Origin: a virus | Lineage: Duplodnaviria; Heunggongvirae; Uroviricota; Caudoviricetes | Reading direction: 5' to 3' (one strand) | Length of the DNA stretch: 32,443 nt | Virus record (IMG/VR): IMGVR_UViG_2541047794_000003 | Made by a program: the position numbers and the translations under genes | Shown: positions 1-32,443 of the stretch, piece by piece | How positions within the stretch are numbered: the stretch's first letter is position 1 | Layout: each line of letters starts with the position of its first letter | Notes under the pieces: model-generated | The model's database searches: none | What the model saw: the letters and a program-made list of their open reading frames with translations, nothing else | Told to the model about the DNA's origin: nothing

Positions 1-1131
1 TCAAATGACCAGTTTTTTCCATTCCTTACCGCGTGCGTCGTTGTAAATATCGGTCATTTTTTGATTCGAATGGCCTAGCAAAATTTTGGTATCAACCCCC
101 TGCTCTCTGAACAATCGCTCTGATAAAGATCTCTGCTCATGGAAAGAGGGTGGGGTGCCATTAGCACGCCAGTTGTAATCCACAGAATCCCGGGCTTTTT
201 TAAATGCAACGGTTAATGTTGCTGGCTTAACCATCCCGCCGCGCTTAGCTGTCCCTTTCGCGTGATGGTGGTGCAATAGCCACGGACTAAGAACGCAATC
301 GCGGCAGGATGACACCACATCATCCAGGGTGAGATTTAATTTATCGCAACGCAGAGCCAGAGGGATGGCAATCCGGGTTCCTGTTTTTTGCTGTTCGACA
401 TGAAGATAACCATCCCGGATATCCGAAAATTGCATTTTGCAAATATCTGAAAGGCGCTGGCCTGTCATCAGTGCCAGCAGCATACCGCGCTGTAAAAAGT
501 AACCATCCTTTTCCGCTGCGTTATAAATCATCATCCACTCATCAAAAGTCAGTCGCTGTCTTGATATCCGCACCTGCGGTTTTTTTGCCGATTCTGCAGG
601 GTTAAAGCCTGGCGGGACATCGCCCGTTTGCTGAGCTTCCCGGAAAACATCGATCAGTACTTTCCTGAAAATTTGTCCCATTCTGTTATGTCCTCTGGCC
701 TTGTACTCTTCCAGTACTGATACCACATCTTTTACGGTTATGGCATCTAACGGTCTGGTGCCAAAACGTTCATCAAATACCCTGAGAGGGGCCGCTTTCT
801 GTTTCAGCGTGTTGAGTTTGATCTCGCCGTTTTCATATCTTTCCTGTTGAATTTTTCTGTAATTATTCAGAAAAATGGTAACGGTTGATGAACCGCCGGT
901 ATCACTAATAATTTTCTCCTGCAGACTGAGCATTTGTTCCATTTGCTGCCGGGCAAGACGGCTGTTCGCTTCTGCTGCAATAGTTTCTGCCAGTTTCTGG
1001 TCAATACTGCCGAGACCGTGATTTTTGCCTGTTATGGGATGCCTGTAACGCCAGTAAACTTTGTTATTTCTTTTGTCAAAATACGGAGATAATCCCGGAA
1101 CATCGGTTTTATATTTTCGCGGGCGCGCCAT
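1..1131 (-). CDS. int: Phage integrase, tyrosine recombinase (lambda Int family)
   Basis: 376-aa ORF; C-terminal ...LLGHSNQKMTDIYNDARGKEW typical of lambda-type integrases; ATG at 1129-1131, stop at 1-3; overlapped at its 5' end by an excisionase-like ORF. Confidence 0.9.
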   Translation of the reverse strand: MARPRKYKTDVPGLSPYFDKRNNKVYWRYRHPITGKNHGLGSIDQKLAETIAAEANSRLARQQMEQMLSLQEKIISDTGGSSTVTIFLNNYRKIQQERYENGEIKLNTLKQKAAPLRVFDERFGTRPLDAITVKDVVSVLEEYKARGHNRMGQIFRKVLIDVFREAQQTGDVPPGFNPAESAKKPQVRISRQRLTFDEWMMIYNAAEKDGYFLQRGMLLALMTGQRLSDICKMQFSDIRDGYLHVEQQKTGTRIAIPLALRCDKLNLTLDDVVSSCRDCVLSPWLLHHHHAKGTAKRGGMVKPATLTVAFKKARDSVDYNWRANGTPPSFHEQRSLSERLFREQGVDTKILLGHSNQKMTDIYNDARGKEWKKLVI

Positions 1132-1357
1132 CTTCCAGTATCCTCTTCAAAGCAGGGTGATCTGTGGCGATCACCTCCGGCTTGTTTACCATTCCGACAA
1201 AGCGAGCTTGCGGATCCACTCGCCAGCGTCTTCCAACTTTTTTGGGGAGAGGAAATATCATTCCGGCTTTAGCGTATTTACTTAACGTACTCGGAGTAGG
1301 GACCGGTTCACTGAATTCCTCTTTTGCCCACTCAGTGAGCAGAATAAGTCTTGCCAT
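1109..1357 (-). CDS. xis: Excisionase-like small DNA-binding protein
   Basis: 82-aa ORF immediately upstream of and overlapping int start (classic xis-int arrangement); basic small protein. Confidence 0.65.
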   Translation of the reverse strand: MARLILLTEWAKEEFSEPVPTPSTLSKYAKAGMIFPLPKKVGRRWRVDPQARFVGMVNKPEVIATDHPALKRILEDGAPAKI

Positions 1358-1421
1358 GAGCGTCGTTCGCTAATCATGGTCGCCGCCACTATAGCTGGTG
1401 GGCAACGACCGGGGTTGAACA

Positions 1422-3893
1422 TTAAAAATCAGCCTGATTCGGGATCAGTTTTTGCCAGATAACTGAAACGTATTTTGCCTGGTAACGGGCGTCATCAAGT
1501 GCATTATGGCGCTCACCTTCGAATGGAATAGCCGTTCTGGCATCGAAGTCTATGGCTTTCCCCAGCTCAACGATTGTGCGTACATCGCGATCGTTGTAGT
1601 AACGCCATGGGCAGGGGATCCCCTGCCGTTCGTATGAACGGCGCAAAATCGTGTTGTCGAAGTTGGCTCCATTTCCCCAGACCTGAACAAAAAATTCGCC
1701 GGAGTTTTCGTCGATAAATTCCCGCAATTGCAGCAGTGCATCATCTAACGGGATTTCATCGGTCAGAATGGCAGATTGCGCCTCCCGTGATTGCTTAAGC
1801 CACCATTTAATGGTGCCACGATCAATGACTCCGCCAGCAGTATCCATATCGATGGTCTTACTAAATTCCGGCCCCATATCTCCGGTTTGCGGATCGAAAA
1901 ATATTGCACCTATTGAGATAAGCGGGGCATCGGGATTTTTTCCCATGGTTTCAAGGTTGATCATCATGTGGTGCCACATTCTGCTGGTGGATGTGATAAC
2001 GTGATGACCGTTCATCGCAATTAAGGGATCTGCCGTCTCGCCAGTTTCACTATCGCTGGCGTGATCCTGAGCGCTACCAGCATTCTCCTTGTGTGGATGT
2101 TCAGCGCCTTCCATTTCCTTCGGATCATTTTCCTGAACTTCAACCTGATTCTCTTCATCGAATGTTTCCTGGTATGTTGCGTCGCCCATTACCGCGCCAC
2201 AATCAGGGCAGTTGCCACCACCGCTTTGACCGCAGGCGGTGCAGACTTTTTCCGGTTCCTGTTGCGCTACTGGCTCAGGTTGTTTCGTTTCTGGCTCGTT
2301 TTGTAACGCATTTGGGCTGTTTTGTTCCGCTTTCTGGCCGTTCTGTTCCGTTTCTTGTTGGTTCTGATTCACTGAATCGCGGGTTTCAATCCCCTTCACC
2401 CATTTCGGATCATTCGGGTCGCTAATCCCTGCAACAAATTCACCACGTGATACAGCAAGCAACTTATTGGCGTCAGGCTGGCTGATATTGGCTGCCTGCA
2501 TAATTTTGTTTACTTCGTCAGCGGTAACTTTTACCGGCTCTGGTTGTGCGATCGTGTCAGATGCACCAGTATTTTGTTGTGAACCTGAGTATGTACTGTT
2601 TTTGCGGGCGAAATATTCTTCTTTCGTGATTTCAGTAGCCCCAGCAGACAGCGCCTTATCCAGACCAGAAAGTTTGTTTGCGCGACCGTATTTTTCGCCA
2701 TCCTTGTCGGTGAAGAGGAAGTAGAACGGCCCCTCACGTTCTACAGATGGTTCGACTTCCACTTTGCATTCGGTTTTTTCGTTGTCCGGAATTGCCGTTT
2801 CCACTGCATCAGTTTCTGGTACTGGCGACGAGAGAGTATCAGTTGCGCTCTGATTTGTTCCTTCATCTTCAAACACGCCCTTTGTAGTCAGGTATTCAGT
2901 AATGTATTTGTTCAGTGCCACAGGGTCTTTGTGAATGTCGATCGGACGTTCACGGACAAGGCCAAAAATAGTCTGGCGGTCGTAGCGAAGGGCATCAGGC
3001 TGTTTGCGCATTGATGCCGAGATACGCTTCCAGTCTTCGCGGTCGTTGTCGATAACTTCATTTTTTGCCCAGCGATGGATGCTGCCGTCAATGTTTCCGG
3101 CATCCACATCACCAGGCCAGAGAGCGTAGGCCAGTTCGTCATCCAGTGTTTTCCATGTCTGCTTGTATTCGCGATGAATGGCAGCAATGACCGGGTTGAT
3201 TTTTCCTGTTGAATTTTCAGTGTGCTGTTGATTGGCTCTGGCGCGGGCGAGATCAACAACAGACGTGTATTTTCCGGCTTCCTTGCGTTCACCTTCGCGA
3301 CGTTTTTTCCAGATGCGCATCTCTGCCTGAATTTCGGGCCATTTGGCACCAGGCTTACATTTATGCTTAACCCACCCGATGGCATGCAGCTTAAGCTCCG
3401 GATACATGGCGTTAACTTCTGGCATTTTCATCAACGCTTCAACGATATGTCCGTCGAATGTTGCCATGTCTTCCTGCAACAATTCCTGTGCGCTAATAAC
3501 CATATCAACGGTGATGTTTTCACATGTGTCGAACTTAACCATGACAGCGTTCTGTACTTCAGGGGCCAGCTTGTCAAAAGTGACGTTCATCGGATCGGAT
3601 TCAGTCTCAACCGGGACAAAGGAAGCAGACTCCTCATCCCAGCGGTTTTCCTGCATATATTCAGCATCCCAGGAATCGAGGGCAGGGCGGGGTATACCGG
3701 GTTTATCCTCGCAGACAAGAAATTTATAAGCGCAGTCCTGAGCAGCCGGATAATGCTCCAGGAATTGCCAGTGAAATTTTGCGCGGGCGCGACGTTCATC
3801 ACCGGCTTCAATGGCAGTGGCTACAGCGACGGCACCTTCTTCCTTTATTGCCTGTTCGTCCGGAATGGCGGCGCAAATAAAGACTTTACTCAT
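1422..3893 (-). CDS. Large prophage exonuclease (exodeoxyribonuclease VIII-like annotation class); C-terminal DEDDh/DnaQ-like 3'-5' exonuclease domain, central acidic linker with CxxC...CxxC zinc ribbon
   Basis: 823-aa ORF; C-terminal ~200 aa ending ...HNALDDARYQAKYV (DnaQ-like motif III); CTACGQSGGGNCPDCG zinc-ribbon motif; GAGGT SD upstream of ATG at 3891-3893. Confidence 0.7.
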   Translation of the reverse strand: MSKVFICAAIPDEQAIKEEGAVAVATAIEAGDERRARAKFHWQFLEHYPAAQDCAYKFLVCEDKPGIPRPALDSWDAEYMQENRWDEESASFVPVETESDPMNVTFDKLAPEVQNAVMVKFDTCENITVDMVISAQELLQEDMATFDGHIVEALMKMPEVNAMYPELKLHAIGWVKHKCKPGAKWPEIQAEMRIWKKRREGERKEAGKYTSVVDLARARANQQHTENSTGKINPVIAAIHREYKQTWKTLDDELAYALWPGDVDAGNIDGSIHRWAKNEVIDNDREDWKRISASMRKQPDALRYDRQTIFGLVRERPIDIHKDPVALNKYITEYLTTKGVFEDEGTNQSATDTLSSPVPETDAVETAIPDNEKTECKVEVEPSVEREGPFYFLFTDKDGEKYGRANKLSGLDKALSAGATEITKEEYFARKNSTYSGSQQNTGASDTIAQPEPVKVTADEVNKIMQAANISQPDANKLLAVSRGEFVAGISDPNDPKWVKGIETRDSVNQNQQETEQNGQKAEQNSPNALQNEPETKQPEPVAQQEPEKVCTACGQSGGGNCPDCGAVMGDATYQETFDEENQVEVQENDPKEMEGAEHPHKENAGSAQDHASDSETGETADPLIAMNGHHVITSTSRMWHHMMINLETMGKNPDAPLISIGAIFFDPQTGDMGPEFSKTIDMDTAGGVIDRGTIKWWLKQSREAQSAILTDEIPLDDALLQLREFIDENSGEFFVQVWGNGANFDNTILRRSYERQGIPCPWRYYNDRDVRTIVELGKAIDFDARTAIPFEGERHNALDDARYQAKYVSVIWQKLIPNQADF

Positions 3894-3985
3894 TTTGTTT
3901 TACCTCATTACAGATTTAAGGGTGAACAAATCCCTGCCATTGCTGGCATATAAGAATGAAACCGGATATTTATTACGGAACTGTT

Positions 3986-4177
3986 TTAAAGACCTGCCGG
4001 GATTTCGTTATTGTCCATGTGAATAACTTTATCGACCGGATAACAGTTGCCGGGAATTTTCTGTTCCGCTGCGGCAGCCATGCATTCTTTCATTGAGTTG
4101 TACATGCCGGTGATTGCATCAAGCGACTCACCAGTATTGAGATGTACAGTCAGAATGAGTACGAATAATGTGTTCAT
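3986..4177 (-). CDS. Small hypothetical protein with hydrophobic N-terminus (possible secreted/membrane peptide)
   Basis: ATG at 4175-4177 preceded by GGAGAG SD; the six-frame track start at 4183 is a GTG; ATGA overlap with upstream gene stop (translational coupling). Confidence 0.4.
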   Translation of the reverse strand: MNTLFVLILTVHLNTGESLDAITGMYNSMKECMAAAAEQKIPGNCYPVDKVIHMDNNEIPAGL

Positions 4178-4362
4178 CGCCACTCTCCGAAAATACCGAG
4201 TTTAAGAAGGGCAATTCTGGAGAGTATGGAATTGTCATTCAGCAGGTAGGGTTCATATTTTCTCATTTTGATTGCATCCTCGGTGAAATCCCTGTTACTG
4301 AGCAGAACACCAATATTAAAGCACCCGTCAGACGTATTAACGTTTGGTAGTGACGTTTCCAT
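4174..4362 (-). CDS. Hypothetical small protein
   Basis: 62-aa ORF with GAGGA SD 8 nt upstream of ATG (4360-4362); stop overlaps the downstream start (ATGA). Confidence 0.4.
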   Translation of the reverse strand: METSLPNVNTSDGCFNIGVLLSNRDFTEDAIKMRKYEPYLLNDNSILSRIALLKLGIFGEWR

Positions 4363-4372
4363 TATCGCGTCC

Positions 4373-4930
4373 TCAACTATGAATTTTTAGCAATTGCTCC
4401 ACAGTCATATTTTTAATTGCGCTCCGGTTTACAAGAGTCCATCCTTGTTTCTCCAGATAAAACCGGAAGGTATCCAGGGTGCAGACCATTGCGCCGTCAG
4501 GAACGGTTTCAGTGAATTTGATATTGCCGTGTTCGTCGAGACGGATAACCAGGGTGCGTCCGTCCCCGTGAATCATTTTGTCGGGAGACGGGGCGTTATT
4601 CTGGCGCAGTTCAGCTTCCATGCGGTCGAACTCAGCAATGTATGCCTCTTTAAATGCAGCGGCTTTTTTGCCAGTGAAGCCCATCACCAGGAAAACGAAG
4701 CCGTTTTTGGTGATTTGGTACATTGGGAGTTTGCGCCCGGTTGAGTCGGTGTATTCGCTCGACACAAAATTGTGCTCAGTGAATTTTGCTGAACAGTCCA
4801 GATTGCGAATTTTATCCAACACTCGTTCGTGGCGTTTGCCAAAGAACTCGGCGATCGCAACAGACGTAGTGACAGCGCGACCATTTTCGATGGTTACGTC
4901 AGGGTGAGAAAGGGTAAGGATAGTAGCCAT
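4373..4930 (-). CDS. Phage regulatory protein, Rha family (antirepressor-like)
   Basis: Motif TTSVAIAEFFGKRHERVLDKIRNL characteristic of Rha N-terminal domain; start placed at internal ATG 4928-4930 with GGAGG SD; the longer track ORF to 5227 would run through a terminator. Confidence 0.7.
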   Translation of the reverse strand: MATILTLSHPDVTIENGRAVTTSVAIAEFFGKRHERVLDKIRNLDCSAKFTEHNFVSSEYTDSTGRKLPMYQITKNGFVFLVMGFTGKKAAAFKEAYIAEFDRMEAELRQNNAPSPDKMIHGDGRTLVIRLDEHGNIKFTETVPDGAMVCTLDTFRFYLEKQGWTLVNRSAIKNMTVEQLLKIHS

Positions 4931-5097
4931 GATGGCAGCCTCCGCGATGAATTTGATTAACTCACCACCGAGGTTTTCCACGACCATAAGGGTGGTGAGA
5001 CGTACAGGGGTGGAAATACCGGTCATCACGGAACCCGGCCAGCCTTGCGGCTGCCCTGCACGCCCCACCATAATGCGAATGTGGCTGTGCTTAACGC

Positions 5098-5122
5098 ATA
5101 AAAAAACCGCCTGAGCGCGGTT
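5098..5122 (-). terminator. Rho-independent terminator (minus strand) in early-left operon
   Basis: Perfect 6-bp stem AACCGC/GCGGTT with 6-nt loop followed (on minus strand) by a U-run; lies upstream of the Rha gene. Confidence 0.5.
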
Positions 5123-5799
5123 ATGCGCCGTGAATGATTTCGGGTTTCCACGCCCGGCACCCGTTTTATGAGGTGCAGGTGCACTATAATTCCACCCGTT
5201 CTGGTTTTCAATAGCTACATTCAACATTTTCTCTCACCTTTTCAGCGGAGTGAACTTTGTGATGCAGTGCCTGGTGCCTCCAGGTGACGTTAACCAGTTA
5301 ACAATTAACGCCGGATACAGAGAATCCACCCATAACACTGTTTTTGGTTTTAACTGTTCCGCGTGCGCTGAGCCGCATTCACCGCATCACAAAATTCACT
5401 TTAAAAAGGGCGGCAGAGCAGTCACGGAGTAAAACTGATACCGCCAAACGTCACCAGAAAATTGATAACAGAGGGCGTTGCAGCGGGGTTGTCACTTAAG
5501 CGTATGGTCAACCTGACAACCCGGTGTCCTCAACGGGGGAAGGAATAACCCCGCCATACTTACCGCCGCGCCATTTCGCGGATTGCCACAACCGGAAGCG
5601 CACGGTCGACGAAAATTTAACGACAGGCTATCTATGAACCAGCTACCTCGCCGTGCGCTTTCGCGTTATGGTCTGACTTTTCAGGGAAATATCCTTTCAG
5701 TAAACTGTCAGTGCCGGATTCTTATCCGTGTCCGGCGCACGACCACACGCTGTCACGAGAGGTCTCCATTCTCAACCAGTAACCTCAATGGAGGATAAA

Positions 5800-5994
5800 A
5801 TGTCAGAGCAGGAGTTAAAACTTGGTGCATGTTATTGTGTTCTCAAGGAGCTGGTACACATGCTTCCATCTACTCAGTATCAACAGTTAGTTGGCAATTT
5901 AAATCAGCGAATCGAAGCTATGTTAAAATCTGATGGTTTTAATAACGTAGAAACGCTGATGCTAAAAAGATATCTTGATGGATTAATCAGATAA
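5800..5994 (+). CDS. Hypothetical 64-aa protein on the opposite strand to the early-left genes
   Basis: ATG at 5800 with GGAGG SD 5 nt upstream; converges on and overlaps 3' end of minus-strand gene 5983..6333. Confidence 0.45.
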   Translation: MSEQELKLGACYCVLKELVHMLPSTQYQQLVGNLNQRIEAMLKSDGFNNVETLMLKRYLDGLIR

Positions 5995-6333
5995 CATTTT
6001 TTTACGGCGTTCATATTCGTTAATATTTATGAAGCCTGTTGCCAGAAGCAGTTCGTTAATTTCATGGTTGTTTGGCTGTTTCTGGCTCTTTGAACTGGGA
6101 TCTTCCACTTCTTTTTCTGCAAATTGTTTTGCTGTATCCTCTGTGCCATGGATATTTAAAGCTGTATCTGAAAACAGCCCAGTAAACGCATCGCGCACAT
6201 TACGAGCCATATTATCAGTGTCTTTTTTTGTTACCGATTCCAATTCAAGTTCGTTCAGACGATGACGAAGTGTGTGTGCTGCAATCTCCTGGATTGAAGG
6301 AGGTAAATCTTTAAATTCCATCGTCAACCTCAT
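5983..6333 (-). CDS. Hypothetical acidic protein
   Basis: 116-aa ORF; start codon 6331-6333 overlaps stop of upstream gene (TGATG coupling); an alternative start 12 nt downstream has a GAGGT SD. Confidence 0.45.
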   Translation of the reverse strand: MRLTMEFKDLPPSIQEIAAHTLRHRLNELELESVTKKDTDNMARNVRDAFTGLFSDTALNIHGTEDTAKQFAEKEVEDPSSKSQKQPNNHEINELLLATGFININEYERRKKMLSD

Positions 6334-6485
6334 CAGTCAGTGTTTCTGGCTAACCAGCGACGCGCGCCAGCTGCGGTTTTAAACGTTTTGCTTTTGGTAT
6401 ACGTCATCGCGGTGAACGTACCGTCCTGGTTTGGGAACACACCACATACCAGAGATTCGCTGTTGCCAAGATCGATAGTATCCAT
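6333..6485 (-). CDS. Small protein resembling Rac prophage YdaF (DUF1391-like), first gene of leftward operon
   Basis: 50-aa reading frame MDTIDLGN...ARRWLARNTD from internal ATG (6483-6485) with GAGGT SD; sequence resemblance to YdaF is from memory; longer track ORF to 6566 lacks an SD. Confidence 0.5.
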   Translation of the reverse strand: MDTIDLGNSESLVCGVFPNQDGTFTAMTYTKSKTFKTAAGARRWLARNTD

Positions 6486-6671
6486 GCTGACCTCATTTCC
6501 CCTTAACGCCGGGGTAGCGGAACAAAAACCTGCTGCATAGTTATTAAAGTTGAACCCTGCCGTCATGTTCTTACGCCTCGGGCTGGCTACTTAACCCCTG
6601 ACCACTGCCTGGTAACTCGAAGTATTGCCCTGCATTCTGTGGGGCGGGGTGGGTTGGTATGAAAAGAAGGA

Positions 6672-6708
6672 TACCCATAGGTATTTAAAAAGTAAATACC
6701 CATGGGTA
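6672..6708. promoter_or_regulatory. OL-like operator pair: two TACC-N4-GGTA palindromes overlapping a leftward promoter
   Basis: tacccataggta (6672-6683) and perfect palindrome tacccatgggta (6697-6708), 25 bp centre to centre, just downstream of the repressor gene stop. Confidence 0.55.
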
Positions 6709-6749
6709 AATTTTGCGGTGTCTTAACTGGTGACTAGTTGTTTGGTGAG

Positions 6750-7169
6750 CTATGATGCGTTTTGTGCTTTCTTTTTACGGATTTCTTCGTAGATCATATT
6801 GTAATACTGTTTTTTCTCTTCAAGAGTTTTTAATAATTTATCCGCTTCACTTTCTGGCAGTTCGTCTAAGAGATCTAAAAAAATACGTTGTCGTGGCGTT
6901 AGAACCCTTGTTTCATAACTGGAGGCTGTGTTCGTTGATGATGAAACGATACCATCCATCCATCCCCGGGGTAACCCAAAGGACTCTTCGATAATCTCCA
7001 CCATATCATCAGCGATCCGTTTTTTTCCCTTTTTCCCCTCTGGGTACAACATTCTTGATACATAAGAAGGCTCGCGCCCGATCTTTCTGGCCACGTTAAC
7101 CGCTTTACCATCGCATTTCTCATCACGAATTTTGATGAGTTGCTGTCGTCTAAATTCATATTTGTCCAT
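6750..7169 (-). CDS. Prophage repressor (CI analogue), HTH_XRE type without S24 peptidase domain (RacR-like)
   Basis: 139-aa ORF with HTH segment AVNVARKIGREPSYVSRM; divergent from a Cro-like gene; flanked by operator palindromes on both sides. Confidence 0.75.
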   Translation of the reverse strand: MDKYEFRRQQLIKIRDEKCDGKAVNVARKIGREPSYVSRMLYPEGKKGKKRIADDMVEIIEESFGLPRGWMDGIVSSSTNTASSYETRVLTPRQRIFLDLLDELPESEADKLLKTLEEKKQYYNMIYEEIRKKKAQNAS

Positions 7170-7189
7170 AGGTAAATAATAGATGCGAT

Positions 7190-7245
7190 TACCGCAAGGT
7201 AAACAACCTGTGGGTATTGACTTTTGTTTACCTGTGGGTATTCTT
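7190..7245. promoter_or_regulatory. OR-like operator region with three TACC-N4-GGTA sites overlapping rightward promoter
   Basis: taccgcaaggta (7190-7201), aacctgtgggta (7205-7216), tacctgtgggta (7229-7240); -35 TTGACT at 7217-7222 and -10-like TATTCT at 7239-7244 between sites. Confidence 0.55.
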
Positions 7246-7269
7246 TGCTGTGTTTACTAAGGAGTAGCT

Positions 7270-7551
7270 ATGGAAGAATTAAGAATATTTCTCAATTCTC
7301 TTTCGTCAGATGAACAGCGTATGTTTGCATGCGAGTGTGGTACCAGCATCGGTTATCTAAGAAAGGCATTGAGTAAAGGTCAAGTGTTAGGGGCATCGTT
7401 ATGTGTCCTTATTGAGCGAGCCAGTAATGGTGAAGTTACACGTCAGCAACTAAGGCCTTTTGATTGGATGAATATTTGGCCCGAGCTGGAAGATACCAAA
7501 ACGTTAACACAACCACTTTCTAGGAGCTTGATTCATGAAAATCAAGCATGA
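7270..7551 (+). CDS. ydaS: Cro-like HTH regulator of the YdaS family
   Basis: 93-aa ORF, AGGAG SD, HTH TSIGYLRKALSKGQ; position and size match Rac YdaS; 17-bp overlap with next gene. Confidence 0.7.
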   Translation: MEELRIFLNSLSSDEQRMFACECGTSIGYLRKALSKGQVLGASLCVLIERASNGEVTRQQLRPFDWMNIWPELEDTKTLTQPLSRSLIHENQA

Positions 7552-7960
7552 ACACATCCGCATGGCGATGAATGCCTGGGCGCGTCCTGATGGCGAAAAA
7601 GTTCCAGCAGCTGGAATAACCCAGGCTTATTTTGAGTTGGGTATGACGTTCCCAGAACTGTATGACGACAGCCATCCGGAAGCCCTGGCTCGCAATACCC
7701 AGAAAATTTTCCGCTGGGTAGAGAAAGACACCCCTGATGCTGTTGAAAAAATGCAGGCTCTGTTACCGGCGATCGAAAAGGCGATGCCGCCTTTGCTGGT
7801 GGCCCGTATGCGCAGCCACAGTTCTGAATATTACCGTGAGATCGTCGAACGGAGGGATCGGCTGGTGAAGGATGTCGATGATTTTGTTGCGTCAGCGGTT
7901 GTTTTGTATGACCAGATGAATCGCGGCGGCCCGGCAGGGAATGCTGTGGTGATGCACTAA
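7535..7960 (+). CDS. ydaT: YdaT-like protein (CII-position gene of Rac-type immunity region)
   Basis: 141-aa ORF starting MKIKHEHI..., immediately downstream of and overlapping ydaS-like gene. Confidence 0.65.
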   Translation: MKIKHEHIRMAMNAWARPDGEKVPAAGITQAYFELGMTFPELYDDSHPEALARNTQKIFRWVEKDTPDAVEKMQALLPAIEKAMPPLLVARMRSHSSEYYREIVERRDRLVKDVDDFVASAVVLYDQMNRGGPAGNAVVMH

Positions 7961-7982
7961 AAGCACGGTGTTCGGGGGTTTT

Positions 7983-8945
7983 ATGAGCAGCAAGCTTCAT
8001 GGTCTTGTCTGGGAAGGGTGCGCCTTCACCGGCATGATCTTATCCAGGGTGGCGGTTATGGCCCGTCTTGCAGACTACAGCAATGACGAGGGCGTGTCAT
8101 GGCCTGCCATTGAAACTATCCGGCGTCAGATCGGTGCAAGAAGTGAATCCACAGTGAAATCGGCTATTGCAGAACTGGCGAAAGAGGGCTGGCTGACGAA
8201 GGAAGAGCGTAAGGTCGGTGGGCGTAATGTAAGCAATATCTATCGGCTTAATGTGGAAAAACTCGAAGCAGCTGCGGCGGCGGCGCGTGAGTCATATAAA
8301 CCGAAAAGAAAAATTAGCCCGGCAAAAAATGACCCGTTAACAGTTGACCCGTCAAATATTGACCCCTCAACGGTTGACCCGTCAAATTTTGATGGATCAA
8401 CTGTTGATAAAAAACTGCCGATTAGGGGGGCGATGATTGACCCCGATCCGTCAGTATTAAAACCTGATCCGTCAGATAAAAGATCTTCTTGTCCGGACGC
8501 TTCGCAACCGGACCCGCAGACGGCTGAACAGGATTTTTTAACCCGACACCCTGACGCGGTTGTGTTCAGTGCGAAAAAACGCCAGTGGGGAAGTCAGGAA
8601 GATTTGGTGTGCGCACAGTGGATCTGGGGACGAATCGTGAGTCTTTACGAGCAGGCGGCCAGCTATGATGGCGAGATCACTAGACCGAAAGAACCCAACT
8701 GGACAGCATGGGCCAATGACGTTCGCACAATGCGGATGCTGGATGGCAGAACTCACAGACAAATTTGTGAAATGTTTGGGCGTCTCCAGCGGGATTCGTT
8801 CTGGGTAAAAAACATCATGAGTCCGGCAAAACTCCGGGAAAAATGGGATGAACTGGTTATCCGCCTGGGGCGTTCGCCTGCGCAGCGTTGCGTGAATCAC
8901 ATTTCTGAACCGGACACTGAAATACCGCCGGGATTCAGGGGGTGA
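7983..8945 (+). CDS. Replication initiation protein (lambda O analogue) with internal origin iterons
   Basis: ~320-aa ORF; ATG at 7983 (track start 7968 is GTG); contains 15-bp periodic TTGACCCGTCAA iterons encoded as DP(S/L)(N/T)(I/V)DPS repeats; followed by DnaC-like gene. Confidence 0.75.
   Translation: MSSKLHGLVWEGCAFTGMILSRVAVMARLADYSNDEGVSWPAIETIRRQIGARSESTVKSAIAELAKEGWLTKEERKVGGRNVSNIYRLNVEKLEAAAAAARESYKPKRKISPAKNDPLTVDPSNIDPSTVDPSNFDGSTVDKKLPIRGAMIDPDPSVLKPDPSDKRSSCPDASQPDPQTAEQDFLTRHPDAVVFSAKKRQWGSQEDLVCAQWIWGRIVSLYEQAASYDGEITRPKEPNWTAWANDVRTMRMLDGRTHRQICEMFGRLQRDSFWVKNIMSPAKLREKWDELVIRLGRSPAQRCVNHISEPDTEIPPGFRG
8330..8412. repeat. Origin-like iteron array (five to six 15-bp repeats) inside the initiator gene, followed by AT-rich stretch
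   Basis: TGACCCGTTAACAG / TTGACCCGTCAAATA / TTGACCCCTCAACGG / TTGACCCGTCAAATT / TTGATGGATCAACTG, then ttgataaaaaactg and degenerate copies to ~8476. Confidence 0.6.
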
Positions 8946-8951
8946 CGTGTC

Positions 8952-9698
8952 ATGAAAAACATTGCGGCAGTTGGGGTTCTTGAACGTATTCGCAGACTTG
9001 CACCACAGGGGTCGGTTCCACCGTACCGGACGGTGGAGGAGTGGCGGGAATGGCAACTTGCTGAAGGACGAAAACGCAGCGAGGAGATTAACCGCCAGAA
9101 TCGCCAGTTGCGGGTGGAAAAAATCCTGAATCGTTCGGGCATCCAGCCTCTGCACAGCAAATGCTCGTTTGCAAATTATCAGGTGCAGAACGACGGGCAA
9201 AAATACGCGCTGAGCCAGGCCAAATCCATAGCTGACGAACTGATGACCGGGTGCACGAATTTTGTGTTCAGCGGTAAAACCGGCACCGGGAAAAATCACC
9301 TTGCAGCGGCGATGGGCAACCGGCTGATGGTGAAGGGGCGCAGCGTGATTATCGTCACCGTGTCTGACGTCATGAGCGTGTTGCATGACAGCTACGACAA
9401 CGGCAAATCCGGGGAAAAATTTTTACAGGAGCTTTGCGGGGTTGATTTGCTGGTCCTGGATGAAATAGGCGTTCAGCGGGAGACGAAAAACGAGCAGGTG
9501 GTATTGCACCAGATAATTGATCGCCGGACAGCATCACTGTGCAGTGTCGGGATGTTAACAAACCTGAATCATGCCGCAATGAGTACGCTTCTTGGTGAGA
9601 GGATTATGGACCGCATGACCATGAACGGTGGTCGATGGGTGACGTTTAACTGGGATAGCTGGCGTCCAAATGTCAGCAATATGAGGGTTGTGAAGTAA
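8952..9698 (+). CDS. DnaC-like helicase loader (IstB-like AAA+ ATPase)
   Basis: 248-aa ORF with Walker A GKTGTGKNHLA and Walker B LLVLDEIG; start overlaps initiator gene stop. Confidence 0.85.
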   Translation: MKNIAAVGVLERIRRLAPQGSVPPYRTVEEWREWQLAEGRKRSEEINRQNRQLRVEKILNRSGIQPLHSKCSFANYQVQNDGQKYALSQAKSIADELMTGCTNFVFSGKTGTGKNHLAAAMGNRLMVKGRSVIIVTVSDVMSVLHDSYDNGKSGEKFLQELCGVDLLVLDEIGVQRETKNEQVVLHQIIDRRTASLCSVGMLTNLNHAAMSTLLGERIMDRMTMNGGRWVTFNWDSWRPNVSNMRVVK

Positions 9699-9719
9699 TT
9701 TTGTCCGGAGGAAATTTTA

Positions 9720-10490
9720 ATGGAAACCGTATCTGACGCACTGAAAGCACTGAAAAAAGCCTCTTCACATGTGGTGGCAGCTCGCCTTGGAATCAGTCGT
9801 GAAGAGGCTGTCAACGAGCTGTGGGAACTCAAAAGAAAAGGCGTCGTTGATAAAACTGGTCACACCTGGTTTCTGGCTGGCGAAGGTGAATCCCGGGTAA
9901 CCGAAGAGCGGCCAGTAAAATCTGAAGCACAGGATATGCTGACCGGGGAGGTCGAACAAAAAGTTACCGCAGACATGATGATTGAGTTTATCGGTCAGGA
10001 TGGGGCTAAAACGTGTGAGGAACTGGCGGGTAAGTTCGGTGTCAGTACTCGCAAGGTTGCTTCCACGCTGGCGGTGGTAACCGCAACGGGGCGGCTGGCA
10101 CGCGTTAATCAGAACGGTAAATTTCGTTACTGCATGCCGGGCGATAATTTACCAGCAGAGCCGAAAGCCGCGCTGGTAACGGAAAGTGATGGTAAGGCCT
10201 TTCCTCAGCCAGCAGGTGCTGCGTTACCAGTCCGGGAAGCCGCAACACAGGAAGAAATTAAAACAGAAACTGTGGCGGACATTGTGCAGCCGTTGCCATC
10301 GTTTACCGAAACGCAAGCAGATGAGCTGATTTTTCCGTCCCTTCGCAGGGCAAACCTGGCGCTGCGCAGGGCGAAAAGTGATGTTCAGAAGTGGGAGCGA
10401 GTCTGCGCCGCGCTGCGGGAGCTGAACAAGCACCGGGATATTGTTCGACAGATTACTGATTCTTCCCGCCGTGTTGTATCGGAAAAGTGA
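9720..10490 (+). CDS. Hypothetical phage protein
   Basis: 256-aa ORF with GGAGG SD and ATG at 9720; no recognisable catalytic motif. Confidence 0.6.
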   Translation: METVSDALKALKKASSHVVAARLGISREEAVNELWELKRKGVVDKTGHTWFLAGEGESRVTEERPVKSEAQDMLTGEVEQKVTADMMIEFIGQDGAKTCEELAGKFGVSTRKVASTLAVVTATGRLARVNQNGKFRYCMPGDNLPAEPKAALVTESDGKAFPQPAGAALPVREAATQEEIKTETVADIVQPLPSFTETQADELIFPSLRRANLALRRAKSDVQKWERVCAALRELNKHRDIVRQITDSSRRVVSEK

Positions 10491-10505
10491 TTGCCGGAGG
10501 CGCTT

Positions 10506-10931
10506 ATGGCAAAAGTATTTACACAAGAAGAGCGGGAAAAAATTAAAGGGCAGGTTGTTGAACTTGTACGTCTGAGCGGTCGCGAGACGTTGCGGCAACT
10601 GGAAGCCAAGACAGGTGCGACAAGATATCTGATGAGTGTTCTCGCCAGAGAGCTGGTTGCCAGTGGCGATGTATACAACTCTGGTTACGGGTTATTCCCG
10701 TCTGAACAGGCGCGTAAGGACTGGCAAAATGCTCGCAAAAAACTCTCAAGGGCAAAGGTGAAGAAACCTGCAGTGGTTGATCCGGACCTTATCTGGTCGT
10801 TACCAGACGGCGAAATACGCCGCTACGACAGGCGCCTGAATATAATCTGTCGCGAGTGCCGGAAGAGCGAAGCTATGCAGCGTGTACTGGCATTTTATCA
10901 AGGAAATGTTAGGTATTTTAGACGTTACTAG
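10506..10931 (+). CDS. Hypothetical phage protein
   Basis: ATG at 10506 preceded by GGAGG (track start 10491 is TTG); 141 aa. Confidence 0.55.
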   Translation: MAKVFTQEEREKIKGQVVELVRLSGRETLRQLEAKTGATRYLMSVLARELVASGDVYNSGYGLFPSEQARKDWQNARKKLSRAKVKKPAVVDPDLIWSLPDGEIRRYDRRLNIICRECRKSEAMQRVLAFYQGNVRYFRRY

Positions 10932-11084
10932 ATTAAAGAGCATTAGTTCAGATGTGAATTGACATTTTCATGGCGCAGGGTAGAGCCAGCGTGGTTGTCC
11001 GCTTTGCGTCAAAACCAGATATTACCAGATTTAGACATATATTCCCGATAGCCCTGCTCTGATGCTACACTCTGTGCTATTTTC

Positions 11085-11771
11085 ATGACCCCAATAAAAA
11101 TATTTATGACTATTGCTGATTTCAAACGGCCTAAATTGGAGCTCCCAAACGGGGCAAACAAACTACTACTGCACTCTTGCTGTGCTCCATGTTCCGGTGA
11201 AGTGATGGAGGCGCTTCAGGCCTCGGGAATCGACTACACCATCTTTTTCTACAACCCGAACATTCATCCTCAGAAAGAGTATTTAATTCGTAAGGATGAA
11301 AATATTCGCTTTGCTGAACAACACGGCGTGCCGTTTATCGATGCTGATTACGACACCGACAACTGGTTTGAACGTGCCAAAGGAATGGAATGGGAGCCTG
11401 AGAGGGGGATCCGTTGTACCATGTGTTTTGACATGCGTTTTGAGCGGACAGCGTTGTACGCTGCTGAAAATGGTTTCAGTGTGATCAGCAGTTCACTGGG
11501 CATTTCACGCTGGAAAAATATGCAGCAGGTTAACGAGTGTGGGCGGCGAGCTGTTGCGCATTATCCGGGTATGGTGTACTGGGATTATAACTGGCGCAAG
11601 CAGGGCGGCTCGTCCCGTATGATTGAAATCAGCAAGCGCGAAAAATTCTATCAGCAGGAATATTGTGGCTGTGTGTATTCTCTGCGCGATACCAATCTAC
11701 ACCGCAAATCTCAGGGACGCCCTCTTATCAAAATTGGCCAACTCCACTACGGAAAAGAAGAGAAGGAGTGA
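11085..11771 (+). CDS. queH: DUF208-family protein, likely epoxyqueuosine reductase QueH-like
   Basis: 228-aa ORF with [11 protein letters not shown] motif and additional conserved Cys (CTMC, CGC) typical of DUF208/QueH. Confidence 0.55.
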
Positions 11772-11879
11772 TTTTATGGATCACCTTTCTGATTGATTTC
11801 ATATTGGCGAGGTGACGTGAGTTAAGTAGAATGGCTGCGGGTGCTTGAGGCTATCTGTCTCAGGCATGAACACTGAAAG

Positions 11880-11960
11880 GCAGATAGAGAAAAGCCCCAG
11901 TTAACATTTCGCGTCCTGCAAGACGCTTAACATTAATCTGAGGCCCAATCTATGTCTCAC
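11880..11960 (-). ncRNA. Candidate Sok-like antisense RNA of the hok locus (approximate bounds)
   Basis: Minus-strand region complementary to hok leader/mok start; contains GGGGCU hairpin element analogous to Sok 3' end; candidate promoter TTGCCT-N17-TAACCT on minus strand. Confidence 0.35.
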
Positions 11961-12008
11961 AAATGTAGGTTAGCCTCTTACGTGCCGAAAGGCAAGGGGA
12001 AGCAGGCT

Positions 12009-12164
12009 ATGAAGCAGCAAAAGGCGATGTTAATCGCCCTGATCGTCATCTGTTTAACCGTCATAGTGACGGCACTGGTAACGAGGAAAGACCTCTGCGA
12101 GGTACGACTCCGAACCGGCCAGACGGAGGTCGCTGTCTTCACAGCTTACGAACCTGAGGAGTAA
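12009..12164 (+). CDS. hok: Hok/Gef-family type I toxin (small membrane peptide)
   Basis: 51-aa ORF MKQQKAMLIALIVICLTVIVTALVTRKDLCEVRLRTGQTEVAVFTAYEPEE matching Hok family pattern; leader has tac/ucb-like elements; in-frame upstream ATG at 11952 (mok-like). Confidence 0.85.
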   Translation: MKQQKAMLIALIVICLTVIVTALVTRKDLCEVRLRTGQTEVAVFTAYEPEE

Positions 12165-12214
12165 GAGACCTGGCGGGGGAGAAATCCCTCGCCACCTCTG
12201 ATGTGTCAGGCATC

Positions 12215-12256
12215 CTCAACGCACCCGCACTTAACCCGGTTCGGCGGGTTTTGTTT
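12215..12256 (+). terminator. Terminator / fold-back element at hok mRNA 3' end
   Basis: Hairpin CCCGC...GCGGG followed by TTTTGTTTTTTT. Confidence 0.5.
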
Positions 12257-12331
12257 TTTTCTGGCATTCTGGTTTACAATTCGCACGTCAGCCTGAACAC
12301 CTGACACCTGCTGCGCCAGCAGAGAAAACAG

Positions 12332-12604
12332 ATGGCGCACAAAACCAAATTTCACAATTCTGATACCGACCTTGCCATCCGGCATGGGCGGCGTTCACAC
12401 GCATTTAAAACCGACTGGTACCAACACCCACCATGTACTGAAGAACAGGCCGAATGGCTAATTCATAACTACCGCAGACGCGGATACGAGATTAAGAAAG
12501 CCCTCAGCCTCGATTATCGTCACTGGATAATCTCCGTCAGGCTTCCTTACTCTGAACGCCCACCGCGTCCGTCCCGCACATTCCAGCAACGCATCTGGAG
12601 GTAA
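12332..12604 (+). CDS. Hypothetical 90-aa protein, translationally coupled to downstream DUF968 gene
   Basis: ATG at 12332; stop 12602-12604 within GGAGGTAACGTG so that its last codons carry the SD of the next gene. Confidence 0.5.
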   Translation: MAHKTKFHNSDTDLAIRHGRRSHAFKTDWYQHPPCTEEQAEWLIHNYRRRGYEIKKALSLDYRHWIISVRLPYSERPPRPSRTFQQRIWR

Positions 12605-12605
12605 C

Positions 12606-13661
12606 GTGCGGGTATTACTTCGACCTGTTCTGGTACCGGAACTCGGGCTGGTGATCGTTAAGCCGGGCCGTGAATCCATGCCGGTATTCCACAATACCCG
12701 GGTACTGGTGGAGCCGGAACCGAAAAGCATGCGTAATCTGCCGTCCGGGGTCGTTCCTGCCGTTCGCCAGCCGCTGGCGGAGGATAAATCATTACTGCCA
12801 TTTTTCAGCGACGAACGAGTGATTCGTGCTGCTGGTGGCGCTGGCGCATTGTCTGACTGGTTACTGCGCCATGTTAAATCCTGCCAGTGGCCACACGGCG
12901 ATTATCACCACAGTGAAACCGTCATTCACCGTTATGGTACCGGCGCAATGGTGTTGTGCTGGCACTGCGACAACCAGCTGCGCGACCAGACCTCCGAATC
13001 ACTCGGGCAACTTGCTCACCAAAACCTGTTTGCATGGATGATTGACGTCATACGCCATGCAATGAATGGCTCGCAGGAACGGGAATTATCGCTGGCTGAA
13101 TTATCCTGGTGGGCGGTCCGCAATCAGGTGGCGGACGCGCTACCGGAAGCGGTATTACGTCGTTCGCTGGGGTTGCGTGCGGAAAAAATCCGCTCAATGT
13201 ACCGTGAAAGCGACATCGTACCGGGAGAGCAGACCGCCACCAGCATACTGAAGCAGCGCACAAAAAATCTTGCGCCGCTGCCTCACGCCCACCAGCAAAA
13301 CCCGCCACAGGAAAAGACGGTGGTCAGCATTGCCGTTGATCCGGAGTCACCGGCTCAGTATCTCCAGCGCCAGAAATCACAACGGGAAGAGATGCCTGTA
13401 TACACGCGTTGGGTAAAAACGCAGAAATGCATGACGTGTGGCAATCAGGCAGATGATCCGCATCACATCATTGGTCATGGACTGGGAGGGATGGGAACAA
13501 AGGCTGATGATTTGTTTGTTATTCCGCTGTGCCGTAAATGCCATAGCGAACTACACGCCGGGGTAGAAGATTTTGAAGAAAAACACGGCAGCCAGCTGTT
13601 GTTGCTGATTCGTTTTTTAATGCACGCGAGAAATTCGGGTGTTTTGAAGTGGAAAGCATAA
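12606..13661 (+). CDS. DUF968-type protein with HNH-like zinc-binding motifs (YdfU-like)
   Basis: 351 aa, GTG start with GGAGG SD; C-terminal CMTCG...DPHHIIGH...CRKCHSELH HNH-like motif and an upstream Cys/His cluster. Confidence 0.65.
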   Translation: MRVLLRPVLVPELGLVIVKPGRESMPVFHNTRVLVEPEPKSMRNLPSGVVPAVRQPLAEDKSLLPFFSDERVIRAAGGAGALSDWLLRHVKSCQWPHGDYHHSETVIHRYGTGAMVLCWHCDNQLRDQTSESLGQLAHQNLFAWMIDVIRHAMNGSQERELSLAELSWWAVRNQVADALPEAVLRRSLGLRAEKIRSMYRESDIVPGEQTATSILKQRTKNLAPLPHAHQQNPPQEKTVVSIAVDPESPAQYLQRQKSQREEMPVYTRWVKTQKCMTCGNQADDPHHIIGHGLGGMGTKADDLFVIPLCRKCHSELHAGVEDFEEKHGSQLLLLIRFLMHARNSGVLKWKA

Positions 13662-14042
13662 ATGACTGAACGCATAGAATTTGTTTTGCCTTACCCGCCA
13701 ACGGTGAACACTTACTGGCGACGCCGTGGCAGCACATATTTTGTATCAAAAGCCGGGGAGCGTTATCGCCGGGCAGTGGCGCTTATTGTTCGCCAGCAGC
13801 GGCTGAAATTAAGCCTGTCCGGAAGGTTGGCAATAAAAATTATTGCAGAACCACCGGATAAGCGCCGCCGTGACCCGGACAATATTCTGAAAGCGCCGCT
13901 GGATGCGCTGACGCATGCGGGGTTGCTAATGGACGATGAGCAGTTTGATGAAATCAATATCGTTCGTGGTCAGCCAGTATCTGGTGGACGTCTGGGGGTG
14001 AAGATTTACCCCATAATGCTTGAAGGGCAGGTCAAAAAATGA
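13662..14042 (+). CDS. rusA: Holliday junction resolvase RusA
   Basis: 126 aa; LPYPPTVNTYWRRRG ... PDKRRRDPDNILKAPLDALTHAGLLMDDEQ ... GGRL matches RusA catalytic pattern. Confidence 0.85.
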   Translation: MTERIEFVLPYPPTVNTYWRRRGSTYFVSKAGERYRRAVALIVRQQRLKLSLSGRLAIKIIAEPPDKRRRDPDNILKAPLDALTHAGLLMDDEQFDEINIVRGQPVSGGRLGVKIYPIMLEGQVKK

Positions 14043-14860
14043 AACTGGAAGATTTACCGAAATACTACTCCCCAAAATCCCCCGGCCTGACCGATGCGTC
14101 CGCCTCGACATCAAAAGATGCGCTGAGTATCACTGATGTGATGGCCGCGCAGGGCATGACACAAAATCGGGCTGAGATGGGTTTTTCTGCGTTCCTTGGG
14201 AAAATGGGCATTAGTATGAATGACAGAGAGCGGGCAACAGAATTGCTGACAGAATATGCACTCAGTCGGTGTGATCGCGTGGCGGCGTTAAGAAAACTCC
14301 CGGCAGAAATAAAACCGGTAGTGATGCGCATTATGGCTTCGTACGCTTTTGAGGATTATGCCCGCAGCGCAGCGAGTAAAAAGCAGTGCCCTTGTTGCTA
14401 TGGGGAAAAATTTATTGAAAGCGTAGTTTTTACAAACAAGGTCCAGTATCCGGATGGTAAGCCGCCGGTATGGGCAAAGTGTACGAAAGGTGTGTATCCG
14501 TCTTACTGGGAAGAATGGAAAAAAGTCAGGGAGGTGGTAAAAGTTGCCTGTCCGGAGTGTGGCGGAAAGGGTGAGGTTTCCACCGCCTGTAAGGATTGCC
14601 GTGGGCGTGGTGTCGCCATTCATCGTGAAGAGTCGGTAAAACGTGGTATGCCTGTTATCAGAGACTGCCAGCGTTGTGGTGGTCGTGGCTGTGAAAGACT
14701 ACCATCAACGGAGGCATTTAATGCCATACGCAAAGTGACGAGTGCTATCACGCTTGATACGTGGAAAAAATCAGTGAAACGCTTTTACGATACGTTGGTG
14801 GTTCGGTTTGACATTGAAGAGGCATGGGCGGAGCGGCAGTTAAAGAGGGTAACGCGATAG
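14039..14860 (+). CDS. Q: Late-gene antiterminator Q (long Q-type with multiple CxxC zinc motifs)
   Basis: 273 aa with four CxxC pairs; ATGA overlap with rusA; immediately followed by a PR'-like promoter whose -10/initial transcribed region resembles lambda PR'. Confidence 0.65.
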   Translation: MKLEDLPKYYSPKSPGLTDASASTSKDALSITDVMAAQGMTQNRAEMGFSAFLGKMGISMNDRERATELLTEYALSRCDRVAALRKLPAEIKPVVMRIMASYAFEDYARSAASKKQCPCCYGEKFIESVVFTNKVQYPDGKPPVWAKCTKGVYPSYWEEWKKVREVVKVACPECGGKGEVSTACKDCRGRGVAIHREESVKRGMPVIRDCQRCGGRGCERLPSTEAFNAIRKVTSAITLDTWKKSVKRFYDTLVVRFDIEEAWAERQLKRVTR

Positions 14861-14865
14861 TGTTG

Positions 14866-14905
14866 TTGATTTTTCCCGAATCTGTGGTAAATTTGCTCTA
14901 ACGAT
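14866..14905 (+). promoter_or_regulatory. Late promoter PR' with qut-like region
   Basis: -35 TTGATT (14866-14871), 16-nt spacer, -10 TAAATT (14888-14893) followed by TGCTCTAACGATGGGCG, resembling my recollection of lambda PR' GGGTAAATTTGACTCAACGATGGG. Confidence 0.55.
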
Positions 14906-14940
14906 GGGCGTTTTATGCCTGACGTTAGAAGATTTTTTAC

Positions 14941-14966
14941 ACCCCGCCGCCTGGCGGGTTTTTTAT
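14941..14966 (+). terminator. tR'-like intrinsic terminator
   Basis: CCCGCC gcct GGCGGG hairpin followed by TTTTTT about 50 nt downstream of PR' -10. Confidence 0.55.
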
Positions 14967-15086
14967 GACTGAAATCGCGTCAGTACAGTAAACGCGCTGG
15001 TGGCGGTGAATACCTGTCTTTCAGCTTGCTGGCTTTTTCGACAAGAGTTATTGGTGTGTCACGTTAACCGGAAAAGGGAAAAAGAC

Positions 15087-15284
15087 ATGCTAAAACAGCA
15101 GGATATGACAGAAACCGCCAGAGTAGTGTTTAATGAATTAAGAGTTACCGAACCGGCGACAGTCGGGGAGATAGCGCAGAATACTTACCTTTCACGCGAA
15201 CGCTGCCAGTTAATACTGACCCAGCTGGTTATGGCGGGTCTGGCAGACTATCAGTTCGGTTGTTACAGACGCCTTCCGCAGTGA
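15087..15284 (+). CDS. Small hypothetical protein (possible winged-helix DNA-binding)
   Basis: 65 aa from ATG 15087 with AAGGGA SD; intrinsic terminator hairpin overlaps its 3' end. Confidence 0.5.
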   Translation: MLKQQDMTETARVVFNELRVTEPATVGEIAQNTYLSRERCQLILTQLVMAGLADYQFGCYRRLPQ

Positions 15285-15296
15285 AGGCTTTTTTAT
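15271..15296 (+). terminator. Intrinsic terminator
   Basis: GCCTTC cgcagt GAAGGC followed by TTTTTTATTT. Confidence 0.5.
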
Positions 15297-15434
15297 TTGT
15301 GGTAAATGGGCGGCTGGTGGGTGTTAGGGGCACCCACCAGCCATCTGCTCATGCGTTGGGTTCACAAGCAAACCTCAGGCCCACTGCTTTGCGCAAAAGC
15401 AGAATGAGCCTATCAGAGACAGGCTTAATGATCC

Positions 15435-16484
15435 ATGCTTAATACTGTAAAAATATCCAGTTGTGAGTTAATCAACGCCGACTGCCTGGAATTTATCCGG
15501 TCGTTACCCGAAAATTCTGTTGACCTGATAGTCACGGACCCGCCGTACTTTAAAGTGAAGCCTGAGGGCTGGGATAACCAGTGGAAGGGCGACGATGATT
15601 ACCTGAAGTGGCTGGACCAGTGTCTGGCGCAGTTCTGGCGGGTGCTGAAACCTGCCGGAAGTCTTTACCTGTTCTGTGGTCATCGCCTGGCATCTGATAT
15701 CGAAATCATGATGCGTGAACGCTTCAGTGTGCTGAACCATATTATCTGGGCGAAGCCGTCCGGACGCTGGAACGGATGCAACAAGGAAAGCCTGCGGGCG
15801 TATTTCCCCGCCACAGAGCGCATTCTGTTCGCGGAACATTATCAGGGGCCGTATCGTCCGAAAGATGCCGGGTATGCGGTGAAGGGCAGTGCACTGAAAC
15901 AGCATGTGATGGCCCCGCTGATTTCTTACTTTCGTGATGCGCGCGCGGCCCTGGGGATAACGGCAAAACAGATTGCAGATGCCACAGGAAAGAAAAACAT
16001 GGTGTCGCACTGGTTCAGTGCCAGTCAGTGGCAGCTACCGAACGAAAGCGATTATCTGAAATTACAGTCGCTGTTTGCCCGGGTGGCAGAAGAGAAACAT
16101 CAGCGCGGTGAACTGGAAAAGCCCCACCACCAGCTGGTGGATACGTATACGTCACTGAACCGGCAGTATGTGGAGCTGCAGAGTGAATATAAGCATCTGC
16201 GGCGGTATTTTGGTGTGACGGCGCAGGTGCCGTACACGGATGTGTGGACACATAAACCGGTGCAGTTCTATCCCGGGAAACATCCGTGCGAAAAACCGGC
16301 AGAAATGCTGCAGCAGATAATCAGCGCAAGTAGCCGTCCTGGTGATCTGGTTGCGGATTTTTTCATGGGGTCGGGTTCAACGGTAAAAGCGGCGATGGCA
16401 CTGGGGCGTCGTGCGATTGGTGTTGAGCTGGAGACCGGACGTTTTGAGCAGACAGTCAGGGAAGTTCAGGATTTAATCGTTTGA
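15435..16484 (+). CDS. Orphan DNA methyltransferase, probably N6-adenine (beta-class motif order)
   Basis: 349 aa; TDPPY motif IV near N-terminus and FFMGSGST motif I near C-terminus; no adjacent restriction gene. Confidence 0.8.
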   Translation: MLNTVKISSCELINADCLEFIRSLPENSVDLIVTDPPYFKVKPEGWDNQWKGDDDYLKWLDQCLAQFWRVLKPAGSLYLFCGHRLASDIEIMMRERFSVLNHIIWAKPSGRWNGCNKESLRAYFPATERILFAEHYQGPYRPKDAGYAVKGSALKQHVMAPLISYFRDARAALGITAKQIADATGKKNMVSHWFSASQWQLPNESDYLKLQSLFARVAEEKHQRGELEKPHHQLVDTYTSLNRQYVELQSEYKHLRRYFGVTAQVPYTDVWTHKPVQFYPGKHPCEKPAEMLQQIISASSRPGDLVADFFMGSGSTVKAAMALGRRAIGVELETGRFEQTVREVQDLIV

Positions 16485-16533
16485 AACGGATGAGATTGCA
16501 GAATTAATTACGCACCATTATTATTCTGCTCCC

Positions 16534-16609
16534 GGCCCTTTAGCTCAGTGGTGAGAGCGAGCGACTCATAATCGCCAGGTCGCTGGTTCAAATCCAGCAA
16601 GGGCCACCA
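16534..16609 (+). tRNA. ileZ: tRNA-Ile (anticodon CAT, lysidine type; ileZ-like)
   Basis: 76-nt cloverleaf GGCCCTT...AAGGGCC-A-CCA; anticodon loop CTCATAA; near-identical architecture to E. coli tRNA-Ile2. Confidence 0.8.
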
Positions 16610-16616
16610 TCACATA

Positions 16617-16693
16617 CCGCCATTAGCTCATCAGGAAAGAGCGCCAGCCTTCGAAGCTGGTTGCGCGGAGTTCGGGTCCCCGAAGGCGGTCCA
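16617..16693 (+). tRNA. tRNA-Arg (anticodon TCG as read), atypical
   Basis: Cloverleaf with anticodon stem CCAGC/GCTGG and loop CTTCGAA; one mismatch in acceptor stem (A6:A67) and one in T-stem, T-loop TTCGGGT; ends CCA. Confidence 0.55.
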
Positions 16694-16706
16694 TTATCTG
16701 TATCCT

Positions 16707-16783
16707 GCGTTGTTAGCTCAGCCGGACAGAGCAATTGCCTTCTAAGCAATCGGTCACTGGTTCGAATCCAGTACAACGCGCCA
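16707..16783 (+). tRNA. argO: tRNA-Arg (anticodon TCT, reads AGA)
   Basis: Perfect acceptor stem GCGTTGT/ACAACGC, anticodon loop CTTCTAA, T-loop TTCGAAT, discriminator G, CCA. Confidence 0.8.
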
Positions 16784-16829
16784 CACTTATTTTCCCTGGC
16801 TCGCTTTTGTGGGCCTTTTTTTTAAATGT

Positions 16830-17045
16830 CTCACAATTTAGGCGGTTGACTGTTGTCTGGTTTGCGGGGAGTTTGTTAAAAGAAACTGGCATGGTGAATC
16901 CCCCTGTGCGGAGGGGCAATCAGCGAGTAGGTATATGGGATAATCGCGGATTCAGGTGCTGGTACTGAATTCACCGGGAGGCACCCGGCACCATGCAATG
17001 GCACATAGCGCCACTCTCCAGCCCCTCTCCGGAGGGGCTTTTCTG
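16830..17045 (+). repeat. Module A of tandem structured non-coding element (conserved arms GCATGGTG.../...CACCATGC, internal hairpins, terminator)
   Basis: CTCACAATT + TTGACT motif, conserved arm gcatggtgaatccccctgtgcggaggggc (16889-), arm ctgaattcaccgggaggcacccggcaccatgc (-16996), terminator CCCCTC tccg GAGGGG + T-run (17022-17045). Confidence 0.5.
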
Positions 17046-17297
17046 TGCCGGATACATCACAGTTTCTGGAACCTTAGGTACTACAGTATCAGTCAGGGTG
17101 CTATATTTTCAGATGTGATGAAAGCCTGTCAGCAGGCAGGGCGTATCGGAAATGACCCAGTAGAGAAAACGTTGACTCAGATACCGGTGCTGAGTTACCG
17201 GGAAACCGGCATCACATGACCGCTATCCTTCCAGGCCCATCCGCTCCGGTGGGCCTTTTTACTGCAGAAAACAGGTTCCCCGTTAAATGCTATGTTG

Positions 17298-17532
17298 CTC
17301 ACAATTCAGTAAGTTGACAGTTGCCTGTCAGACTGGGCATTTGTTAAAAAAATTTCGCATGGTGAATCCCCCTGAGCGGAGGGGCGACTGGTGACGGTAT
17401 AATCTCTGATTATCAAAACGAGAATGACGCGGGTTTAGTGGCACCGGGCTGAACTCACCGGGAGGCACCCGGCACCATGTGCATGATGATACAGATACGC
17501 GGCTTTAGCCCCTCTCCGGAGGGGTTTTCTTG
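17298..17532 (+). repeat. Module B, second copy of the same structured element with divergent core
   Basis: Same conserved arms (17357-17479) and same terminator (17507-17532); central ~60 nt unrelated to module A; preceded by terminator GGCCCA...TGGGCC+TTTTT (17234-17261). Confidence 0.5.
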
Positions 17533-17759
17533 TGGGCAAAAAAAGCCCGCGCTGGGAGACGCGGGCGGCAAGGAATAAACAATAAAACGTGAAGTAATAT
17601 TTCAGCTGGCGAATAATACCCCATAGTAATCACTCTGCGCAACTGCGCGGTCTTTTTCGAATTGCGGGCTGTCGTCTCTCTTCTGCCATTGTCCTGTAAC
17701 TTCCGGACTTCAGCCCGCTCCTTATTTTACTCACAATATTATCCCGGCCGGGAGGATTC

Positions 17760-19613
17760 ATGGCATTTAAACACTATGACGTGGTCAGGGCGGTATCGCC
17801 GTCAGACCTTGCGAAACGACTGACACAAAAACTGAAGGAGGGCTGGCAGCCGTTTGGTAGTCCGGTGGCCATAACCCCTTATACCCTGATGCAGGCGATT
17901 GCAGCAGAAGGTGATGTGGTGGTCAGTGGTGCAACTGAGCCGGATTGGTACTACGTCATCGTACTGGCCGGGCAGTCCAATGCCATGGCTTACGGTGAAG
18001 GGCTTCCGCTGCCGGATTCATACGATGCGCCCCATCCGCGCATTAAGCAACTGGCCCGTCGTAACACAGTGACTCCCGGTGGTGAAGTATGCGTATTTAA
18101 CGACATCATTCCTGCTGACCATTGTCTGCATGATGTTCAAGATATGAGTACGATTAACCATCCCCGGGCTGACCTGAGCAAAGGGCAGTACGGCTGTGTC
18201 GGACAGGGCTTACATATTGCCAAAAAACTGCTTCCGTATATCCCTAATAACGCGGGGATCCTGCTGGTACCATGCTGTCGTGGTGGTTCGGCATTCACCC
18301 AGGGCACGGAGGGGACATTCAGCGAGTCCACGGGGGCCAGTCAGGATTCGGCTCGCTGGGGAGTGGGTAAGCCGTTATATCAGGATCTGCTTTTCCGCAC
18401 GAAGGCAGCATTGCAGAAAAACCCGAAAAACGTTTTGCTGGCGATATGCTGGATGCAGGGGGAATTCGATATGACGAATGCCAGTTACGCCCAGCAGCCA
18501 GCAGCATTTCTTGCAATGGTACAGCAGTTCCGTGCTGACCTTGCCGGGCTGGCGGCGCAGTGTCACGGTGGAAGTCCGGCATCAGTCCCCTGGATTTGTG
18601 GCGACACGACATACGCGTGGAAACAAGAACACGGTACGCAATATGAAGTGGTATATGGTGCATATAAAGGTAAAGAATCCCAGCAGATTTATTTTGTTCC
18701 CTTTATGACCGATGGTAGCGGAGTTAATACACCGACAAACAACCCGTCAGAAGATCCTGATATTGCCGGGTCTGGTTATTACGGTTCGGCATCCCGAACG
18801 AACAAAAACTGGGTATCATCAAATCGCCCGACGCATTTCAGCTCATGGGCGCGTCGTGGCATTATTCCCGATCGTATGGCAACTGCTATTCTGAACGTAG
18901 CCGGTCGCACCTTAGCCTTCATTAGTGGTAAGGCACCGGAAATCAAACCCTCGCCCGGCGGCGACACGCCATCGGGGCCGTCTGAAGATGCATCCGTACG
19001 CACAATCTCCCTGTTGCCGACAGCCGGAGATGCTGCTGCGCAGGGCTGGAGCATTAAGAATGGCGGAATTCAGTTGTCAGAGGGTGTATTTAAGATCACC
19101 AAGCAGAGCAATAAAACCTGGTACCTGATGCATCCGGTGGATGACGCAATTACCCTGCTGACACAGGGCGGCAGACTGACCTGTAAGTTCCGCCTCTCAG
19201 GCGCACTGACCAACAATCAGTTCGGGCTGGGGATTTATCTGTATACGGACGCTCCCGTTCCTGATGATGTGGCGATGACGGGTACTGGTAATCCGTTCCT
19301 GATGTCTTACTTCACTCAGACCACTGACGGCAGAGTGAATCTGATGCATCACAGGAAAGCCGGAAACACGAAGCTGGGGGAGTTTGGCGATTACGGTAAC
19401 GACTGGCAGACGCTGGAGCTGGTGTTCACCGCCGGCAGTGCCACGGTTACTCCGAAACTGAATGGAGTGGCTGGCCCGGCATTCCAGGTCATAAAAGACA
19501 GTCTGACACTGGGGCTGAATGCGCTGACGCTGACGGATGTTACAAAAAATGCAGCGTATGGCGTTGAGATAGAAAGTCTGGTGCTGGAGATAAATGCACC
19601 GGCATCATCATAA
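17760..19613 (+). CDS. Prophage sialate O-acetylesterase (NanS-p type): N-terminal DUF1737 plus SGNH/SASA esterase domain
   Basis: 617 aa; GGGAGG SD; GQSNAMAYGEG esterase motif; sits downstream of the tRNA cluster as in Stx-phage late regions. Confidence 0.75.
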   Translation: MAFKHYDVVRAVSPSDLAKRLTQKLKEGWQPFGSPVAITPYTLMQAIAAEGDVVVSGATEPDWYYVIVLAGQSNAMAYGEGLPLPDSYDAPHPRIKQLARRNTVTPGGEVCVFNDIIPADHCLHDVQDMSTINHPRADLSKGQYGCVGQGLHIAKKLLPYIPNNAGILLVPCCRGGSAFTQGTEGTFSESTGASQDSARWGVGKPLYQDLLFRTKAALQKNPKNVLLAICWMQGEFDMTNASYAQQPAAFLAMVQQFRADLAGLAAQCHGGSPASVPWICGDTTYAWKQEHGTQYEVVYGAYKGKESQQIYFVPFMTDGSGVNTPTNNPSEDPDIAGSGYYGSASRTNKNWVSSNRPTHFSSWARRGIIPDRMATAILNVAGRTLAFISGKAPEIKPSPGGDTPSGPSEDASVRTISLLPTAGDAAAQGWSIKNGGIQLSEGVFKITKQSNKTWYLMHPVDDAITLLTQGGRLTCKFRLSGALTNNQFGLGIYLYTDAPVPDDVAMTGTGNPFLMSYFTQTTDGRVNLMHHRKAGNTKLGEFGDYGNDWQTLELVFTAGSATVTPKLNGVAGPAFQVIKDSLTLGLNALTLTDVTKNAAYGVEIESLVLEINAPASS

Positions 19614-19698
19614 AAAGTGAGCCAGCCAAATGGAAGGTATCGTTAAACTCACCGGTAGTGTCAGTGGGTCGTCTGAGATGCCTGCATGAGTTATCAGA

Positions 19699-19729
19699 GC
19701 CATCAGTACTTAACTGGTGGCTTTTTTTA
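19699..19729 (+). terminator. Hairpin plus T-run between esterase gene and holin
   Basis: GCCATCAG tacttaa CTGGTGGC (one G-U) followed by TTTTTTT. Confidence 0.35.
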
Positions 19730-19763
19730 TTGTTGTCAGCTTCCGGATAACGGGAGACGGGGT

Positions 19764-19979
19764 ATGTACCAGATGGAAAAAATCACAACAGGTGTGTCAT
19801 ACACCACGTCAGCGGTGGGAACGGGCTACTGGTTCCTGCAGTTGCTGGACAGGGTTTCCCCGTCTCAGTGGGCGGCAATAGGCGTGCTGGGGAGTCTGCT
19901 GTTTGGGCTGCTGACATATCTGACTAACCTGTATTTCAAAATCAGAGAGGACCGTCGTAAGGCTGCACGGGGAGAGTAA
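19764..19979 (+). CDS. S: Holin (phage 21 S-type, class II) with dual-start motif
   Basis: 71 aa [26 protein letters not shown]... two TM segments, basic C-terminus; GGAGA SD; track ORF start 19686 is an upstream extension. Confidence 0.8.
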
Positions 19980-19983
19980 TTCA

Positions 19984-20328
19984 ATGACTCAAAACTATGA
20001 ACTGATTGTGAAAGGGATCCGCAATTTTGAGAATAAAGTTACGGTAACTTTAGCGTTACGGGACAAAAAACGCTTTGACGGTGAAATTTTTGACCTGGAC
20101 ATCTCGCTGGACCGTGTTGAAGGTGCCGCGCTGGAGTTTTATGAGGCAGCAGCCAGAAGGAGCATCAGACAGGTCTTCCTGGATGTTGCTGCCGGGTTAT
20201 GTGAAGGGGATGAGCAGTCGCCGGAAAAGCGCCCCGTAATTTTAGAGGCGCAGGATGTGTTGATAACCTACAGAGGAAAACTACCGGGAATAATTACGGG
20301 TTCTCTGAAGAGTCCGCCGAAATGGTAA
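19984..20328 (+). CDS. Hypothetical protein within lysis cassette
   Basis: 114 aa, ATG 5 nt after holin stop, GGAGAG SD. Confidence 0.55.
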   Translation: MTQNYELIVKGIRNFENKVTVTLALRDKKRFDGEIFDLDISLDRVEGAALEFYEAAARRSIRQVFLDVAAGLCEGDEQSPEKRPVILEAQDVLITYRGKLPGIITGSLKSPPKW

Positions 20329-20566
20329 TTTTACCAGCATATTTTTCATCCAGTAATACAGCAAGCCGCCTGAAAGAGTCTTGTTGTTCCTGAGACCATT
20401 TGGGATTGCATGATTCAAACTGGATTGATGCCAGCGTTGATTGCATCTGTTCCCTTGGAATTGAGAATGCCAGATATGAGAAGGCGACGGTAAGGGTATT
20501 CACGTCTTCCCGAAGCCTGGAAATGCTGTCGAGCAACTCCTGTAGAGAAATGGTGTTATTGTCCAT
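20294..20566 (-). CDS. Hypothetical protein encoded antisense to the lysis cassette
   Basis: 90 aa; GAGGA SD 8 nt upstream of ATG (20564-20566); 3' end overlaps previous plus-strand gene. Confidence 0.45.
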   Translation of the reverse strand: MDNNTISLQELLDSISRLREDVNTLTVAFSYLAFSIPREQMQSTLASIQFESCNPKWSQEQQDSFRRLAVLLDEKYAGKITISADSSENP

Positions 20567-20671
20567 AAATAATCCTCATGATTGTATTGACCTGTTAGCA
20601 GCCTGAGGCAACAGGCTGGAACTGATAAACATATCCAGGGCTCAGAAACCGATAAATCCTGATAAATATCC

Positions 20672-21205
20672 ATGAACGCAAAAATCAGATACGGCCTGTC
20701 GGCTGCCGTTCTGGCGCTGATTGCCGCTGGTGCGCCTGCGCCTGACATTCTCGACCAGTTTCTGGATGAAAAGGAAGGTAACCACACCACGGCATACCGT
20801 GATGGCGCGGGTATCTGGACCATCTGCCGCGGTGCCATCCTGGTGGATGGCAAACCTGTCGTTCCGGGCATGAAGTTGTCGAAGGAAAAATGCGACCGGG
20901 TTAACGCCATTGAGCGTGATAAGGCGCTGGCATGGGTGGAGAAAAACATCAGAGTGCCATTGAGTGAACCCCAGAAAGCGGGGATCGCGTCATTCTGTCC
21001 GTACAACATTGGTCCCGGTAAGTGTTTCCCGTCGACGTTTTATAAACGAATTAATGCAGGTGATCGCAGGGGAGCGTGTGAGGCGATTCGCTGGTGGATT
21101 AAGGACGGTGGCAGAGACTGCCGTATCCGCTCAAATAACTGTTATGGTCAGGTATCCCGTCGTGACCAGGAGAGCGCGCTGGCGTGCTGGGGAATCGACA
21201 GATAA
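20672..21205 (+). CDS. R: SAR endolysin (GH24 lysozyme with N-terminal signal-anchor-release segment)
   Basis: 177 aa; hydrophobic N-terminus LSAAVLALIAAGAPA followed by lysozyme-like region. Confidence 0.8.
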   Translation: MNAKIRYGLSAAVLALIAAGAPAPDILDQFLDEKEGNHTTAYRDGAGIWTICRGAILVDGKPVVPGMKLSKEKCDRVNAIERDKALAWVEKNIRVPLSEPQKAGIASFCPYNIGPGKCFPSTFYKRINAGDRRGACEAIRWWIKDGGRDCRIRSNNCYGQVSRRDQESALACWGIDR

Positions 21206-21295
21206 GCAGAATATTTTGCTGAAAAATAAGGCATGGCCACGCGGGCGGATAACATGAAATCCTGCGAACTGGCGAAACGTAAGTGAATAAAAGTA

Positions 21296-21328
21296 AAAAC
21301 CCCGTTTGTTGGCACCAAGCGGGGTTTT
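21296..21328. terminator. Hairpin flanked by A-run and U-run between R and Rz (possible bidirectional terminator)
   Basis: AAACCCCG ... CGGGGTTT 8-bp stem, followed by TTTTGTGTTT. Confidence 0.4.
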
Positions 21329-21403
21329 GTGTTTCCTGACTCCGGAAAAGTCAAAGGAGAAAGTGTGTTTGATTTTAGCAAACTGATTCGGGAGATTCGA
21401 GTG

Positions 21404-21502
21404 ATGGCTGAAAAATTATCCACCTGGAAGTTCATTCTTATCTGGCTGGTGTTTGTGATTATGGCCTCCGGTTATTTCATCGGTCAGATACGCTGGTGGT
21501 GA
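21404..21502 (+). CDS. Candidate 32-aa single-TM peptide, stop adjacent to Rz start
   Basis: [32 protein letters not shown]; GGGAGA SD 9 nt upstream; TGA stop 1 nt before Rz ATG; not in the six-frame track (too short). Confidence 0.3.
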
Positions 21503-21503
21503 A

Positions 21504-21971
21504 ATGAACCGCGTACTGTGCGTGGTCATCATTGCCCTGCTGGTGGCCTGTGGTGCGCTTAGTCTGGGGCTGAATCATTACCGTGATAACGCCATTACCT
21601 ACAAAGCCCAGCGCGACAAAAATGTCAGAGAACTGAAGCTGGCGAACGCGGCAATTACTGACATGCAGATGCGTCAGCGTGATGTTGCTGCGCTCGATGC
21701 AAAATACACGAAGGAGTTAGCTGATGCGAAAGCTGAAAATGAAACTCTTCGCGCTGACGTTGCCGCTGGTCGTAAGCGCCTGCGTATCAACGCCACCTGT
21801 CCAGGTCCCGTGCGTGAAGCCACCGGCACCGCCCGCGTGGATAATGCAACCGGCCCCCAACTGGCAGACACCGTTACACGGGATTATTTCACCCTCAGAG
21901 AGCGGCTGATGACGATGCAGAAGCAACTGGAAGGGGCGCAGGAATATATCCGTACTCAGTGCCTGAAATAA
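21504..21971 (+). CDS. Rz: Rz i-spanin
   Basis: 155 aa, N-terminal TM, coiled coil; strong resemblance to lambda Rz ([17 protein letters not shown]...). Confidence 0.9.
21724..21909 (+). CDS. Rz1: Rz1 o-spanin lipoprotein embedded in +1 frame of Rz
   Basis: 61 aa with lipobox LVVSAC and proline-rich segment, fully nested in Rz. Confidence 0.8.
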
Positions 21972-22321
21972 GTTTTGTTGATGCGCCGTATCGTCGCTGT
22001 ATTCCCTCATTAACAGAGACCGCAGCCCGACAGGGAGACTCCTCTGCGCGAGTGTGCGGGGATAATCAAAAACGATACACACCGGGGTTTACCGCGTTAA
22101 CGGAGCGCGGCGTTGTCCCCTCATAGTCGCCTGTCCGGTGCGATGGTGGAAGAAACCGGATGTTTATCACTATTAATTGATGACACAGAAATGGATTCAT
22201 TGAATTTCAGCACGTTTTTGTATTCGTGTTATTGAACATCTGTTTATTTTACTTTTAACATATTGATAATAAAAAGAGCTGTAAATCTTTAGATGAGTCG
22301 ATTTTGTCCGGGGAAGTTCAA

Positions 22322-22462
22322 ATGGATTTTATGCTGACGGTTTCTGGTGTGGTTATCCTGTCCATTGCTTATACTGCAGATAAATATGGCTGCCATTTGT
22401 TATCACGTATTGGCGCTTATTGTTCGTTGATGCTGATTTTCTCGTCGCTTTTTTTTGAGTAA
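22322..22462 (+). CDS. Candidate 46-aa hydrophobic peptide in AT-rich region
   Basis: GGGGAAG SD, ATG 22322; one TM-like segment; followed by T-run. Confidence 0.3.
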   Translation: MDFMLTVSGVVILSIAYTADKYGCHLLSRIGAYCSLMLIFSSLFFE

Positions 22463-22594
22463 GTTATATTAATTATAACAAATAATTTTCTGTGTTATTT
22501 TTTCAGGCTATCCCGTCAGAGGGGAAGCCTGTACTGCCGGGGAGCGAATGGAAAACTGATGTGTCCGGTAACTGCGTGTTCTGTGAACACCATG

Positions 22595-22780
22595 TTACTT
22601 AATTATGTAATTCATACCCGAACTCTCTGTTGACAGCCTTCTTCTGCAGGCTTCAATAACCCACGCTGAAAAGTTTCCTGAACCTTTCAGATCAAGAGCG
22701 ATGTTAATTTGTTCAATCATCTGGTTTGGAAATCGGATGTTGCGGGTTGTTGTTCTGCGGGTTCTGTTCTTTGATGACAT
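22595..22780 (-). CDS. Ribbon-helix-helix (Arc/MetJ/CopG-like) DNA-binding protein
   Basis: 61 aa; NIRFPNQMIEQINIALDLKGSGNFSAWVIEACRRRL fits RHH beta-alpha-alpha pattern; GGGGAAA SD. Confidence 0.5.
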   Translation of the reverse strand: MSSKNRTRRTTTRNIRFPNQMIEQINIALDLKGSGNFSAWVIEACRRRLSTESSGMNYIIK

Positions 22781-22987
22781 AATGTTTCCCCATATTCAGT
22801 GTTGCTGATTTGTATTATCTGAAGTTGCTTTTACGTTAATTTGATGCAGATCAATTAATACGATACCTGCGTCATAATTGATTATTTCTCGTGGTTTGAT
22901 GGCGTACACACATGTTGTGATAAACCTTATATAGATGATAATCATTATCATTTTCGTGGGTCCTTTCCGGCGATCCGACCGGTTACG

Positions 22988-22999
22988 GGGCGGCGACCT
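22988..22999 (+). other. cosN: 12-nt cohesive end site GGGCGGCGACCT (lambda-type cos)
   Basis: Exact match to the canonical lambda cohesive-end sequence, about 220 bp upstream of the Nu1-like terminase gene; flanking sequence resembles lambda right end ...TCCGAC.GGTTACG. Confidence 0.75.
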
Positions 23000-23215
23000 C
23001 GCGCGTTTTCACTATTTATGAGATTTTTTGAGGGGGTGGTTGTTGTTTAATTGTTTGGTATATCTAATTGATAAGTAAGGTGAAAATAAAATAAATACAA
23101 CAACCTTACGATGTGTTTTGATGTCGTCAATGCGAAAAATGTCAATGATATCAAATGGTTTTGCAAAAACACATGGTTGTTGTTTCGCTTTTTATCGATG
23201 ACTTATGGAGAGGAG

Positions 23216-23722
23216 ATGGCCTTTTTATTGAATAAAAGTGATATGGCCTCCTCCATCGGTATCTCTGTTCAGGCATTTGATAAATGGGGCGTTCCTCCTG
23301 TTGAACGTCGGGGGAGGGAAGTTTTATATGACGTTAAAACTGTACTGGAGATAGATCGCGAGCGGCGACAACACAATCAGAGAACACCTGATGACGGGGG
23401 AGAACTGGAGGAAAGGCTGCTTCGGGCCAGAGCTGAACTGACAGAAGAACAGGCTGTAGCTCAAAAACTTAAAAATCAGGTAACCGAAGGTAAGCTCATC
23501 GATTCAGACTTCTGCGTTTTCGCCCTCAGCAAACTGGCGATGGCATTGTCCAGTACGCTTGATTCCATTCCGTTATCCATGCAGCGACAGTTCCCGGATT
23601 TAACGCCACGTCATATTGACCATCTGAAAACCCTTATTGCAAAGGGCGCAAATCAGTGTGCGCGGGCAGGGGATAAATTACCGGATTTGCTGGATGAATA
23701 TATCAGAGCAACAACTGAATAA
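23216..23722 (+). CDS. nu1: Terminase small subunit (lambda Nu1 type)
   Basis: 168 aa from ATG 23216 with GGAGAGGAG SD; wHTH N-terminus; LPLSMQRQFPDL...HIDHLKT resembles Nu1; 3' end overlaps terminase large subunit start. Confidence 0.85.
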   Translation: MAFLLNKSDMASSIGISVQAFDKWGVPPVERRGREVLYDVKTVLEIDRERRQHNQRTPDDGGELEERLLRARAELTEEQAVAQKLKNQVTEGKLIDSDFCVFALSKLAMALSSTLDSIPLSMQRQFPDLTPRHIDHLKTLIAKGANQCARAGDKLPDLLDEYIRATTE

Positions 23723-25622
23723 TATGGTGGCCGCCGTTTCGGTTGCGCTGCAGCCTCTGGTCAGGGTTGTACCGATGACGGCAGTTGAATGGGCTGACCA
23801 GTATTATTATCTGCCGAAAGAATCCTCATACGGTGACGGCGAATGGAAAACGCTGCCGTTCCAGATCGCCATCATGAACAGTATGGGGAATGATCAGATC
23901 CGCACTGTTAATCTGATTAAATCTGCCCGTGTTGGCTATACAAAGATGTTGCTGGGAGTCGCCGGGTATTTTATTGAGCATAAATCCCGAAACAGTCTGC
24001 TTTTTCAGCCCACGGATTCTGCCGCTGAAGATTTTATGAAGTCTCACGTGGAGGCGACGATTCGGGACGTGCCATGCCTGAAAGATCTTTCCCCGTGGCT
24101 GGGTCGTAAACATCGTGACAATACTCTCATGCTGAAACGCTTTTCATCGGGGGTGGGCTTCTGGTGCCTGGGTGGTGCGGCAGCAAAAAACTACCGTGAA
24201 AAATCCGTGGACGTGGTCTGCTATGACGAACTTTCCTCGTTCGAGCCGGATGTCGAAAAAGAGGGCTCGCCAACCCTGCTGGGGGATAAGCGTATTGAGG
24301 GCTCGGTATGGCCAAAATCCATTCGCGGCTCGACGCCTAAAATAAAAGGCTCCTGCCAGATCGAAAAAGCGGCCAACGAGTCGGCGCATTTCATGCGTTT
24401 TTATGTGCCCTGCCCGCACTGTGGGGAGGCGCAGTATCTGAAATTTGGCGATGAGTCCACGCCTTTTGGCCTTAAATGGGAGAAGGACAGCCCCGAAAGC
24501 GTTTTCTACCTCTGTGAACATCATGGCTGCGTGATCCATCAGTCTGAGCTTGACCAGAGCAACGGGCGGTGGATCTGCGAAAACACGGGGATGTGGACCC
24601 GCGACGGTCTGACGTTTTTCAGCGCCGCGGATAATGAAATTCCGCCGCCGCGCTCCATCACATTCCATATCTGGACGGCGTACAGTCCGTTCACCACCTG
24701 GGTACAGATTGTCTATGACTGGCTGGATGCACTGAAAGATCCCAACGGCCTGAAAACCTTTGTGAACACCACGCTGGGCGAGACCTGGGAAGAGGCCGTG
24801 GGCGAAAAACTCGATCACCAGGTGCTGATGGATAAGGTTGTGCGTTACACGGCTGCGGTGCCTTCCCGGGTGGTTTATCTGACGGCGGGCATTGACTCGC
24901 AGCGAAACCGTTTTGAGATGTATGTCTGGGGATGGGCTCCGGGAGAGGAAGCCTTTCTGGTGGATAAAATCATCATTATGGGGCGTCCCGATGAGGAAGA
25001 GACGCTGTTACGTGTGGATGTGGCGATCAACAAAAAATACCGCCATGCAGACGGAACCGAAATGACCATTTCCCGTGTCTGCTGGGACACCGGGGGGATC
25101 GATGGCGAAATTGTCTATCAGAGGTCAAAAAAACACGGTGTTTTCCGGGTGCTGCCGGTAAAAGGTGCATCTGTTTATGGCAAGCCGGTGATCACCATGC
25201 CAAAAACCCGCAATCAGCGGGGCGTGTATCTGTGCGAAGTGGGGACGGACACCGCAAAAGAAATTCTCTATGCCCGTATGAAAGCCGATCCCACGCCTGT
25301 GGATGAAGCCACGTCGTATGCCATCCGTTTTCCTGATGATCCGGAGATTTTTTCGCAGACAGAGGCGCAGCAACTGGTCGCGGAAGAGCTTGTGGAGAAG
25401 TGGGAAAAAGGAAAGATGCGTCTGCTGTGGGATAACAAAAAGCGGCGTAACGAAGCGCTGGACTGCCTGGTGTATGCCTACGCGGCATTACGTGTGTCCG
25501 TGCAACGCTGGCAGCTTGATCTGGCTGTACTGGCAAAATCCCGGGAAGAAGAGACGACCCGGCCAACCCTTAAAGAACTGGCAGCGAAGCTGTCCGGAGG
25601 AGTGAATGGTTACAGTCGCTGA
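23694..25622 (+). CDS. A: Terminase large subunit (lambda gpA type)
   Basis: 642 aa; extended collinearity with lambda gpA (TAVEWAD..YYLPKES, GFWCLGGAAAKNYREKSVDV, CPHCGEAQYLKFGD...). Confidence 0.95.
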   Translation: MNISEQQLNNMVAAVSVALQPLVRVVPMTAVEWADQYYYLPKESSYGDGEWKTLPFQIAIMNSMGNDQIRTVNLIKSARVGYTKMLLGVAGYFIEHKSRNSLLFQPTDSAAEDFMKSHVEATIRDVPCLKDLSPWLGRKHRDNTLMLKRFSSGVGFWCLGGAAAKNYREKSVDVVCYDELSSFEPDVEKEGSPTLLGDKRIEGSVWPKSIRGSTPKIKGSCQIEKAANESAHFMRFYVPCPHCGEAQYLKFGDESTPFGLKWEKDSPESVFYLCEHHGCVIHQSELDQSNGRWICENTGMWTRDGLTFFSAADNEIPPPRSITFHIWTAYSPFTTWVQIVYDWLDALKDPNGLKTFVNTTLGETWEEAVGEKLDHQVLMDKVVRYTAAVPSRVVYLTAGIDSQRNRFEMYVWGWAPGEEAFLVDKIIIMGRPDEEETLLRVDVAINKKYRHADGTEMTISRVCWDTGGIDGEIVYQRSKKHGVFRVLPVKGASVYGKPVITMPKTRNQRGVYLCEVGTDTAKEILYARMKADPTPVDEATSYAIRFPDDPEIFSQTEAQQLVAEELVEKWEKGKMRLLWDNKKRRNEALDCLVYAYAALRVSVQRWQLDLAVLAKSREEETTRPTLKELAAKLSGGVNGYSR

Positions 25623-25809
25623 ACTGCAGGTGCTGCGTCAGGCGCGCCTTGATTTATTAACCGGTAAACGGGTGGTGTCTGTCCAGAAAGATGGTCGCAG
25701 AATTGAATATACGGCAGCTTCTCTGGATGAGCTTAACCGGGCGATCAATGATGCGGAGTCGGTACTGGGGACCCGCCGTCGCCGTCGTCCGCTGGGAGTG
25801 AGGTTATGA
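25606..25809 (+). CDS. W: Head-tail joining protein W
   Basis: 67 aa; LTGKRVVSVQKDGRRIEYTAAS matches lambda gpW. Confidence 0.9.
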   Translation: MVTVAELQVLRQARLDLLTGKRVVSVQKDGRRIEYTAASLDELNRAINDAESVLGTRRRRRPLGVRL

Positions 25810-27398
25810 AACGAACGCCTGTCCTGATTGATGTGAACGGCGTTCCGCTTCGGGAGAGCCTCAGCTACAACGGTGGCGGTGCAGGATTTGGCGGGCAAAT
25901 GGCAGAGTGGTTGCCACCCTCGCAGAGTGCCGATGCGGCCCTGCTGCCCGCGTTGCGTCTGGGGAATGCCCGTGCAGATGATCTGGTGCGCAATAACGGA
26001 ATAGCGGCCAATGCGGTGGCCCTGCATAAGGATCACATTGTCGGGCATATGTTTCTGATTAGCTACCGTCCGAACTGGCGCTGGCTGGGGATGCGGGAGA
26101 CCGCAGCAAAAAGCTTTGTCGATGAGGTGGAGGCGGCCTGGTCGGAATACGCCGAAGGGATGTTTGGCGAGATCGACGTGGAAGGAAAACGCACGTTCAC
26201 GGAATTTATCCGTGAAGGTGTGGGCGTTCATGCGTTTAACGGCGAAATCTTTGTGCAGCCGGTCTGGGATACGGAAACCACGCAGTTATTCCGTACGCGT
26301 TTTAAAGCCGTGAGTCCGAAACGGGTGGACACGCCTGGACACGGTATGGGGAACCGTTTTCTGCGGGCCGGTGTGGAGGTCGATCGATATGGCCGTGCCG
26401 TCGCGTACCATATTTGTGAGGATGATTTTCCGTTCTCTGGTAGTGGACGATGGGAACGGATCCCGCGTGAACTTCCCACCGGACGTCCGGCCATGCTGCA
26501 TATTTTCGAGCCGGTGGAGGACGGGCAGACCCGTGGGGCTAATCAGTTTTACAGCGTCATGGAACGGCTGAAGATGCTCGATTCCCTGCAGGCAACACAG
26601 CTTCAGTCGGCCATAGTGAAGGCGATGTATGCAGCGACGATTGAAAGTGAACTTGATACCGAAAAGGCCTTTGAATATATCGCCGGTGCGCCGCAGGGGC
26701 AGAAGGATAATCCGCTTATTAATATTCTGGATAAGTTCTCCACCTGGTATGACACGAATAGCGTGACGCTGGGCGGTGTCAAAATTCCGCACCTTTTCCC
26801 CGGTGATGATCTGAAACTTCAGACCGCGCAGGATTCAGACAATGGATTTTCGGCGCTTGAACAGGCGCTGCTGCGGTATATCGCCGCCGGTCTTGGCGTT
26901 TCCTACGAACAGTTGTCCCGTGATTACTCGAAGGTCAGTTATTCAAGTGCCCGCGCATCCGCAAATGAGTCGTGGCGCTATTTTATGGGGCGGCGAAAAT
27001 TTATTGCGTCCCGGCTGGCCACGCAGATGTTTTCCTGCTGGCTGGAAGAGGCACTTCTTCGGGGGATTATTCGTCCGCCACGGGCACGTTTTGATTTTTA
27101 TCAGGCGCGATCAGCCTGGTCACGGGCTGAGTGGATTGGAGCCGGAAGAATGGCCATTGACGGGCTCAAGGAGGTTCAGGAATCAGTGATGCGCATTGAG
27201 GCCGGACTGAGCACGTATGAGAAAGAGCTGGCGCTGATGGGCGAGGATTATCAGGACATTTTCCGCCAGCAGGTCAGGGAATCTGCAGAGCGGGAAAAAG
27301 CCGGACTCTCACGTCCGGTGTGGATAGCGCAGGCGTATCAGCAGCAGATAGCGGAGAGTCGCAGGCCGGAAGAGGAGACAACACCACGTGAGACGTAA
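25806..27398 (+). CDS. B: Portal protein (lambda gpB type)
   Basis: 530 aa, position and size as lambda B, overlaps W stop. Confidence 0.9.
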   Translation: MKRTPVLIDVNGVPLRESLSYNGGGAGFGGQMAEWLPPSQSADAALLPALRLGNARADDLVRNNGIAANAVALHKDHIVGHMFLISYRPNWRWLGMRETAAKSFVDEVEAAWSEYAEGMFGEIDVEGKRTFTEFIREGVGVHAFNGEIFVQPVWDTETTQLFRTRFKAVSPKRVDTPGHGMGNRFLRAGVEVDRYGRAVAYHICEDDFPFSGSGRWERIPRELPTGRPAMLHIFEPVEDGQTRGANQFYSVMERLKMLDSLQATQLQSAIVKAMYAATIESELDTEKAFEYIAGAPQGQKDNPLINILDKFSTWYDTNSVTLGGVKIPHLFPGDDLKLQTAQDSDNGFSALEQALLRYIAAGLGVSYEQLSRDYSKVSYSSARASANESWRYFMGRRKFIASRLATQMFSCWLEEALLRGIIRPPRARFDFYQARSAWSRAEWIGAGRMAIDGLKEVQESVMRIEAGLSTYEKELALMGEDYQDIFRQQVRESAEREKAGLSRPVWIAQAYQQQIAESRRPEEETTPRET

Positions 27399-28893
27399 TC
27401 TTTCACACATTATTGCAGCAGCATTCAATGAACCGCTGCTTCTGGAGCCCGCCTATGCGCGGGTTTTCTTTTGCGCGCTGGGGCGCGAGATGGGGGCAGC
27501 AAGTCTTTCGGTACCGCAACAGCAGGTACAGCTTGATGCTCCCGGGATGCTGGCTGAAACGGACGAGTACATGGCCGGAGGTAAACGACCGGCCCGTGTT
27601 TACCGGGTGGTGAACGGTATTGCTGTACTGCCGGTGACCGGCACGCTGGTGCACCGGCTGGGTGGTATGCGGCCATTTTCCGGAATGACAGGCTATGACG
27701 GTATTGTCGCCTGTCTTCAGCAGGCAATGGCGGATAGCCAGGTGCGGGGCGTACTGCTGGACATTGACAGTCCGGGCGGGCAGGCCGCCGGCGCGTTTGA
27801 CTGCGCTGACATGATTTACCGCCTCCGTCAGCAGAAGCCGGTCTGGGCACTGTGCAATGACACTGCCTGTTCTGCAGCCATGCTGCTGGCGTCGGCCTGC
27901 TCCCGACGGCTGGTTACCCAGACATCCCGTATCGGCTCCATTGGCGTGATGATGAGCCATGTCAGCTATGCCGGTCATCTGGCGCAGGCCGGTGTGGATA
28001 TCACGCTGATTTATGCCGGGGCGCACAAGGTGGATGGCAATCAGTTTGAAGCGTTGCCGGCAGAGGTTCGCCAGGATATGCAGCAGCGGATTGATGCGGC
28101 GCACCGGATGTTTGCCGAAAAAGTGGCGATGTATACCGGGTTGTCTGTGGATGCGGTCACGGGAACAGAGGCCGCTGTTTTTGAAGGTCAGTCCGGCATT
28201 GAGGCCGGGCTGGCGGATGAATTAATCAATGCGTCGGATGCCATCAGTGTGATGGCCACGGCGCTGAACAGTAATGTCAGAGGAGGCACTATGCCGCAAT
28301 TAACTGCAACGGAAGCCGCCGTGCAGGAGAACCAGCGAGTGATGGGGATCCTGACATGCCAGGAAGCGAAAGGACGTGAACAGCTTGCCACGATGCTGGC
28401 AGGGCAACAGGGCATGAGCGTTGAACAGGCCCGGGCGATTCTGGCCGCGGCGGCACCGCAGCAGCCGGTGGCATCCGCGCAGAGTGAAGCCGATCGCATT
28501 ATGGCGTGTGAAGAAGCGAACGGTCGTGAACAACTGGCGGCAACGCTGGCGGCGATGCCGGAGATGACGGTGGAAAAAGCCCGCCCGATCCTGGCGGCTG
28601 CACCACTGGCGGATGCCGGGCCCTCACTTCGTGATCAGATCATGGCACTGGATGAGGCAAAAGGGGCAGAAGCGCAGGCTGAAAAACTGGCGGCCTGCCC
28701 GGGAATGACCGTGGAGAACGCCCGGGCTGTGCTGGCTGCGGGATCAGGTAAGGCCGAACCGGTCTCTGCATCCACAACCGCCCTGTTTGAACATTTCATG
28801 GCGAATCATTCACCGGCAGCGGTGCGGGGTGGCGTGTCACAGACGTCAGCAGACGGTGATGCGGACGTGAAAATGCTCATGGCCATGCCATGA
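27388..28893 (+). CDS. C: Head maturation protease C (S49/ClpP-like) with C-terminal scaffold region
   Basis: 501 aa, GTG start; N-terminal FNEPLLLEPAYARVFFCAL as lambda gpC; C-terminal three tandem ~48-aa repeats. Confidence 0.9.
   Translation: MRRNLSHIIAAAFNEPLLLEPAYARVFFCALGREMGAASLSVPQQQVQLDAPGMLAETDEYMAGGKRPARVYRVVNGIAVLPVTGTLVHRLGGMRPFSGMTGYDGIVACLQQAMADSQVRGVLLDIDSPGGQAAGAFDCADMIYRLRQQKPVWALCNDTACSAAMLLASACSRRLVTQTSRIGSIGVMMSHVSYAGHLAQAGVDITLIYAGAHKVDGNQFEALPAEVRQDMQQRIDAAHRMFAEKVAMYTGLSVDAVTGTEAAVFEGQSGIEAGLADELINASDAISVMATALNSNVRGGTMPQLTATEAAVQENQRVMGILTCQEAKGREQLATMLAGQQGMSVEQARAILAAAAPQQPVASAQSEADRIMACEEANGREQLAATLAAMPEMTVEKARPILAAAPLADAGPSLRDQIMALDEAKGAEAQAEKLAACPGMTVENARAVLAAGSGKAEPVSASTTALFEHFMANHSPAAVRGGVSQTSADGDADVKMLMAMP
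28291..28893 (+). CDS. Nested in-frame scaffold gene (Nu3-like) within 3' part of C
   Basis: Internal ATG 28291 preceded by AGAGGAGG SD, in frame with C; lambda Nu3 is arranged the same way. Confidence 0.5.
   Translation: MPQLTATEAAVQENQRVMGILTCQEAKGREQLATMLAGQQGMSVEQARAILAAAAPQQPVASAQSEADRIMACEEANGREQLAATLAAMPEMTVEKARPILAAAPLADAGPSLRDQIMALDEAKGAEAQAEKLAACPGMTVENARAVLAAGSGKAEPVSASTTALFEHFMANHSPAAVRGGVSQTSADGDADVKMLMAMP
28345..28790 (+). repeat. Three tandem ~145-bp repeats within C/Nu3 coding region
   Basis: Protein repeats EAKGREQLATMLAGQQGMSVEQARAILAAA / EANGREQLAATLAAMPEMTVEKARPILAAA / EAKGAEAQAEKLAACPGMTVENARAVLAAG. Confidence 0.7.
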
Positions 28894-28929
28894 AGTCAGT
28901 GCTGACCATCAATATGAGGTTTTAACAAA

Positions 28930-29277
28930 ATGGTGACGAAAACCATCACTGAACAGCGTGCGGAAGTACGTATTTTTGCTGGTAATGATCCGGCTCATAC
29001 CGCCACAGGCAGCAGCGGGATTTCTTCTGCAACACCGGCTCTGACGCCCCTGATGCTGGATGAAGCCACCGGGAAACTGGTGGTCTGGGATGGACAGAAA
29101 GCCGGTAGTGCGGTTGGCATACTGGTACTGCCGCTTGAAGGCACAGAGACGGTGCTGACCTATTACAAGTCGGGGACCTTTGCGACGGAGGCAATCCGCT
29201 GGCCTGACAGTGTGGATGAACACAAAAAGGCAAATGCCTTTGCCGGCACAGCCCTGAGTCACGCGGCTCTGCCATAA
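28930..29277 (+). CDS. D: Head decoration protein D
   Basis: 115 aa; DPAHTAT, TPLMLDE..KLV.WDG, GILV, YKSGTF, AFAGTA match lambda gpD. Confidence 0.9.
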   Translation: MVTKTITEQRAEVRIFAGNDPAHTATGSSGISSATPALTPLMLDEATGKLVVWDGQKAGSAVGILVLPLEGTETVLTYYKSGTFATEAIRWPDSVDEHKKANAFAGTALSHAALP

Positions 29278-29334
29278 CACGTTATCAGGCCACCATGGTG
29301 GCCTGACTGATTTCTGAATGAAAGGAACTGATTT

Positions 29335-30363
29335 ATGGGATTGTTTACGACCCGCCAGTTACTCGGTTATACCGAACAAAAAGTGAAATTCCGTGCGCTA
29401 TTTCTGGAGCTGTTTTTCCGCCGGACGGTGAATTTCCATACCGAAGAAGTGATGCTGGACAAAATTACCGGAAAAACGCCGGTGGCGGCCTATGTCTCCC
29501 CGATCGTTGAAGGAAAAGTGCTGCGCCATCGTGGTGGTGAAACCCGCGTGTTGCGTCCGGGCTACGTCAAGCCGAAACACGAATTTAATTACCAGCAGGC
29601 GGTTGAGCGCCTTCCCGGTGAAGATCCGGCTCAGCTGAACGACCCGGCCTACCGTCGTCTGCGTATCATCACTGATAACCTCAAACAGGAAGAGCACGCT
29701 ATTGTGCAGGTGGAAGAAATGCAGGCGGTGAATGCCGTGCTGTATGGCAAATATACGATGGAAGGAGACCAGTTCGAGAAAATTGAAGTCGATTTTGGCC
29801 GATCGACGAAGAATAACATCATACAAGGTAGCGGTAAGGAGTGGTCAAAACAGGATCGTGACACGTTCGACCCGACATATGATATCGACCTTTTCTGTGA
29901 TCAGGCCAGTGGTCTTGTGAATATTGCCATTATGGACGGTACCGTCTGGCGTCTGCTGAATGGCTTTAAGCTTTTCCGCGAAAAACTGGATACCCGTCGC
30001 GGTTCAAATTCACAACTCGAAACGGCAGTGAAAGATCTGGGCGCAGTGGTATCCTTCAAGGGGTATTACGGCGATCTGGCCATTGTGGTAGCGAAAACGT
30101 CTTATGTGGCAGAGGACGGTACCGAAAAACGTTATCTGCCGGAGGGCACGCTGGTGCTGGGGAATACGGCAGCAGAGGGGATTCGTTGCTATGGAGCCAT
30201 TAAGGATGCACAGGCGTTGTCTGAAGGAGTGGTGGCTTCTTCCCGTTACCCGAAACACTGGCTGACCGTGGGCGATCCGTCCTGTGAATTCACCATGACG
30301 CAGTCCGCGCCGCTGATGGTGCTGCCGGATCCGGATGAGTTTGTGGTGGTACAGGTGAAATAA
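29335..30363 (+). CDS. E: Major capsid protein E
   Basis: 342 aa; collinear with lambda gpE (LDTRRGSNS.LETAVKDLG, SAPLM.L.DPDEFV). Confidence 0.95.
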   Translation: MGLFTTRQLLGYTEQKVKFRALFLELFFRRTVNFHTEEVMLDKITGKTPVAAYVSPIVEGKVLRHRGGETRVLRPGYVKPKHEFNYQQAVERLPGEDPAQLNDPAYRRLRIITDNLKQEEHAIVQVEEMQAVNAVLYGKYTMEGDQFEKIEVDFGRSTKNNIIQGSGKEWSKQDRDTFDPTYDIDLFCDQASGLVNIAIMDGTVWRLLNGFKLFREKLDTRRGSNSQLETAVKDLGAVVSFKGYYGDLAIVVAKTSYVAEDGTEKRYLPEGTLVLGNTAAEGIRCYGAIKDAQALSEGVVASSRYPKHWLTVGDPSCEFTMTQSAPLMVLPDPDEFVVVQVK

Positions 30364-30414
30364 TCCGTGAGCGGGGGCGAAATGCCCCCGTGTTTTTTTC
30401 ACAGGGAGCTGGAT

Positions 30415-30783
30415 ATGGCAACAAAAGAAGAAAATCAGAAACGTCTTCGTGAACTGGCTGGTCTGCTGGGGCGCGAGGCGGATATGTCGGGGAGTGCTGC
30501 GGATATCGCACAGCGTGTGGCAGAGTGGGAAGAGGAGGTTTGCGCCTCGGAAAATGAAATCGCAGATGTTGATGATACCGTTCATGAGCAGGCATGCAGG
30601 CACACCGGTGAGGATGACGTTGGTATTCTGGAACGTATCAGGCTTCTGAAGTGTTTTTACCTGTGCGGTGTTGACGATGAAACAGGTGGGCCTGTTGAGC
30701 ATGTTGATGCTGGCAGAGTAATTCTGATGCCCCCCTCAGTGGCAAAAGACATGGTCAGGAGCGGAGTGGCCGTTTATGCGTGA
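30415..30783 (+). CDS. DNA packaging protein FI
   Basis: 122 aa from ATG 30415 with AGGGAG SD; acidic; position as lambda FI. Confidence 0.75.
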   Translation: MATKEENQKRLRELAGLLGREADMSGSAADIAQRVAEWEEEVCASENEIADVDDTVHEQACRHTGEDDVGILERIRLLKCFYLCGVDDETGGPVEHVDAGRVILMPPSVAKDMVRSGVAVYA

Positions 30784-31129
30784 TTTTGAGAATTCCTTTG
30801 ATGCTGCCCTTGCCGGGGTGGACAGAACGATTGTTGAAGTGATGGGGCTCTGTGCGCAGTTCACCTCGGGGGCACAGTGTGGCAGCGAAGTTCAGGGGGT
30901 TTTTGACGATCCGGAGTCGCTGGGTTTTGCCGGTGGCGGGGTCCGTATTGAAGGAAGCAGCCCGTCATTATTTGTGCGGACGGATACGGTGCGTGCCGTG
31001 CGGCGTGGTGACACGCTGACCATTAACGGCGAGATGTTCTGGGTGGATCGTGTTTCTCCGGATGACGGGGGAAGCTGTTATCTCTGGCTCAACCGTGGGC
31101 AACCACCCGCTGTTAACCGGCGACGATAA
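30776..31129 (+). CDS. Head-tail joining protein FII
   Basis: 117 aa; GVFDDPE, GSSPSLFVRTD, RRGDTLTI, FWVDRVSPDDGGSC.LWL.RG.PPAVNRRR match lambda FII. Confidence 0.9.
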   Translation: MRDFENSFDAALAGVDRTIVEVMGLCAQFTSGAQCGSEVQGVFDDPESLGFAGGGVRIEGSSPSLFVRTDTVRAVRRGDTLTINGEMFWVDRVSPDDGGSCYLWLNRGQPPAVNRRR

Positions 31130-31144
31130 ACGCAGGGTGAAATT

Positions 31145-31716
31145 ATGGCGATAAAAGGGCTTGATCAGGCGATTGATAATCTGAGCCGGGTTCGTAAAAA
31201 CGCCATTCCGGCGGCTTCAGCAATGACGATTAACCGCGTGGCCACAACGGCGATTAATCAGTCTTCATCACAGGTTGCCCGGGAGACAAAGGTACGCCGG
31301 AAACTGGTTAAGGAACGGTCCAGACTGAAACGGGCCACGGTCAGAAATCCGAATGCAAAAATTATCGTTAACCGCGGTGATCTCCCTGTGATTAAGCTGG
31401 GGATCAGAATGCTGGGGCGTCGTCCGGACAGCATACTCAAAGCCGGTCAGCATCGTTATCAGCGGGCATTTATCCAGCGATTAAATAATGGGCGCTGGCA
31501 TGTTATGCAACGTCTTCCTCAGGCCAGATATGAGGAGGGCAATGACGACAAGGGAAGGAAAAAGCGTAATCGCCTTCCCATTCAGGTGGTGAAAATCCCG
31601 ATGGCGGCCCCACTGAAACAGGCATTTGATGAGAATGTTGACCGTATCCGGCGTGAACGCCTGCCTAAAGAACTGGCATACGCGCTGAAACAACAACTGA
31701 GGATTGCGATAAAACG

Positions 31717-31720
<4 letters not shown>
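31145..31720 (+). CDS. Z: Tail completion protein Z
   Basis: 191 aa, position and size as lambda Z; ATGA overlap with U. Confidence 0.85.

Positions 31721-32443
<723 letters not shown>

Follow-up and report, generated by a model that had tools for sequence, protein, structure and literature searches.

A probably decaying argN within the conserved ileZ-argN-argO tRNA operon of an stx-less lambdoid Escherichia coli prophage

Sets of tRNA genes carried by phages such as T4 and T5 match codons that are used more by the phage than by its host. The ileZ-argN-argO trio of lambdoid phages resembles these sets in that respect but is a small three-gene operon of a temperate phage, with its own constitutive-type promoter. 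Its presence in Stx-type lambdoid phages as an accessory is textbook knowledge, its annotation is routine, and the original description of the trio in phage 933W is reportedly that of Plunkett et al. 1999. The names ileZ, argN, and argO, as well as the promoter designation pT, are annotated in the 933W record (NC_000924), and the same trio occurs in 289 phage records, most of them Stx2 phages. On the host side, ileZ shares its CAU anticodon with the chromosomal E. coli genes ileX and ileY, which encode lysidine-modified tRNA-Ile2, and argO shares its UCU anticodon, which decodes AGA and AGG, with argU (dnaY). The literature searched contained nothing specific on decay of argN. In one 2026 paper, "tRNA-pseudo" variants are noted beside stx2i, and the other papers found mention the trio only in passing.

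Here, we analyzed a 32,443-nucleotide stretch of DNA (IMG/VR record IMGVR_UViG_2541047794_000003), referred to in its entirety as the window, which is an stx-less lambdoid E. coli prophage. Its tRNA locus is the ileZ-argN-argO operon already known from lambdoid phages of the 933W type, and the presence of the trio here adds nothing new; argN-specific decay is a minor comparative observation. The initial annotation had described the middle gene as either functional but unusual or decaying. Our comparative data favor decay, short of proof, and we place the probability that argN of this prophage is functionally impaired or decaying at about 70%.

ARAGORN identified exactly three tRNA genes in the whole window, all on the + strand, and Rfam RF00005 returned the same coordinates (Table 1), in agreement with the three tRNA genes initially placed within 16534-16783. 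All three score above the RF00005 gathering score of 29 bits, and none is a chance match, because their whole-window E-values are 3e-14 (ileZ), 3e-06 (argN), and 1.5e-13 (argO). Short ORFs of 54 to 77 aa that run across the tRNAs were rejected as spurious, since they overlap three strongly scoring tRNA genes. The trio occupies the Q-to-lysis region, between the methylase and esterase genes, with a P21-type holin gene and then a lysozyme gene lying 3' of the esterase gene (Pfam and ORF analysis).

Table 1. Features of the tRNA locus and its surroundings in the window
Feature	Position	Strand	Basis and remarks
C4 antisense RNA	4988-5075	-	Rfam match
isrK	5100-5176	-	Rfam match
DicF	5408-5459	-	Rfam match
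sok antisense RNA with hokD-like ORF	11839-12014	+	Rfam match
RusA	13662-14042		Pfam and ORF analysis
Antiterminator Q, 273-aa PF03589 protein	14039-14860		Pfam and ORF analysis
Terminator-like sites just 3' of Q	14894-14910, 14943-14958		
N6/N4 DNA methylase (N6_N4), full length	15435-16484		Pfam and ORF analysis
pT, putative sigma-70 promoter	16496-16524	+	-35 TTGCAG 16496-16501, 17-nt spacer, -10 TATTAT 16519-16524
ileZ, tRNA-Ile2-type, anticodon CAT	16534-16609	+	ARAGORN; Rfam 72.5 bits; CCA end encoded
argN, tRNA-Arg(TCG), degenerate allele	16617-16693	+	ARAGORN; Rfam 43.4 bits
argO, tRNA-Arg(TCT), reads AGA/AGG	16707-16783	+	ARAGORN; Rfam 70.1 bits; CCA end encoded
Intrinsic terminator	16798-16823	+	Terminator scan; stem-loop GGCTCGC-TTTT-GTGGGCC 16798-16815, then T8
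Two tandem STnc100 sRNA copies	16860-17050, 17328-17537	+	Rfam RF02076; 136 and 161 bits
SASA/DUF1737/DUF6645 esterase, 617 aa, NanS-p-like	17760-19613		Pfam and ORF analysis

The ileZ-argN-argO arrangement of Stx phages that the initial annotation proposed is indeed present, with the same gene order, pT hexamers, terminator, and upstream methylase gene or remnant as in 933W and with identities to the 933W genes of 76/76 (ileZ), 70/77 (argN), and 76/77 (argO). The spacers of 7 nt (ileZ-argN) and 13 nt (argN-argO) compare with 9 and 13 nt in 933W. The two operons differ in that Q of the window is of another type, the methylase gene is full length, and seven of the 77 positions of argN have changed, through A58G and two substitutions that break stems, among others. 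A position upstream of toxin genes, also expected initially, did not hold for this prophage: two STnc100-like elements and the esterase gene follow the trio instead, and Rfam, ORF, and Pfam analysis detected no stx genes downstream of the tRNAs or elsewhere in the window. stx was likewise absent from 129 of the 146 sampled clusters with enough flanking sequence, and stx is no defining feature of the trio, as most copies lack it.

The putative promoter pT, whose 3' end lies 10 nt upstream of ileZ, aligns with a 29-nt element that is labeled "pT; putative tRNA promoter" in the records of 933W and phage 06-3462, and from its sequence would be expected to drive the tRNA operon. In an alignment of 156 clusters, there is hardly any variation in the -10 hexamer or in the initial TTG of the -35 hexamer, whereas the spacer and the DNA further upstream vary, and the TTG-17 nt-TATTAT arrangement is retained even in divergent upstream types. 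A generic promoter scan missed pT because its -35 hexamer is just a 3/6 match. The terminator aligns with the one annotated after argO in 933W, from which it departs by a single C-to-T change that keeps a G:U pair, and its stem and T-run are conserved across clusters. Given the conserved pT hexamers and terminator, the three genes therefore constitute a self-contained operon, in agreement with the 933W annotation.

A 401-nt segment around the tRNA genes is 100% identical in E. coli 55989 and several other finished genomes, and similar sequence is present in 3061 of 5426 complete E. coli genomes, at up to 13 places per genome. In all, the complete E. coli genomes hold 7597 copies of the cluster. 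A scan of genome contigs for an ileZ 25-mer returned eight loci, from Escherichia, Shigella, likely contaminant metagenome-assembled genomes (MAGs), and one insect-symbiont MAG, the last of which has an ileZ-like CAT tRNA and lacks the cluster. In E. coli 55989 (L002, 15094-17035), the interval from Q to the tRNAs holds a Ser/Thr kinase, a PP2C phosphatase, and a truncated methylase. In the corresponding part of the window (15000-16484), the methylase is full length, yet the 401 nt around the tRNAs are identical; therefore, the tRNA operon adjoins a boundary of mosaic exchange.

Several RNA elements were also observed in the neighborhood of the operon. The two STnc100 copies, each ending in a GC-rich hairpin and a U-run, both lie between the tRNA terminator and the esterase gene. 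Stx2 phage L001 has a single STnc100 copy, located 3' of stx2B (5743-5958), so that stx2AB occupies the place of the first STnc100 copy of the window. At loci L104, L163, and L179, AgvB/AsxR-like sRNA matches adjoin the STnc100 3' end on the opposite strand. Further Rfam matches in the window (sok, C4, isrK, and DicF) are typical of Rac/Qin-like prophages. Terminator-like hairpins are enriched in 14800-17800, with 14 found and 3.2 expected, in keeping with a Q-dependent late leader that precedes several read-through terminators. The STnc100 elements were considered as the pR'/tR' late leader and rejected, given that the 933W annotation has pR' directly after Q and that terminator-like sites of the window also follow Q (14894-14958).

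Of the three tRNA genes, ileZ is 68/76 identical to K-12 ileX, including a compensatory change of C6:G67 to T6:A67, and shares with it the anticodon loop CUCAUAA and the acceptor pairs C4:G69 and C5:G68. These pairs have a role in TilS recognition. It differs from ileX in being prophage-borne and in carrying A27:C43 for G27:U43. The default ARAGORN label for a CAT anticodon is Met; we assign ileZ to Ile because RefSeq/PGAP annotates identical copies as tRNA-Ile and because of the identity to ileX. With an ileX-like body, a CAU anticodon, and both acceptor pairs, ileZ presumably has C34 modified to lysidine and would thereby read AUA. The outer genes had initially been described as clean cloverleaves, which is correct for argO, in which all 21 pairs are standard, and not for ileZ, in which the cmscan alignment shows a mismatch, A27:C43, in the uppermost pair of the anticodon stem. 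This mismatch is fixed in every scorable ileZ copy, that is, in all but two alleles with a deletion. argO is 77/77 identical to its counterpart in Stx2a_1447 and has A20 and a TCT anticodon at the ArgRS identity positions. The T-loops of both outer genes contain the invariant nucleotides (TTCAAAT in ileZ and TTCGAAT in argO). Of 161 sampled copies, 143 of ileZ are identical and 139 of argO have no structural defect; because they are near-invariant across clusters, ileZ and argO are under strong purifying selection.

As first described, argN has anticodon TCG, an A:A mismatch in the acceptor stem (6:67), an A:C mismatch in the T-stem (52:62), and a T-loop of TTCGGGT, all of which the cmscan alignment reproduced; in this loop (UUCGGGU in the RNA), the invariant A58 is G. 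ARAGORN also assigned TCG, and the covariance score is above threshold. E. coli ArgRS recognizes its tRNAs through A20, C35, and G36 or U36. The corresponding positions A20 (in the D-loop ATCAGGAAA), C35, and G36 are intact in argN, as are the anticodon loop and the CCA end, and every allele of the gene has a C1:G72 pair and U73, an unusual discriminator. Relative to 933W argN, the seven changes are G17A, C20aA, C44T, G52A, A58G, T63C, and T67A, of which those other than G52A, A58G, and T67A are loop changes or convert a G:U pair to G:C. Differences number 0, 7, and 1 from 933W and 0, 7, and 0 from Stx2a_1447 for ileZ, argN, and argO, respectively, so that the comparison with Stx2a_1447 sets 7 substitutions in argN against 0 in the 153 nt of ileZ and argO (Fisher p = 4e-4). 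The argN alleles of Stx phages are clean cloverleaves with A58. The damaging states of the window allele are derived, because intact alleles as well as a paralog with a Lys anticodon carry G52, A58, and T67.

ViennaRNA folds Stx2a_1447 argN as a cloverleaf at -36 kcal/mol, compared with a minimum free energy of -27 kcal/mol for the window allele (z of -0.45 versus shuffled sequences), which keeps five acceptor pairs. In the predicted fold of the window allele, the T arm is replaced by a hairpin pairing U54-G58 with C63-A67, which A58G and T67A extend. We considered whether this hairpin is a selected structure and rejected the idea, since A58G and T67A show no covariation: 15 clusters combine G58 with T67, and 2 combine A58 with A67. 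The hairpin is treated as a by-product for the same reason.

To place this allele among its relatives, we assembled 161 ileZ-to-argO clusters from two IMG/VR scans (one anchored on ileZ and one on argO), the window, and two reference loci. The numbers of distinct alleles were 13 for ileZ, 59 for argN, and 28 for argO; defects beyond the family baseline were present in 8, 97, and 22 of the 161 copies, respectively; and diversity per site was 0.005, 0.155, and 0.009 (calculated for ileZ and argO on the unanchored parts), compared with 0.20 in the argN-argO spacer and 0.27 to 0.30 in the flanks. Of the 97 defective argN copies, 35 have gross indels or an anticodon arm that has been replaced, 51 have at least two defects, and 11 have one. 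Rfam scores descend from 54.8 to 56.0 bits for intact alleles through 52.2 bits for a one-mismatch allele to 43.4 bits for the window allele and 42.9 bits for its C32T variant, and heavily damaged and rearranged alleles gave no Rfam hit at E <= 1.

The argN backbone family is nevertheless a genuine tRNA under structural selection: standard pairs occupy 98.6% of the pair cells in 31 distinct A58 alleles plus paralogs, and four pairs (4:69, 7:66, 27:43, and 30:40) have changed on both sides, versus none in every slid control. Variable sites are depleted in stems among A58 alleles (6/42 versus 12/35) and show no such depletion among G58 alleles (12/42 versus 11/35), and additional defects were found in 14 of 17 G58 alleles versus 7 of 27 A58 alleles (p = 5e-4, a value that, like the others from these samples, overstates significance as the samples are phylogenetically non-independent). 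G58 occurs in several argN backgrounds. Because G58 is tied to extra defects and to the loss of stem depletion, A58G may inactivate the gene at an early stage, after which drift follows.

The window-type allele, defined by all three defects, accounts for 38 of the 161 clusters and 8 alleles. Its derivatives add G50A (which breaks 50:64), G10T (which breaks 10:25), and a change of CCA to TCA, and no pair-restoring changes were found among these 8 alleles and 38 clusters. Within this lineage, 6 sites are variable in argN, 2 in ileZ, and 2 in argO, a modest excess that is consistent with relaxed constraint on argN. In an independent collection of 5426 complete E. coli genomes, a dead 80-nt middle-slot allele was found at >=99% identity in 1040 (~19%) and has no PGAP annotation. 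At the same identity threshold, the intact 933W argN allele and the window allele were found in 248 and 230 genomes, respectively, and both are annotated by PGAP as tRNA-Arg, for the window allele without a pseudogene label in its identical copies. Strains with the exact window allele include E. coli 55989 and ATCC 11775, and EDL933 has the intact 933W allele. Intact argN is commoner beside stx (13/17 versus 46/129 clusters, p = 0.003, ignoring relatedness). Dead argN alleles mostly retain slot length (80 to 81 nt versus 77 nt) and the acceptor-stem halves, and 66-nt slots and argN/argO fusions also exist.

Other rearrangements of the argN sequence were observed among the sampled loci. A paralogous cluster of ileZ, "tRNA-Lys(TTT)," Thr(TGT), and Gly(TCC) is present at L003, L007, L197 (1247-1556), and L200 (7651-7960). 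Its "Lys" gene combines the acceptor, D, and T backbone of argN with a different anticodon arm and resembles an anticodon-arm swap; the commonest "Lys" allele has C33 instead of U33 and an A51:C63 mismatch, and a rarer one combines a normal CTTTTAT loop with a compensated T4:A69 pair. In three IMG/VR loci, hybrid genes join an argN 5' half to an argO 3' half within shared anticodon-loop sequence, which looks like the outcome of a recombinational deletion between the two Arg genes. In one argN allele that is intact in other respects, the anticodon is TCT instead of TCG.

A model of the operon is proposed based on these comparisons and on codon usage, which was counted by the same ORF heuristic in the window and in a 50-kb stretch of core chromosome. 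The prophage is enriched in all five cognate codons: per 1000 codons, window ORFs versus core genes have 5.8 versus 2.6 ATA, 6.5 versus 1.0 AGA, 4.6 versus 1.1 AGG, 4.9 versus 2.8 CGA, and 13.1 versus 3.0 CGG, the argO codons AGA and AGG thus being enriched 4- to 6-fold. stxA2 of 933W is extreme, with 47 ATA and 18.8 AGA per 1000. The tRNA operon may be viewed as a "moron" (an accessory gene block that brings its own promoter and terminator) lying between the Q/methylase region and the esterase and lysis genes, and its constitutive-type promoter would supply tRNAs for codons used more by the mobile element than by its host. In this scheme, ileZ and argO would provide decoders for AUA and AGA/AGG, which are rare in the host and over-used by the prophage. 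argN would add a decoder for CGA and CGG, and is a genuine tRNA in some phages, including 933W-type Stx2 phages, yet dispensable, as judged from the allelic series and from the dead slot in ~19% of genomes in which ileZ and argO persist. The host reads CGA with ICG tRNAs and CGG with argX, and a plausible reason for the dispensability of argN is that these host tRNAs already read both codons. Taken together, the data suggest that selection maintains ileZ and argO but not argN.

For the window allele, A58G would remove the invariant T54-A58 pair of the T-loop, G52A and T67A would open the T and acceptor stems, and the mutations would favor the alternative hairpin over the T arm. Most likely, the product is thus poorly folded, processed, or charged, and the allele is at an intermediate stage of drift toward the fully dead forms often found in E. 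coli prophages. Like tRNA pseudogenes, it has lost an invariant nucleotide, has unpaired stem positions and a reduced covariance score, and belongs to an allelic series that ends in unrecognizable remnants; unlike them, it remains above detection thresholds and keeps its anticodon loop and CCA end, and we infer its pseudogene status from the comparative data.

The strongest competing explanation, which we nonetheless regard as unlikely, is that argN of the window is functional and only structurally unusual, being charged by ArgRS and reading CGA and CGG with its mismatches and G58 tolerated. ARAGORN, Rfam, and PGAP all accept the gene, its anticodon loop, A20, C35/G36, and CCA end are intact, and CGG and CGA are over-used 4.4-fold and 1.8-fold in window ORFs, with CGG, in codons per 1000, the most over-used of the five codons, so that demand is not obviously absent. 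Single mismatches can be tolerable, as the fixed A27:C43 of ileZ indicates, and four clusters have G58 on an otherwise intact cloverleaf. Against this reading, argN has lost the universally conserved A58 and carries two mismatched stem pairs, and all three states are derived; its score is 12.5 bits lower than those of intact alleles, and it has a predicted fold without a T arm that is no stabler than shuffled sequence. Persistence of the allele in 230 complete genomes of diverse lineages also favors function but could reflect hitch-hiking with ileZ and argO, and it must be set against the further, uncompensated damage in its descendants and the many E. coli genomes in which the slot is dead and the outer genes persist.

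It is very improbable that a degenerate argN is kept for a non-decoding role, either as an RNase P/E punctuation element for the ileZ-argO precursor or as a decoy for, or a resistant substrate of, tRNA-Arg-targeting nucleases, for instance toxins of the colicin D type or defense systems with anticodon nucleases. The action of phage tRNAs against tRNA-cleaving defenses is an established concept, dead alleles mostly keep the slot length and acceptor-stem halves instead of being deleted, and A58G and T67A extend the alternative hairpin. Yet these changes show no covariation, the 66-nt slots and fusions indicate that the slot can disappear, its diversity equals that of spacer DNA, as the absence of constraint predicts, and the window holds no evidence of a nuclease or other partner. 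Finally, sequencing or assembly errors in a canonical argN, suggested by nothing more than the clustering of differences in one short gene, have a negligible probability, given that 230 independent complete genomes share the 97-nt slot at 100% identity, several finished genomes match the 401-nt region exactly, and 38 of 161 viral-contig clusters share all three defects.

In sum, impairment or decay of argN is the reading that we prefer, and it sets the middle gene apart from its neighbors: within one operon, ileZ and argO are near-frozen across hundreds of prophages, and argN is found at every stage from intact to unrecognizable, with a dead middle-slot allele as the commonest state in complete E. 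coli genomes. There is an outside chance that the damaged argN is instead a retained, structured non-decoding RNA or a functional UCG decoder that tolerates G58; if so, it would be a natural bacterial tRNA working without the T54-A58 pair. The acceptance of this gene as tRNA-Arg, at 43 bits, is a caution that automated annotation can credit prophages with more functional tRNAs than they have. Collectively, the argN alleles constitute a natural series for probing how much damage a bacterial tRNA tolerates.

Follow-up and report, generated by a model that had tools for sequence, protein, structure and literature searches.

Tandem STnc100-type small RNA genes in the late region of a lambdoid prophage

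The window (the whole stretch of DNA analysed, 32,443 nucleotides of the Caudoviricetes record IMGVR_UViG_2541047794_000003) contains a late region in which Q (PF03589), a methylase, three tRNAs, a group of sRNA genes, a NanS-p-type esterase, and a P21-type holin follow one another. The tRNA cluster and NanS-p esterase that the preliminary description of this DNA gave as flanks are recognised by ARAGORN and Pfam, respectively (Table 1); tRNA-Met(CAT) is labelled tRNA-Ile/ileZ in RefSeq at the identical locus of strain 55989. Between these flanks lie three plus-strand genes in tandem and one convergent minus-strand gene. In every plus-strand gene an extended -10 promoter precedes a structured 5' domain, which is followed by a variable tail and a terminator. 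Two tandem modules had been described here previously. Both are present, but a third, diverged copy at 17089-17262 had been overlooked, as had the convergent gene, the known family status of the modules, and the occurrence of the exact locus in 318 of 5,426 complete E. coli genomes. Strains with this exact locus include 55989, UTI89, S88, and ATCC 11775. The module period is ~222-246 bp, and the 468-bp spacing of the two similar copies amounts to two periods because the diverged copy occupies the gap. The inspected RefSeq records have no ncRNA annotation on the sRNA genes and at most a pseudo "hypothetical protein" over gene 1.

Table 1. Coordinates of the sRNA genes, their parts, and flanking features in the window
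Feature	Position	Strand	Basis
tRNA-Met(CAT)/tRNA-Arg(TCG)/tRNA-Arg(TCT), upstream flank	16534..16783	+	ARAGORN; Rfam tRNA matches
Post-tRNA terminator (hairpin 16798-16815 plus T-run)	16798..16823	+	terminator scan
Gene 1 conserved upstream element, TTAAATGT-CTCACAATT-n7-TTGACTGTTGTCTGG	16818..16862	+	upstream-sequence clusters
Gene 1 predicted extended -10 (TG 16874-16875, TAAAAG 16877-16882)	16874..16882	+	read from sequence
sRNA gene 1 (EcOnc05 type; core C0, tail T0)	16889..17046	+	Rfam STnc100 136.3 bits; R1 111 bits; fold
Gene 1 structured domain	16889-16995	+	
Gene 1 pseudoknot partners	16919-16925 and 16957-16963	+	
Gene 1 linker/putative seed	16996-17019	+	
Gene 1 terminator (U-run follows)	17020-17039	+	
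Gene 2 predicted extended -10 (TG 17099-17100, TATATT 17102-17107)	17099..17107	+	read from sequence
sRNA gene 2 (diverged; core C1, tail T1)	17113..17262	+	Rfam 30.1 bits; R1 54.2 bits; fold
Gene 2 domain	17113-17219	+	
Gene 2 pseudoknot partners	17144-17149 and 17184-17189	+	
Gene 2 linker	17220-17232	+	
Gene 2 terminator (T-run follows)	17233-17256	+	
Gene 3 conserved upstream element (CTCACAATT at 17298, TTGACAGTTGCCTG at 17315)	17286..17330	+	
Gene 3 predicted extended -10 (TG 17342-17343, TAAAAA 17345-17350)	17342..17350	+	read from sequence
sRNA gene 3 (EcOnc27 position; core C2, tail T2)	17357..17533	+	Rfam STnc100 161 bits; R1 110.9 bits
Gene 3 domain	17357-17479	+	
Gene 3 pseudoknot partners	17388-17393 and 17442-17447	+	
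Gene 3 linker	17480-17506	+	
Gene 3 terminator (U-run follows)	17507-17526	+	
Minus-strand sRNA gene, EcOnc08/21/42 homologue (Sakai Sp4)	17538..~17731	-	terminator, identity, probe core
Minus-strand gene terminator	17566-17545	-	terminator scan
Third CTCACAAT, 23 nt before the esterase start codon	17730..17737	+	
NanS-p-type esterase (DUF1737-SASA-DUF6645), downstream flank	17760..19613	+	Pfam

Genes 1 and 3 share an 88-nt 5' arm (16830-16917 versus 17298-17385, 78% identity) and a 31-nt 3' arm (16965-16995 versus 17449-17479, 97% identity). As previously described, the ends of the arms are complementary, pairing as GCATGGTG with CACCATGC in the first of these copies and as CACCATGT in the second, and both copies are closed by the same intrinsic terminator (CCCCTCTCCGGAGGGG followed by a T-run). 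The linker from the 3' arm to the terminator is also unlike between the two. The ~60-nt core was thought to be unrelated between copies, which is true of ~25-45 nt that cannot be aligned, but P4 and the pseudoknot partner segment (see below) are common to both. The CTCACAAT motif occurs, as claimed, three times (16830, 17298, and 17730) and at no other site in the window; at least three occurrences arose in 5 of 100 shuffles, and two of the three real sites are homologous copies. The TTGAC(T/A)GTTG box reported for each module lies 17 nt 3' of the first two motifs. There are 10 terminator-like sites in the region versus 1.4 expected, and on the plus strand terminators stand in series at 16798, 17020, 17233, and 17507. 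The T-run of the first, which has an annotated counterpart at the equivalent spot in phi24B, runs into the conserved TTTTAAAT just before CTCACAATT.

Genes 1 and 3 belong to a known family. In an Rfam covariance scan both match STnc100 (RF02076) across model positions 1-206, with 136.3 bits (16860-17050) and 161 bits (17328-17537), respectively, against a cut-off of 47, and the locus has the consensus fold (closing helix, three hairpins, and terminator) at a phage late-region site. In E. coli O157, STnc100 is represented by EcOnc05, EcOnc06, and EcOnc27/sRNA103; genes 1 and 3 are full-length members. Copies of STnc100 are transcribed in EDL933, one of them verified by Northern blot (PMC5331693). 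We also built a covariance model of the domain (R1) from 26 sequences. Its best score in a negative control of 600 kb of unrelated genomes, all with a 16-nt motif, was 24 bits, and the control loci are chance matches, in GC-rich genomes, to a pattern with 16 specified bases.

Gene 1 and EcOnc05 of the O157 Sakai prophage Sp4 are the same gene. The sole difference in the compared region is T/C at 16839, within the upstream element, and both this element and the downstream neighbourhood are shared. The reverse complement of the EcOnc05 probe corresponds to 16917-16951 (35 of 35 bases), and the published qPCR amplicon to 16890-16982. EcOnc05 was recovered by Hfq crosslinking and is ~222 nt long on a Northern blot (Tree et al. 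2014, PMC4104026); its Hfq cluster covers much of the structured domain. Gene 3 is the positional orthologue of EcOnc27/sRNA103, which lies just 3' of stxB in Stx2 phages, and is collinear with the post-stxB gene of phi24B. EcOnc27 gives 235/247-nt bands, of which the 247-nt form is destabilised without Hfq, and its Hfq cluster, once coordinates are shifted with AsxR as the calibrator, falls on the 3' ~80 nt. The only effects reported for EcOnc27/sRNA103 are indirect ones on fimZ and espA upon overexpression. Variants of EcOnc27 in Stx2 phages are statistically associated with HUS risk (PMC12711010).

Gene 2 behaves as a member of STnc100, yet lies outside the family by the Rfam cut-off (30.1 bits, E 1.7e-4, for 17089-17262). 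It should be noted that its R1 score of 54.2 bits is not independent because gene 2 is among the 26 training sequences; a sister class with 91% identity, which was outside the training set, scores 34.9 bits. Every helix is retained through compensated changes, including the closing helix (AUGUGAUG/CAUCACAU). Between the two classes the promoter, the linker, and GGGTGCTATATTTTC are constant, and P2 is remodelled but still a hairpin. Gene 2 is present in 673 of 5,426 complete E. coli genomes (~12%), and 11 of 12 among the matches listed have no annotated feature under them.

The STnc100-type 5' domain appears to consist of a closing helix (P1), hairpins P2, P4, and P5, and a pseudoknot that joins the segment directly after P2 to the P4 loop. 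The nested helices were tested on 55 distinct sequences with 500 shuffles and slid controls: 99.0% of the cells in the four helices are paired, 15 of 23 pairs are altered on both sides, no shuffle equals the observed value, and the slid controls are 38-51% paired. For the pseudoknot, 91.8% of cells are paired and all seven pairs are altered on both sides; the slid controls for pseudoknot plus P4 are 21-41% paired, a comparison that is partly non-independent because about half of the rows in the hand-padded alignment were registered by sequence homology and six by eye. MAFFT and covariance-model alignments leave the pseudoknot segments of the commonest core types one column out of register, and therefore an N-padded gapless alignment was used, with some registers set by hand. 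The alleles include AUCAGC/GCUGRU, CUGGUG/CACCGG, CUGGUG/UACCAG, AAUGAC/GUCAUU, AAUGAUC/GAUCAUU, ACUGAUU/AAUCAGU, and UAUCAGUAC/GUACUGAUA. Cognate segments form 6.9 bp versus 4.4 bp for non-cognate ones, a test that is only moderately discriminating because alleles cross-pair through G-U. Single-sequence fold z-scores are modest (-2.0, -2.7, and -1.0 for genes 1, 2, and 3), and the minimum-energy fold of gene 3 departs from the consensus. The compensatory changes, which the preliminary description had proposed as a check, support the helices and show selection on RNA structure. With membership of a curated sRNA family, this bears out the earlier view that the modules are structured RNA rather than coding sequence.

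A homologous domain occurs in the distant relatives PasD1 and PasD2 of EPEC E2348/69 (homologues of EcOnc13), which share with the window genes the 5' domain from GCAUGGUGAAUCC, including P4 and the covarying pseudoknot AAUGAUC/GAUCAUU. PasD2 occupies the same kind of slot, upstream of an esterase. However, the PasD RNAs fall under the Rfam STnc100 cut-off, have a shortened 3' side of P5/P1, and end in a different tail with a UGUGAG seed that is found in none of the window genes. The tails are unrelated and only the 5' domain aligns; the only blastn alignment of the window with PasD1/PasD2 covers 62 columns (58 window bases) at 76% identity. PasD1 and PasD2 are reported to be Hfq-dependent, with a predicted seed immediately 5' of the terminator (PMC8550237). 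This dependence is based on the authors' Northern blot, because levels in the RNA-seq table of the same paper show no significant change. A 2026 preprint derives PasD and STnc100 from a common ancestor. We found no earlier description of a pseudoknotted portable module shared by the two, nor, in the consulted publications that mention STnc100, of the pseudoknot, tandem arrays, or core/tail shuffling.

Start sites of the plus-strand genes at this locus are ambiguous. The extended -10 elements place +1 where P1 begins, as in PasD, which would be G16889 for gene 1 and G17357 for gene 3 (where the geometry matches that of gene 1 and PasD). The 5' end of PasD2, set from RNA-seq coverage and Northern band size, coincides with this same G of GCATGGTG, and that of PasD1 also lies there (PMC8550237). 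The Northern bands of EcOnc05 (~222 nt) and EcOnc27 (235/247 nt) rather suit a start ~60 nt upstream, near CTCACAATT, and the Rfam model begins 29 nt upstream of the extended -10-based start. The gene-1-type upstream element is kept before most canonical family members (42 upstream-sequence clusters) and may contain the promoter and start of a longer form of the transcript or else be a site for a regulator. A consensus scan of the locus returned no plus-strand promoter. TTGAC(T/A) was considered as a -35 hexamer and rejected, since the extended -10 is 24 bp away and no acceptable -10 is found 16-18 bp downstream.

The convergent gene contains the 18-nt probe core of EcOnc08/21/42, known from Sakai Sp4 and the Stx1 phage, exactly (17625-17642), and the interval from the gene 3 terminator to the esterase start is ~97% identical to Sakai Sp4. 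It also resembles an EPEC RIL-seq sRNA candidate, E2348C_1409.E2348C_1408.IGR. The placement of its 5' end is uncertain: there is a promoter-like site with a -10 at 17743-17738, and the ~271-nt Northern size in Sakai would put the start within the esterase ORF. The third CTCACAAT adjoins this -10 and is identical in Sakai Sp4; TATTTTACTCACAAT at that point is similar to TATGTTGCTCACAAT of gene 3, so the motif may be a remnant of a module boundary. AsxR (RF02703) and AgvB (RF02702) occupy the same moron site, facing STnc100-type genes from the minus strand in Sp5, Sp10, and Sp17, and likewise have a conserved and a variable part, but they are 51-60 nt long and unrelated in sequence to the window's partner of EcOnc08/21/42 type. 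Neither has a match in 16780-17780 at E up to 1, which rules them out as the minus-strand gene. In the equivalent place, phi24B has AsxR (88 bits).

The same late-region arrangement is found in Sakai Sp4, phi24B, and phi296. As at known STnc100 sites, the genes lie between Q/pR' and the esterase/lysis genes and are paired with a convergent sRNA. Such prophage sRNA "dyads" were described in 2014; the Sakai prophage dyad has one STnc100-type gene, whereas here there are three in tandem. The Stx2 phage phi24B is collinear with the window to 16824 and again from 17325, and its stx2AB cassette stands in place of 16825-17324. Thus, the proposal that the modules fill the stxAB slot of a 933W-like late region lacking stx is upheld by alignment to the stxAB flanks. 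Nor are the modules scrambled stx flanks without structure, or ERIC-like repeats without a transcript. ERIC/REP elements are imperfect palindromes dispersed between core-genome genes and lack a promoter or terminator of their own, whereas the present units are repeated in direct orientation and each includes a promoter-like element and a terminator. All loci with inspected genes, like every sampled IMG/VR contig, belong to phages or prophages. IpeX, from the cryptic prophage DLP12, is also a prophage sRNA encoded between a Q homologue and lysis genes. Kinship with it was rejected because the DLP12 locus (K-12 571000-581000) has no Rfam match at gathering scores and no R1 match at E<=0.001; IpeX itself is a processing product of nmpC mRNA (PMC12197685).

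Three-gene arrays were found in 64 sampled loci. Overall, clustering of ~340 modules yields 17 types of core and 16 of tail, in many combinations (e.g., core C0 with six tail types and C3 with four), and phi296 has a single chimera of the gene 3 core and the gene 1 tail. Head-to-tail sRNA genes with a common scaffold and partly different sequence are known from OmrA/OmrB, PrrF1/PrrF2, and the Qrr RNAs. Siblings of those types have a largely common seed and are core-genome genes, whereas here the tails differ entirely and the genes are prophage-borne. One reading, which we put forward tentatively and at less than even probability, is that the conserved 5' domain is a portable pseudoknotted module to which seeds and inserts are attached by recombination in the arms, with up to three or four genes stacked, and that loci of this type serve as a cassette system for diversifying sRNA regulators. 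On this reading the Qin prophage of E. coli K-12 would have a homologous domain with the same fold, located between dicF and dicB. Its function might then be a general one, such as stabilising RNA or binding a conserved protein, and not one confined to sRNAs.

The best explanation for the locus as a whole, in which we have high confidence, is that 16818-17760 is an sRNA moron site in a lambdoid prophage late region, encoding three separately transcribed, Hfq-associated, trans-acting sRNAs and one convergent sRNA. Transcription and Hfq binding are taken from the literature on matching or orthologous genes, and would probably apply here by analogy. Each plus-strand gene would be transcribed as a separate unit, from a sigma-70 promoter of the extended -10 type to an intrinsic terminator, yielding a ~150-235-nt RNA in three parts: the conserved 5' domain, a variable insert inside it, and a variable 20-30-nt linker followed by the terminator/U-tail. 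Linker and terminator may be the module for Hfq binding and target pairing, such that the three genes would provide three different seeds for trans-acting control, in the lysogen, of mRNAs from the host or the prophage. That specificity lies in the 3' linker rather than the core seems more likely from analogy with PasD and, weakly, from the position of the EcOnc27 Hfq cluster. The 5' domain, paired from its first nucleotides, could be a portable scaffold against 5'-end-dependent decay or could bind a conserved partner; putative CsrA binding at GGA motifs is a lead. Upon induction, RNA polymerase modified by Q would set out from pR' and pass each of the four plus-strand terminators on its way to the esterase and lysis genes. 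Recombination in the conserved arms would give rise to new members of the family.

The series of four terminators also admits an unlikely alternative, that the modules are mainly cis-acting insulators with the RNAs as by-products: standing between the tRNA promoter and the esterase/lysis genes, the stack would silence the latter in the lysogen and let only Q-modified polymerase pass. The position between pR'/Q and the lysis genes fits this, and there is a precedent in StxS, the terminated pR' transcript that is itself an sRNA (PMC7547250). However, a single terminator would be enough for insulation, which makes a 105-125-nt domain with compensatory changes, a private promoter per unit, and conserved linkers superfluous, and the homologues accumulate as discrete Hfq-bound RNAs. 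An insulating role is compatible with trans-acting sRNA genes and no substitute for them.

Much less probable is that the arms are recombination linkers (mosaic-boundary homology for cargo swaps) and the variable parts neutral filler. The many core/tail combinations and the phi296 chimera are what such linkers would produce, and the stx2AB cassette ends ~30 nt before the post-stxB 5' arm (17325 versus a gene start at 17357). Recombination requires identity and not pairing, though, and P1, P4, and pseudoknot pairs change on both sides yet stay paired, in units that all keep a promoter and a terminator. The recombination scaffold of the preliminary description therefore survives in an evolutionary sense, as cores and tails have been shuffled over the arms, but it accounts for the origin of the diversity and cannot explain the conserved fold, because the compensatory changes show selection on RNA structure. 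We give still less credence to small proteins translated from an ATG 11 nt after the GGAGG of the 3' arm. This would open a 41-codon ORF at 16993-17118, with shorter ORFs from the corresponding point of the two remaining copies, and some EDL933 copies of STnc100 have ribosome footprints with coverage up to 3.2, against only 0.04-0.24 in others (PMC5331693). The coding reading was rejected, since the ATG lies within the 3' strand of P1 and disappears in sequences where this helix covaries (CGCCATA, CACCACG, CACTGCA), and no peptide is conserved because the downstream frames cross unrelated tails and terminators.

The modules are thus an already catalogued prophage sRNA family, and the finding is real but ordinary. 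The case shows that real structured RNA genes can be recognised from sequence alone. It is also of practical relevance, given that the genes lack ncRNA annotation in the inspected RefSeq records and that the middle gene escapes the Rfam cut-off. What the analysis may add to knowledge of the family is the pseudoknot and the homologous domain located between dicF and dicB. If these and the exchange of cassettes prove true, they would help explain how prophages make new host regulators, and would provide a defined structural target for asking why the domain is conserved.

The locus belongs to an already known family of small RNAs, STnc100, at an already known site. Both modules that the preliminary description had reported as a tandem pair are full-length matches to RF02076 (STnc100) in Rfam 15, at 136.3 bits for gene 1 (16860-17050) and 161 bits for gene 3 (17328-17537), far over the gathering score of 47 bits. 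The reading of the modules as structured RNA was therefore correct, with helices supported by covariation, but the count was not: a diverged third gene lies between them, and the 468-bp spacing comprises two periods (222 and 246 bp). This middle copy (17089-17262) scores 30.1 bits (E 1.7e-4) for STnc100 in a permissive Rfam scan of the region, below the gathering score. Our own covariance model (R1), built on the structured domain of 26 diverse members, gives 111, 54, and 111 bits for gene 1, the middle copy, and gene 3, respectively; because the middle copy is among the training sequences, its 54 bits are no independent test. Its sister class (91% identity, outside the training set) scores 34.9 bits, and the best score in 600 kb of unrelated genomes, all with the 16-nt 5' motif, was 24 bits. 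Given the match, the terminator that it carries at 17233-17256, and compensatory changes in its closing helix (P1, AUGUGAUG/CAUCACAU instead of CAUGGUG/CACCAUG), the array comprises three genes.

Features of the array and its surroundings (window positions unless stated)
Feature	Position	Strand	Details
sRNA gene 1	16889-17046	+	core C0/tail T0
sRNA gene 2 (middle)	17113-17262	+	core C1/tail T1
sRNA gene 3	17357-17533	+	core C2/tail T2
Extended -10, gene 1	16874-16882	+	TGTTAAAAG
Extended -10, middle gene	17099-17107	+	TGCTATATT
Extended -10, gene 3	17342-17350	+	TGTTAAAAA
88-nt direct repeat (5' arm)	16830-16917 and 17298-17385	+	78% identity between copies
31-nt repeat (3' arm)	16965-16995 and 17449-17479	+	97% identity
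Terminator	17020 and 17507	+	AGCCCCTCTCCGGAGGGG; from repeat comparison
P2 loop-edge GGA motif			GCGGAGGGG
P5 loop-edge GGA motif			GGGAGGCA; GGGAAAC in middle gene; UGGAGGCA next to DicF
41-codon ORF	16993-17118	+	ATG in 3' strand of P1, 11 nt after GGAGG
Convergent sRNA gene	17538 to ~17731	-	terminator 17566-17545
Upstream flank			three tRNAs
Q antiterminator	14039-14860		PF03589; upstream of locus, along with DNA methylase
Downstream flank			esterase, DUF1737-SASA-DUF6645
Further downstream			P21-type holin and DUF1327 gene
DicF	5459-5408	-
STnc100-like pseudoknotted domain	5387-5263	-	R1 40 bits; directly downstream of DicF, before IsrK
IsrK	5176-5100	-
C4 antisense RNA	5075-4988	-
K-12 copy of DicF-linked element	L197 1956-2080		E. 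coli K-12 MG1655 1649455-1649579
sok antitoxin match	11839-12014	+	Rfam, 120 bits

The repeats, motifs, and terminators first noted are present as described. The 88-nt repeat opens with CTCACAATT, has TTGAC(T/A)GTTG inside it, and closes with GCATGGTGAATCCCCCTG.GCGGAGGGGC. All three occurrences of CTCACAAT in the window fall inside one 900-bp stretch of the locus, where 10 terminator-like sites were observed (1.4 expected). The motif at 16830, 17298, and 17730 (+), CUCACA(A), is also common to RIL-seq targets of PasD1/PasD2 (seed UGUGAG). If longer forms of the transcripts or the 5' UTR of the esterase gene contain it, PasD could target them, although this may be coincidence. GCTCACAATT at 17296 is one half-site of the symmetric lac operator.

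RNAalifold, applied to 26 diverse domains, predicts P1 (7 bp) and the hairpins P2, P4, and P5. In a model-based alignment of 55 distinct sequences the nested helices are 99.0% paired and 15 of 23 pairs change on both sides; slid controls gave 38%-51%, and none of 500 shuffles reached the observed values. A segment 2 nt past P2 can pair with the 3' portion of the P4 loop, and the two covary as discrete alleles, forming a candidate pseudoknot. Here, in 40 distinct sequences aligned without gaps by N-padding (sequence homology set the register in about half of the rows, and six were placed by eye), all seven pairs change on both sides and 91.8% of cells pair, against 21%-41% in slid controls (pseudoknot plus P4); none of 500 shuffles reached the observed values. 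Pairing of cognate versus non-cognate strands discriminates more weakly because of G-U cross-pairing, and in core type C5 the two strands are nested, not knotted. In the preprint comparing PasD with STnc100 (10.64898/2026.05.13.724894), we found nothing about a pseudoknot. GGA motifs occur at loop edges (16909-16913 and 16976-16980, with equivalents in genes 2 and 3); nowhere is the family more conserved than at that of P5, a possible binding site of CsrA type or related to the ribosome.

Transcription of family members is documented. In O157 Sakai, where Hfq-RNA crosslinking was performed (Tree et al. 2014; PMC4104026), at least eight lambdoid prophages were described as having convergent sRNA pairs in the interval from the moron genes, downstream of pR', to a conserved phage ORF. 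The reverse complement of the EcOnc05 Northern probe, which detected a band of ~222 nt (PMC4104026), equals window 16917-16951 exactly. Sakai Sp4 has, in order, the tRNAs, the terminator, and a single gene matching gene 1, then ~97% identity to the window up to the esterase; its gene differs from gene 1 by one upstream-element base (16839, T in the window versus C in Sakai). EcOnc27 (sRNA103 in EDL933), 3' of stx2B in Sp5, is an STnc100 member with a different tail, and its probe matches the tail of the phi24B copy. Its bands are 235/247 nt, with the 247-nt form destabilized without Hfq (PMC4104026), and its Hfq cluster falls in the 3' ~80 nt once the coordinate shift is calibrated on AsxR. 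A published STnc100 qPCR amplicon (PMC12370729) corresponds to window 16890-16982; in EDL933, 11 annotated copies are transcribed, one confirmed by Northern blot (PMC5331693). The 2026 preprint (10.64898/2026.05.13.724894) concluded that PasD1/PasD2 of EPEC and STnc100 share a common ancestor, and noted STnc100 matches near Pas genes. The RefSeq records inspected carry no ncRNA annotation for these genes. The record for strain 55989 has a pseudo "hypothetical protein" that overlaps gene 1 from the other strand, and of the 12 records shown for the middle gene, 11 are free of any feature at the match.

In each gene the extended -10 would set +1 at the base that opens P1. Support for this start comes from PasD2, whose 5' end, set by its authors from RNA-seq coverage and Northern size (PMC8550237), falls on the same G. 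However, the EcOnc05/EcOnc27 Northern sizes fit a start ~60 nt further upstream, near CTCACAATT. An upstream element, TTAAAT-n2-CTCACAATTCAG-n4-TTGAC-n-GTTGTCTG, is kept upstream of most canonical members; TTGACT was rejected as the -35 of the extended -10, being too far away (24 bp). Ribosome footprints have been reported on some EDL933 STnc100 copies (PMC5331693). We nevertheless rejected a coding role for the 41-codon ORF: its peptide lacks conservation, and members in which P1 covaries have lost the ATG, which is part of the helix's 3' strand.

The placement in the slot where Shiga-toxin phages carry stxAB was borne out by Stx2 phage phi24B. Collinearity extends over 16401-16824, through the tRNA terminator, and resumes at 17325-17867, which takes in gene 3, the convergent region, and the start of the esterase. 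The stx2AB cassette sits in place of 16825-17324, a stretch holding gene 1, the middle gene, and some of the gene 3 upstream element. Judged from these alignments, Stx2 phages are not without the family, as one gene is retained beside stxB.

Approximately 340 modules from ~190 IMG/VR contigs fall into 17 core and 16 tail clusters in many combinations. The window's C0/T0, C1/T1, C2/T2 array occurs in 53 sampled loci (a C3 variant in 11), and the middle type was never seen alone in the sample. One other locus (L011 2327-3350, -) has four STnc100-type genes in tandem, one with closing helix AUAUGGCG/CGCCAUA. Other prophages, among them L023, L074, and L082, likewise have arrays unlike the window's, including three-gene ones with other core/tail types, so stacking in tandem characterizes the site in general. 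Of 5,426 complete E. coli genomes, 318 contain the exact 1.3-kb locus (including 55989, UTI89, S88, and ATCC 11775) and 673 the middle gene, as two classes (91% identity) with promoter and linker (the stretch before the terminator) unchanged and P2 remodeled into a different hairpin. Phage phi296 (L003 2931-3101) has a single gene, a chimera of the gene 3 core and gene 1 tail, a structure that fits recombination between array members inside the conserved 3' arm.

EcOnc08/21/42 (Sakai Sp4) and the RIL-seq candidate E2348C_1409.E2348C_1408.IGR of EPEC are homologues of the convergent gene. Given the ~271-nt size of this RNA type in Sakai (PMC4104026), the gene probably runs antisense to the 5' UTR of the esterase and, by size, to the start codon. 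It contains CCUUGCC, which is similar to CUUGCG, a seed proposed in EPEC. A plus-strand terminator-like hairpin (17635-17650, CTGCGCAACTGCGCGG + TCTTTTTC) lies between the convergent gene's terminator and the esterase gene; alternatively, the minus-strand RNA may form it as a structural hairpin.

The domain downstream of DicF has a compensated P1 (UGCGGUG/CACUGCA) and its own pseudoknot allele (CAGUUAA/UUAACUG); four IMG/VR loci have the same element after DicF. The K-12 Qin prophage has it in the dicF-dicB interval (R1, 40.2 bits, E 2e-8), ending ~29 nt before the dicB start codon. We found no description of it in the literature checked, including a dicBF paper that gave no match on secondary structure or on the dicF-dicB spacer. 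The non-coding elements of this early/immunity region form a one-strand run (4988-5459, -), and a long ORF (5227-4373, -) overlaps IsrK and the C4 antisense RNA. Elsewhere, the Rfam sok match implies a hok/sok-type toxin-antitoxin locus inside the prophage.

We propose that the array encodes three independent, Hfq-associated, trans-acting sRNAs. Established lambdoid biology implies Q-dependent read-through on induction. The linker plus terminator would be the module for pairing and Hfq binding; the pyrimidine-rich stretches directly before the terminators of genes 1 and 2 (CUCUCC and CCUUCC) would suit ribosome-binding-site targets. The pseudoknotted 5' domain would be a scaffold, stabilizing the RNA or binding a partner. 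The interest of the locus rests on the diverged gene that had been missed, the candidate pseudoknot, the cassette-like shuffling of cores and tails, and the homologue between dicF and dicB.

Follow-up and report, generated by a model that had tools for sequence, protein, structure and literature searches.

The DNA analyzed here (the window, 32,443 nt) belongs to an stx-negative lambdoid prophage of Escherichia coli adjoining ompW. The genes run in the order Q, methylase, three tRNAs, an stx slot without stx, nanS-p, lysis cassette, and lambda-type head, and every feature described below is on the + strand. The late antiterminator Q (273 aa; 14039..14860) was identified by Pfam (PF03589, E=8.5e-51) and by RefSeq annotation. 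Just 3′ of it lies a tR′-like intrinsic terminator (14943..14966), composed of the GC-rich hairpin CCCGCCGCCTGGCGGG and a T-run. Next is a gene for an N6/N4 DNA methyltransferase (349 aa; 15435..16484; PF01555, E=1.8e-44), same-operon cargo whose reading frame is intact here but carries a frameshift in strain AR_0017. The tRNA trio (16534..16783; ARAGORN and Rfam) consists of Ile2 (CAU), Arg (UCG), and Arg (UCU), the first being called Met by ARAGORN and tRNA-Ile by RefSeq; it is the equivalent of ileZ-argN-argO of phage 933W, with 90% identity to the 933W tRNA region. The lysis cassette (19764..21971) contains genes for a P21-type holin (19764-19979; PF04971), a DUF1327 protein (19984-20328; PF07041), lysozyme (20672-21205; PF00959), and Rz (21504-21971; PF03245) with an embedded Rz1 (21724-21909), assigned by Pfam and RefSeq annotation. 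The head module (23216..30363; RefSeq annotation) includes TerS, followed by RefSeq-annotated genes for a gpA-type TerL (23694-25622), the portal (25806-27398), and an S49 protease (27388-28893), and by genes for a gpD-like decoration protein (28930-29277; PF02924) and a gpE-type major capsid protein (29335-30363; PF03864).

The stx slot occupies ~1 kb directly 5′ of nanS-p, which begins 976 nt 3′ of the tRNA trio and ends 150 nt 5′ of the holin gene. An earlier note on this DNA, made from the sequence without database searches, had placed nanS-p between the tRNA region and the holin and had reported that stx is missing, and both statements held: a tblastn search with Stx2A/B returned a best match of E=1.2. 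Remnants of stx in the 976-nt gap were also considered and ruled out, as nothing below that value was found there and the gap instead contains two tandem sRNA genes of the STnc100 family, related to PasD. Copy 1 (16860..17050) scored 136 bits and copy 2 (17328..17537) 161 bits against Rfam RF02076, for which the gathering score is 47, and the copies have terminator hairpins at 17020-17039 and 17507-17526, respectively. Direct-repeat families (D1-D3) are present in this stretch. The description of nanS-p as the sole obvious cargo gene of the late operon was therefore too narrow, given the two STnc100 sRNA genes, the three tRNAs, and the intact methylase.

Potential terminators are abundant in this part of the prophage. 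A terminator scan of region 14700-20100 gave 17 terminator-like sites against 5.1 expected, an excess that is consistent with a need for antitermination. Besides Q and the tR′-like terminator, at least five terminator-like hairpins lie 5′ of nanS-p, and a 12-bp hairpin followed by a U-run (19696..19732), identified by terminator scan and RNA folding, separates nanS-p from the holin gene. From Q to the holin gene, the + strand yielded no sigma-70-like promoter.

The nanS-p coding sequence (17760..19613, stop codon included) starts with ATG and encodes 617 aa containing three Pfam domains. A Shine-Dalgarno sequence, GGAGG, can be read at 17751..17755 with the ATG 4 nt downstream, and the 70 nt 5′ of the gene are nearly identical to those of 933W and of type-C alleles (alleles are typed here by their DUF1737 domain). 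The protein is 100% identical to RefSeq WP_021535865.1 and gave a full-length match to phrog_143; its PHROGs matches were solely to families of "unknown function," and nothing meaningful was matched among NCBIfam profiles. Six E. coli chromosomes contain the gene with 100% nucleotide identity, and eight further ones contain it with 99.5% identity or more; strains AR_0017 and CU37RT-2 are among the carriers of this prophage. Relatives occur at 7,582 places in 2,389 of 5,426 complete genomes. The NanS-p gene type is already known, is widespread in E. coli prophages, and has been annotated at exactly this sequence.

The N-terminal DUF1737 domain (residues 1-56; 17760..17927) matched Pfam PF08410 over residues 3-50 (E=6.5e-15; profile positions 1-53 of 53). 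It is followed by an SGNH type II/SASA esterase core (residues 59-380; 17934..18899) homologous to E. coli NanS, which matched SASA (PF03629) over residues 66-262 (E=1.4e-12, above the curated cut-off). A phmmer search of the PDB aligned residues 59-379 with E. coli NanS (3pt5; E=1.3e-122, 58.7% identity). All SGNH blocks were located, namely GQSN at residue 71, CCRGGS at 172, WMQGE at 231, and RPTHFSS at 356; the "RPTH" variant of block IV has been reported before, for phage 86 (PMC10462455). In the alignment with NanS, Gln72-Ser73 (nt 17973-17978) correspond to Q18/S19 and His359 (nt 18834-18836) to H301, and all three residues are invariant across a 22-sequence alignment. By these alignments the catalytic dyad (Ser73-His359) and the oxyanion hole (Gln72/Gly) are intact. 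The nearest phage-collection NanS-p alleles, from Stx1a phages, are 88% identical.

These results agree with the earlier note on most points. Its 617-aa reading frame was reproduced at the same coordinates, on the + strand and with an ATG start, its GQSN motif was placed at residues 71-74, its DUF1737-like N terminus was recognized by Pfam, and the profile searches that it proposed matched DUF1737 and SASA above their curated cut-offs. The domains and the NanS match bore out its assignment as a NanS-p-type sialate O-acetylesterase. It had also named loss of the catalytic Ser/His/Asp as grounds for rejecting the assignment; Ser and His (and the oxyanion Gln) are conserved, but the Asp requirement was mis-specified, because E. 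coli NanS operates with Ser19/His301 and oxyanion Gln18 and has no catalytic Asp (PMC9063846). Judged by the NanS match (E=1e-122) and by complete nucleotide identity in six chromosomes, the reading frame is well beyond chance.

Behind the core, a Pro/Ser/Gly-rich linker (residues 381-420; 18900..19019) leads to a lectin-like jelly-roll domain, DUF6645, that is a putative carbohydrate-binding module (19020..19610). The linker is 36% identical to that of 933W and 100% identical to that of phage 86. "SSP," proposed as the autoproteolysis site of the phi24B protein (preprint, bioRxiv 10.64898/2026.04.10.717836), was absent from both linkers of NanS-p here. The C-terminal domain matched DUF6645 (PF20350; residues 467-577, E=4.5e-17, above the curated cut-off) and the crystallized C-terminal domain of phi24B NanS-p (PDB 6yp6; residues 421-613, E=4.3e-29, 36.5% identity). 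The aromatic residues proposed to form the sugar site, Y510/Y515/Y540/F611, correspond here to F488/Y493/F518/L584. Sugar binding by this domain should be viewed with that level of identity in mind and with three of the four positions still aromatic and the last one Leu. An AlphaFold2 model of the full-length protein, built from the 22-sequence alignment, had a mean pLDDT of 65 with low confidence over residues 384-413; it was confident solely in the C-terminal domain, a beta-sandwich with pLDDT ~90, and was therefore not used for the geometry of the N-domain or the active site.

From gene context and published experiments on homologues, a likely sequence of events can be proposed. Q, the presumed controller, would antiterminate after prophage induction and thereby drive the main transcription of nanS-p; for other alleles, mitomycin C raised nanS-p transcripts by 1-2.4 logs by qPCR (PMC10462455). 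NanS-p has no signal peptide and would leave the cell at phage lysis, with the lysis cassette as the probable release route. Outside the cell, it would act on the sialic acids of mucin (Neu5,9Ac2, for example) by removing their 7/8/9-O-acetyl groups, leaving Neu5Ac accessible to sialidases and, in sibling lysogens that survive, to the Nan catabolic pathway. Every nanS-p allele of EDL933 (seven) and of O104:H4 (five), those on non-Stx prophages included, gave an active esterase and allowed growth on Neu5,9Ac2, and NanS-p homologues act on Neu5,9Ac2 and mucin glycans (reviewed in PMC8065619). Overall, it is very probable that the reading frame encodes a functional NanS-p-family esterase with Q-dependent late expression, release at lysis, and activity in de-O-acetylating mucin sialates.

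Two other accounts of the gene were weighed against this assignment. Many E. coli nanS-p copies carry truncations, frameshifts, or IS insertions, and the prophages that occupy this site could be defective, so the gene could in principle be a decaying remnant of a cryptic prophage that specifies no functional enzyme. That is highly improbable for a full-length reading frame with all catalytic and structural blocks intact, conserved as described above, in a prophage whose Q, lysis, and head genes are intact; the variants in its N-domain are also more often synonymous than nonsynonymous. Alternatively, NanS-p might de-O-acetylate bacterial glycans (O-antigen or the O-acetylated polysialic K1 capsule) instead of host mucin, aiding adsorption or modifying receptors, which has been raised as an open possibility (review, PMC8065619). 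This use in infection is compatible with the virion association of the phi24B protein, and at three loci (L147, L150, and L151) the same SASA and DUF6645 body, joined to another N terminus, lies in surroundings typical of tail-fiber genes, with a Gin-like invertase and Mu-like baseplate genes as neighbors. It is nonetheless unlikely: the core is 59% identical to a sialate-specific esterase, the homologues act on sialates and mucin glycans and support growth, no sign of a bacterial substrate was found, and placement on the capsid and not the tail in phi24B is odd for a receptor modifier.

The two halves of the DUF1737 domain differ in conservation. Identity to 933W is 91% over residues 1-33, a near-invariant helix part, and just 22% over residues 34-56. 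Within the latter lies the type-A "anchor" region, SPVAITPYTLMQAIAAEGDV (residues 34-53; nt 17859-17918), in which 24 synonymous and 7 nonsynonymous variants were counted over its 20 codons. Both halves are under purifying selection among type-A alleles, and the type-A domain therefore evidently has some function in these phages. A word-indexed search for DUF1737 outside NanS-p returned just truncated NanS-p fragments, and a related-locus search with distant DUF1737 proteins gave nothing usable. Stand-alone DUF1737 genes were found in three genomic contexts, which were mixed.

A possible function is suggested by phi24B, in which the NanS-p homologue gp84 is a virion protein and its DUF1737 binds capsid hexons, as seen by cryo-EM in a 2026 preprint (bioRxiv 10.64898/2026.04.10.717836). 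In a comparison of ~170 related loci, the anchor region (residues ~16-55) alone co-varied with the type of head module, and the esterase, lectin, and lysis genes shuffled freely. Among 47 dereplicated haplotypes, head type predicted DUF1737 core type better than any other marker (U=0.77, p~2e-4); the U values of Q, SASA, CTD, endolysin, and Rz were 0.12-0.35. Related loci of this kind are not phylogenetically independent. The column-wise association with head type peaked at residues 16-55 and was flat elsewhere, and 11 named phages agree with the association. A strict one-to-one pairing of DUF1737 and head was rejected, because type A occurs with three head types: the lambda type, the HK97-like H4 type, and rarely H3 (two loci, in which the terminase or portal genes are split). 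One locus combines type B with H4.

The co-variation of anchor and head, together with capsid decoration through DUF1737 in phi24B, suggests a virion association, and at slightly less than an even chance DUF1737 would tether NanS-p to the phage head here as well, displaying it on virions and making it something other than merely a free moron product. On the same grounds, the "cargo" label of the earlier note may be too simple. Against tethering speak the pairing of type A with three head types, the relatedness of the loci compared, the mixed contexts of stand-alone DUF1737 genes, and several differences from phi24B. The phi24B anchor loop, STAGYGAEF, with Tyr42 as the "tooth," is absent; the corresponding residues here are AITP and YTLM across a 3-aa gap, with Tyr41 in a different context. 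A partner capsid protein of the 933W/phi24B type (PF13252) is not encoded in the window, which has gpE-type PF03864 and gpD PF02924 instead, and the SISSP linker motif is also missing.

The main competing explanation, and the one conventionally given in published work (PMC8065619; PMC10462455), is that nanS-p is purely a moron, a lysogen fitness factor freed at lysis. Type A would then not bind the lambda-type capsid, and its association with head type would reflect shared phage ancestry. This explanation is a serious one, if rather less than evenly probable, and it accommodates the occurrence of type A with three unrelated head types as well as the lack of conservation of the phi24B anchor loop, Tyr42 context, and SISSP. 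The capsid of phage lambda is T=7. In phi24B, gp84 binds solely the flat face-center hexons of a T=9 capsid (bioRxiv 10.64898/2026.04.10.717836), and a lambda-type capsid has no such hexons, which also favors free release. Linkage alone, however, predicts that markers nearer the head genes should associate with head type at least as strongly as DUF1737, and the CTD, endolysin, and Rz do not. The confinement of the signal to the anchor region and the purifying selection in both halves of the type-A domain likewise speak against this explanation, as does phage 86, in which an esterase body of the window type is joined to a type-B anchor that matches the phage's own 933W-type terminase.

A broader form of the display reading can be put forward tentatively, at somewhat short of an even chance: in many lambdoid phages, this prophage included, NanS-p may be a modular enzyme that is displayed on the capsid and modifies mucin. 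The anchor (residues ~16-55) would be a swappable adaptor that has co-adapted with the head module (type B for 933W-type heads, type C for ClpP-capsid-fusion heads, type A for lambda gpE and HK97-like heads), and the esterase and lectin modules would recombine freely behind it. The gene itself is nothing new, and the value of the locus is contextual: in a toxin-free prophage, the "stx slot" is filled with regulatory sRNAs beside a mucus-foraging enzyme. The comparison of anchor and head offers a testable handle on a question raised in work on Stx phages, namely why NanS-p is such a constant companion of phages. If the anchor does match the head type, NanS-p would be displayed on virions, and this would affect the behavior of these and related toxin phages in gut mucus.

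Comparison with characterized relatives places the protein among several known systems. Chromosomal NanS (YjhS) shares the homologous SGNH type II core, with its Ser-His dyad and Gln/Gly oxyanion hole, but is a single-domain, non-prophage protein of ~326 aa without DUF1737 or the lectin domain. The NanS-p of 933W/phi24B (L0105 = z1466 = vb_24B_21 = gp84) has the same DUF1737, SASA/NanS core, and DUF6645 lectin domain and occupies the same position, after the Q/tRNA/stx slot and before the holin gene. Its esterase core is 70% identical to the one described here, whereas overall identity is 52-55% and that of the C-terminal domain 34%. The anchor loop here lacks "AGYG," and the first linker has 11 fewer residues. 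The phages themselves differ in their heads (PF13252 capsid, with T=9 reported for phi24B, versus lambda gpE/gpD here) and in the lack of stx 5′ of nanS-p in this prophage.

The closest phage-collection allele is that of Stx2 phage 86 ("sequence 20"; Pascal et al. 2023), with 93.6% nucleotide identity. The core is 95% and the C-terminal domain 89% identical, block IV is the same, the spacer and hairpin 3′ of the esterase gene are 99% identical, and the arrangement of Q/stx slot, nanS-p, and holin S is identical in 933W, phage 86, and the window. Phage 86 differs in having the 933W-type (B) DUF1737 anchor, a long linker, and stx2 upstream, and so combines both types as a mosaic. A prophage esterase of EPEC E2348/69 (WP_000874298.1) has 99% protein identity, carries a type-A anchor, and is without stx; the STnc100/PasD-like element 5′ of it is 97% identical to copy 1 here, and the gene is flanked by the sRNAs PasD2 and PasA (bioRxiv 10.64898/2026.05.13.724894). 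In that prophage the slot is occupied by iraM and DUF3927 genes, the tRNAs number only two, and IS elements separate the esterase gene from the holin gene, whereas in the window the sRNA gene is duplicated in tandem and nothing interrupts the lysis cassette. Should the putative attachment be real, a functional parallel would be found in capsid decoration proteins whose binding modules face outward, such as T4 Hoc, cited in the phi24B preprint; NanS-p would likewise be anchored to the capsid and would present a glycan-directed module to mucus. Hoc has no enzymatic activity and attaches as a monomer, whereas here an esterase together with a lectin domain would be displayed.

The nanS-p ORF occupies 17760–19613 (+), as the earlier note had it, and encodes 617 aa from an ATG with a GGAGG Shine-Dalgarno sequence 4 nt to its 5′ side. 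Its described placement after the tRNAs and before the holin also held: the tRNA trio ends at 16783 and a P21-type holin starts at 19764. Three Pfam matches exceeded curated cut-offs: DUF1737 (residues 3–50; E=6.5e-15) and SASA (residues 66–262; E=1.4e-12), the two domains for which an HMM search had been proposed, and DUF6645 (residues 467–577; E=4.5e-17). In PDB searches, residues 59–379 matched E. coli NanS/YjhS (3pt5; E=1.3e-122, 58.7% identity) and residues 421–613 matched the crystallized C-terminal domain of phage phi24B NanS-p (6yp6; E=4.3e-29, 36.5% identity), with identities counted on the search alignments. The core interpretation, a NanS-p-type sialate O-acetylesterase in a lambda-headed, stx-negative prophage, is correct. 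The AF2 model of the full protein was weak (mean pLDDT 65), a confident β-sandwich being reported only for residues ~420–617; the proposed sugar-binding aromatics of phi24B (Y510/Y515/Y540/F611) correspond to F488/Y493/F518/L584. Direct inspection of the N-terminus (MAFKHYDVVRAVSPSDLAKRL...) revealed no hydrophobic signal-peptide-like stretch.

PMC9063846 (citing Rangarajan 2011) describes E. coli NanS as using Ser19 and His301 without a catalytic Asp, with an oxyanion hole formed by Gln18 and a Gly. Alignment places Gln18/Ser19/His301 at Gln72/Ser73/His359 of the window protein, and these residues are unchanged across 22 diverse family members. The GQSN motif is present as claimed (residues 71–74), and the remaining SGNH blocks, CCRGGS, WMQGE and RPTHFSS, were also found; the "RPTH" variant of block IV was previously described in Stx2 phage 86 (PMC10462455). 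The earlier note would have taken the absence of a catalytic Ser/His/Asp as refutation. Because NanS lacks the Asp, none is expected and the test should shrink to Ser/His, both of which are kept (Ser73 and His359); the alignment shows an intact catalytic machinery.

The window nanS-p is already known, as is its family; it is an ordinary allele, nearest those of EPEC E2348/69 and Stx2 phage 86. Its exact nucleotide sequence is present in six complete E. coli chromosomes, and related genes were found in 2,389 of 5,426 complete genomes (median two copies per genome, maximum 13). Homologues are carried by 353 records of the phage collection, mainly Stx phages, with Stx2 phage 86 the nearest. RefSeq names the protein "DUF6645 domain-containing protein" or "SASA family carbohydrate esterase". 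According to a review (PMC8065619), the alleles of EDL933 (all seven) and O104:H4 (five), including those from non-Stx prophages, are active esterases that allow growth on Neu5,9Ac2.

A prophage adjoining ompW in E. coli AR_0017 shares 32.2 kb with the window at 99.975% identity; the final ~200 nt of the window (32235–32443) do not align with it, which points to a mosaic breakpoint within the tail genes. Gene order begins with integrase, excisionase and an early region containing C4 antisense RNA, IsrK and DicF sRNAs, and dicB (4988–5459 (−)), followed by replication genes, the nin-region elements queH (for epoxyqueuosine reductase) and hok/sok (a toxin-antitoxin module) at 11085–12166 (+), DUF968 and RusA, and Q (14039–14860) with a tR′-like hairpin directly after it (14943–14958). 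A small ORF and an N6/N4 methyltransferase gene then precede tRNA-Ile2 and two tRNA-Arg genes, a slot of ~1 kb, nanS-p, the holin, DUF1327, lysozyme and Rz/Rz1 genes, and a lambda-type head module (gpA terminase, portal, S49 protease, gpD and gpE). The methyltransferase (349 aa; 15435–16484 (+)) is intact here and annotated as frameshifted in the AR_0017 prophage. The tRNA at 16534–16609 (+) was called tRNA-Met (CAU) by ARAGORN and tRNA-Ile (ileZ, lysidine-modified, reading AUA) by the RefSeq and 933W annotations; the trio (Ile, Arg UCG, Arg UCU) shares 90% identity with its 933W counterpart. A 90-aa ORF between the DUF1327 and lysozyme genes (20294–20566 (−)) is a RefSeq hypothetical protein without a Pfam match.

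nanS-p belongs to the late operon under Q control and immediately precedes the lysis genes. The region 14700–20100 contains 17 terminator-like sites where 5.1 were expected, and a promoter scan of the same region found no sigma-70-like promoter on the + strand; together these results fit Q-dependent read-through expression, which was demonstrated by qPCR for other nanS-p alleles (PMC10462455). A strong 12-bp hairpin with a U-run separates the nanS-p stop from the holin start (19696–19732 (+)), with 99% conservation in Stx2 phage 86. When Q is absent, this hairpin would keep transcription of the esterase gene separate from that of the lysis genes; it may also terminate a PasA/PasC-like sRNA, a type that a preprint on Pas sRNAs places between esterase and holin (bioRxiv 10.64898/2026.05.13.724894). 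Induction would lead to nanS-p transcription, and lysis would release the signal-less enzyme, which could de-O-acetylate mucin sialic acids and so set free Neu5Ac to the benefit of surviving kin.

In Stx phages, the tRNAs and nanS-p are separated by a slot that carries stxAB. The statement that stx is absent holds, since the best tblastn match to Stx2A and Stx2B of phage 86 anywhere in the window had E=1.2. In place of stxAB, the slot is filled by two tandem copies of the PasD-related STnc100 family (16860–17050 (+), Rfam 136 bits; 17328–17537 (+), 161 bits; gathering score 47), each with a terminator-like hairpin at its 3′ end, so nanS-p is not the sole accessory element of the late operon, and the earlier note was wrong to call it the only obvious cargo gene. 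STnc100 is related to the EPEC sRNA PasD, and PasD2 and PasA flank the esterase gene of E2348/69 (the same 2026 preprint); copy 1 matches the sequence preceding that gene at 97% identity. The stxB–nanS-p spacer of 933W aligns to copy 2 at 75%. The 8-mer CTCACAAT has three sites in the whole window, all on the + strand and inside 0.9 kb (16830, 17298 and 17730), situated 22–30 nt 5′ of STnc100 copy 1, copy 2 and the nanS-p ATG, respectively. Three sites were reached in 5 of 100 shuffles, so the count is not very unusual, but the placement is; the 8-mer may act as a promoter or processing element common to the three features.

Virions of phi24B contain abundant gp84, a NanS-p of the 933W type, whose DUF1737 (residues 2–57) binds as a hexamer in the central pore of face-centre hexons of the T=9 capsid through an anchor loop with Tyr42; the esterase and lectin parts are cleaved off later (2026 cryo-EM and proteomics preprint, bioRxiv 10.64898/2026.04.10.717836). 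Identity between the window protein and that of 933W is 91% over residues 1–33 and 22% over the anchor (residues 34–56), compared with 70% in the esterase core and 34% in the C-terminal domain. Relative to 933W, the window protein has an anchor loop shorter by 3 aa, without the "AGYG" motif, and a first linker shorter by 11 aa, without SISSP. Codons 1–33 differ by 6–10 synonymous changes between DUF1737 types, and codons 34–53, compared in 17 DNA haplotypes of type A, contain 24 synonymous against 7 nonsynonymous variants; both halves are under purifying selection.

The comparison of DUF1737 type with head type covered 160 related IMG/VR loci together with 11 complete, named phages. Three DUF1737 cores were distinguished: A (SPVAITPYTLMQ, the type in the window), B (STAGYGAEFIQ, the 933W/phi24B type) and C (SSYTDDGAALIQ). 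The heads were lambda gpE/gpD, 933W-type (PF13252 capsid protein), H3 (gpA-like terminase and ClpP-capsid fusion) and H4 (HK97-like, S78 protease-capsid fusion). In the IMG/VR set plus the window and 933W, core A occurred with lambda (34 loci), H4 (14) and H3 (2) heads, core B with 933W (7) and H4 (1) heads, and core C with H3 heads (8); in two of the prophages that depart from the pairing, terminase or portal genes are split. With the loci reduced to 47 distinct haplotypes, head type explained 77% of core-type entropy (permutation p~2e-4), compared with 30% for Q family, 22% for SASA type, 35% for C-terminal domain type, 20% for endolysin family and 12% for Rz, the loci not being phylogenetically independent. 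The lysis genes sit between nanS-p and the head genes, yet are weakly associated with head type. In a column-by-column scan of 65 unique proteins, the association (U, the share of entropy explained by head type) peaked at residues 16–55 (U=0.57–0.82) and stayed level at ~0.2 from residue 61 onwards.

Type A pairs with three head types and so may be either a generalist or no binder at all. Distant metagenomic DUF1737 proteins (P0269, P0261, P0271 and P0273) often have two tandem copies, and P0269 also has fibre-like "AAGATAEAARQAIGAGTS" repeats. Distant stand-alone DUF1737 genes occur in mixed contexts, one (P0291; L182:8001-8216) between a terminase and a putative portal and another (P0275, locus L181) among ordinary chromosomal genes. 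In three related loci (L147, L150 and L151; e.g., L150:9809-11848), a SASA+DUF6645 esterase with the N-terminus MTSKWVQLSSMPGNF... instead of DUF1737 directly follows Mu-like baseplate genes (gp44–gp48 homologues) and a Gin-like resolvase, in tail-fibre territory; the esterase-lectin body is apparently attachable to other virion modules. Given the non-independent loci, the three heads of type A and the mixed stand-alone contexts, we consider tethering of NanS-p to the virion in the window prophage possible, its probability falling a little short of even.

The single new element is the localized way in which the DUF1737 anchor varies together with head type. The 11 named phages agree with the pairing: 933W, SH2026Stx1, Lyz12581Vzw, PhiR5_2 and phage 86 combine B or B-like cores with 933W-type heads, JLK-2012, BP-4795, 1717 and two other Stx phages combine core A with H4 heads, and PhiR12_4 has core A with a lambda head. 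Among them, Stx2 phage 86 is the informative one, carrying the window-type esterase body but a type B anchor fitting its head. This co-variation makes the phi24B observation a testable general hypothesis.

Follow-up and report, generated by a model that had tools for sequence, protein, structure and literature searches.

The endolysin-spanin spacer and its contents

The window, a 32,443-nt stretch of DNA from a virus of the Caudoviricetes (IMG/VR record IMGVR_UViG_2541047794_000003), carries a lysis region in which the endolysin gene R ends at 21205 and the ATG of the spanin gene Rz lies at 21504. The R-Rz spacer, given as ~300 bp in a preliminary description made from the sequence, measures 298 nt. 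The flanking features are:

20672..21205, plus strand: R, SAR-type (phage 21-like) endolysin (Pfam Phage_lysozyme, E 1.3e-23; phrog_7)
21206..21282, plus strand: non-coding conserved stretch adjoining R, outside the mobile cassette
21504..21971, plus strand: Rz i-spanin (Pfam Phage_lysis, E 4e-51; phrog_13)
21724-21909, plus strand: Rz1 o-spanin, embedded in Rz (ORF with lipobox-like LVVSAC)

The N-terminus of R, MNAKIRYGLSAAVLALIAAGA, is weakly hydrophobic in the ORF translation. The actual holin of the window is encoded at 19767-19979 and matches Phage_holin_2_1, and a hok/sok copy is present at 11839-12014. R and Rz are the upstream and downstream neighbours of a cassette that reads, in order, A-tract, hairpin H1, hairpin H2, ORF and GGTGGTGA. 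The view that this material was inserted is supported by a GC content of 0.41-0.43 over 21250-21474, compared to 0.52-0.56 in R and Rz, and by relatives in which R abuts Rz. In K-12 Qin the homologous rrrQ and rzpQ overlap, and both spacer and cassette are missing. Thus, the K-12 transcription-start and ribosome-profiling resources are not applicable to the cassette.

The stretch adjoining R (21206..21282) is 83-95% conserved in >300 phage records, both those in which the cassette comes next and those with ant, and contains no conserved ORF. In related Stx phages ant sits in the same gap, and the first ~90 nt after R are common to both arrangements. All four prophages examined in E. coli O157 Sakai (Sp9, Sp10, Sp12 and Sp15) have the ant arrangement. 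In other phages, the same slot is occupied by other tiny transmembrane ORFs.

A conserved 45-residue membrane protein

The coding features of the cassette are:

21354..21359, plus strand: Shine-Dalgarno (SD) sequence AAGGAG serving the GTG start from 5 nt upstream, read from the sequence
21365..21502, plus strand: 45-aa ORF, PHROG 6632, with an amphipathic helix at the N-terminus and one transmembrane helix after it
21404..21502, plus strand: internal 32-aa frame starting at invariant Met14, with GGGAG (21390-21394) 9 nt upstream
21495..21502, plus strand: GGTGGTGA, codons W44-W45-stop, also the SD for the downstream gene (Rz ATG 21504)

The preliminary description had proposed a 32-aa ORF with its own SD. 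Its ATG at 21404, its 32 codons and GGGAG at a distance of 9 nt are all in place, but the open frame extends back to GTG 21365, with a strong SD in front of it, and the 13 extra N-terminal residues are kept in all homologues. What had been read as a 32-aa ORF is therefore the C-terminal portion of a longer one of 45 aa, which most likely starts at the GTG. The phrog_6632 profile covers residues 1-45 on 45/45 positions (hmmscan, E 1.2e-29), and a profile search retrieved 41 clusters among 1.84e9 representative proteins. PHROG 6632 describes the protein only, with no function, RNA elements or context attached. In strain S88, PGAP records the 45-aa protein as WP_000459345.1. The ORF had been called unannotated, which holds for most RefSeq and phage records, blank at this locus, but not for those that call a 45-aa hypothetical protein. 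Upstream extensions to 57, 65 or 72 aa, proposed by the ORF finder and some gene callers, cross H1 and have unconserved residues, and we regard them as annotation artefacts.

AlphaFold2 places helices at residues 4-17 and 20-44 (pLDDT 85), the second of hydrophobic residues, in agreement with the single transmembrane helix predicted earlier. A 19-residue N-terminal segment thus precedes a C-terminal transmembrane helix, after which only the five residues QIRWW remain. The product is a conserved single-pass inner-membrane protein of 45 aa. Conservation and dN/dS had been suggested as a check on the small ORF. It is conserved across genera, and over 891 sequence pairs pN is 0.21 against a pS of 0.64 (dN/dS ~0.17), indicating that the ORF is coding and under purifying selection. 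Synonymous sites are saturated in the transmembrane part (codons 23-45, pS 0.82). The length of the ORF is conserved, the frame is intact across genera, and Trp21, Trp27, Trp44 and Trp45 are invariant. Searches of the peptide against Pfam, NCBIfam and PADLOC gave no match, nor did it match any holin, releasin (DUF2730), Pfam family or PHROG holin. A literature search on the peptide sequence, the PHROG identifier and the WP accession returned no matching paper.

GTG 21365 and ATG 21404, 13 codons apart, each have their own SD. ATG14 is present in 53/53 unique ORFs and codon 9 ends in GG in 50/53, and some paralogues and gene calls start at the internal Met14 (P0043, P0056 and L129). The 32-aa form from ATG 21404 is possibly a second translation product. 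At the 3′ end, TGA 21500-21502 stands one base before the Rz ATG, confirming the adjacency reported earlier. TGG TGG is invariant, the stop is TGA in 42 of the 53 unique ORFs, and the downstream ATG lies 1-7 nt past the ORF stop in the Rz, gpW and other contexts. Since TGG TGG TGA gives a ribosome-binding site to the following late gene, the operon is left unbroken by the insertion.

Two covarying hairpins in the leader

Between R and the ORF lie three structural features:

21283..21295, no strand assigned: A-rich tract directly 5′ of H1; on the minus strand, the U-rich tail UUUUUACUUUUAUU after H1′
21296..21328, bidirectional: H1, terminator-like GC-rich 13-bp hairpin with T-runs on both strands
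21332..21360, plus strand: H2, leader hairpin sequestering the SD (single-sequence folds and covariation)

The hairpin at 21296-21328 had been noticed with its A- and T-runs, and it stands as reported: the arms AAAACCCCGTTTG (21296-21308) and CAAGCGGGGTTTT (21316-21328) pair, preceded by the A-run and followed by TTTTGTGTTT. The H1 stem has 13 pairs, 6 of them G-C, and its tails are UUUUGUGUUU (plus strand) and UUUUUACUUUUAUU (minus strand). As read from the sequence, H1 has the layout of an intrinsic (Rho-independent) terminator, a GC-rich stem followed by a U-tract, and it was picked up by a terminator scan. That generic scan, taken alone, performs at chance level (3 sites versus 2.9 expected in 3 kb). 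H1 is nonetheless non-random, judged by its sequence variation. A pair count over 31 divergent homologous sequences found compensatory double changes in 10 of the 13 H1 pairs, with 94% of cells paired, and RNAalifold recovered 12 pairs, 10 of which have compensatory double changes. In total, 90.5% of cells are paired compared to 46-55% when partner columns are slid. For H1 and H2 together, double changes occur in 15/23 pairs versus 5-9 in the slid controls, and the covariation score was matched by 0/500 shuffles.

H1 contains 22 G.T wobble pairs and 3 A.C, and this asymmetry indicates that the full stem is selected and folded in the mRNA-sense RNA. Full Watson-Crick pairing on the minus strand is limited to the lower 9 bp. 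Hairpin stability by strand is mixed, the plus strand being more stable in 47 and the minus strand in 17 of 65 sequences. The A-rich tract precedes H1 in every genomic context, whereas sequence farther upstream is unrelated, and the tract would supply the U-tail of the predicted minus-strand terminator.

In H2, TTTCCT (21332-37) pairs with AGGAGA (21355-60), and an inner stem joins GACT (21338-41) to AGTC (21349-52). H2 was seen in all single-sequence folds of ~40 family members. Its inner stem covaries (CCTTG/CAAGG, CGTTA/TAACG, CCTG/CAGG and GACT/AGTC), with double changes in 5/10 pairs, and a GGGAGAA or AAGGAG motif occupies the equivalent SD place throughout the family. In a 121-nt fold of the sense RNA the leader pairs over a long range with codons 2-4 and 8-11, but this was rejected as a general feature: the leader varies, the codons are fixed and there is no covariation.

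Frozen codons and a predicted antisense RNA

Codons 2-14 have a pS of only 0.29, which points to extra constraint at the nucleotide level, and synonymous sites are frozen in codons 3-12. D3 is encoded by GAT in 47/47 cases, S5 by AGC in 49/49 and K6 by AAA in 52/53, and codon 4 invariably has the form NNT; farther on, E10 uses GAG in 51/51 and R12 uses CGA in 53/53. Outside codons 2-14, identical amino acids show free codon choice. On the opposite strand, a promoter within the frozen region and a transcript starting from it are predicted:

21372..21380, minus strand: predicted extended -10 promoter TGCTAAAAT, embedded in codons 3-6
21284..21366, minus strand: predicted cis-antisense RNA of ~80 nt, deduced from the promoter motif and the minus-strand terminator

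In TGCTAAAAT, the hexamer runs 21377->21372 and the TG 21380->21379. Codons 3-6 read TGnTAnnAT on the minus strand in every unique cassette with H1, and this motif is missing from all 6 copies that have neither H1 nor H2. It is kept despite a change of S5 to I (L020), an E-S-Y N-terminus (L211) and GC-rich hosts or relatives (L210 and L213). Furthermore, three unrelated small transmembrane ORFs are found fused to the leader alone or to the leader plus the first five codons, and they keep a -10-like hexamer at the same offset of +8..+13, TATACT in one case. Because the -35 region is poor (TCGAAT or TCGCAA), the promoter is called from the extended -10. The promoter does not fully explain the freeze at codons 9-12 (GGGAG..CGA).

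The predicted RNA would have its 5′ end opposite the GTG and continue through the anti-SD, H2′, H1′ and the U-tail. A minus-strand RNA of 86 nt folds at -23.2 kcal/mol (z = -3.6) into two hairpins and a U-tail, a predicted fold that resembles a small regulatory RNA. On these sequence features, the cassette probably has its own antisense RNA. No Rfam family was found in the whole window at gathering thresholds or in a permissive search of 21150-21560; the best match, the rimP leader (E 0.069), is below the gathering score and driven by the terminator. No sense promoter was found in the cassette and none is conserved upstream of it, so that a classical toxin-antitoxin addiction cycle is not evident.

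Several other candidates were set aside. A minus-strand promoter from a consensus scan, CTGACC-18-CATAAT (21487..21458), has a -10 that is not conserved in the Salmonella homologue. A hairpin in codons 3-14 (UUAGCAA...UUGC..CUAA), considered as the cause of the freeze, can be drawn for the Salmonella type of sequence and not for the E. coli type. Small RNAs of O157 Sakai, where Hfq cross-linking (CRAC) peaks are available (Tree et al. 2014, Table S2), have no bearing on the predicted transcript, given the ant arrangement of the four prophages examined in that strain: EcOnc22 (~85 nt) sits between tail-assembly and host-specificity genes, and EcOnc10, 11 and 12 are positioned just downstream of Rz. 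The PasA-D sRNAs (bioRxiv 10.64898/2026.05.13.724894) lie between esterase and holin or upstream of the esterase, outside the R-Rz gap.

Distribution and mobility of the cassette

The cassette is one self-contained, horizontally mobile unit of ~220 bp (21283-21502), of the moron type. It recurs in Enterobacterales prophages and is present in ~903 of 5,426 complete E. coli genomes (~17%). The hairpin accompanies the ORF in 12 genera and ~200 viral contigs, among differing flanking genes, and carriers include E. coli S88 and VR50, the Stx phage H-19B, many Stx1 and Stx2 phages, and Salmonella phages. In H-19B and in SPN3UB the cassette is placed between R and Rz. The endolysin-spanin position is used with six Pfam-distinct endolysin kinds and with a 138-aa upstream protein that has no Pfam match. 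The cassette is also located between the baseplate spike gpV and wedge gpW genes in phages SEN34 and Rac-SA53, and at other late-operon junctions, including tail operons. This indicates that it is not tied to lysis genes, and its presence in baseplate and tail operons weakens a lysis-specific role. The unity of hairpin and ORF, the 45-aa frame and the promoter-like motif on the opposite strand had escaped the preliminary description.

A proposed mechanism and its alternatives

We consider it somewhat better than an even bet that the moron-like cassette encodes a membrane peptide gated by a ~80-nt cis-antisense RNA, in a build resembling type I toxin-antitoxin pairs. The extended -10 in codons 3-6 would drive an RNA perfectly complementary to the start codon, the SD and H2, and this RNA would terminate at H1. 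In the lysogen, the antisense RNA alone would be made, and stray sense transcripts would be halted at H1, untranslatable through H2 and paired with the antisense RNA. On induction, Q-antiterminated late transcription would pass H1 and exceed the antisense RNA. The peptide would then be made late in infection, maybe as both a 45-aa (GTG 21365) and a 32-aa (ATG 21404) form. More speculatively, the peptide would target the cytoplasmic membrane as infection ends, and in this prophage it could tune the pinholin/SAR-endolysin lysis step. For the role in modulating lysis suggested in the preliminary description the observations point both ways: the endolysin-spanin position speaks for it, the baseplate and other late-operon positions against it.

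In the leading competitor, which we think of as possible though doubtful, there is no antisense RNA: an ordinary small membrane protein is expressed late from an mRNA with a structured leader, and it serves the pinholin/SAR-endolysin system as an accessory lysis factor, in the manner of an antiholin, of P2 LysA or of a releasin. H1 would then be a sense-strand attenuator or mRNA-stability hairpin, H2 would keep translation low, and the frozen codons would reflect translation-initiation constraints (the GTG start and an internal SD for Met14). The preference of the H1 wobble pairs for sense-RNA folding, the sequestration of the SD on the sense strand and the internal GGGAG 9 nt 5′ of the invariant ATG14 all fit such a protein. 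So does the endolysin-spanin position alongside six Pfam-distinct endolysin kinds, in a slot where other phages place other tiny transmembrane ORFs and where P2 has lysA in the equivalent position. However, this alternative leaves unexplained the exclusive use of AGC for S5, GAT for D3 and NNT at codon 4, the retention of the hexamer position with other amino acids and in front of unrelated ORFs, and the conservation of an A-tract 5′ of H1 in every context. The copies between baseplate genes and the lack of any match to holin, releasin (DUF2730) or other Pfam families also count against an accessory lysis factor.

A moron expressed in the lysogen, its membrane protein serving host or prophage in superinfection exclusion or another defence outside the lytic programme, would suit a mobile, low-GC cassette inserted at several late-operon junctions and a small single-pass membrane product, such as known exclusion morons, e.g. 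HK97 gp15, encode. Nevertheless, this is improbable: the mere ~30 nt separating H1 from the SD contain no sense promoter, and farther upstream none is conserved; H1 and H2 would block expression from read-through transcription; and PADLOC finds nothing. It is even less probable that the RNA alone matters, as a minus-strand prophage small-RNA gene or a plus-strand 3′-UTR-derived RNA, with the ORF incidental. Covarying hairpins, U-tails on both strands, the promoter-like motif and a leader module common to different downstream ORFs could all be read in that way, yet codons 15-45, 3′ of the predicted RNA, carry a coding signature (pS 0.66-0.82 versus pN 0.17-0.27), and the conserved length, intact frame and four invariant Trp residues belong to a protein. 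Finally, a decaying remnant, with a chance ORF and a hairpin that once terminated a gene since lost (ant, for example), is barely credible. The placement of ant in the same gap, with its shared ~90 nt after R, would be expected from it, but ant-type spacers have only 21206-21300 in common with the cassette type, lacking both hairpin and ORF. The cassette is, moreover, intact and selected in many genera and contexts. The suggestion of a remnant made in the preliminary description is accordingly refuted by an intact ORF, purifying selection across many genera and the end-to-end phrog_6632 match.

Returning to the antisense-gated peptide, a wider reading, which we put forward tentatively and do not expect to hold in full, is that PHROG 6632 and its leader constitute a previously undescribed family of antisense-RNA-gated membrane peptides riding in phage late operons. 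Under this wider reading, a constitutive ~80-nt antisense RNA would set a threshold, and the peptide would appear only under massive late transcription, as a molecular timer or 'dead-man' switch for membrane collapse. In Stx-type phages, the peptide might co-determine the timing of lysis and toxin release. Variable H1 and H2 loops might give copy-specific action in strains with several prophages, and the antisense RNA may act in trans on host mRNAs via its CU-rich anti-SD 5′ end.

Implications

The cassette is common yet mostly unannotated, being found in ~17% of complete E. coli genomes and in prophages of at least a dozen genera. Even on a conservative reading, the annotation is corrected to a 45-aa gene, in place of a 72-aa read-through call or an empty spacer, and the endolysin-spanin junction is marked as a hot spot for tiny membrane proteins. 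If the model is true, the cassette would add a new family to the few phage antisense-controlled genes and type I-like membrane peptides. Moreover, it would illustrate the way in which a mobile insert can be harmless inside an essential operon, because it carries its own lock and passes an SD on to the next gene. In pinholin/SAR-endolysin phages, it would be a candidate for fine control of lysis timing and hence of Shiga-toxin release.

Comparison with known systems

Accessory lysis regulators encoded beside the endolysin and spanin genes, or between them, include P2 LysA and the dual-start holin/antiholin pairs lambda S107/S105 and phage 21 S71/S68. The cassette resembles them in its place directly after the SAR endolysin and before Rz and in its small membrane product. 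Like the dual-start pairs, it has two possible in-frame starts, the longer form with extra charged residues, although these starts are 13 codons apart rather than 1-3. Unlike holins, the peptide has one transmembrane helix, a 5-residue tail and no charged C-terminal domain, and it shows no homology to P2 LysA, the holin/antiholin pairs or releasin. Mu gp25 releasin is a 99-aa protein of N-out/C-in topology with a 73-aa cytoplasmic domain of DUF2730 fold (PMC9239132). The layout of the peptide is the opposite, with a C-terminal transmembrane helix behind a 19-residue N-terminal segment. The cassette also differs from accessory lysis regulators in not being confined to lysis modules.

With phage morons the cassette shares its nature as extra DNA between genes that abut in relatives, its lower GC content, its occurrence at several late-operon junctions and its small membrane protein. 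Classical morons, among which HK97 gp15 is an exclusion protein, are flanked by a sense promoter on the upstream side and a terminator on the downstream side, and the lysogen expresses them. The cassette, by contrast, lacks a sense promoter, carries its hairpin ahead of the ORF and has an ORF that runs up to the next gene.

In design, the arrangement predicted here resembles type I pairs, in which a short antisense RNA overlaps the SD and start codon of a small gene. SymE/SymR of E. coli is reportedly a cis-antisense pair of this type, and hok/sok, also present in the window, is another example. Like that of SymR, the predicted antisense promoter of the cassette would be situated within the opening codons of the gene. 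At 45 aa, below 60 aa, the small hydrophobic peptide with its single helix is in keeping with Hok, TisB and Ldr, and the sense leader folded to hide the SD and the behaviour as a mobile module are likewise type I traits. The cassette differs in having no Rfam, Pfam, NCBIfam, PADLOC or sequence relation to a known toxin or antitoxin. Its peptide gene, lacking a promoter, relies on the phage late operon, its predicted antisense terminator doubles as a sense-strand hairpin upstream of the gene, and the cassette itself supplies the SD for the gene that follows.

The R-Rz spacer in its prophage

A lambdoid prophage of the Qin/H-19B/Stx type makes up the window; it has the RNA genes DicF, C4, isrK and sok, three tRNAs and two STnc100 copies. 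Its late region contains the following features.

17760-19613, sialate esterase
19767-19979, pinholin of the phage 21 type (Phage_holin_2_1)
19984-20328, DUF1327/YdfR gene
20294-20566, minus strand, 90-aa ORF convergent with the late operon; matches phrog_2411 (unknown function), E 1e-58
20672-21205, R, SAR-type lysozyme
R-Rz spacer, 298 nt, between R and Rz
21504-21971, Rz (i-spanin), with Rz1 (o-spanin) embedded at 21724-21909

The sequence from 21150 to 21560 is identical (100%) in E. coli S88, MS7163, VR50 and further strains, most of them sampled from humans. Elsewhere in the region, the 90-aa ORF, which has no Pfam family match, is flanked by the DUF1327/YdfR gene, whose last 35 nt it overlaps, and R. 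The esterase-pinholin gap (19620-19760) holds a strong terminator-like hairpin at 19696-19724; the prophage sRNAs PasA/PasC are reported to map to this gap position, and STnc100 RNAs, present here in two copies upstream of the esterase (16860-17050 and 17328-17537), are described as relatives of PasD (bioRxiv 10.64898/2026.05.13.724894). An AT-rich island past Rz (GC 0.28-0.34; 22150-22375 and 22304-22462) contains a minus-strand promoter-like site and a 52-aa hydrophobic ORF, and looks like another insertion.

The spacer encodes a conserved 45-residue protein

The preliminary description had placed a hairpin and a 32-aa transmembrane ORF in the spacer. Both are present as described. The hairpin (H1) is a 13-bp stem of 21296-21308 with 21316-21328, preceded by an A-run and followed by a T-run, and the 32-codon frame runs from ATG 21404 to TGA 21500-21502, one base short of the Rz ATG. 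The ORF is real, but its length is corrected to 45 aa: the frame is already open from GTG 21365, five bases downstream of AAGGAG (21354-21359). PGAP calls the 45-aa protein in S88 (WP_000459345.1), and PHROG 6632 (unknown function) matches it end to end (E 1.2e-29); searches of Pfam, NCBIfam and PADLOC gave no match. The 13 additional N-terminal residues are kept in every homologue found (x-D-F/I-S-K-L-I-R-E-L/I-R-x-M). AlphaFold2 models an amphipathic helix (4-17), a break at 18-19, where most homologues have a proline, and a hydrophobic helix (20-44; pLDDT 85). Longer versions of 65-72 aa (MNKSK...), found in deposited annotations and gene-caller output (Stx2_EH2201 2578-2796; P0003, P0004, P0010, P0011), read through H1; the added part lacks conservation, and these versions are artefacts of annotation.

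Nei-Gojobori counts summed over 891 pairs of unique ORFs with <85% identity gave pN 0.21 and pS 0.64 (dN/dS ~0.17). By retention in relatives and by this coding signal, two of the checks proposed at the outset, the gene is real and no remnant. Synonymous divergence is saturated in codons 23-45 (pS 0.82) and only 0.29 in codons 2-14, because codons 3-6, 9, 10, 12 and 14 are nearly fixed.

Codon use at the 5' end of the ORF (unique ORFs)
D3: GAT 47/47
Codon 4: always NNT (TTT 31, ATT 15, CTT 3, GTT 2, CCT 2)
S5: AGC 49/49
K6: AAA 52/53
R9: CGG or AGG in 43/43 Arg codons
E10: GAG 51/51
R12: CGA 53/53
M14: ATG 53/53

The same amino acids are free in codon choice downstream (F23: TTC 31, TTT 22; R43: CGC 24, CGT 17, CGA 7, CGG 4). 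These patterns indicate that the ORF is coding and that a further constraint acts on its 5' end. Nine bases upstream of the invariant ATG14 stands GGGAG, which resembles an internal Shine-Dalgarno (SD) sequence, and the CGA of codon 12 gives TCG at the minus-strand -35 position; together they would account only partly for the freeze of codons 9-12.

The leader folds over the ribosome-binding site

We aligned 31 non-redundant leaders. RNAalifold recovered H1 with 12 pairs, 10 of them with compensatory double changes. With a second hairpin, H2, specified by hand, 90.5% of H1 and H2 cells are paired, compared with 46-55% after the partners are shifted by 1-3 columns; double changes occur in 15 of the 23 pairs (5-9 in the shifted controls), and the covariation score lies above those of all 500 shuffles. 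The inner stem of H2 is GACT/AGTC in the window (21338-41 with 21349-52), and CCTTG/CAAGG, CGTTA/TAACG or CCTG/CAGG in other members. Its outer stem joins TTTCCT (21332-37) to AGGAGA (21355-60), pairing the pyrimidine tail of H1 with the SD, so that the ribosome-binding site of the GTG is sequestered throughout the family, even as the pairing register drifts from lineage to lineage. H1 contains 22 G.T and 3 A.C pairs when read on the plus strand, which shows that the full stem is selected in the mRNA-sense RNA; its lower nine pairs are Watson-Crick on either strand. The element is unmatched in Rfam, and a literature search with four peptide and accession strings found no match to it.

A mobile cassette in lysis, baseplate and tail operons

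A search of one genome per species, IMG/VR and a phage collection yielded about 200 loci. In almost all, an A-rich tract, the GC-rich H1 (stem base AAAGCCCCG/CGGGGCTTT), a pyrimidine-rich tail, H2 and the SD follow in this order, at nearly fixed spacing from the ORF. Genera represented among the loci include Escherichia, Salmonella, Citrobacter, Trabulsiella, Edwardsiella, Yersinia, Izhakiella, Sodalis, Brenneria, Pantoea, Symbiopectobacterium and Serratia, plus one Azoarcus metagenome-assembled genome. Among 5,426 complete E. coli genomes, about 903 have 80% or more of the cassette, in most cases without annotation, and the whole spacer occurs in 46 phage records, including H-19B, CP-1639 and many Stx1a/Stx2a/Stx2c phages. 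As a protein family it is small: 1.84 billion representative proteins contain 41 clusters of it at 50% identity.

An R21-type lysozyme precedes the cassette at 136 of 205 places; other upstream neighbours are GH108+PG_binding_3, GH19 (two kinds), Peptidase_M15_4 and CHAP/NlpC enzymes and a 138-aa protein without Pfam match. With these other neighbours, the gene after the cassette is Rz, DUF2514 or another i-spanin-like gene. At 31 places it follows the baseplate spike gene gpV (Apex motif), usually with a gpW-like wedge gene next, as in the isolated phages SEN34 (SEN34_23) and Rac-SA53 (rac58). It also follows DUF2612, tail fibre, LPD38 and T7 gp14-like proteins, and is found near a tail-tip gene. 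K-12 Qin has no cassette, and its homologous R and Rz genes overlap. GC content is 0.41-0.43 in the cassette versus 0.52-0.56 in R and Rz.

The ORF ends in an invariant TGG TGG, with TGA as stop in 42/53, giving GGTGGTGA, near the SD consensus GGAGGUGA. The ATG of the next gene lies 1-7 nt past the stop in Rz (21504 in the window), gpW and other contexts. The cassette thus supplies the ribosome-binding site of the downstream gene, which is why it is tolerated inside essential operons.

The ~90 nt directly past the R stop codon (21206-21295) lie outside the mobile unit. They are kept at 83-95% in >300 phage records, before the cassette or before ant alike; VT2-Sakai/933W-type phages share them, with ant next in place of the cassette. 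They include an almost invariant CGGGCGGATAACA and no conserved ORF.

The endolysin-Rz and gpV-gpW slots of relatives also gather other tiny single-helix ORFs (VT2-Sakai, L006; Sakai ECs_5741, L206; loci L008, L009 and L218; positions 2090-2890 of L127-L129). Examples are MISDKLITLVK..., before Rz and after ant, ...DDISRALAFAIKWVAV... and MSAELIRAMAFAIRIVAIAVLVWAIRWW. Some slots hold arrays of 3-4, and some of these loci have the same leader as the cassette.

Comparison of the loci shows hairpin, leader and ORF to be, as judged from sequence, one conserved, mobile, moron-like cassette, with a real small membrane protein behind an SD-sequestering leader. We have little doubt that cassette and gene are real.

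A predicted antisense promoter within the first codons

The minus strand of codons 3-6 reads TG-C-TAAAAT, with TAATAT or TAAGAT in other members, the single variable base of the hexamer being position 4. It is a probable extended -10 promoter. TGnTAnnAT is present in every unique cassette with H1 and absent from six copies lacking both H1 and H2, which are paralogues in arrays of tiny transmembrane ORFs (L127-129). The Azoarcus copy has Ile (ATC) for Ser, yet keeps TG-A-TAAAAT. Four divergent relatives all have H1: a metagenomic one with the N-terminus M-E-S-Y-I-K uses other codons to form TAAGAT, the next two have TGCTAAGAT and TGCTAAAAT, and the last has TGCTAATGT. In PhiR12_2_star and O157 strain F3113, the leader stands before a small transmembrane ORF that is unrelated; its codons 3-5 (AAG TAT AAA) provide TATACT, again at offset +8..+13. 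In L129 the ORF joined to the leader and the five initial codons is a third one, 55 aa long, likewise transmembrane and unrelated. The leader is modular.

By our own rough hand calculation from GAT, NNT and AGC codon usage, amino-acid constraint alone would leave the motif with a chance of ~0.1 per lineage; with ten or more lineages and saturated synonymous divergence elsewhere, chance retention is implausible. At -35 the match is poor, with TCGAAT or TCGCAA. The transcript would start ~7 nt past the hexamer, opposite the GTG, and run through the anti-SD, H2' and H1' (the minus-strand counterparts of H2 and H1) into the tail UUUUUACUUUUAUU, the complement of the A-tract kept 5' of H1 in every context. 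An 86-nt minus-strand RNA (21368 to 21283) folds into two hairpins and a U-tail (-23.2 kcal/mol, z = -3.6).

The O157 Sakai Hfq cross-linking peaks EcOnc22 (~85 nt) and EcOnc10-12 (Tree et al. 2014) lie elsewhere, as do the Pas sRNAs (bioRxiv 10.64898/2026.05.13.724894). All four Sakai prophages examined have the ant arrangement. Three of these peaks, EcOnc12, 11 and 10, are strongly Hfq-bound and map immediately past Rz in Sp9, Sp10 and Sp12 respectively, 3' of a minus-strand gene for 75 aa whose only annotation in Sakai is 'hypothetical'. From its position, we take this to be the DUF3950 (YlcI/YnfO) gene. Its equivalent in the window is likely the ORF at 22595-22780 (-), which may place a homologous sRNA at roughly 22480-22595, within ~22480-22780 (-).

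Proposed function and comparison with known systems

The cassette, which unites hairpin, leader, ORF and a probable antisense promoter, is widespread and undescribed. We infer that a constitutive cis-antisense RNA of ~80 nt would arise from the promoter within the first codons, with H1 as terminator, and would silence the peptide until antiterminated late transcription swamps it. This antisense-gated model as a whole is, in our judgement, somewhat better than an even bet. Speculatively, the membrane would be where the peptide acts, at a late stage of infection; in this prophage it could modulate the pinholin/SAR-endolysin step, and the 45-aa and 32-aa products could conceivably act like a holin/antiholin pair. 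The link to the endolysin-spanin junction, across six Pfam-distinct endolysin kinds, is suggestive. A strictly lysis-bound role is disfavoured because the cassette also occurs in baseplate and tail operons, and we consider a specific role in lysis timing rather unlikely.

A cis-antisense layout with an embedded promoter is that of SymE/SymR-type type I toxin-antitoxin pairs, and it is the layout predicted for the cassette. Unlike classical type I systems, it has no promoter for the peptide gene and no homology to known families, and its toxicity is only putative. The peptide differs from holins in having no charged C-terminal domain, and from releasin in having no DUF2730 and the opposite topology (PMC9239132). 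Classical morons have a sense promoter and a downstream terminator, both absent here. Since the cassette misses defining features of each class considered, we file it only as a member of PHROG 6632, one that would work like an antisense-gated, type I-style peptide.

What the first reader, a model, noticed from the sequence alone, without database searches (positions are those of the whole stretch)
21972..23215. cos site and the AT-rich Rz-to-cos region with an RHH protein and small peptide
The canonical lambda cohesive-end 12-mer GGGCGGCGACCT is present at 22988-22999 with lambda-like flanks, which fixes the virion genome ends and shows the prophage map is permuted relative to the virion. The ~1 kb upstream is markedly AT-rich and encodes a minus-strand ribbon-helix-helix protein (22595-22780) and a candidate 46-aa hydrophobic peptide (22322-22462), convergently arranged.
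Basis: partly seen in the sequence, partly recalled or inferred. Interest (0 to 1): 0.45.

Follow-up and report, generated by a model that had tools for sequence, protein, structure and literature searches.

The report
Lambda-type cos site plus small accessory genes
This is the ordinary DNA-packaging cut site (cos) of a lambda-like E. coli prophage, preceded by two small accessory genes of unknown function that are real but show no sign of being a toxin-antitoxin pair.

Summary
GGGCGGCGACCT sits at 22988-22999, once in 32 kb. About 90% lambda-identical DNA runs from inside the upstream small gene through cosQ (22958-22964) and cosN. Past the nick the sequence diverges into a cosB with three GGTTGTTGT repeats (+/-/+) at R3/R2/R1-like positions. 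These repeats and the small-terminase DNA-binding domain match phage N15. This is the published 'Monarch-type' complex cosB, joined here to lambda's cosN.

The minus-strand ORF is a YlcI/YnfO (DUF3950) protein. Its 49-residue core is under strong purifying selection (pN 0.035, pS 0.51 versus lambda). Lambda carries an unannotated copy. An RHH fold is plausible, but every supporting hit is sub-threshold.

The 46-aa ORF lies on a discrete 490-bp AT-rich cassette (22135-22624) that is present or absent between identical flanks. It is confined to E. coli and keeps frame and hydrophobicity in a 28%-diverged allele (dN/dS ~0.3).

The peptide always sits beside ylcI. But ylcI occurs without it in lambda, DLP12 and a cassette-less prophage, and the genes are convergent. 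A toxin-antitoxin pairing is therefore unsupported.

Verdict: known kind, low interest. The open question is what YlcI does.

The parts
21504..21971 (+). Rz (i-spanin), with Rz1 embedded at 21724-21909. This is the last lysis gene and the left border of the interval.
   Evidence: Pfam Phage_lysis, E=4e-51. PGAP names it 'lysis protein'.
21972..22134 (.). Conserved segment with normal GC and no assigned function. In prophages without the cassette, its minus strand encodes the C-terminal tail of YlcI.
   Evidence: About 97% identical to the SHP24 copy. The tail of P0083 (DYEGTTPRSVNAVNPGVYRF) equals the minus-strand translation of 22066-22140.
22135..22624 (.). 490-bp AT-rich cassette (moron-like). 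It carries a conserved upstream island, the 46-aa ORF, a structured spacer, and the last ~11 codons plus the stop codon of ylcI.
   Evidence: The block is absent as one piece from L018 and present in the window and L007 between the same flanks. GC is 0.371 against 0.545 in the left flank. There is no junction repeat longer than 5 bp.
22242..22276 (.). 35-bp island that is invariant even in the 81%-diverged allele. It is a candidate regulatory element. It contains the window's only perfect IHF-consensus match (22256-22268, minus strand) and part of a minus-strand promoter-like site (22285-22257).
   Evidence: Function is inferred only. Neither pattern is enriched over shuffled sequence.
22322..22462 (+). 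46-aa hydrophobic peptide ORF, MDFMLTVSGVVILSIAYTADKYGCHLLSRIGAYCSLMLIFSSLFFE. It has two hydrophobic segments (~3-17 and ~30-45). A GGGGAAG Shine-Dalgarno-like site lies at 22310-16.
   Evidence: ORF listed; PGAP CDS. No family hit in Pfam, NCBIfam, PHROGs or PADLOC. The ORF is kept in the diverged allele with dN/dS 0.31, against 0.85 and 0.58 in the other frames. GRAVY is 1.11, the top 1.6% of small ORFs in the window. Found in E. coli only.
22463..22594 (.). Spacer between the convergent genes, predicted to be structured on both strands. One hairpin (22567-22599) overlaps the ylcI stop codon.
   Evidence: Folding 22440-22600 gives z = -3.4 on the + strand and -3.05 on the - strand. The sequence is poorly conserved in SHP24.
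22595..22780 (-). ylcI/ynfO-family gene (DUF3950), 61 aa. The conserved core is codons 1-49 (22634-22780) and the tail is hypervariable. It is a probable ribbon-helix-helix DNA-binding protein.
   Evidence: PF13132, E=9e-19. NF041551 above its cut-off. phrog_949. pN 0.035 against pS 0.51 versus lambda. The core is near-invariant and the tail variable. Models show helices at 19-32/37-59 and 19-35/39-54. Weak RHH hits.
22781..22957 (.). Left flank of cos, conserved with lambda. It includes the inverted repeat ATCAATTAATACG/CGTCATAATTGAT (22850-22882). It travels with the lambda-type cos, not with ylcI.
   Evidence: 92% identical to lambda over 22781-22900. Inverted repeat. In HNH-type loci, similarity stops at the ylcI start codon.
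22958..22964 (+). cosQ (GGGTCCT), the packaging-termination signal.
   Evidence: Identical to lambda, L004, L005 and others at the same offset, 24-30 bp left of the nick. PMC4669245 describes cosQ as a highly conserved 7-bp site. The exact lambda coordinates (48473-48479) are from my own knowledge.
22986..23001 (.). cosN, the nicking site. The 12-nt cohesive end is 22988-22999 (GGGCGGCGACCT), so virion bp 1 is predicted to be 22988.
   Evidence: Exact match and unique in the window. Aligned to lambda's ends. The definition of cosN as 12 bp plus 2 flanking bp on each side is from PMC9026076.
23005..23037 (.). I2 segment (bp 18-50 of the virion left end).
   Evidence: 71% identical to lambda. 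The extent of I2 is taken from PMC4856287.
23038..23048 (+). R3-like TerS binding site, GGTTGTTGTTT (bp 51-61).
   Evidence: Same position as lambda R3 (bp 50-65) and N15 R3 (bp 48-60) as given in PMC9026076. The same motif lies at bp 50-60 of N15. The motif is enriched in the window: 4 copies against 0.36 expected.
23048..23073 (-). Candidate I1 (IHF) site between R3 and R2: two adjacent one-mismatch matches to WATCAANNNNTTR.
   Evidence: The pattern is not enriched window-wide, so this assignment rests on position only.
23095..23105 (-). R2-like site in inverted orientation (GGTTGTTGTAT on the minus strand; bp 108-118).
   Evidence: Lambda R2 lies at about bp 109-124 and is also inverted.
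23175..23188 (+). R1-like site, GGTTGTTGTTTCGC (bp 188-201).
   Evidence: The triple occurs only together with the 168-aa TerS type.
23216..23722 (+). Terminase small subunit (Nu1 family, N15-type DNA-binding domain).
   Evidence: PF07471, E=1e-21. 48% identical overall to N15 gp1, with residues 1-40 nearly identical and the same ISVQAFDKWG helix. 36% identical to lambda Nu1.
23694..25622 (+). Terminase large subunit (gpA family), which nicks cosN.
   Evidence: GpA_ATPase and GpA_nuclease domains. PGAP CDS.

Best explanation
The interval is the lysis-to-head junction of a lambda-like E. coli prophage.

Its core is a complete lambda-type cos. A TerS dimer (N15-type winged helix-turn-helix) is inferred to bind the three GGTTGTTGT R sites of cosB, probably across an IHF-induced bend. 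This anchors the gpA-type TerL, which nicks cosN 12 bp apart and leaves GGGCGGCGACCT 5' overhangs. cosQ, 24-30 bp to the left, is needed to cut the downstream cos at the end of packaging. Virion bp 1 is therefore predicted at 22988, and the prophage map is a permutation of the virion map.

The DNA between Rz and cos is an accessory slot built by recombination, and it holds two units. The first is ylcI/ynfO. It encodes a small basic protein with a strongly constrained core, is transcribed against the late operon, and is most likely a dimeric ribbon-helix-helix DNA-binding regulator. Lambda has it too. The second is a 490-bp AT-rich cassette that is present or absent between identical flanks. 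It encodes a 46-aa peptide with two hydrophobic segments, most likely a small inner-membrane protein, and also supplies the 3' end of ylcI.

The two small genes are neighbours because the cassette's right junction lies inside ylcI, not because they form a toxin-antitoxin pair.

Shown: sequence identity, positions, co-variation, selection and cassette boundaries. Inferred: cleavage, binding, the RHH fold, membrane location and expression.
For: cos:
- Unique exact 12-mer.
- 91% identity to lambda across cosQ-cosN, falling to 34% in cosB.
- GGTTGTTGT occurs 4 times against 0.36 expected, with three copies in +/-/+ order at bp 51, 110 and 188.
- Lambda R3 is at bp 50-65 and N15 R3 at bp 48-60 (PMC9026076). 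N15 carries the same motif at bp 50-60, and its TerS has a near-identical N-terminal domain.
- R motifs co-vary with the TerS type in lambda, SHP24, O103 and L008-L016.
- Nu1-family TerS, gpA TerL, lambda portal, capsid E and lambda integrase are all intact in the window.
- The tripartite N15-specificity cosB is the published 'Monarch' class (PMC4669245).

ylcI:
- Pfam and NCBIfam hits above their cut-offs.
- pN/pS about 0.07.
- Core invariant, tail variable.
- Present in lambda at 48127-48303.
- Transcribed in K-12: ybcW-ylcI is listed as a convergent pair (PMC12288877).
- RHH-compatible helices and register.

Cassette:
- Clean 490-bp presence/absence, with GC 0.37.
- ORF, Shine-Dalgarno-like site and hydrophobicity kept in the diverged allele; dN/dS 0.31.
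- Disrupted variants are rare, whereas the exact sequence is indexed in 14,746 blocks.

Against pairing:
- ylcI-cos DNA is in 4357 genomes; the cassette is in 734.
- ylcI occurs without the peptide in lambda, DLP12 and L018.
Against: - No experimental data on cleavage, induction or expression exist for this prophage, so cos could be a relic of a no-longer-inducible element.
- The IHF (I1) site is only a positional guess.
- All RHH evidence is sub-threshold. Foldseek on the monomer model found nothing, and the two models have pLDDT of only 63-68.
- Coding evidence for the peptide rests on two alleles and 24 substitutions. T-rich DNA yields hydrophobic ORFs by composition. Frameshifted variants exist.
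- No convincing sigma-70 promoter was found for either small gene.
- The peptide was never seen without ylcI (10 of 10 contexts), so a one-way dependence cannot be excluded.
Confidence: 0.8

Rival explanations
1. The peptide and YlcI form a toxin-antitoxin-like or addiction module. The hydrophobic peptide damages the membrane, and YlcI (RHH) represses or neutralises it.
For: The peptide is small and hydrophobic like type I toxins. RHH proteins are common antitoxins and autorepressors, and YlcI has a faint HicB-like PHROG hit. The peptide is always next to an intact ylcI, in 10 of 10 contexts.
Against: The genes are convergent, not co-transcribed. The YlcI core is invariant whatever its neighbour is, and it occurs without the peptide in lambda, DLP12, L018 and most of the 4357 genomes. 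The linkage is explained by the cassette junction lying inside ylcI. There is no PADLOC or Pfam toxin hit and no Rfam antisense RNA.
Confidence: 0.07
2. The 46-aa ORF is not translated. It is a compositional by-product of T-rich DNA, and the cassette is inert filler or acts only at the DNA/RNA level.
For: The ORF has no homolog outside E. coli and no family match. The + strand is strongly T-rich here, with AT skew near -0.35. Frameshift variants exist. The most conserved part of the cassette is non-coding, the 22242-22276 island. The spacer is structured.
Against: Frame, start codon, Shine-Dalgarno-like site and two-segment hydropathy are all kept across 18% DNA divergence. dN/dS is 0.31 in-frame, against 0.58-0.85 out of frame. 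Substitutions are mostly conservative (V/I, S/A, M/I). The exact sequence is extremely common compared with disrupted forms.
Confidence: 0.2
3. The peptide gene and ylcI regulate each other through convergent, overlapping transcription (an excludon). Late or own-promoter transcription of the + strand then interferes with ylcI, and the reverse.
For: In K-12, the equivalent convergent pair ybcW-ylcI is listed among excludons detected in at least 50% of RNA-seq samples (PMC12288877). Only 132 bp separate the ORFs, and no canonical terminator lies between them. ylcI lies antisense to the late transcript.
Against: There are no transcript maps for this prophage. The same would hold for any gene placed there, so it says little about function. 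The spacer sequence is poorly conserved.
Confidence: 0.2
4. The cos is a non-functional relic of a defective prophage, so it defines no virion ends.
For: Many E. coli lambdoid prophages are defective, and DLP12 keeps a lambda-like cos next to nohD. No induction data are available.
Against: All cos sub-sites are intact and correctly spaced. TerS, TerL, portal, capsid, lysis genes and integrase are full-length ORFs with strong family matches. The R sites match the adjacent TerS type.
Confidence: 0.15

Closest known systems
Bacteriophage lambda cos (cosQ-cosN-I2-cosB) with Nu1/gpA terminase
   Same: The 12-nt cohesive-end sequence is identical, and so is cosQ at the same offset. I2 is conserved. 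cosB has three R sites, with R2 inverted and R3 at bp ~51. It lies between Rz and the small terminase gene, and a ylcI homolog sits just to the left.
   Different: The R-site sequence is GGTTGTTGT, against lambda's CGTTTCC. The TerS DNA-binding domain is only ~36% identical to Nu1. R1 and the TerS start lie ~38 bp further from cosN.
N15 / 'Monarch' packaging-specificity class (Feiss et al., PMC4669245)
   Same: The TerS N-terminal domain and recognition helix are nearly identical to N15 gp1. The same R3 motif lies within 1 bp of the same distance from the nick. cosB is tripartite, as described for Monarch.
   Different: cosN here is lambda's. N15 differs at bp 9 and 12 (GGGCGGCGTCCG). N15 itself has a simple one-R cosB. 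I did not have the Monarch sequence to compare directly.
YlcI (DLP12) / YnfO (Qin) family, Pfam DUF3950, NCBIfam NF041551
   Same: Hits are above the curated cut-offs. The NFS motif is conserved. Size, position and orientation next to the packaging genes are the same.
   Different: The C-terminal tail differs, because here it is supplied by the cassette. The family has no known function.
Ribbon-helix-helix repressors (P22 Arc/Mnt, CopG, CdbA)
   Same: The predicted pattern is the same: a basic arm, a short strand (NIRF), helix A, a G-x-x-N-F-S turn, then helix B. The register agrees with Arc 9-29, CdbA 7-37 and a CopG-family chain.
   Different: No hit reaches significance and no dimer model could be made. 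Pfam does not match any RHH family at threshold.
Phage 'morons' in the lambda Rz-cos interval (bor, ybcV, ybcW)
   Same: A discrete, compositionally distinct insertion in the same slot, present or absent between conserved flanks.
   Different: No sequence similarity to bor, ybcV or ybcW. Its own promoter and terminator are not demonstrated.
Type I toxins (Hok, Ldr, TisB, ZorO)
   Same: A small hydrophobic peptide carried on a mobile element.
   Different: It has two hydrophobic segments, not one. No antisense RNA or family match was found, and toxicity is untested.

Membership tests
lambda-like cos | 12-base 5' cohesive-end sequence with strong identity to lambda's | tested here: met
   Exact GGGCGGCGACCT at 22988-22999. 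Actual cleavage was not tested.
lambda-like cos | Conserved 7-bp cosQ about 30 bp left of cosN | tested here: met
   GGGTCCT at 22958-22964, at the same offset as in lambda.
lambda-like cos | cosB with TerS-binding R sites (R3-I1-R2-R1, R2 inverted) at a fixed distance from cosN | tested here: met
   Three GGTTGTTGT copies in +/-/+ order at bp 51, 110 and 188. The motif is enriched and co-varies with the TerS type.
lambda-like cos | IHF site (I1) between R3 and R2 | tested here: inconclusive
   There are two one-mismatch consensus matches at 23048-23073, but the pattern is not enriched in the window.
lambda-like cos | Adjacent Nu1-family TerS and gpA-family TerL genes | tested here: met
   PF07471, PF05876 and PF20454.
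lambda-like cos | Terminase cuts here in vivo, giving virion ends | not testable with these tools
   This needs virion DNA end mapping.
N15/Monarch packaging specificity | TerS recognition helix identical to N15 gp1, and a matching R3 motif at the same distance from the nick | tested here: met
   ISVQAFDKWG in both proteins. GGTTGTTGTTT is at bp 51-61 here and bp 50-60 in N15.
YlcI/YnfO (DUF3950) | Score above the curated Pfam/NCBIfam cut-offs; conserved NFS motif | tested here: met
   PF13132 at 67.5 bits (cut-off 25). NF041551 at 35.2 bits (cut-off 30). NFS is invariant in A3.
Ribbon-helix-helix superfamily | Significant sequence or structure similarity to a known RHH | tested here: inconclusive
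   Best values: CdbA E=0.08, CopG-family chain E=0.64, RHH_6 E=0.09, HicB-like PHROG E=0.012, Arc hhalign P=0.02. Foldseek found nothing.
Ribbon-helix-helix superfamily | Strand-helix-helix topology forming an intertwined dimer | not testable with these tools
   Monomer models give the two helices and an extended N-terminus.
Type II toxin-antitoxin | Toxin and antitoxin co-transcribed in one operon | tested here: not met
   The genes are convergent, 132 bp apart.
Type II toxin-antitoxin | The partners co-occur reciprocally | tested here: not met
   The peptide always has ylcI beside it. ylcI occurs without the peptide in lambda, DLP12 and L018, and in most genomes.
Type I toxin-antitoxin | Small hydrophobic toxin plus a cis- or trans-encoded antisense RNA | tested here: inconclusive
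   The peptide is hydrophobic. There is no Rfam hit. The only candidate is one weak minus-strand promoter-like site upstream, pointing away from the ORF.
Moron (independent accessory cassette) | Discrete insertion between conserved flanks with a distinct base composition | tested here: met
   A 490-bp block is absent from L018. GC is 0.37 against 0.545.
Moron (independent accessory cassette) | Own promoter and terminator | tested here: inconclusive
   An invariant 35-bp island lies upstream, but the scan found no + strand promoter there and no canonical terminator.

The most novel reading that the evidence does not exclude
YlcI is a cos-proximal RHH regulator shared by lambda and hundreds of prophages. 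In cassette-bearing phages it controls a membrane-active 46-aa peptide, either directly or through convergent transcription. The pair would then form a new kind of prophage addiction, exclusion or lysis-timing module. Because lambda carries the gene unannotated, this would also give the first function for it.
Probability: 0.07. Interest if true: 0.6.

Novelty: already known. Interest (0 to 1): 0.2.

Why it matters
For the scan, this fixes the predicted virion ends at 22988 and shows the prophage has an intact, self-consistent packaging module of the N15/Monarch specificity. That is useful for annotation and for predicting which helper terminases could package it.

The only open biology is in the two small genes. 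YlcI is one of the most strongly conserved small proteins of lambdoid phages. It sits next to cos in lambda itself, where the reference record does not annotate it, and it has no known function. The peptide cassette is a widespread, E. coli-restricted orphan. Neither is surprising in kind, because accessory genes in the Rz-cos slot are well known.

Tried and rejected
- **Rfam scan of 21800-23400:** only chance-level eukaryotic or archaeal hits.
- **PADLOC:** nothing for either small protein.
- **Promoter/terminator scan:** fewer promoter-like sites than in shuffles, and no convincing site for either small gene.
- **Structure of YlcI:** PDB sequence searches with the single sequence and the close profile gave nothing relevant. 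Foldseek with the monomer model gave nothing. A second model from a more diverse alignment did not improve confidence.
- **The search for related loci with the diverse YlcI alignment:** failed because no stretch was conserved enough.
- **Pasteurella phage hit labelled 'transcriptional repressor':** I considered it as a bridge to a known fold and rejected it. The match is to an unannotated ORF on the opposite strand.
- **Fourth GGTTGTTGT copy inside ylcI (22745):** considered as an accessory TerS site like N15's rR2 and rejected. It is present whatever the TerS type, lambda included, so it is a coincidence of the coding sequence.
- **Conserved block upstream of ylcI (22781-22900):** considered as the ylcI promoter/operator. 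It travels with the lambda-type cos, not with ylcI, so that assignment is unsupported.
- **cosB as a new specificity class:** rejected once N15 was compared.
- **Literature search for a YlcI/YnfO/DUF3950 function:** no functional study found.
Full report

Yes. GGGCGGCGACCT occurs once in the window, at 22988-22999 on the + strand. Even with one mismatch allowed, shuffled sequence gives 0.13 matches.

The window is an E. coli lambdoid prophage. Positions 21972-23215 are 100% identical to several RefSeq chromosomes. In those records PGAP annotates a 46-aa 'hypothetical protein' at 22322-22462 (+) and a 'YlcI/YnfO family protein' at 22595-22780 (-). These lie between a 'lysis protein' (Rz) and a terminase small subunit. 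The two small genes are convergent, 132 bp apart.

GC falls to 0.32-0.41 between about 22100 and 23300, against 0.50-0.57 on either side. The first 160 bp of the stated interval (21972-22134) have normal GC.

The wider context fits the permuted-map statement. The window has a lambda-type integrase at 1-1131 (-), then early genes, the lysis genes, cos, a gpA-type large terminase, a lambda-family portal and capsid protein E.

**2. Anatomy of cos**

Aligned to lambda, the window is 86% identical over the YlcI core and 92% over the 120 bp upstream of it. It is 91% identical over cosQ-cosN, 71% over I2, and only 34% over the cosB interval. GGGTCCT at 22958-22964 sits at the same offset from the nick as in lambda and in every other lambda-type locus I fetched. 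The literature describes cosQ as a highly conserved 7-bp element required to terminate packaging (PMC4669245, PMC4856287).

To the right of the nick, GGTTGTTGT occurs at 23038 (+), 23097 (-) and 23175 (+). There are four copies in the whole window against 0.36 expected. Counting 22988 as bp 1, the first copy spans bp 51-61. Lambda R3 is at bp 50-65, N15 R3 lies between bp 48 and 60, and the cosN-to-R3 distance is critical (PMC9026076). The second copy is inverted at bp 110-118, where lambda R2 is also inverted at about bp 109-124.

The repeat co-varies with the small-terminase DNA-binding domain:
- Lambda has CGTTTCC-type sites with ASIRTIQNWQ.
- The SHP24 prophage has CATGTC-type sites with VDIRTIDRWQ. 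From memory this resembles phage 21; I did not compare it directly.
- The window, O103 12009, L014 and L015 have the GTTGTTGT triple with ISVQAFDKWG.
- Loci with 181/182-aa Nu1 types lack the triple, although they share cosQ, cosN and the same upstream genes.

The comparison with phage N15 settles the class. N15 gp1 is 48% identical overall and nearly identical over residues 1-40, including the recognition helix. N15 has GGTTGTTGTTT at bp 50-60. Feiss and colleagues already described N15-specificity prophages with a tripartite cosB, the 'Monarch' group (PMC4669245). The window belongs to that description, with lambda's cosN in place of N15's (N15 differs at bp 9 and 12).

So the cos is complete, internally consistent and of a known kind. 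An IHF site between R3 and R2 is only a positional guess: two one-mismatch consensus matches, and the pattern is not enriched.

**3. The minus-strand gene**

It is a DUF3950 / YlcI-YnfO family member. PF13132 scores 67.5 bits against a cut-off of 25, and NF041551 is above its cut-off. It also matches phrog_949, which has no known function.

It is a real protein. Over codons 1-49, pN is 0.035 and pS is 0.51 against lambda, with similar values in all pairs. In 32 close homologs, residues 1-49 are nearly invariant while the C-terminal tail is hypervariable. The family is narrow: 183 representative clusters at E<=0.001 among 1.84 billion proteins.

Lambda has the gene at 48127-48303 (-), and NC_001416 annotates no feature there. 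K-12 DLP12 has it as ylcI, convergent with ybcW. That pair is listed among convergent overlapping transcripts seen in at least half of K-12 RNA-seq samples (PMC12288877), so the gene is transcribed from a prophage. I found no functional study.

**4. Is it an RHH protein?**

Probably, but this is not shown. Two AlphaFold models have mean pLDDT of 68 and 63. They give an extended basic N-terminus followed by helices at 19-32/37-59 and 19-35/39-54. This is what an RHH monomer looks like without its partner strand.

The supporting sequence hits are all sub-threshold:
- Distant family members show the pattern K-x-[IV]-R-[FY]-P-x-x-[LM]...[NT]-F-S-A-[WF]-V-[IV]-[ED]-A.
- A profile of them has CdbA as its best PDB hit (E=0.08, aligned over the strand and helix A). 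I recall CdbA as a ribbon-helix-helix protein.
- A chain named 'Ribbon-helix-helix protein, CopG family' is also found (E=0.64, whole core).
- One family member touches Pfam RHH_6 (E=0.09).
- PHROGs gives faint HicB-like and Arc-like hits.
- hhalign places YlcI 12-32 on Arc 9-29 (P=0.02). I verified the Arc sequence against PDB 1arq.

None of these is significant, though all agree in register. Foldseek on the monomer model found nothing, and a dimer model could not be made. I put the RHH fold at about 0.75.

**5. The peptide and its cassette**

A prophage whose YlcI tail reads ...DYEGTTPRSVNAVNPGVYRF (P0083, locus L018) lacks exactly window 22135-22624. This is a 490-bp block that the window and L007 carry between the same flanks. 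The block has GC 0.37 against 0.545 to its left, and no junction repeat beyond 5 bp.

The block carries, in order:
- a 35-bp island (22242-22276) that is invariant even in the 81%-diverged allele;
- a GGGGAAG Shine-Dalgarno-like site;
- the 46-aa ORF;
- a spacer predicted to be structured on both strands (z -3.4 and -3.05);
- the last ~11 codons and the stop codon of ylcI.

The cassette therefore explains both the hypervariable YlcI tail and the constant adjacency of the two genes.

The peptide has no family match and no homolog outside E. coli. Two large searches returned only two alleles plus fragments.

Evidence that it is coding is modest but consistent. The diverged allele is MGLMLTIAGVIVLFIACNADKYGYPLLSRIGAYCALILIFSSLFF. 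It keeps the start, the frame, the Shine-Dalgarno-like site and the two hydrophobic segments. dN/dS is 0.31 in-frame, against 0.85 and 0.58 in the other frames, based on 24 substitutions.

The exact sequence is indexed in 14,746 blocks of the assembly collection, and the cassette is in 734 of 5426 complete E. coli genomes. Frameshifted forms are rare.

One caveat applies. The + strand is strongly T-rich here, which by itself favours hydrophobic ORFs.

**6. Are the two genes a functional pair?**

The evidence is against it.
- They are convergent, not an operon.
- ylcI-cos DNA is found in 4357 of 5426 genomes and the cassette in 734.
- Lambda and DLP12 have ybcW/ybcV/bor in the slot instead, and L018 has nothing there.
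- The YlcI core does not change with its neighbour.
- The cassette-plus-ylcI unit rides with two unrelated packaging modules: lambda-type Nu1/gpA with cos, and HNH + Terminase_2 + TerL without the lambda 12-mer. YlcI is therefore not a cos-specific packaging factor either.
- In the HNH-type loci, similarity stops exactly at the ylcI start codon. The well-conserved 120 bp upstream of ylcI here, including the inverted repeat at 22850-22882 that is identical in lambda, belongs to the cos module and not to ylcI.

Cos cleavage stimulates recombination on the left side of cos (PMC3945230). This gives a plausible cause for the dense mosaic junctions in this stretch.

**7. Mechanism, with status of each step**

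Shown by sequence:
- all cos sub-sites, their spacing, and the match between R sites and TerS type;
- intact terminase and head genes;
- purifying selection on YlcI;
- the cassette boundaries.

Inferred from established lambda and N15 work (PMC4669245, PMC9026076, PMC4856287):
- TerS binds R3/R2/R1 and anchors TerL;
- TerL nicks cosN to give 12-nt 5' ends starting at 22988;
- cosQ is needed for the terminal cut.

Inferred with less support:
- YlcI is a dimeric RHH DNA-binding regulator, expressed against the late operon;
- the peptide is a small membrane protein, expressed either from its own upstream element or by late read-through.

**8. Verdict**

The cos interpretation is right, and it can be sharpened: N15/Monarch-type cosB with lambda cosQ and cosN. 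'RHH' is plausible. The toxin-antitoxin idea is unsupported.

Everything here is of a known kind and is already catalogued in public annotation. The residual interest is that YlcI is a strongly conserved gene of unknown function, present but unannotated in the lambda reference record.

Noticed in passing
Lambda reference NC_001416, 48127-48303 (-); equivalent to window 22595-22780: Lambda carries a YlcI/YnfO homolog right next to cos, but the reference record has no annotated feature there. The core is under strong purifying selection, so the gene appears to be real and overlooked in that record.
   Followed up: partly
L017 (Pasteurella 'phage' Pmp7, OR544138) 2426-2680 (+): A 10.7-kb element with primase and excisionase (satellite/PICI-like) has an unannotated YlcI-like ORF (...KKGIRFPHELIQQIDRAVEV...TNFSSWVIDACKAKL). 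It lies antisense to an annotated 224-aa 'transcriptional repressor' that looks spurious.
   Followed up: partly
window 16534-16783 and 17760-19613: Three tRNA genes, Met(cat), Arg(tcg) and Arg(tct), are followed after about 1 kb by a 617-aa DUF1737-SASA-DUF6645 esterase-like ORF. From memory this resembles the late region of Stx-converting phages. I did not examine the ~1-kb gap.
   Followed up: no
window 22745-22753: A fourth copy of the cosB repeat GGTTGTTGT lies inside ylcI, 243 bp left of the nick. It is present whatever the TerS type, lambda included, so it looks like a coincidence of the coding sequence and not an accessory TerS site.
   Followed up: yes
window 22850-22882: A 13/13-nt inverted repeat, ATCAATTAATACG/CGTCATAATTGAT, sits in the cos-left flank about 106-138 bp from the nick. 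It is identical in lambda and SHP24. The flank (92% identical to lambda) is better conserved than the synonymous sites of the adjacent gene. Its function is unknown, and it travels with the lambda-type cos, not with ylcI.
   Followed up: partly
window 22242-22276: A 35-bp island upstream of the peptide ORF is invariant even in the 81%-diverged allele. It contains the window's only perfect match to the IHF consensus (TATCAATATGTTA, 22256-22268, minus strand).
   Followed up: partly
window 22451-22458 (T8 tract at the 3' end of the peptide ORF): The T-tract length varies between copies (T8 or T9). Both lengths give almost the same C-terminus (…LFFE* or …LFF*). A longer slip gives …LFFFLSKLY (P0002, 46 member sequences).
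   Followed up: partly
L002, L007, L009, L018 (HNH-type loci): The same Rz - (cassette) - ylcI arrangement is joined to a different packaging module (HNH endonuclease + Terminase_2 + TerL) with no lambda 12-mer. Only 42 bp separate the ylcI start codon from the divergent HNH gene.
   Followed up: partly
window 20294-20566 (-): A 90-aa minus-strand ORF lies between the YdfR-like gene and the lysozyme gene. PGAP annotates it as hypothetical in the identical genome (WP_000369850). It is another antisense small gene inside the late operon.
   Followed up: no
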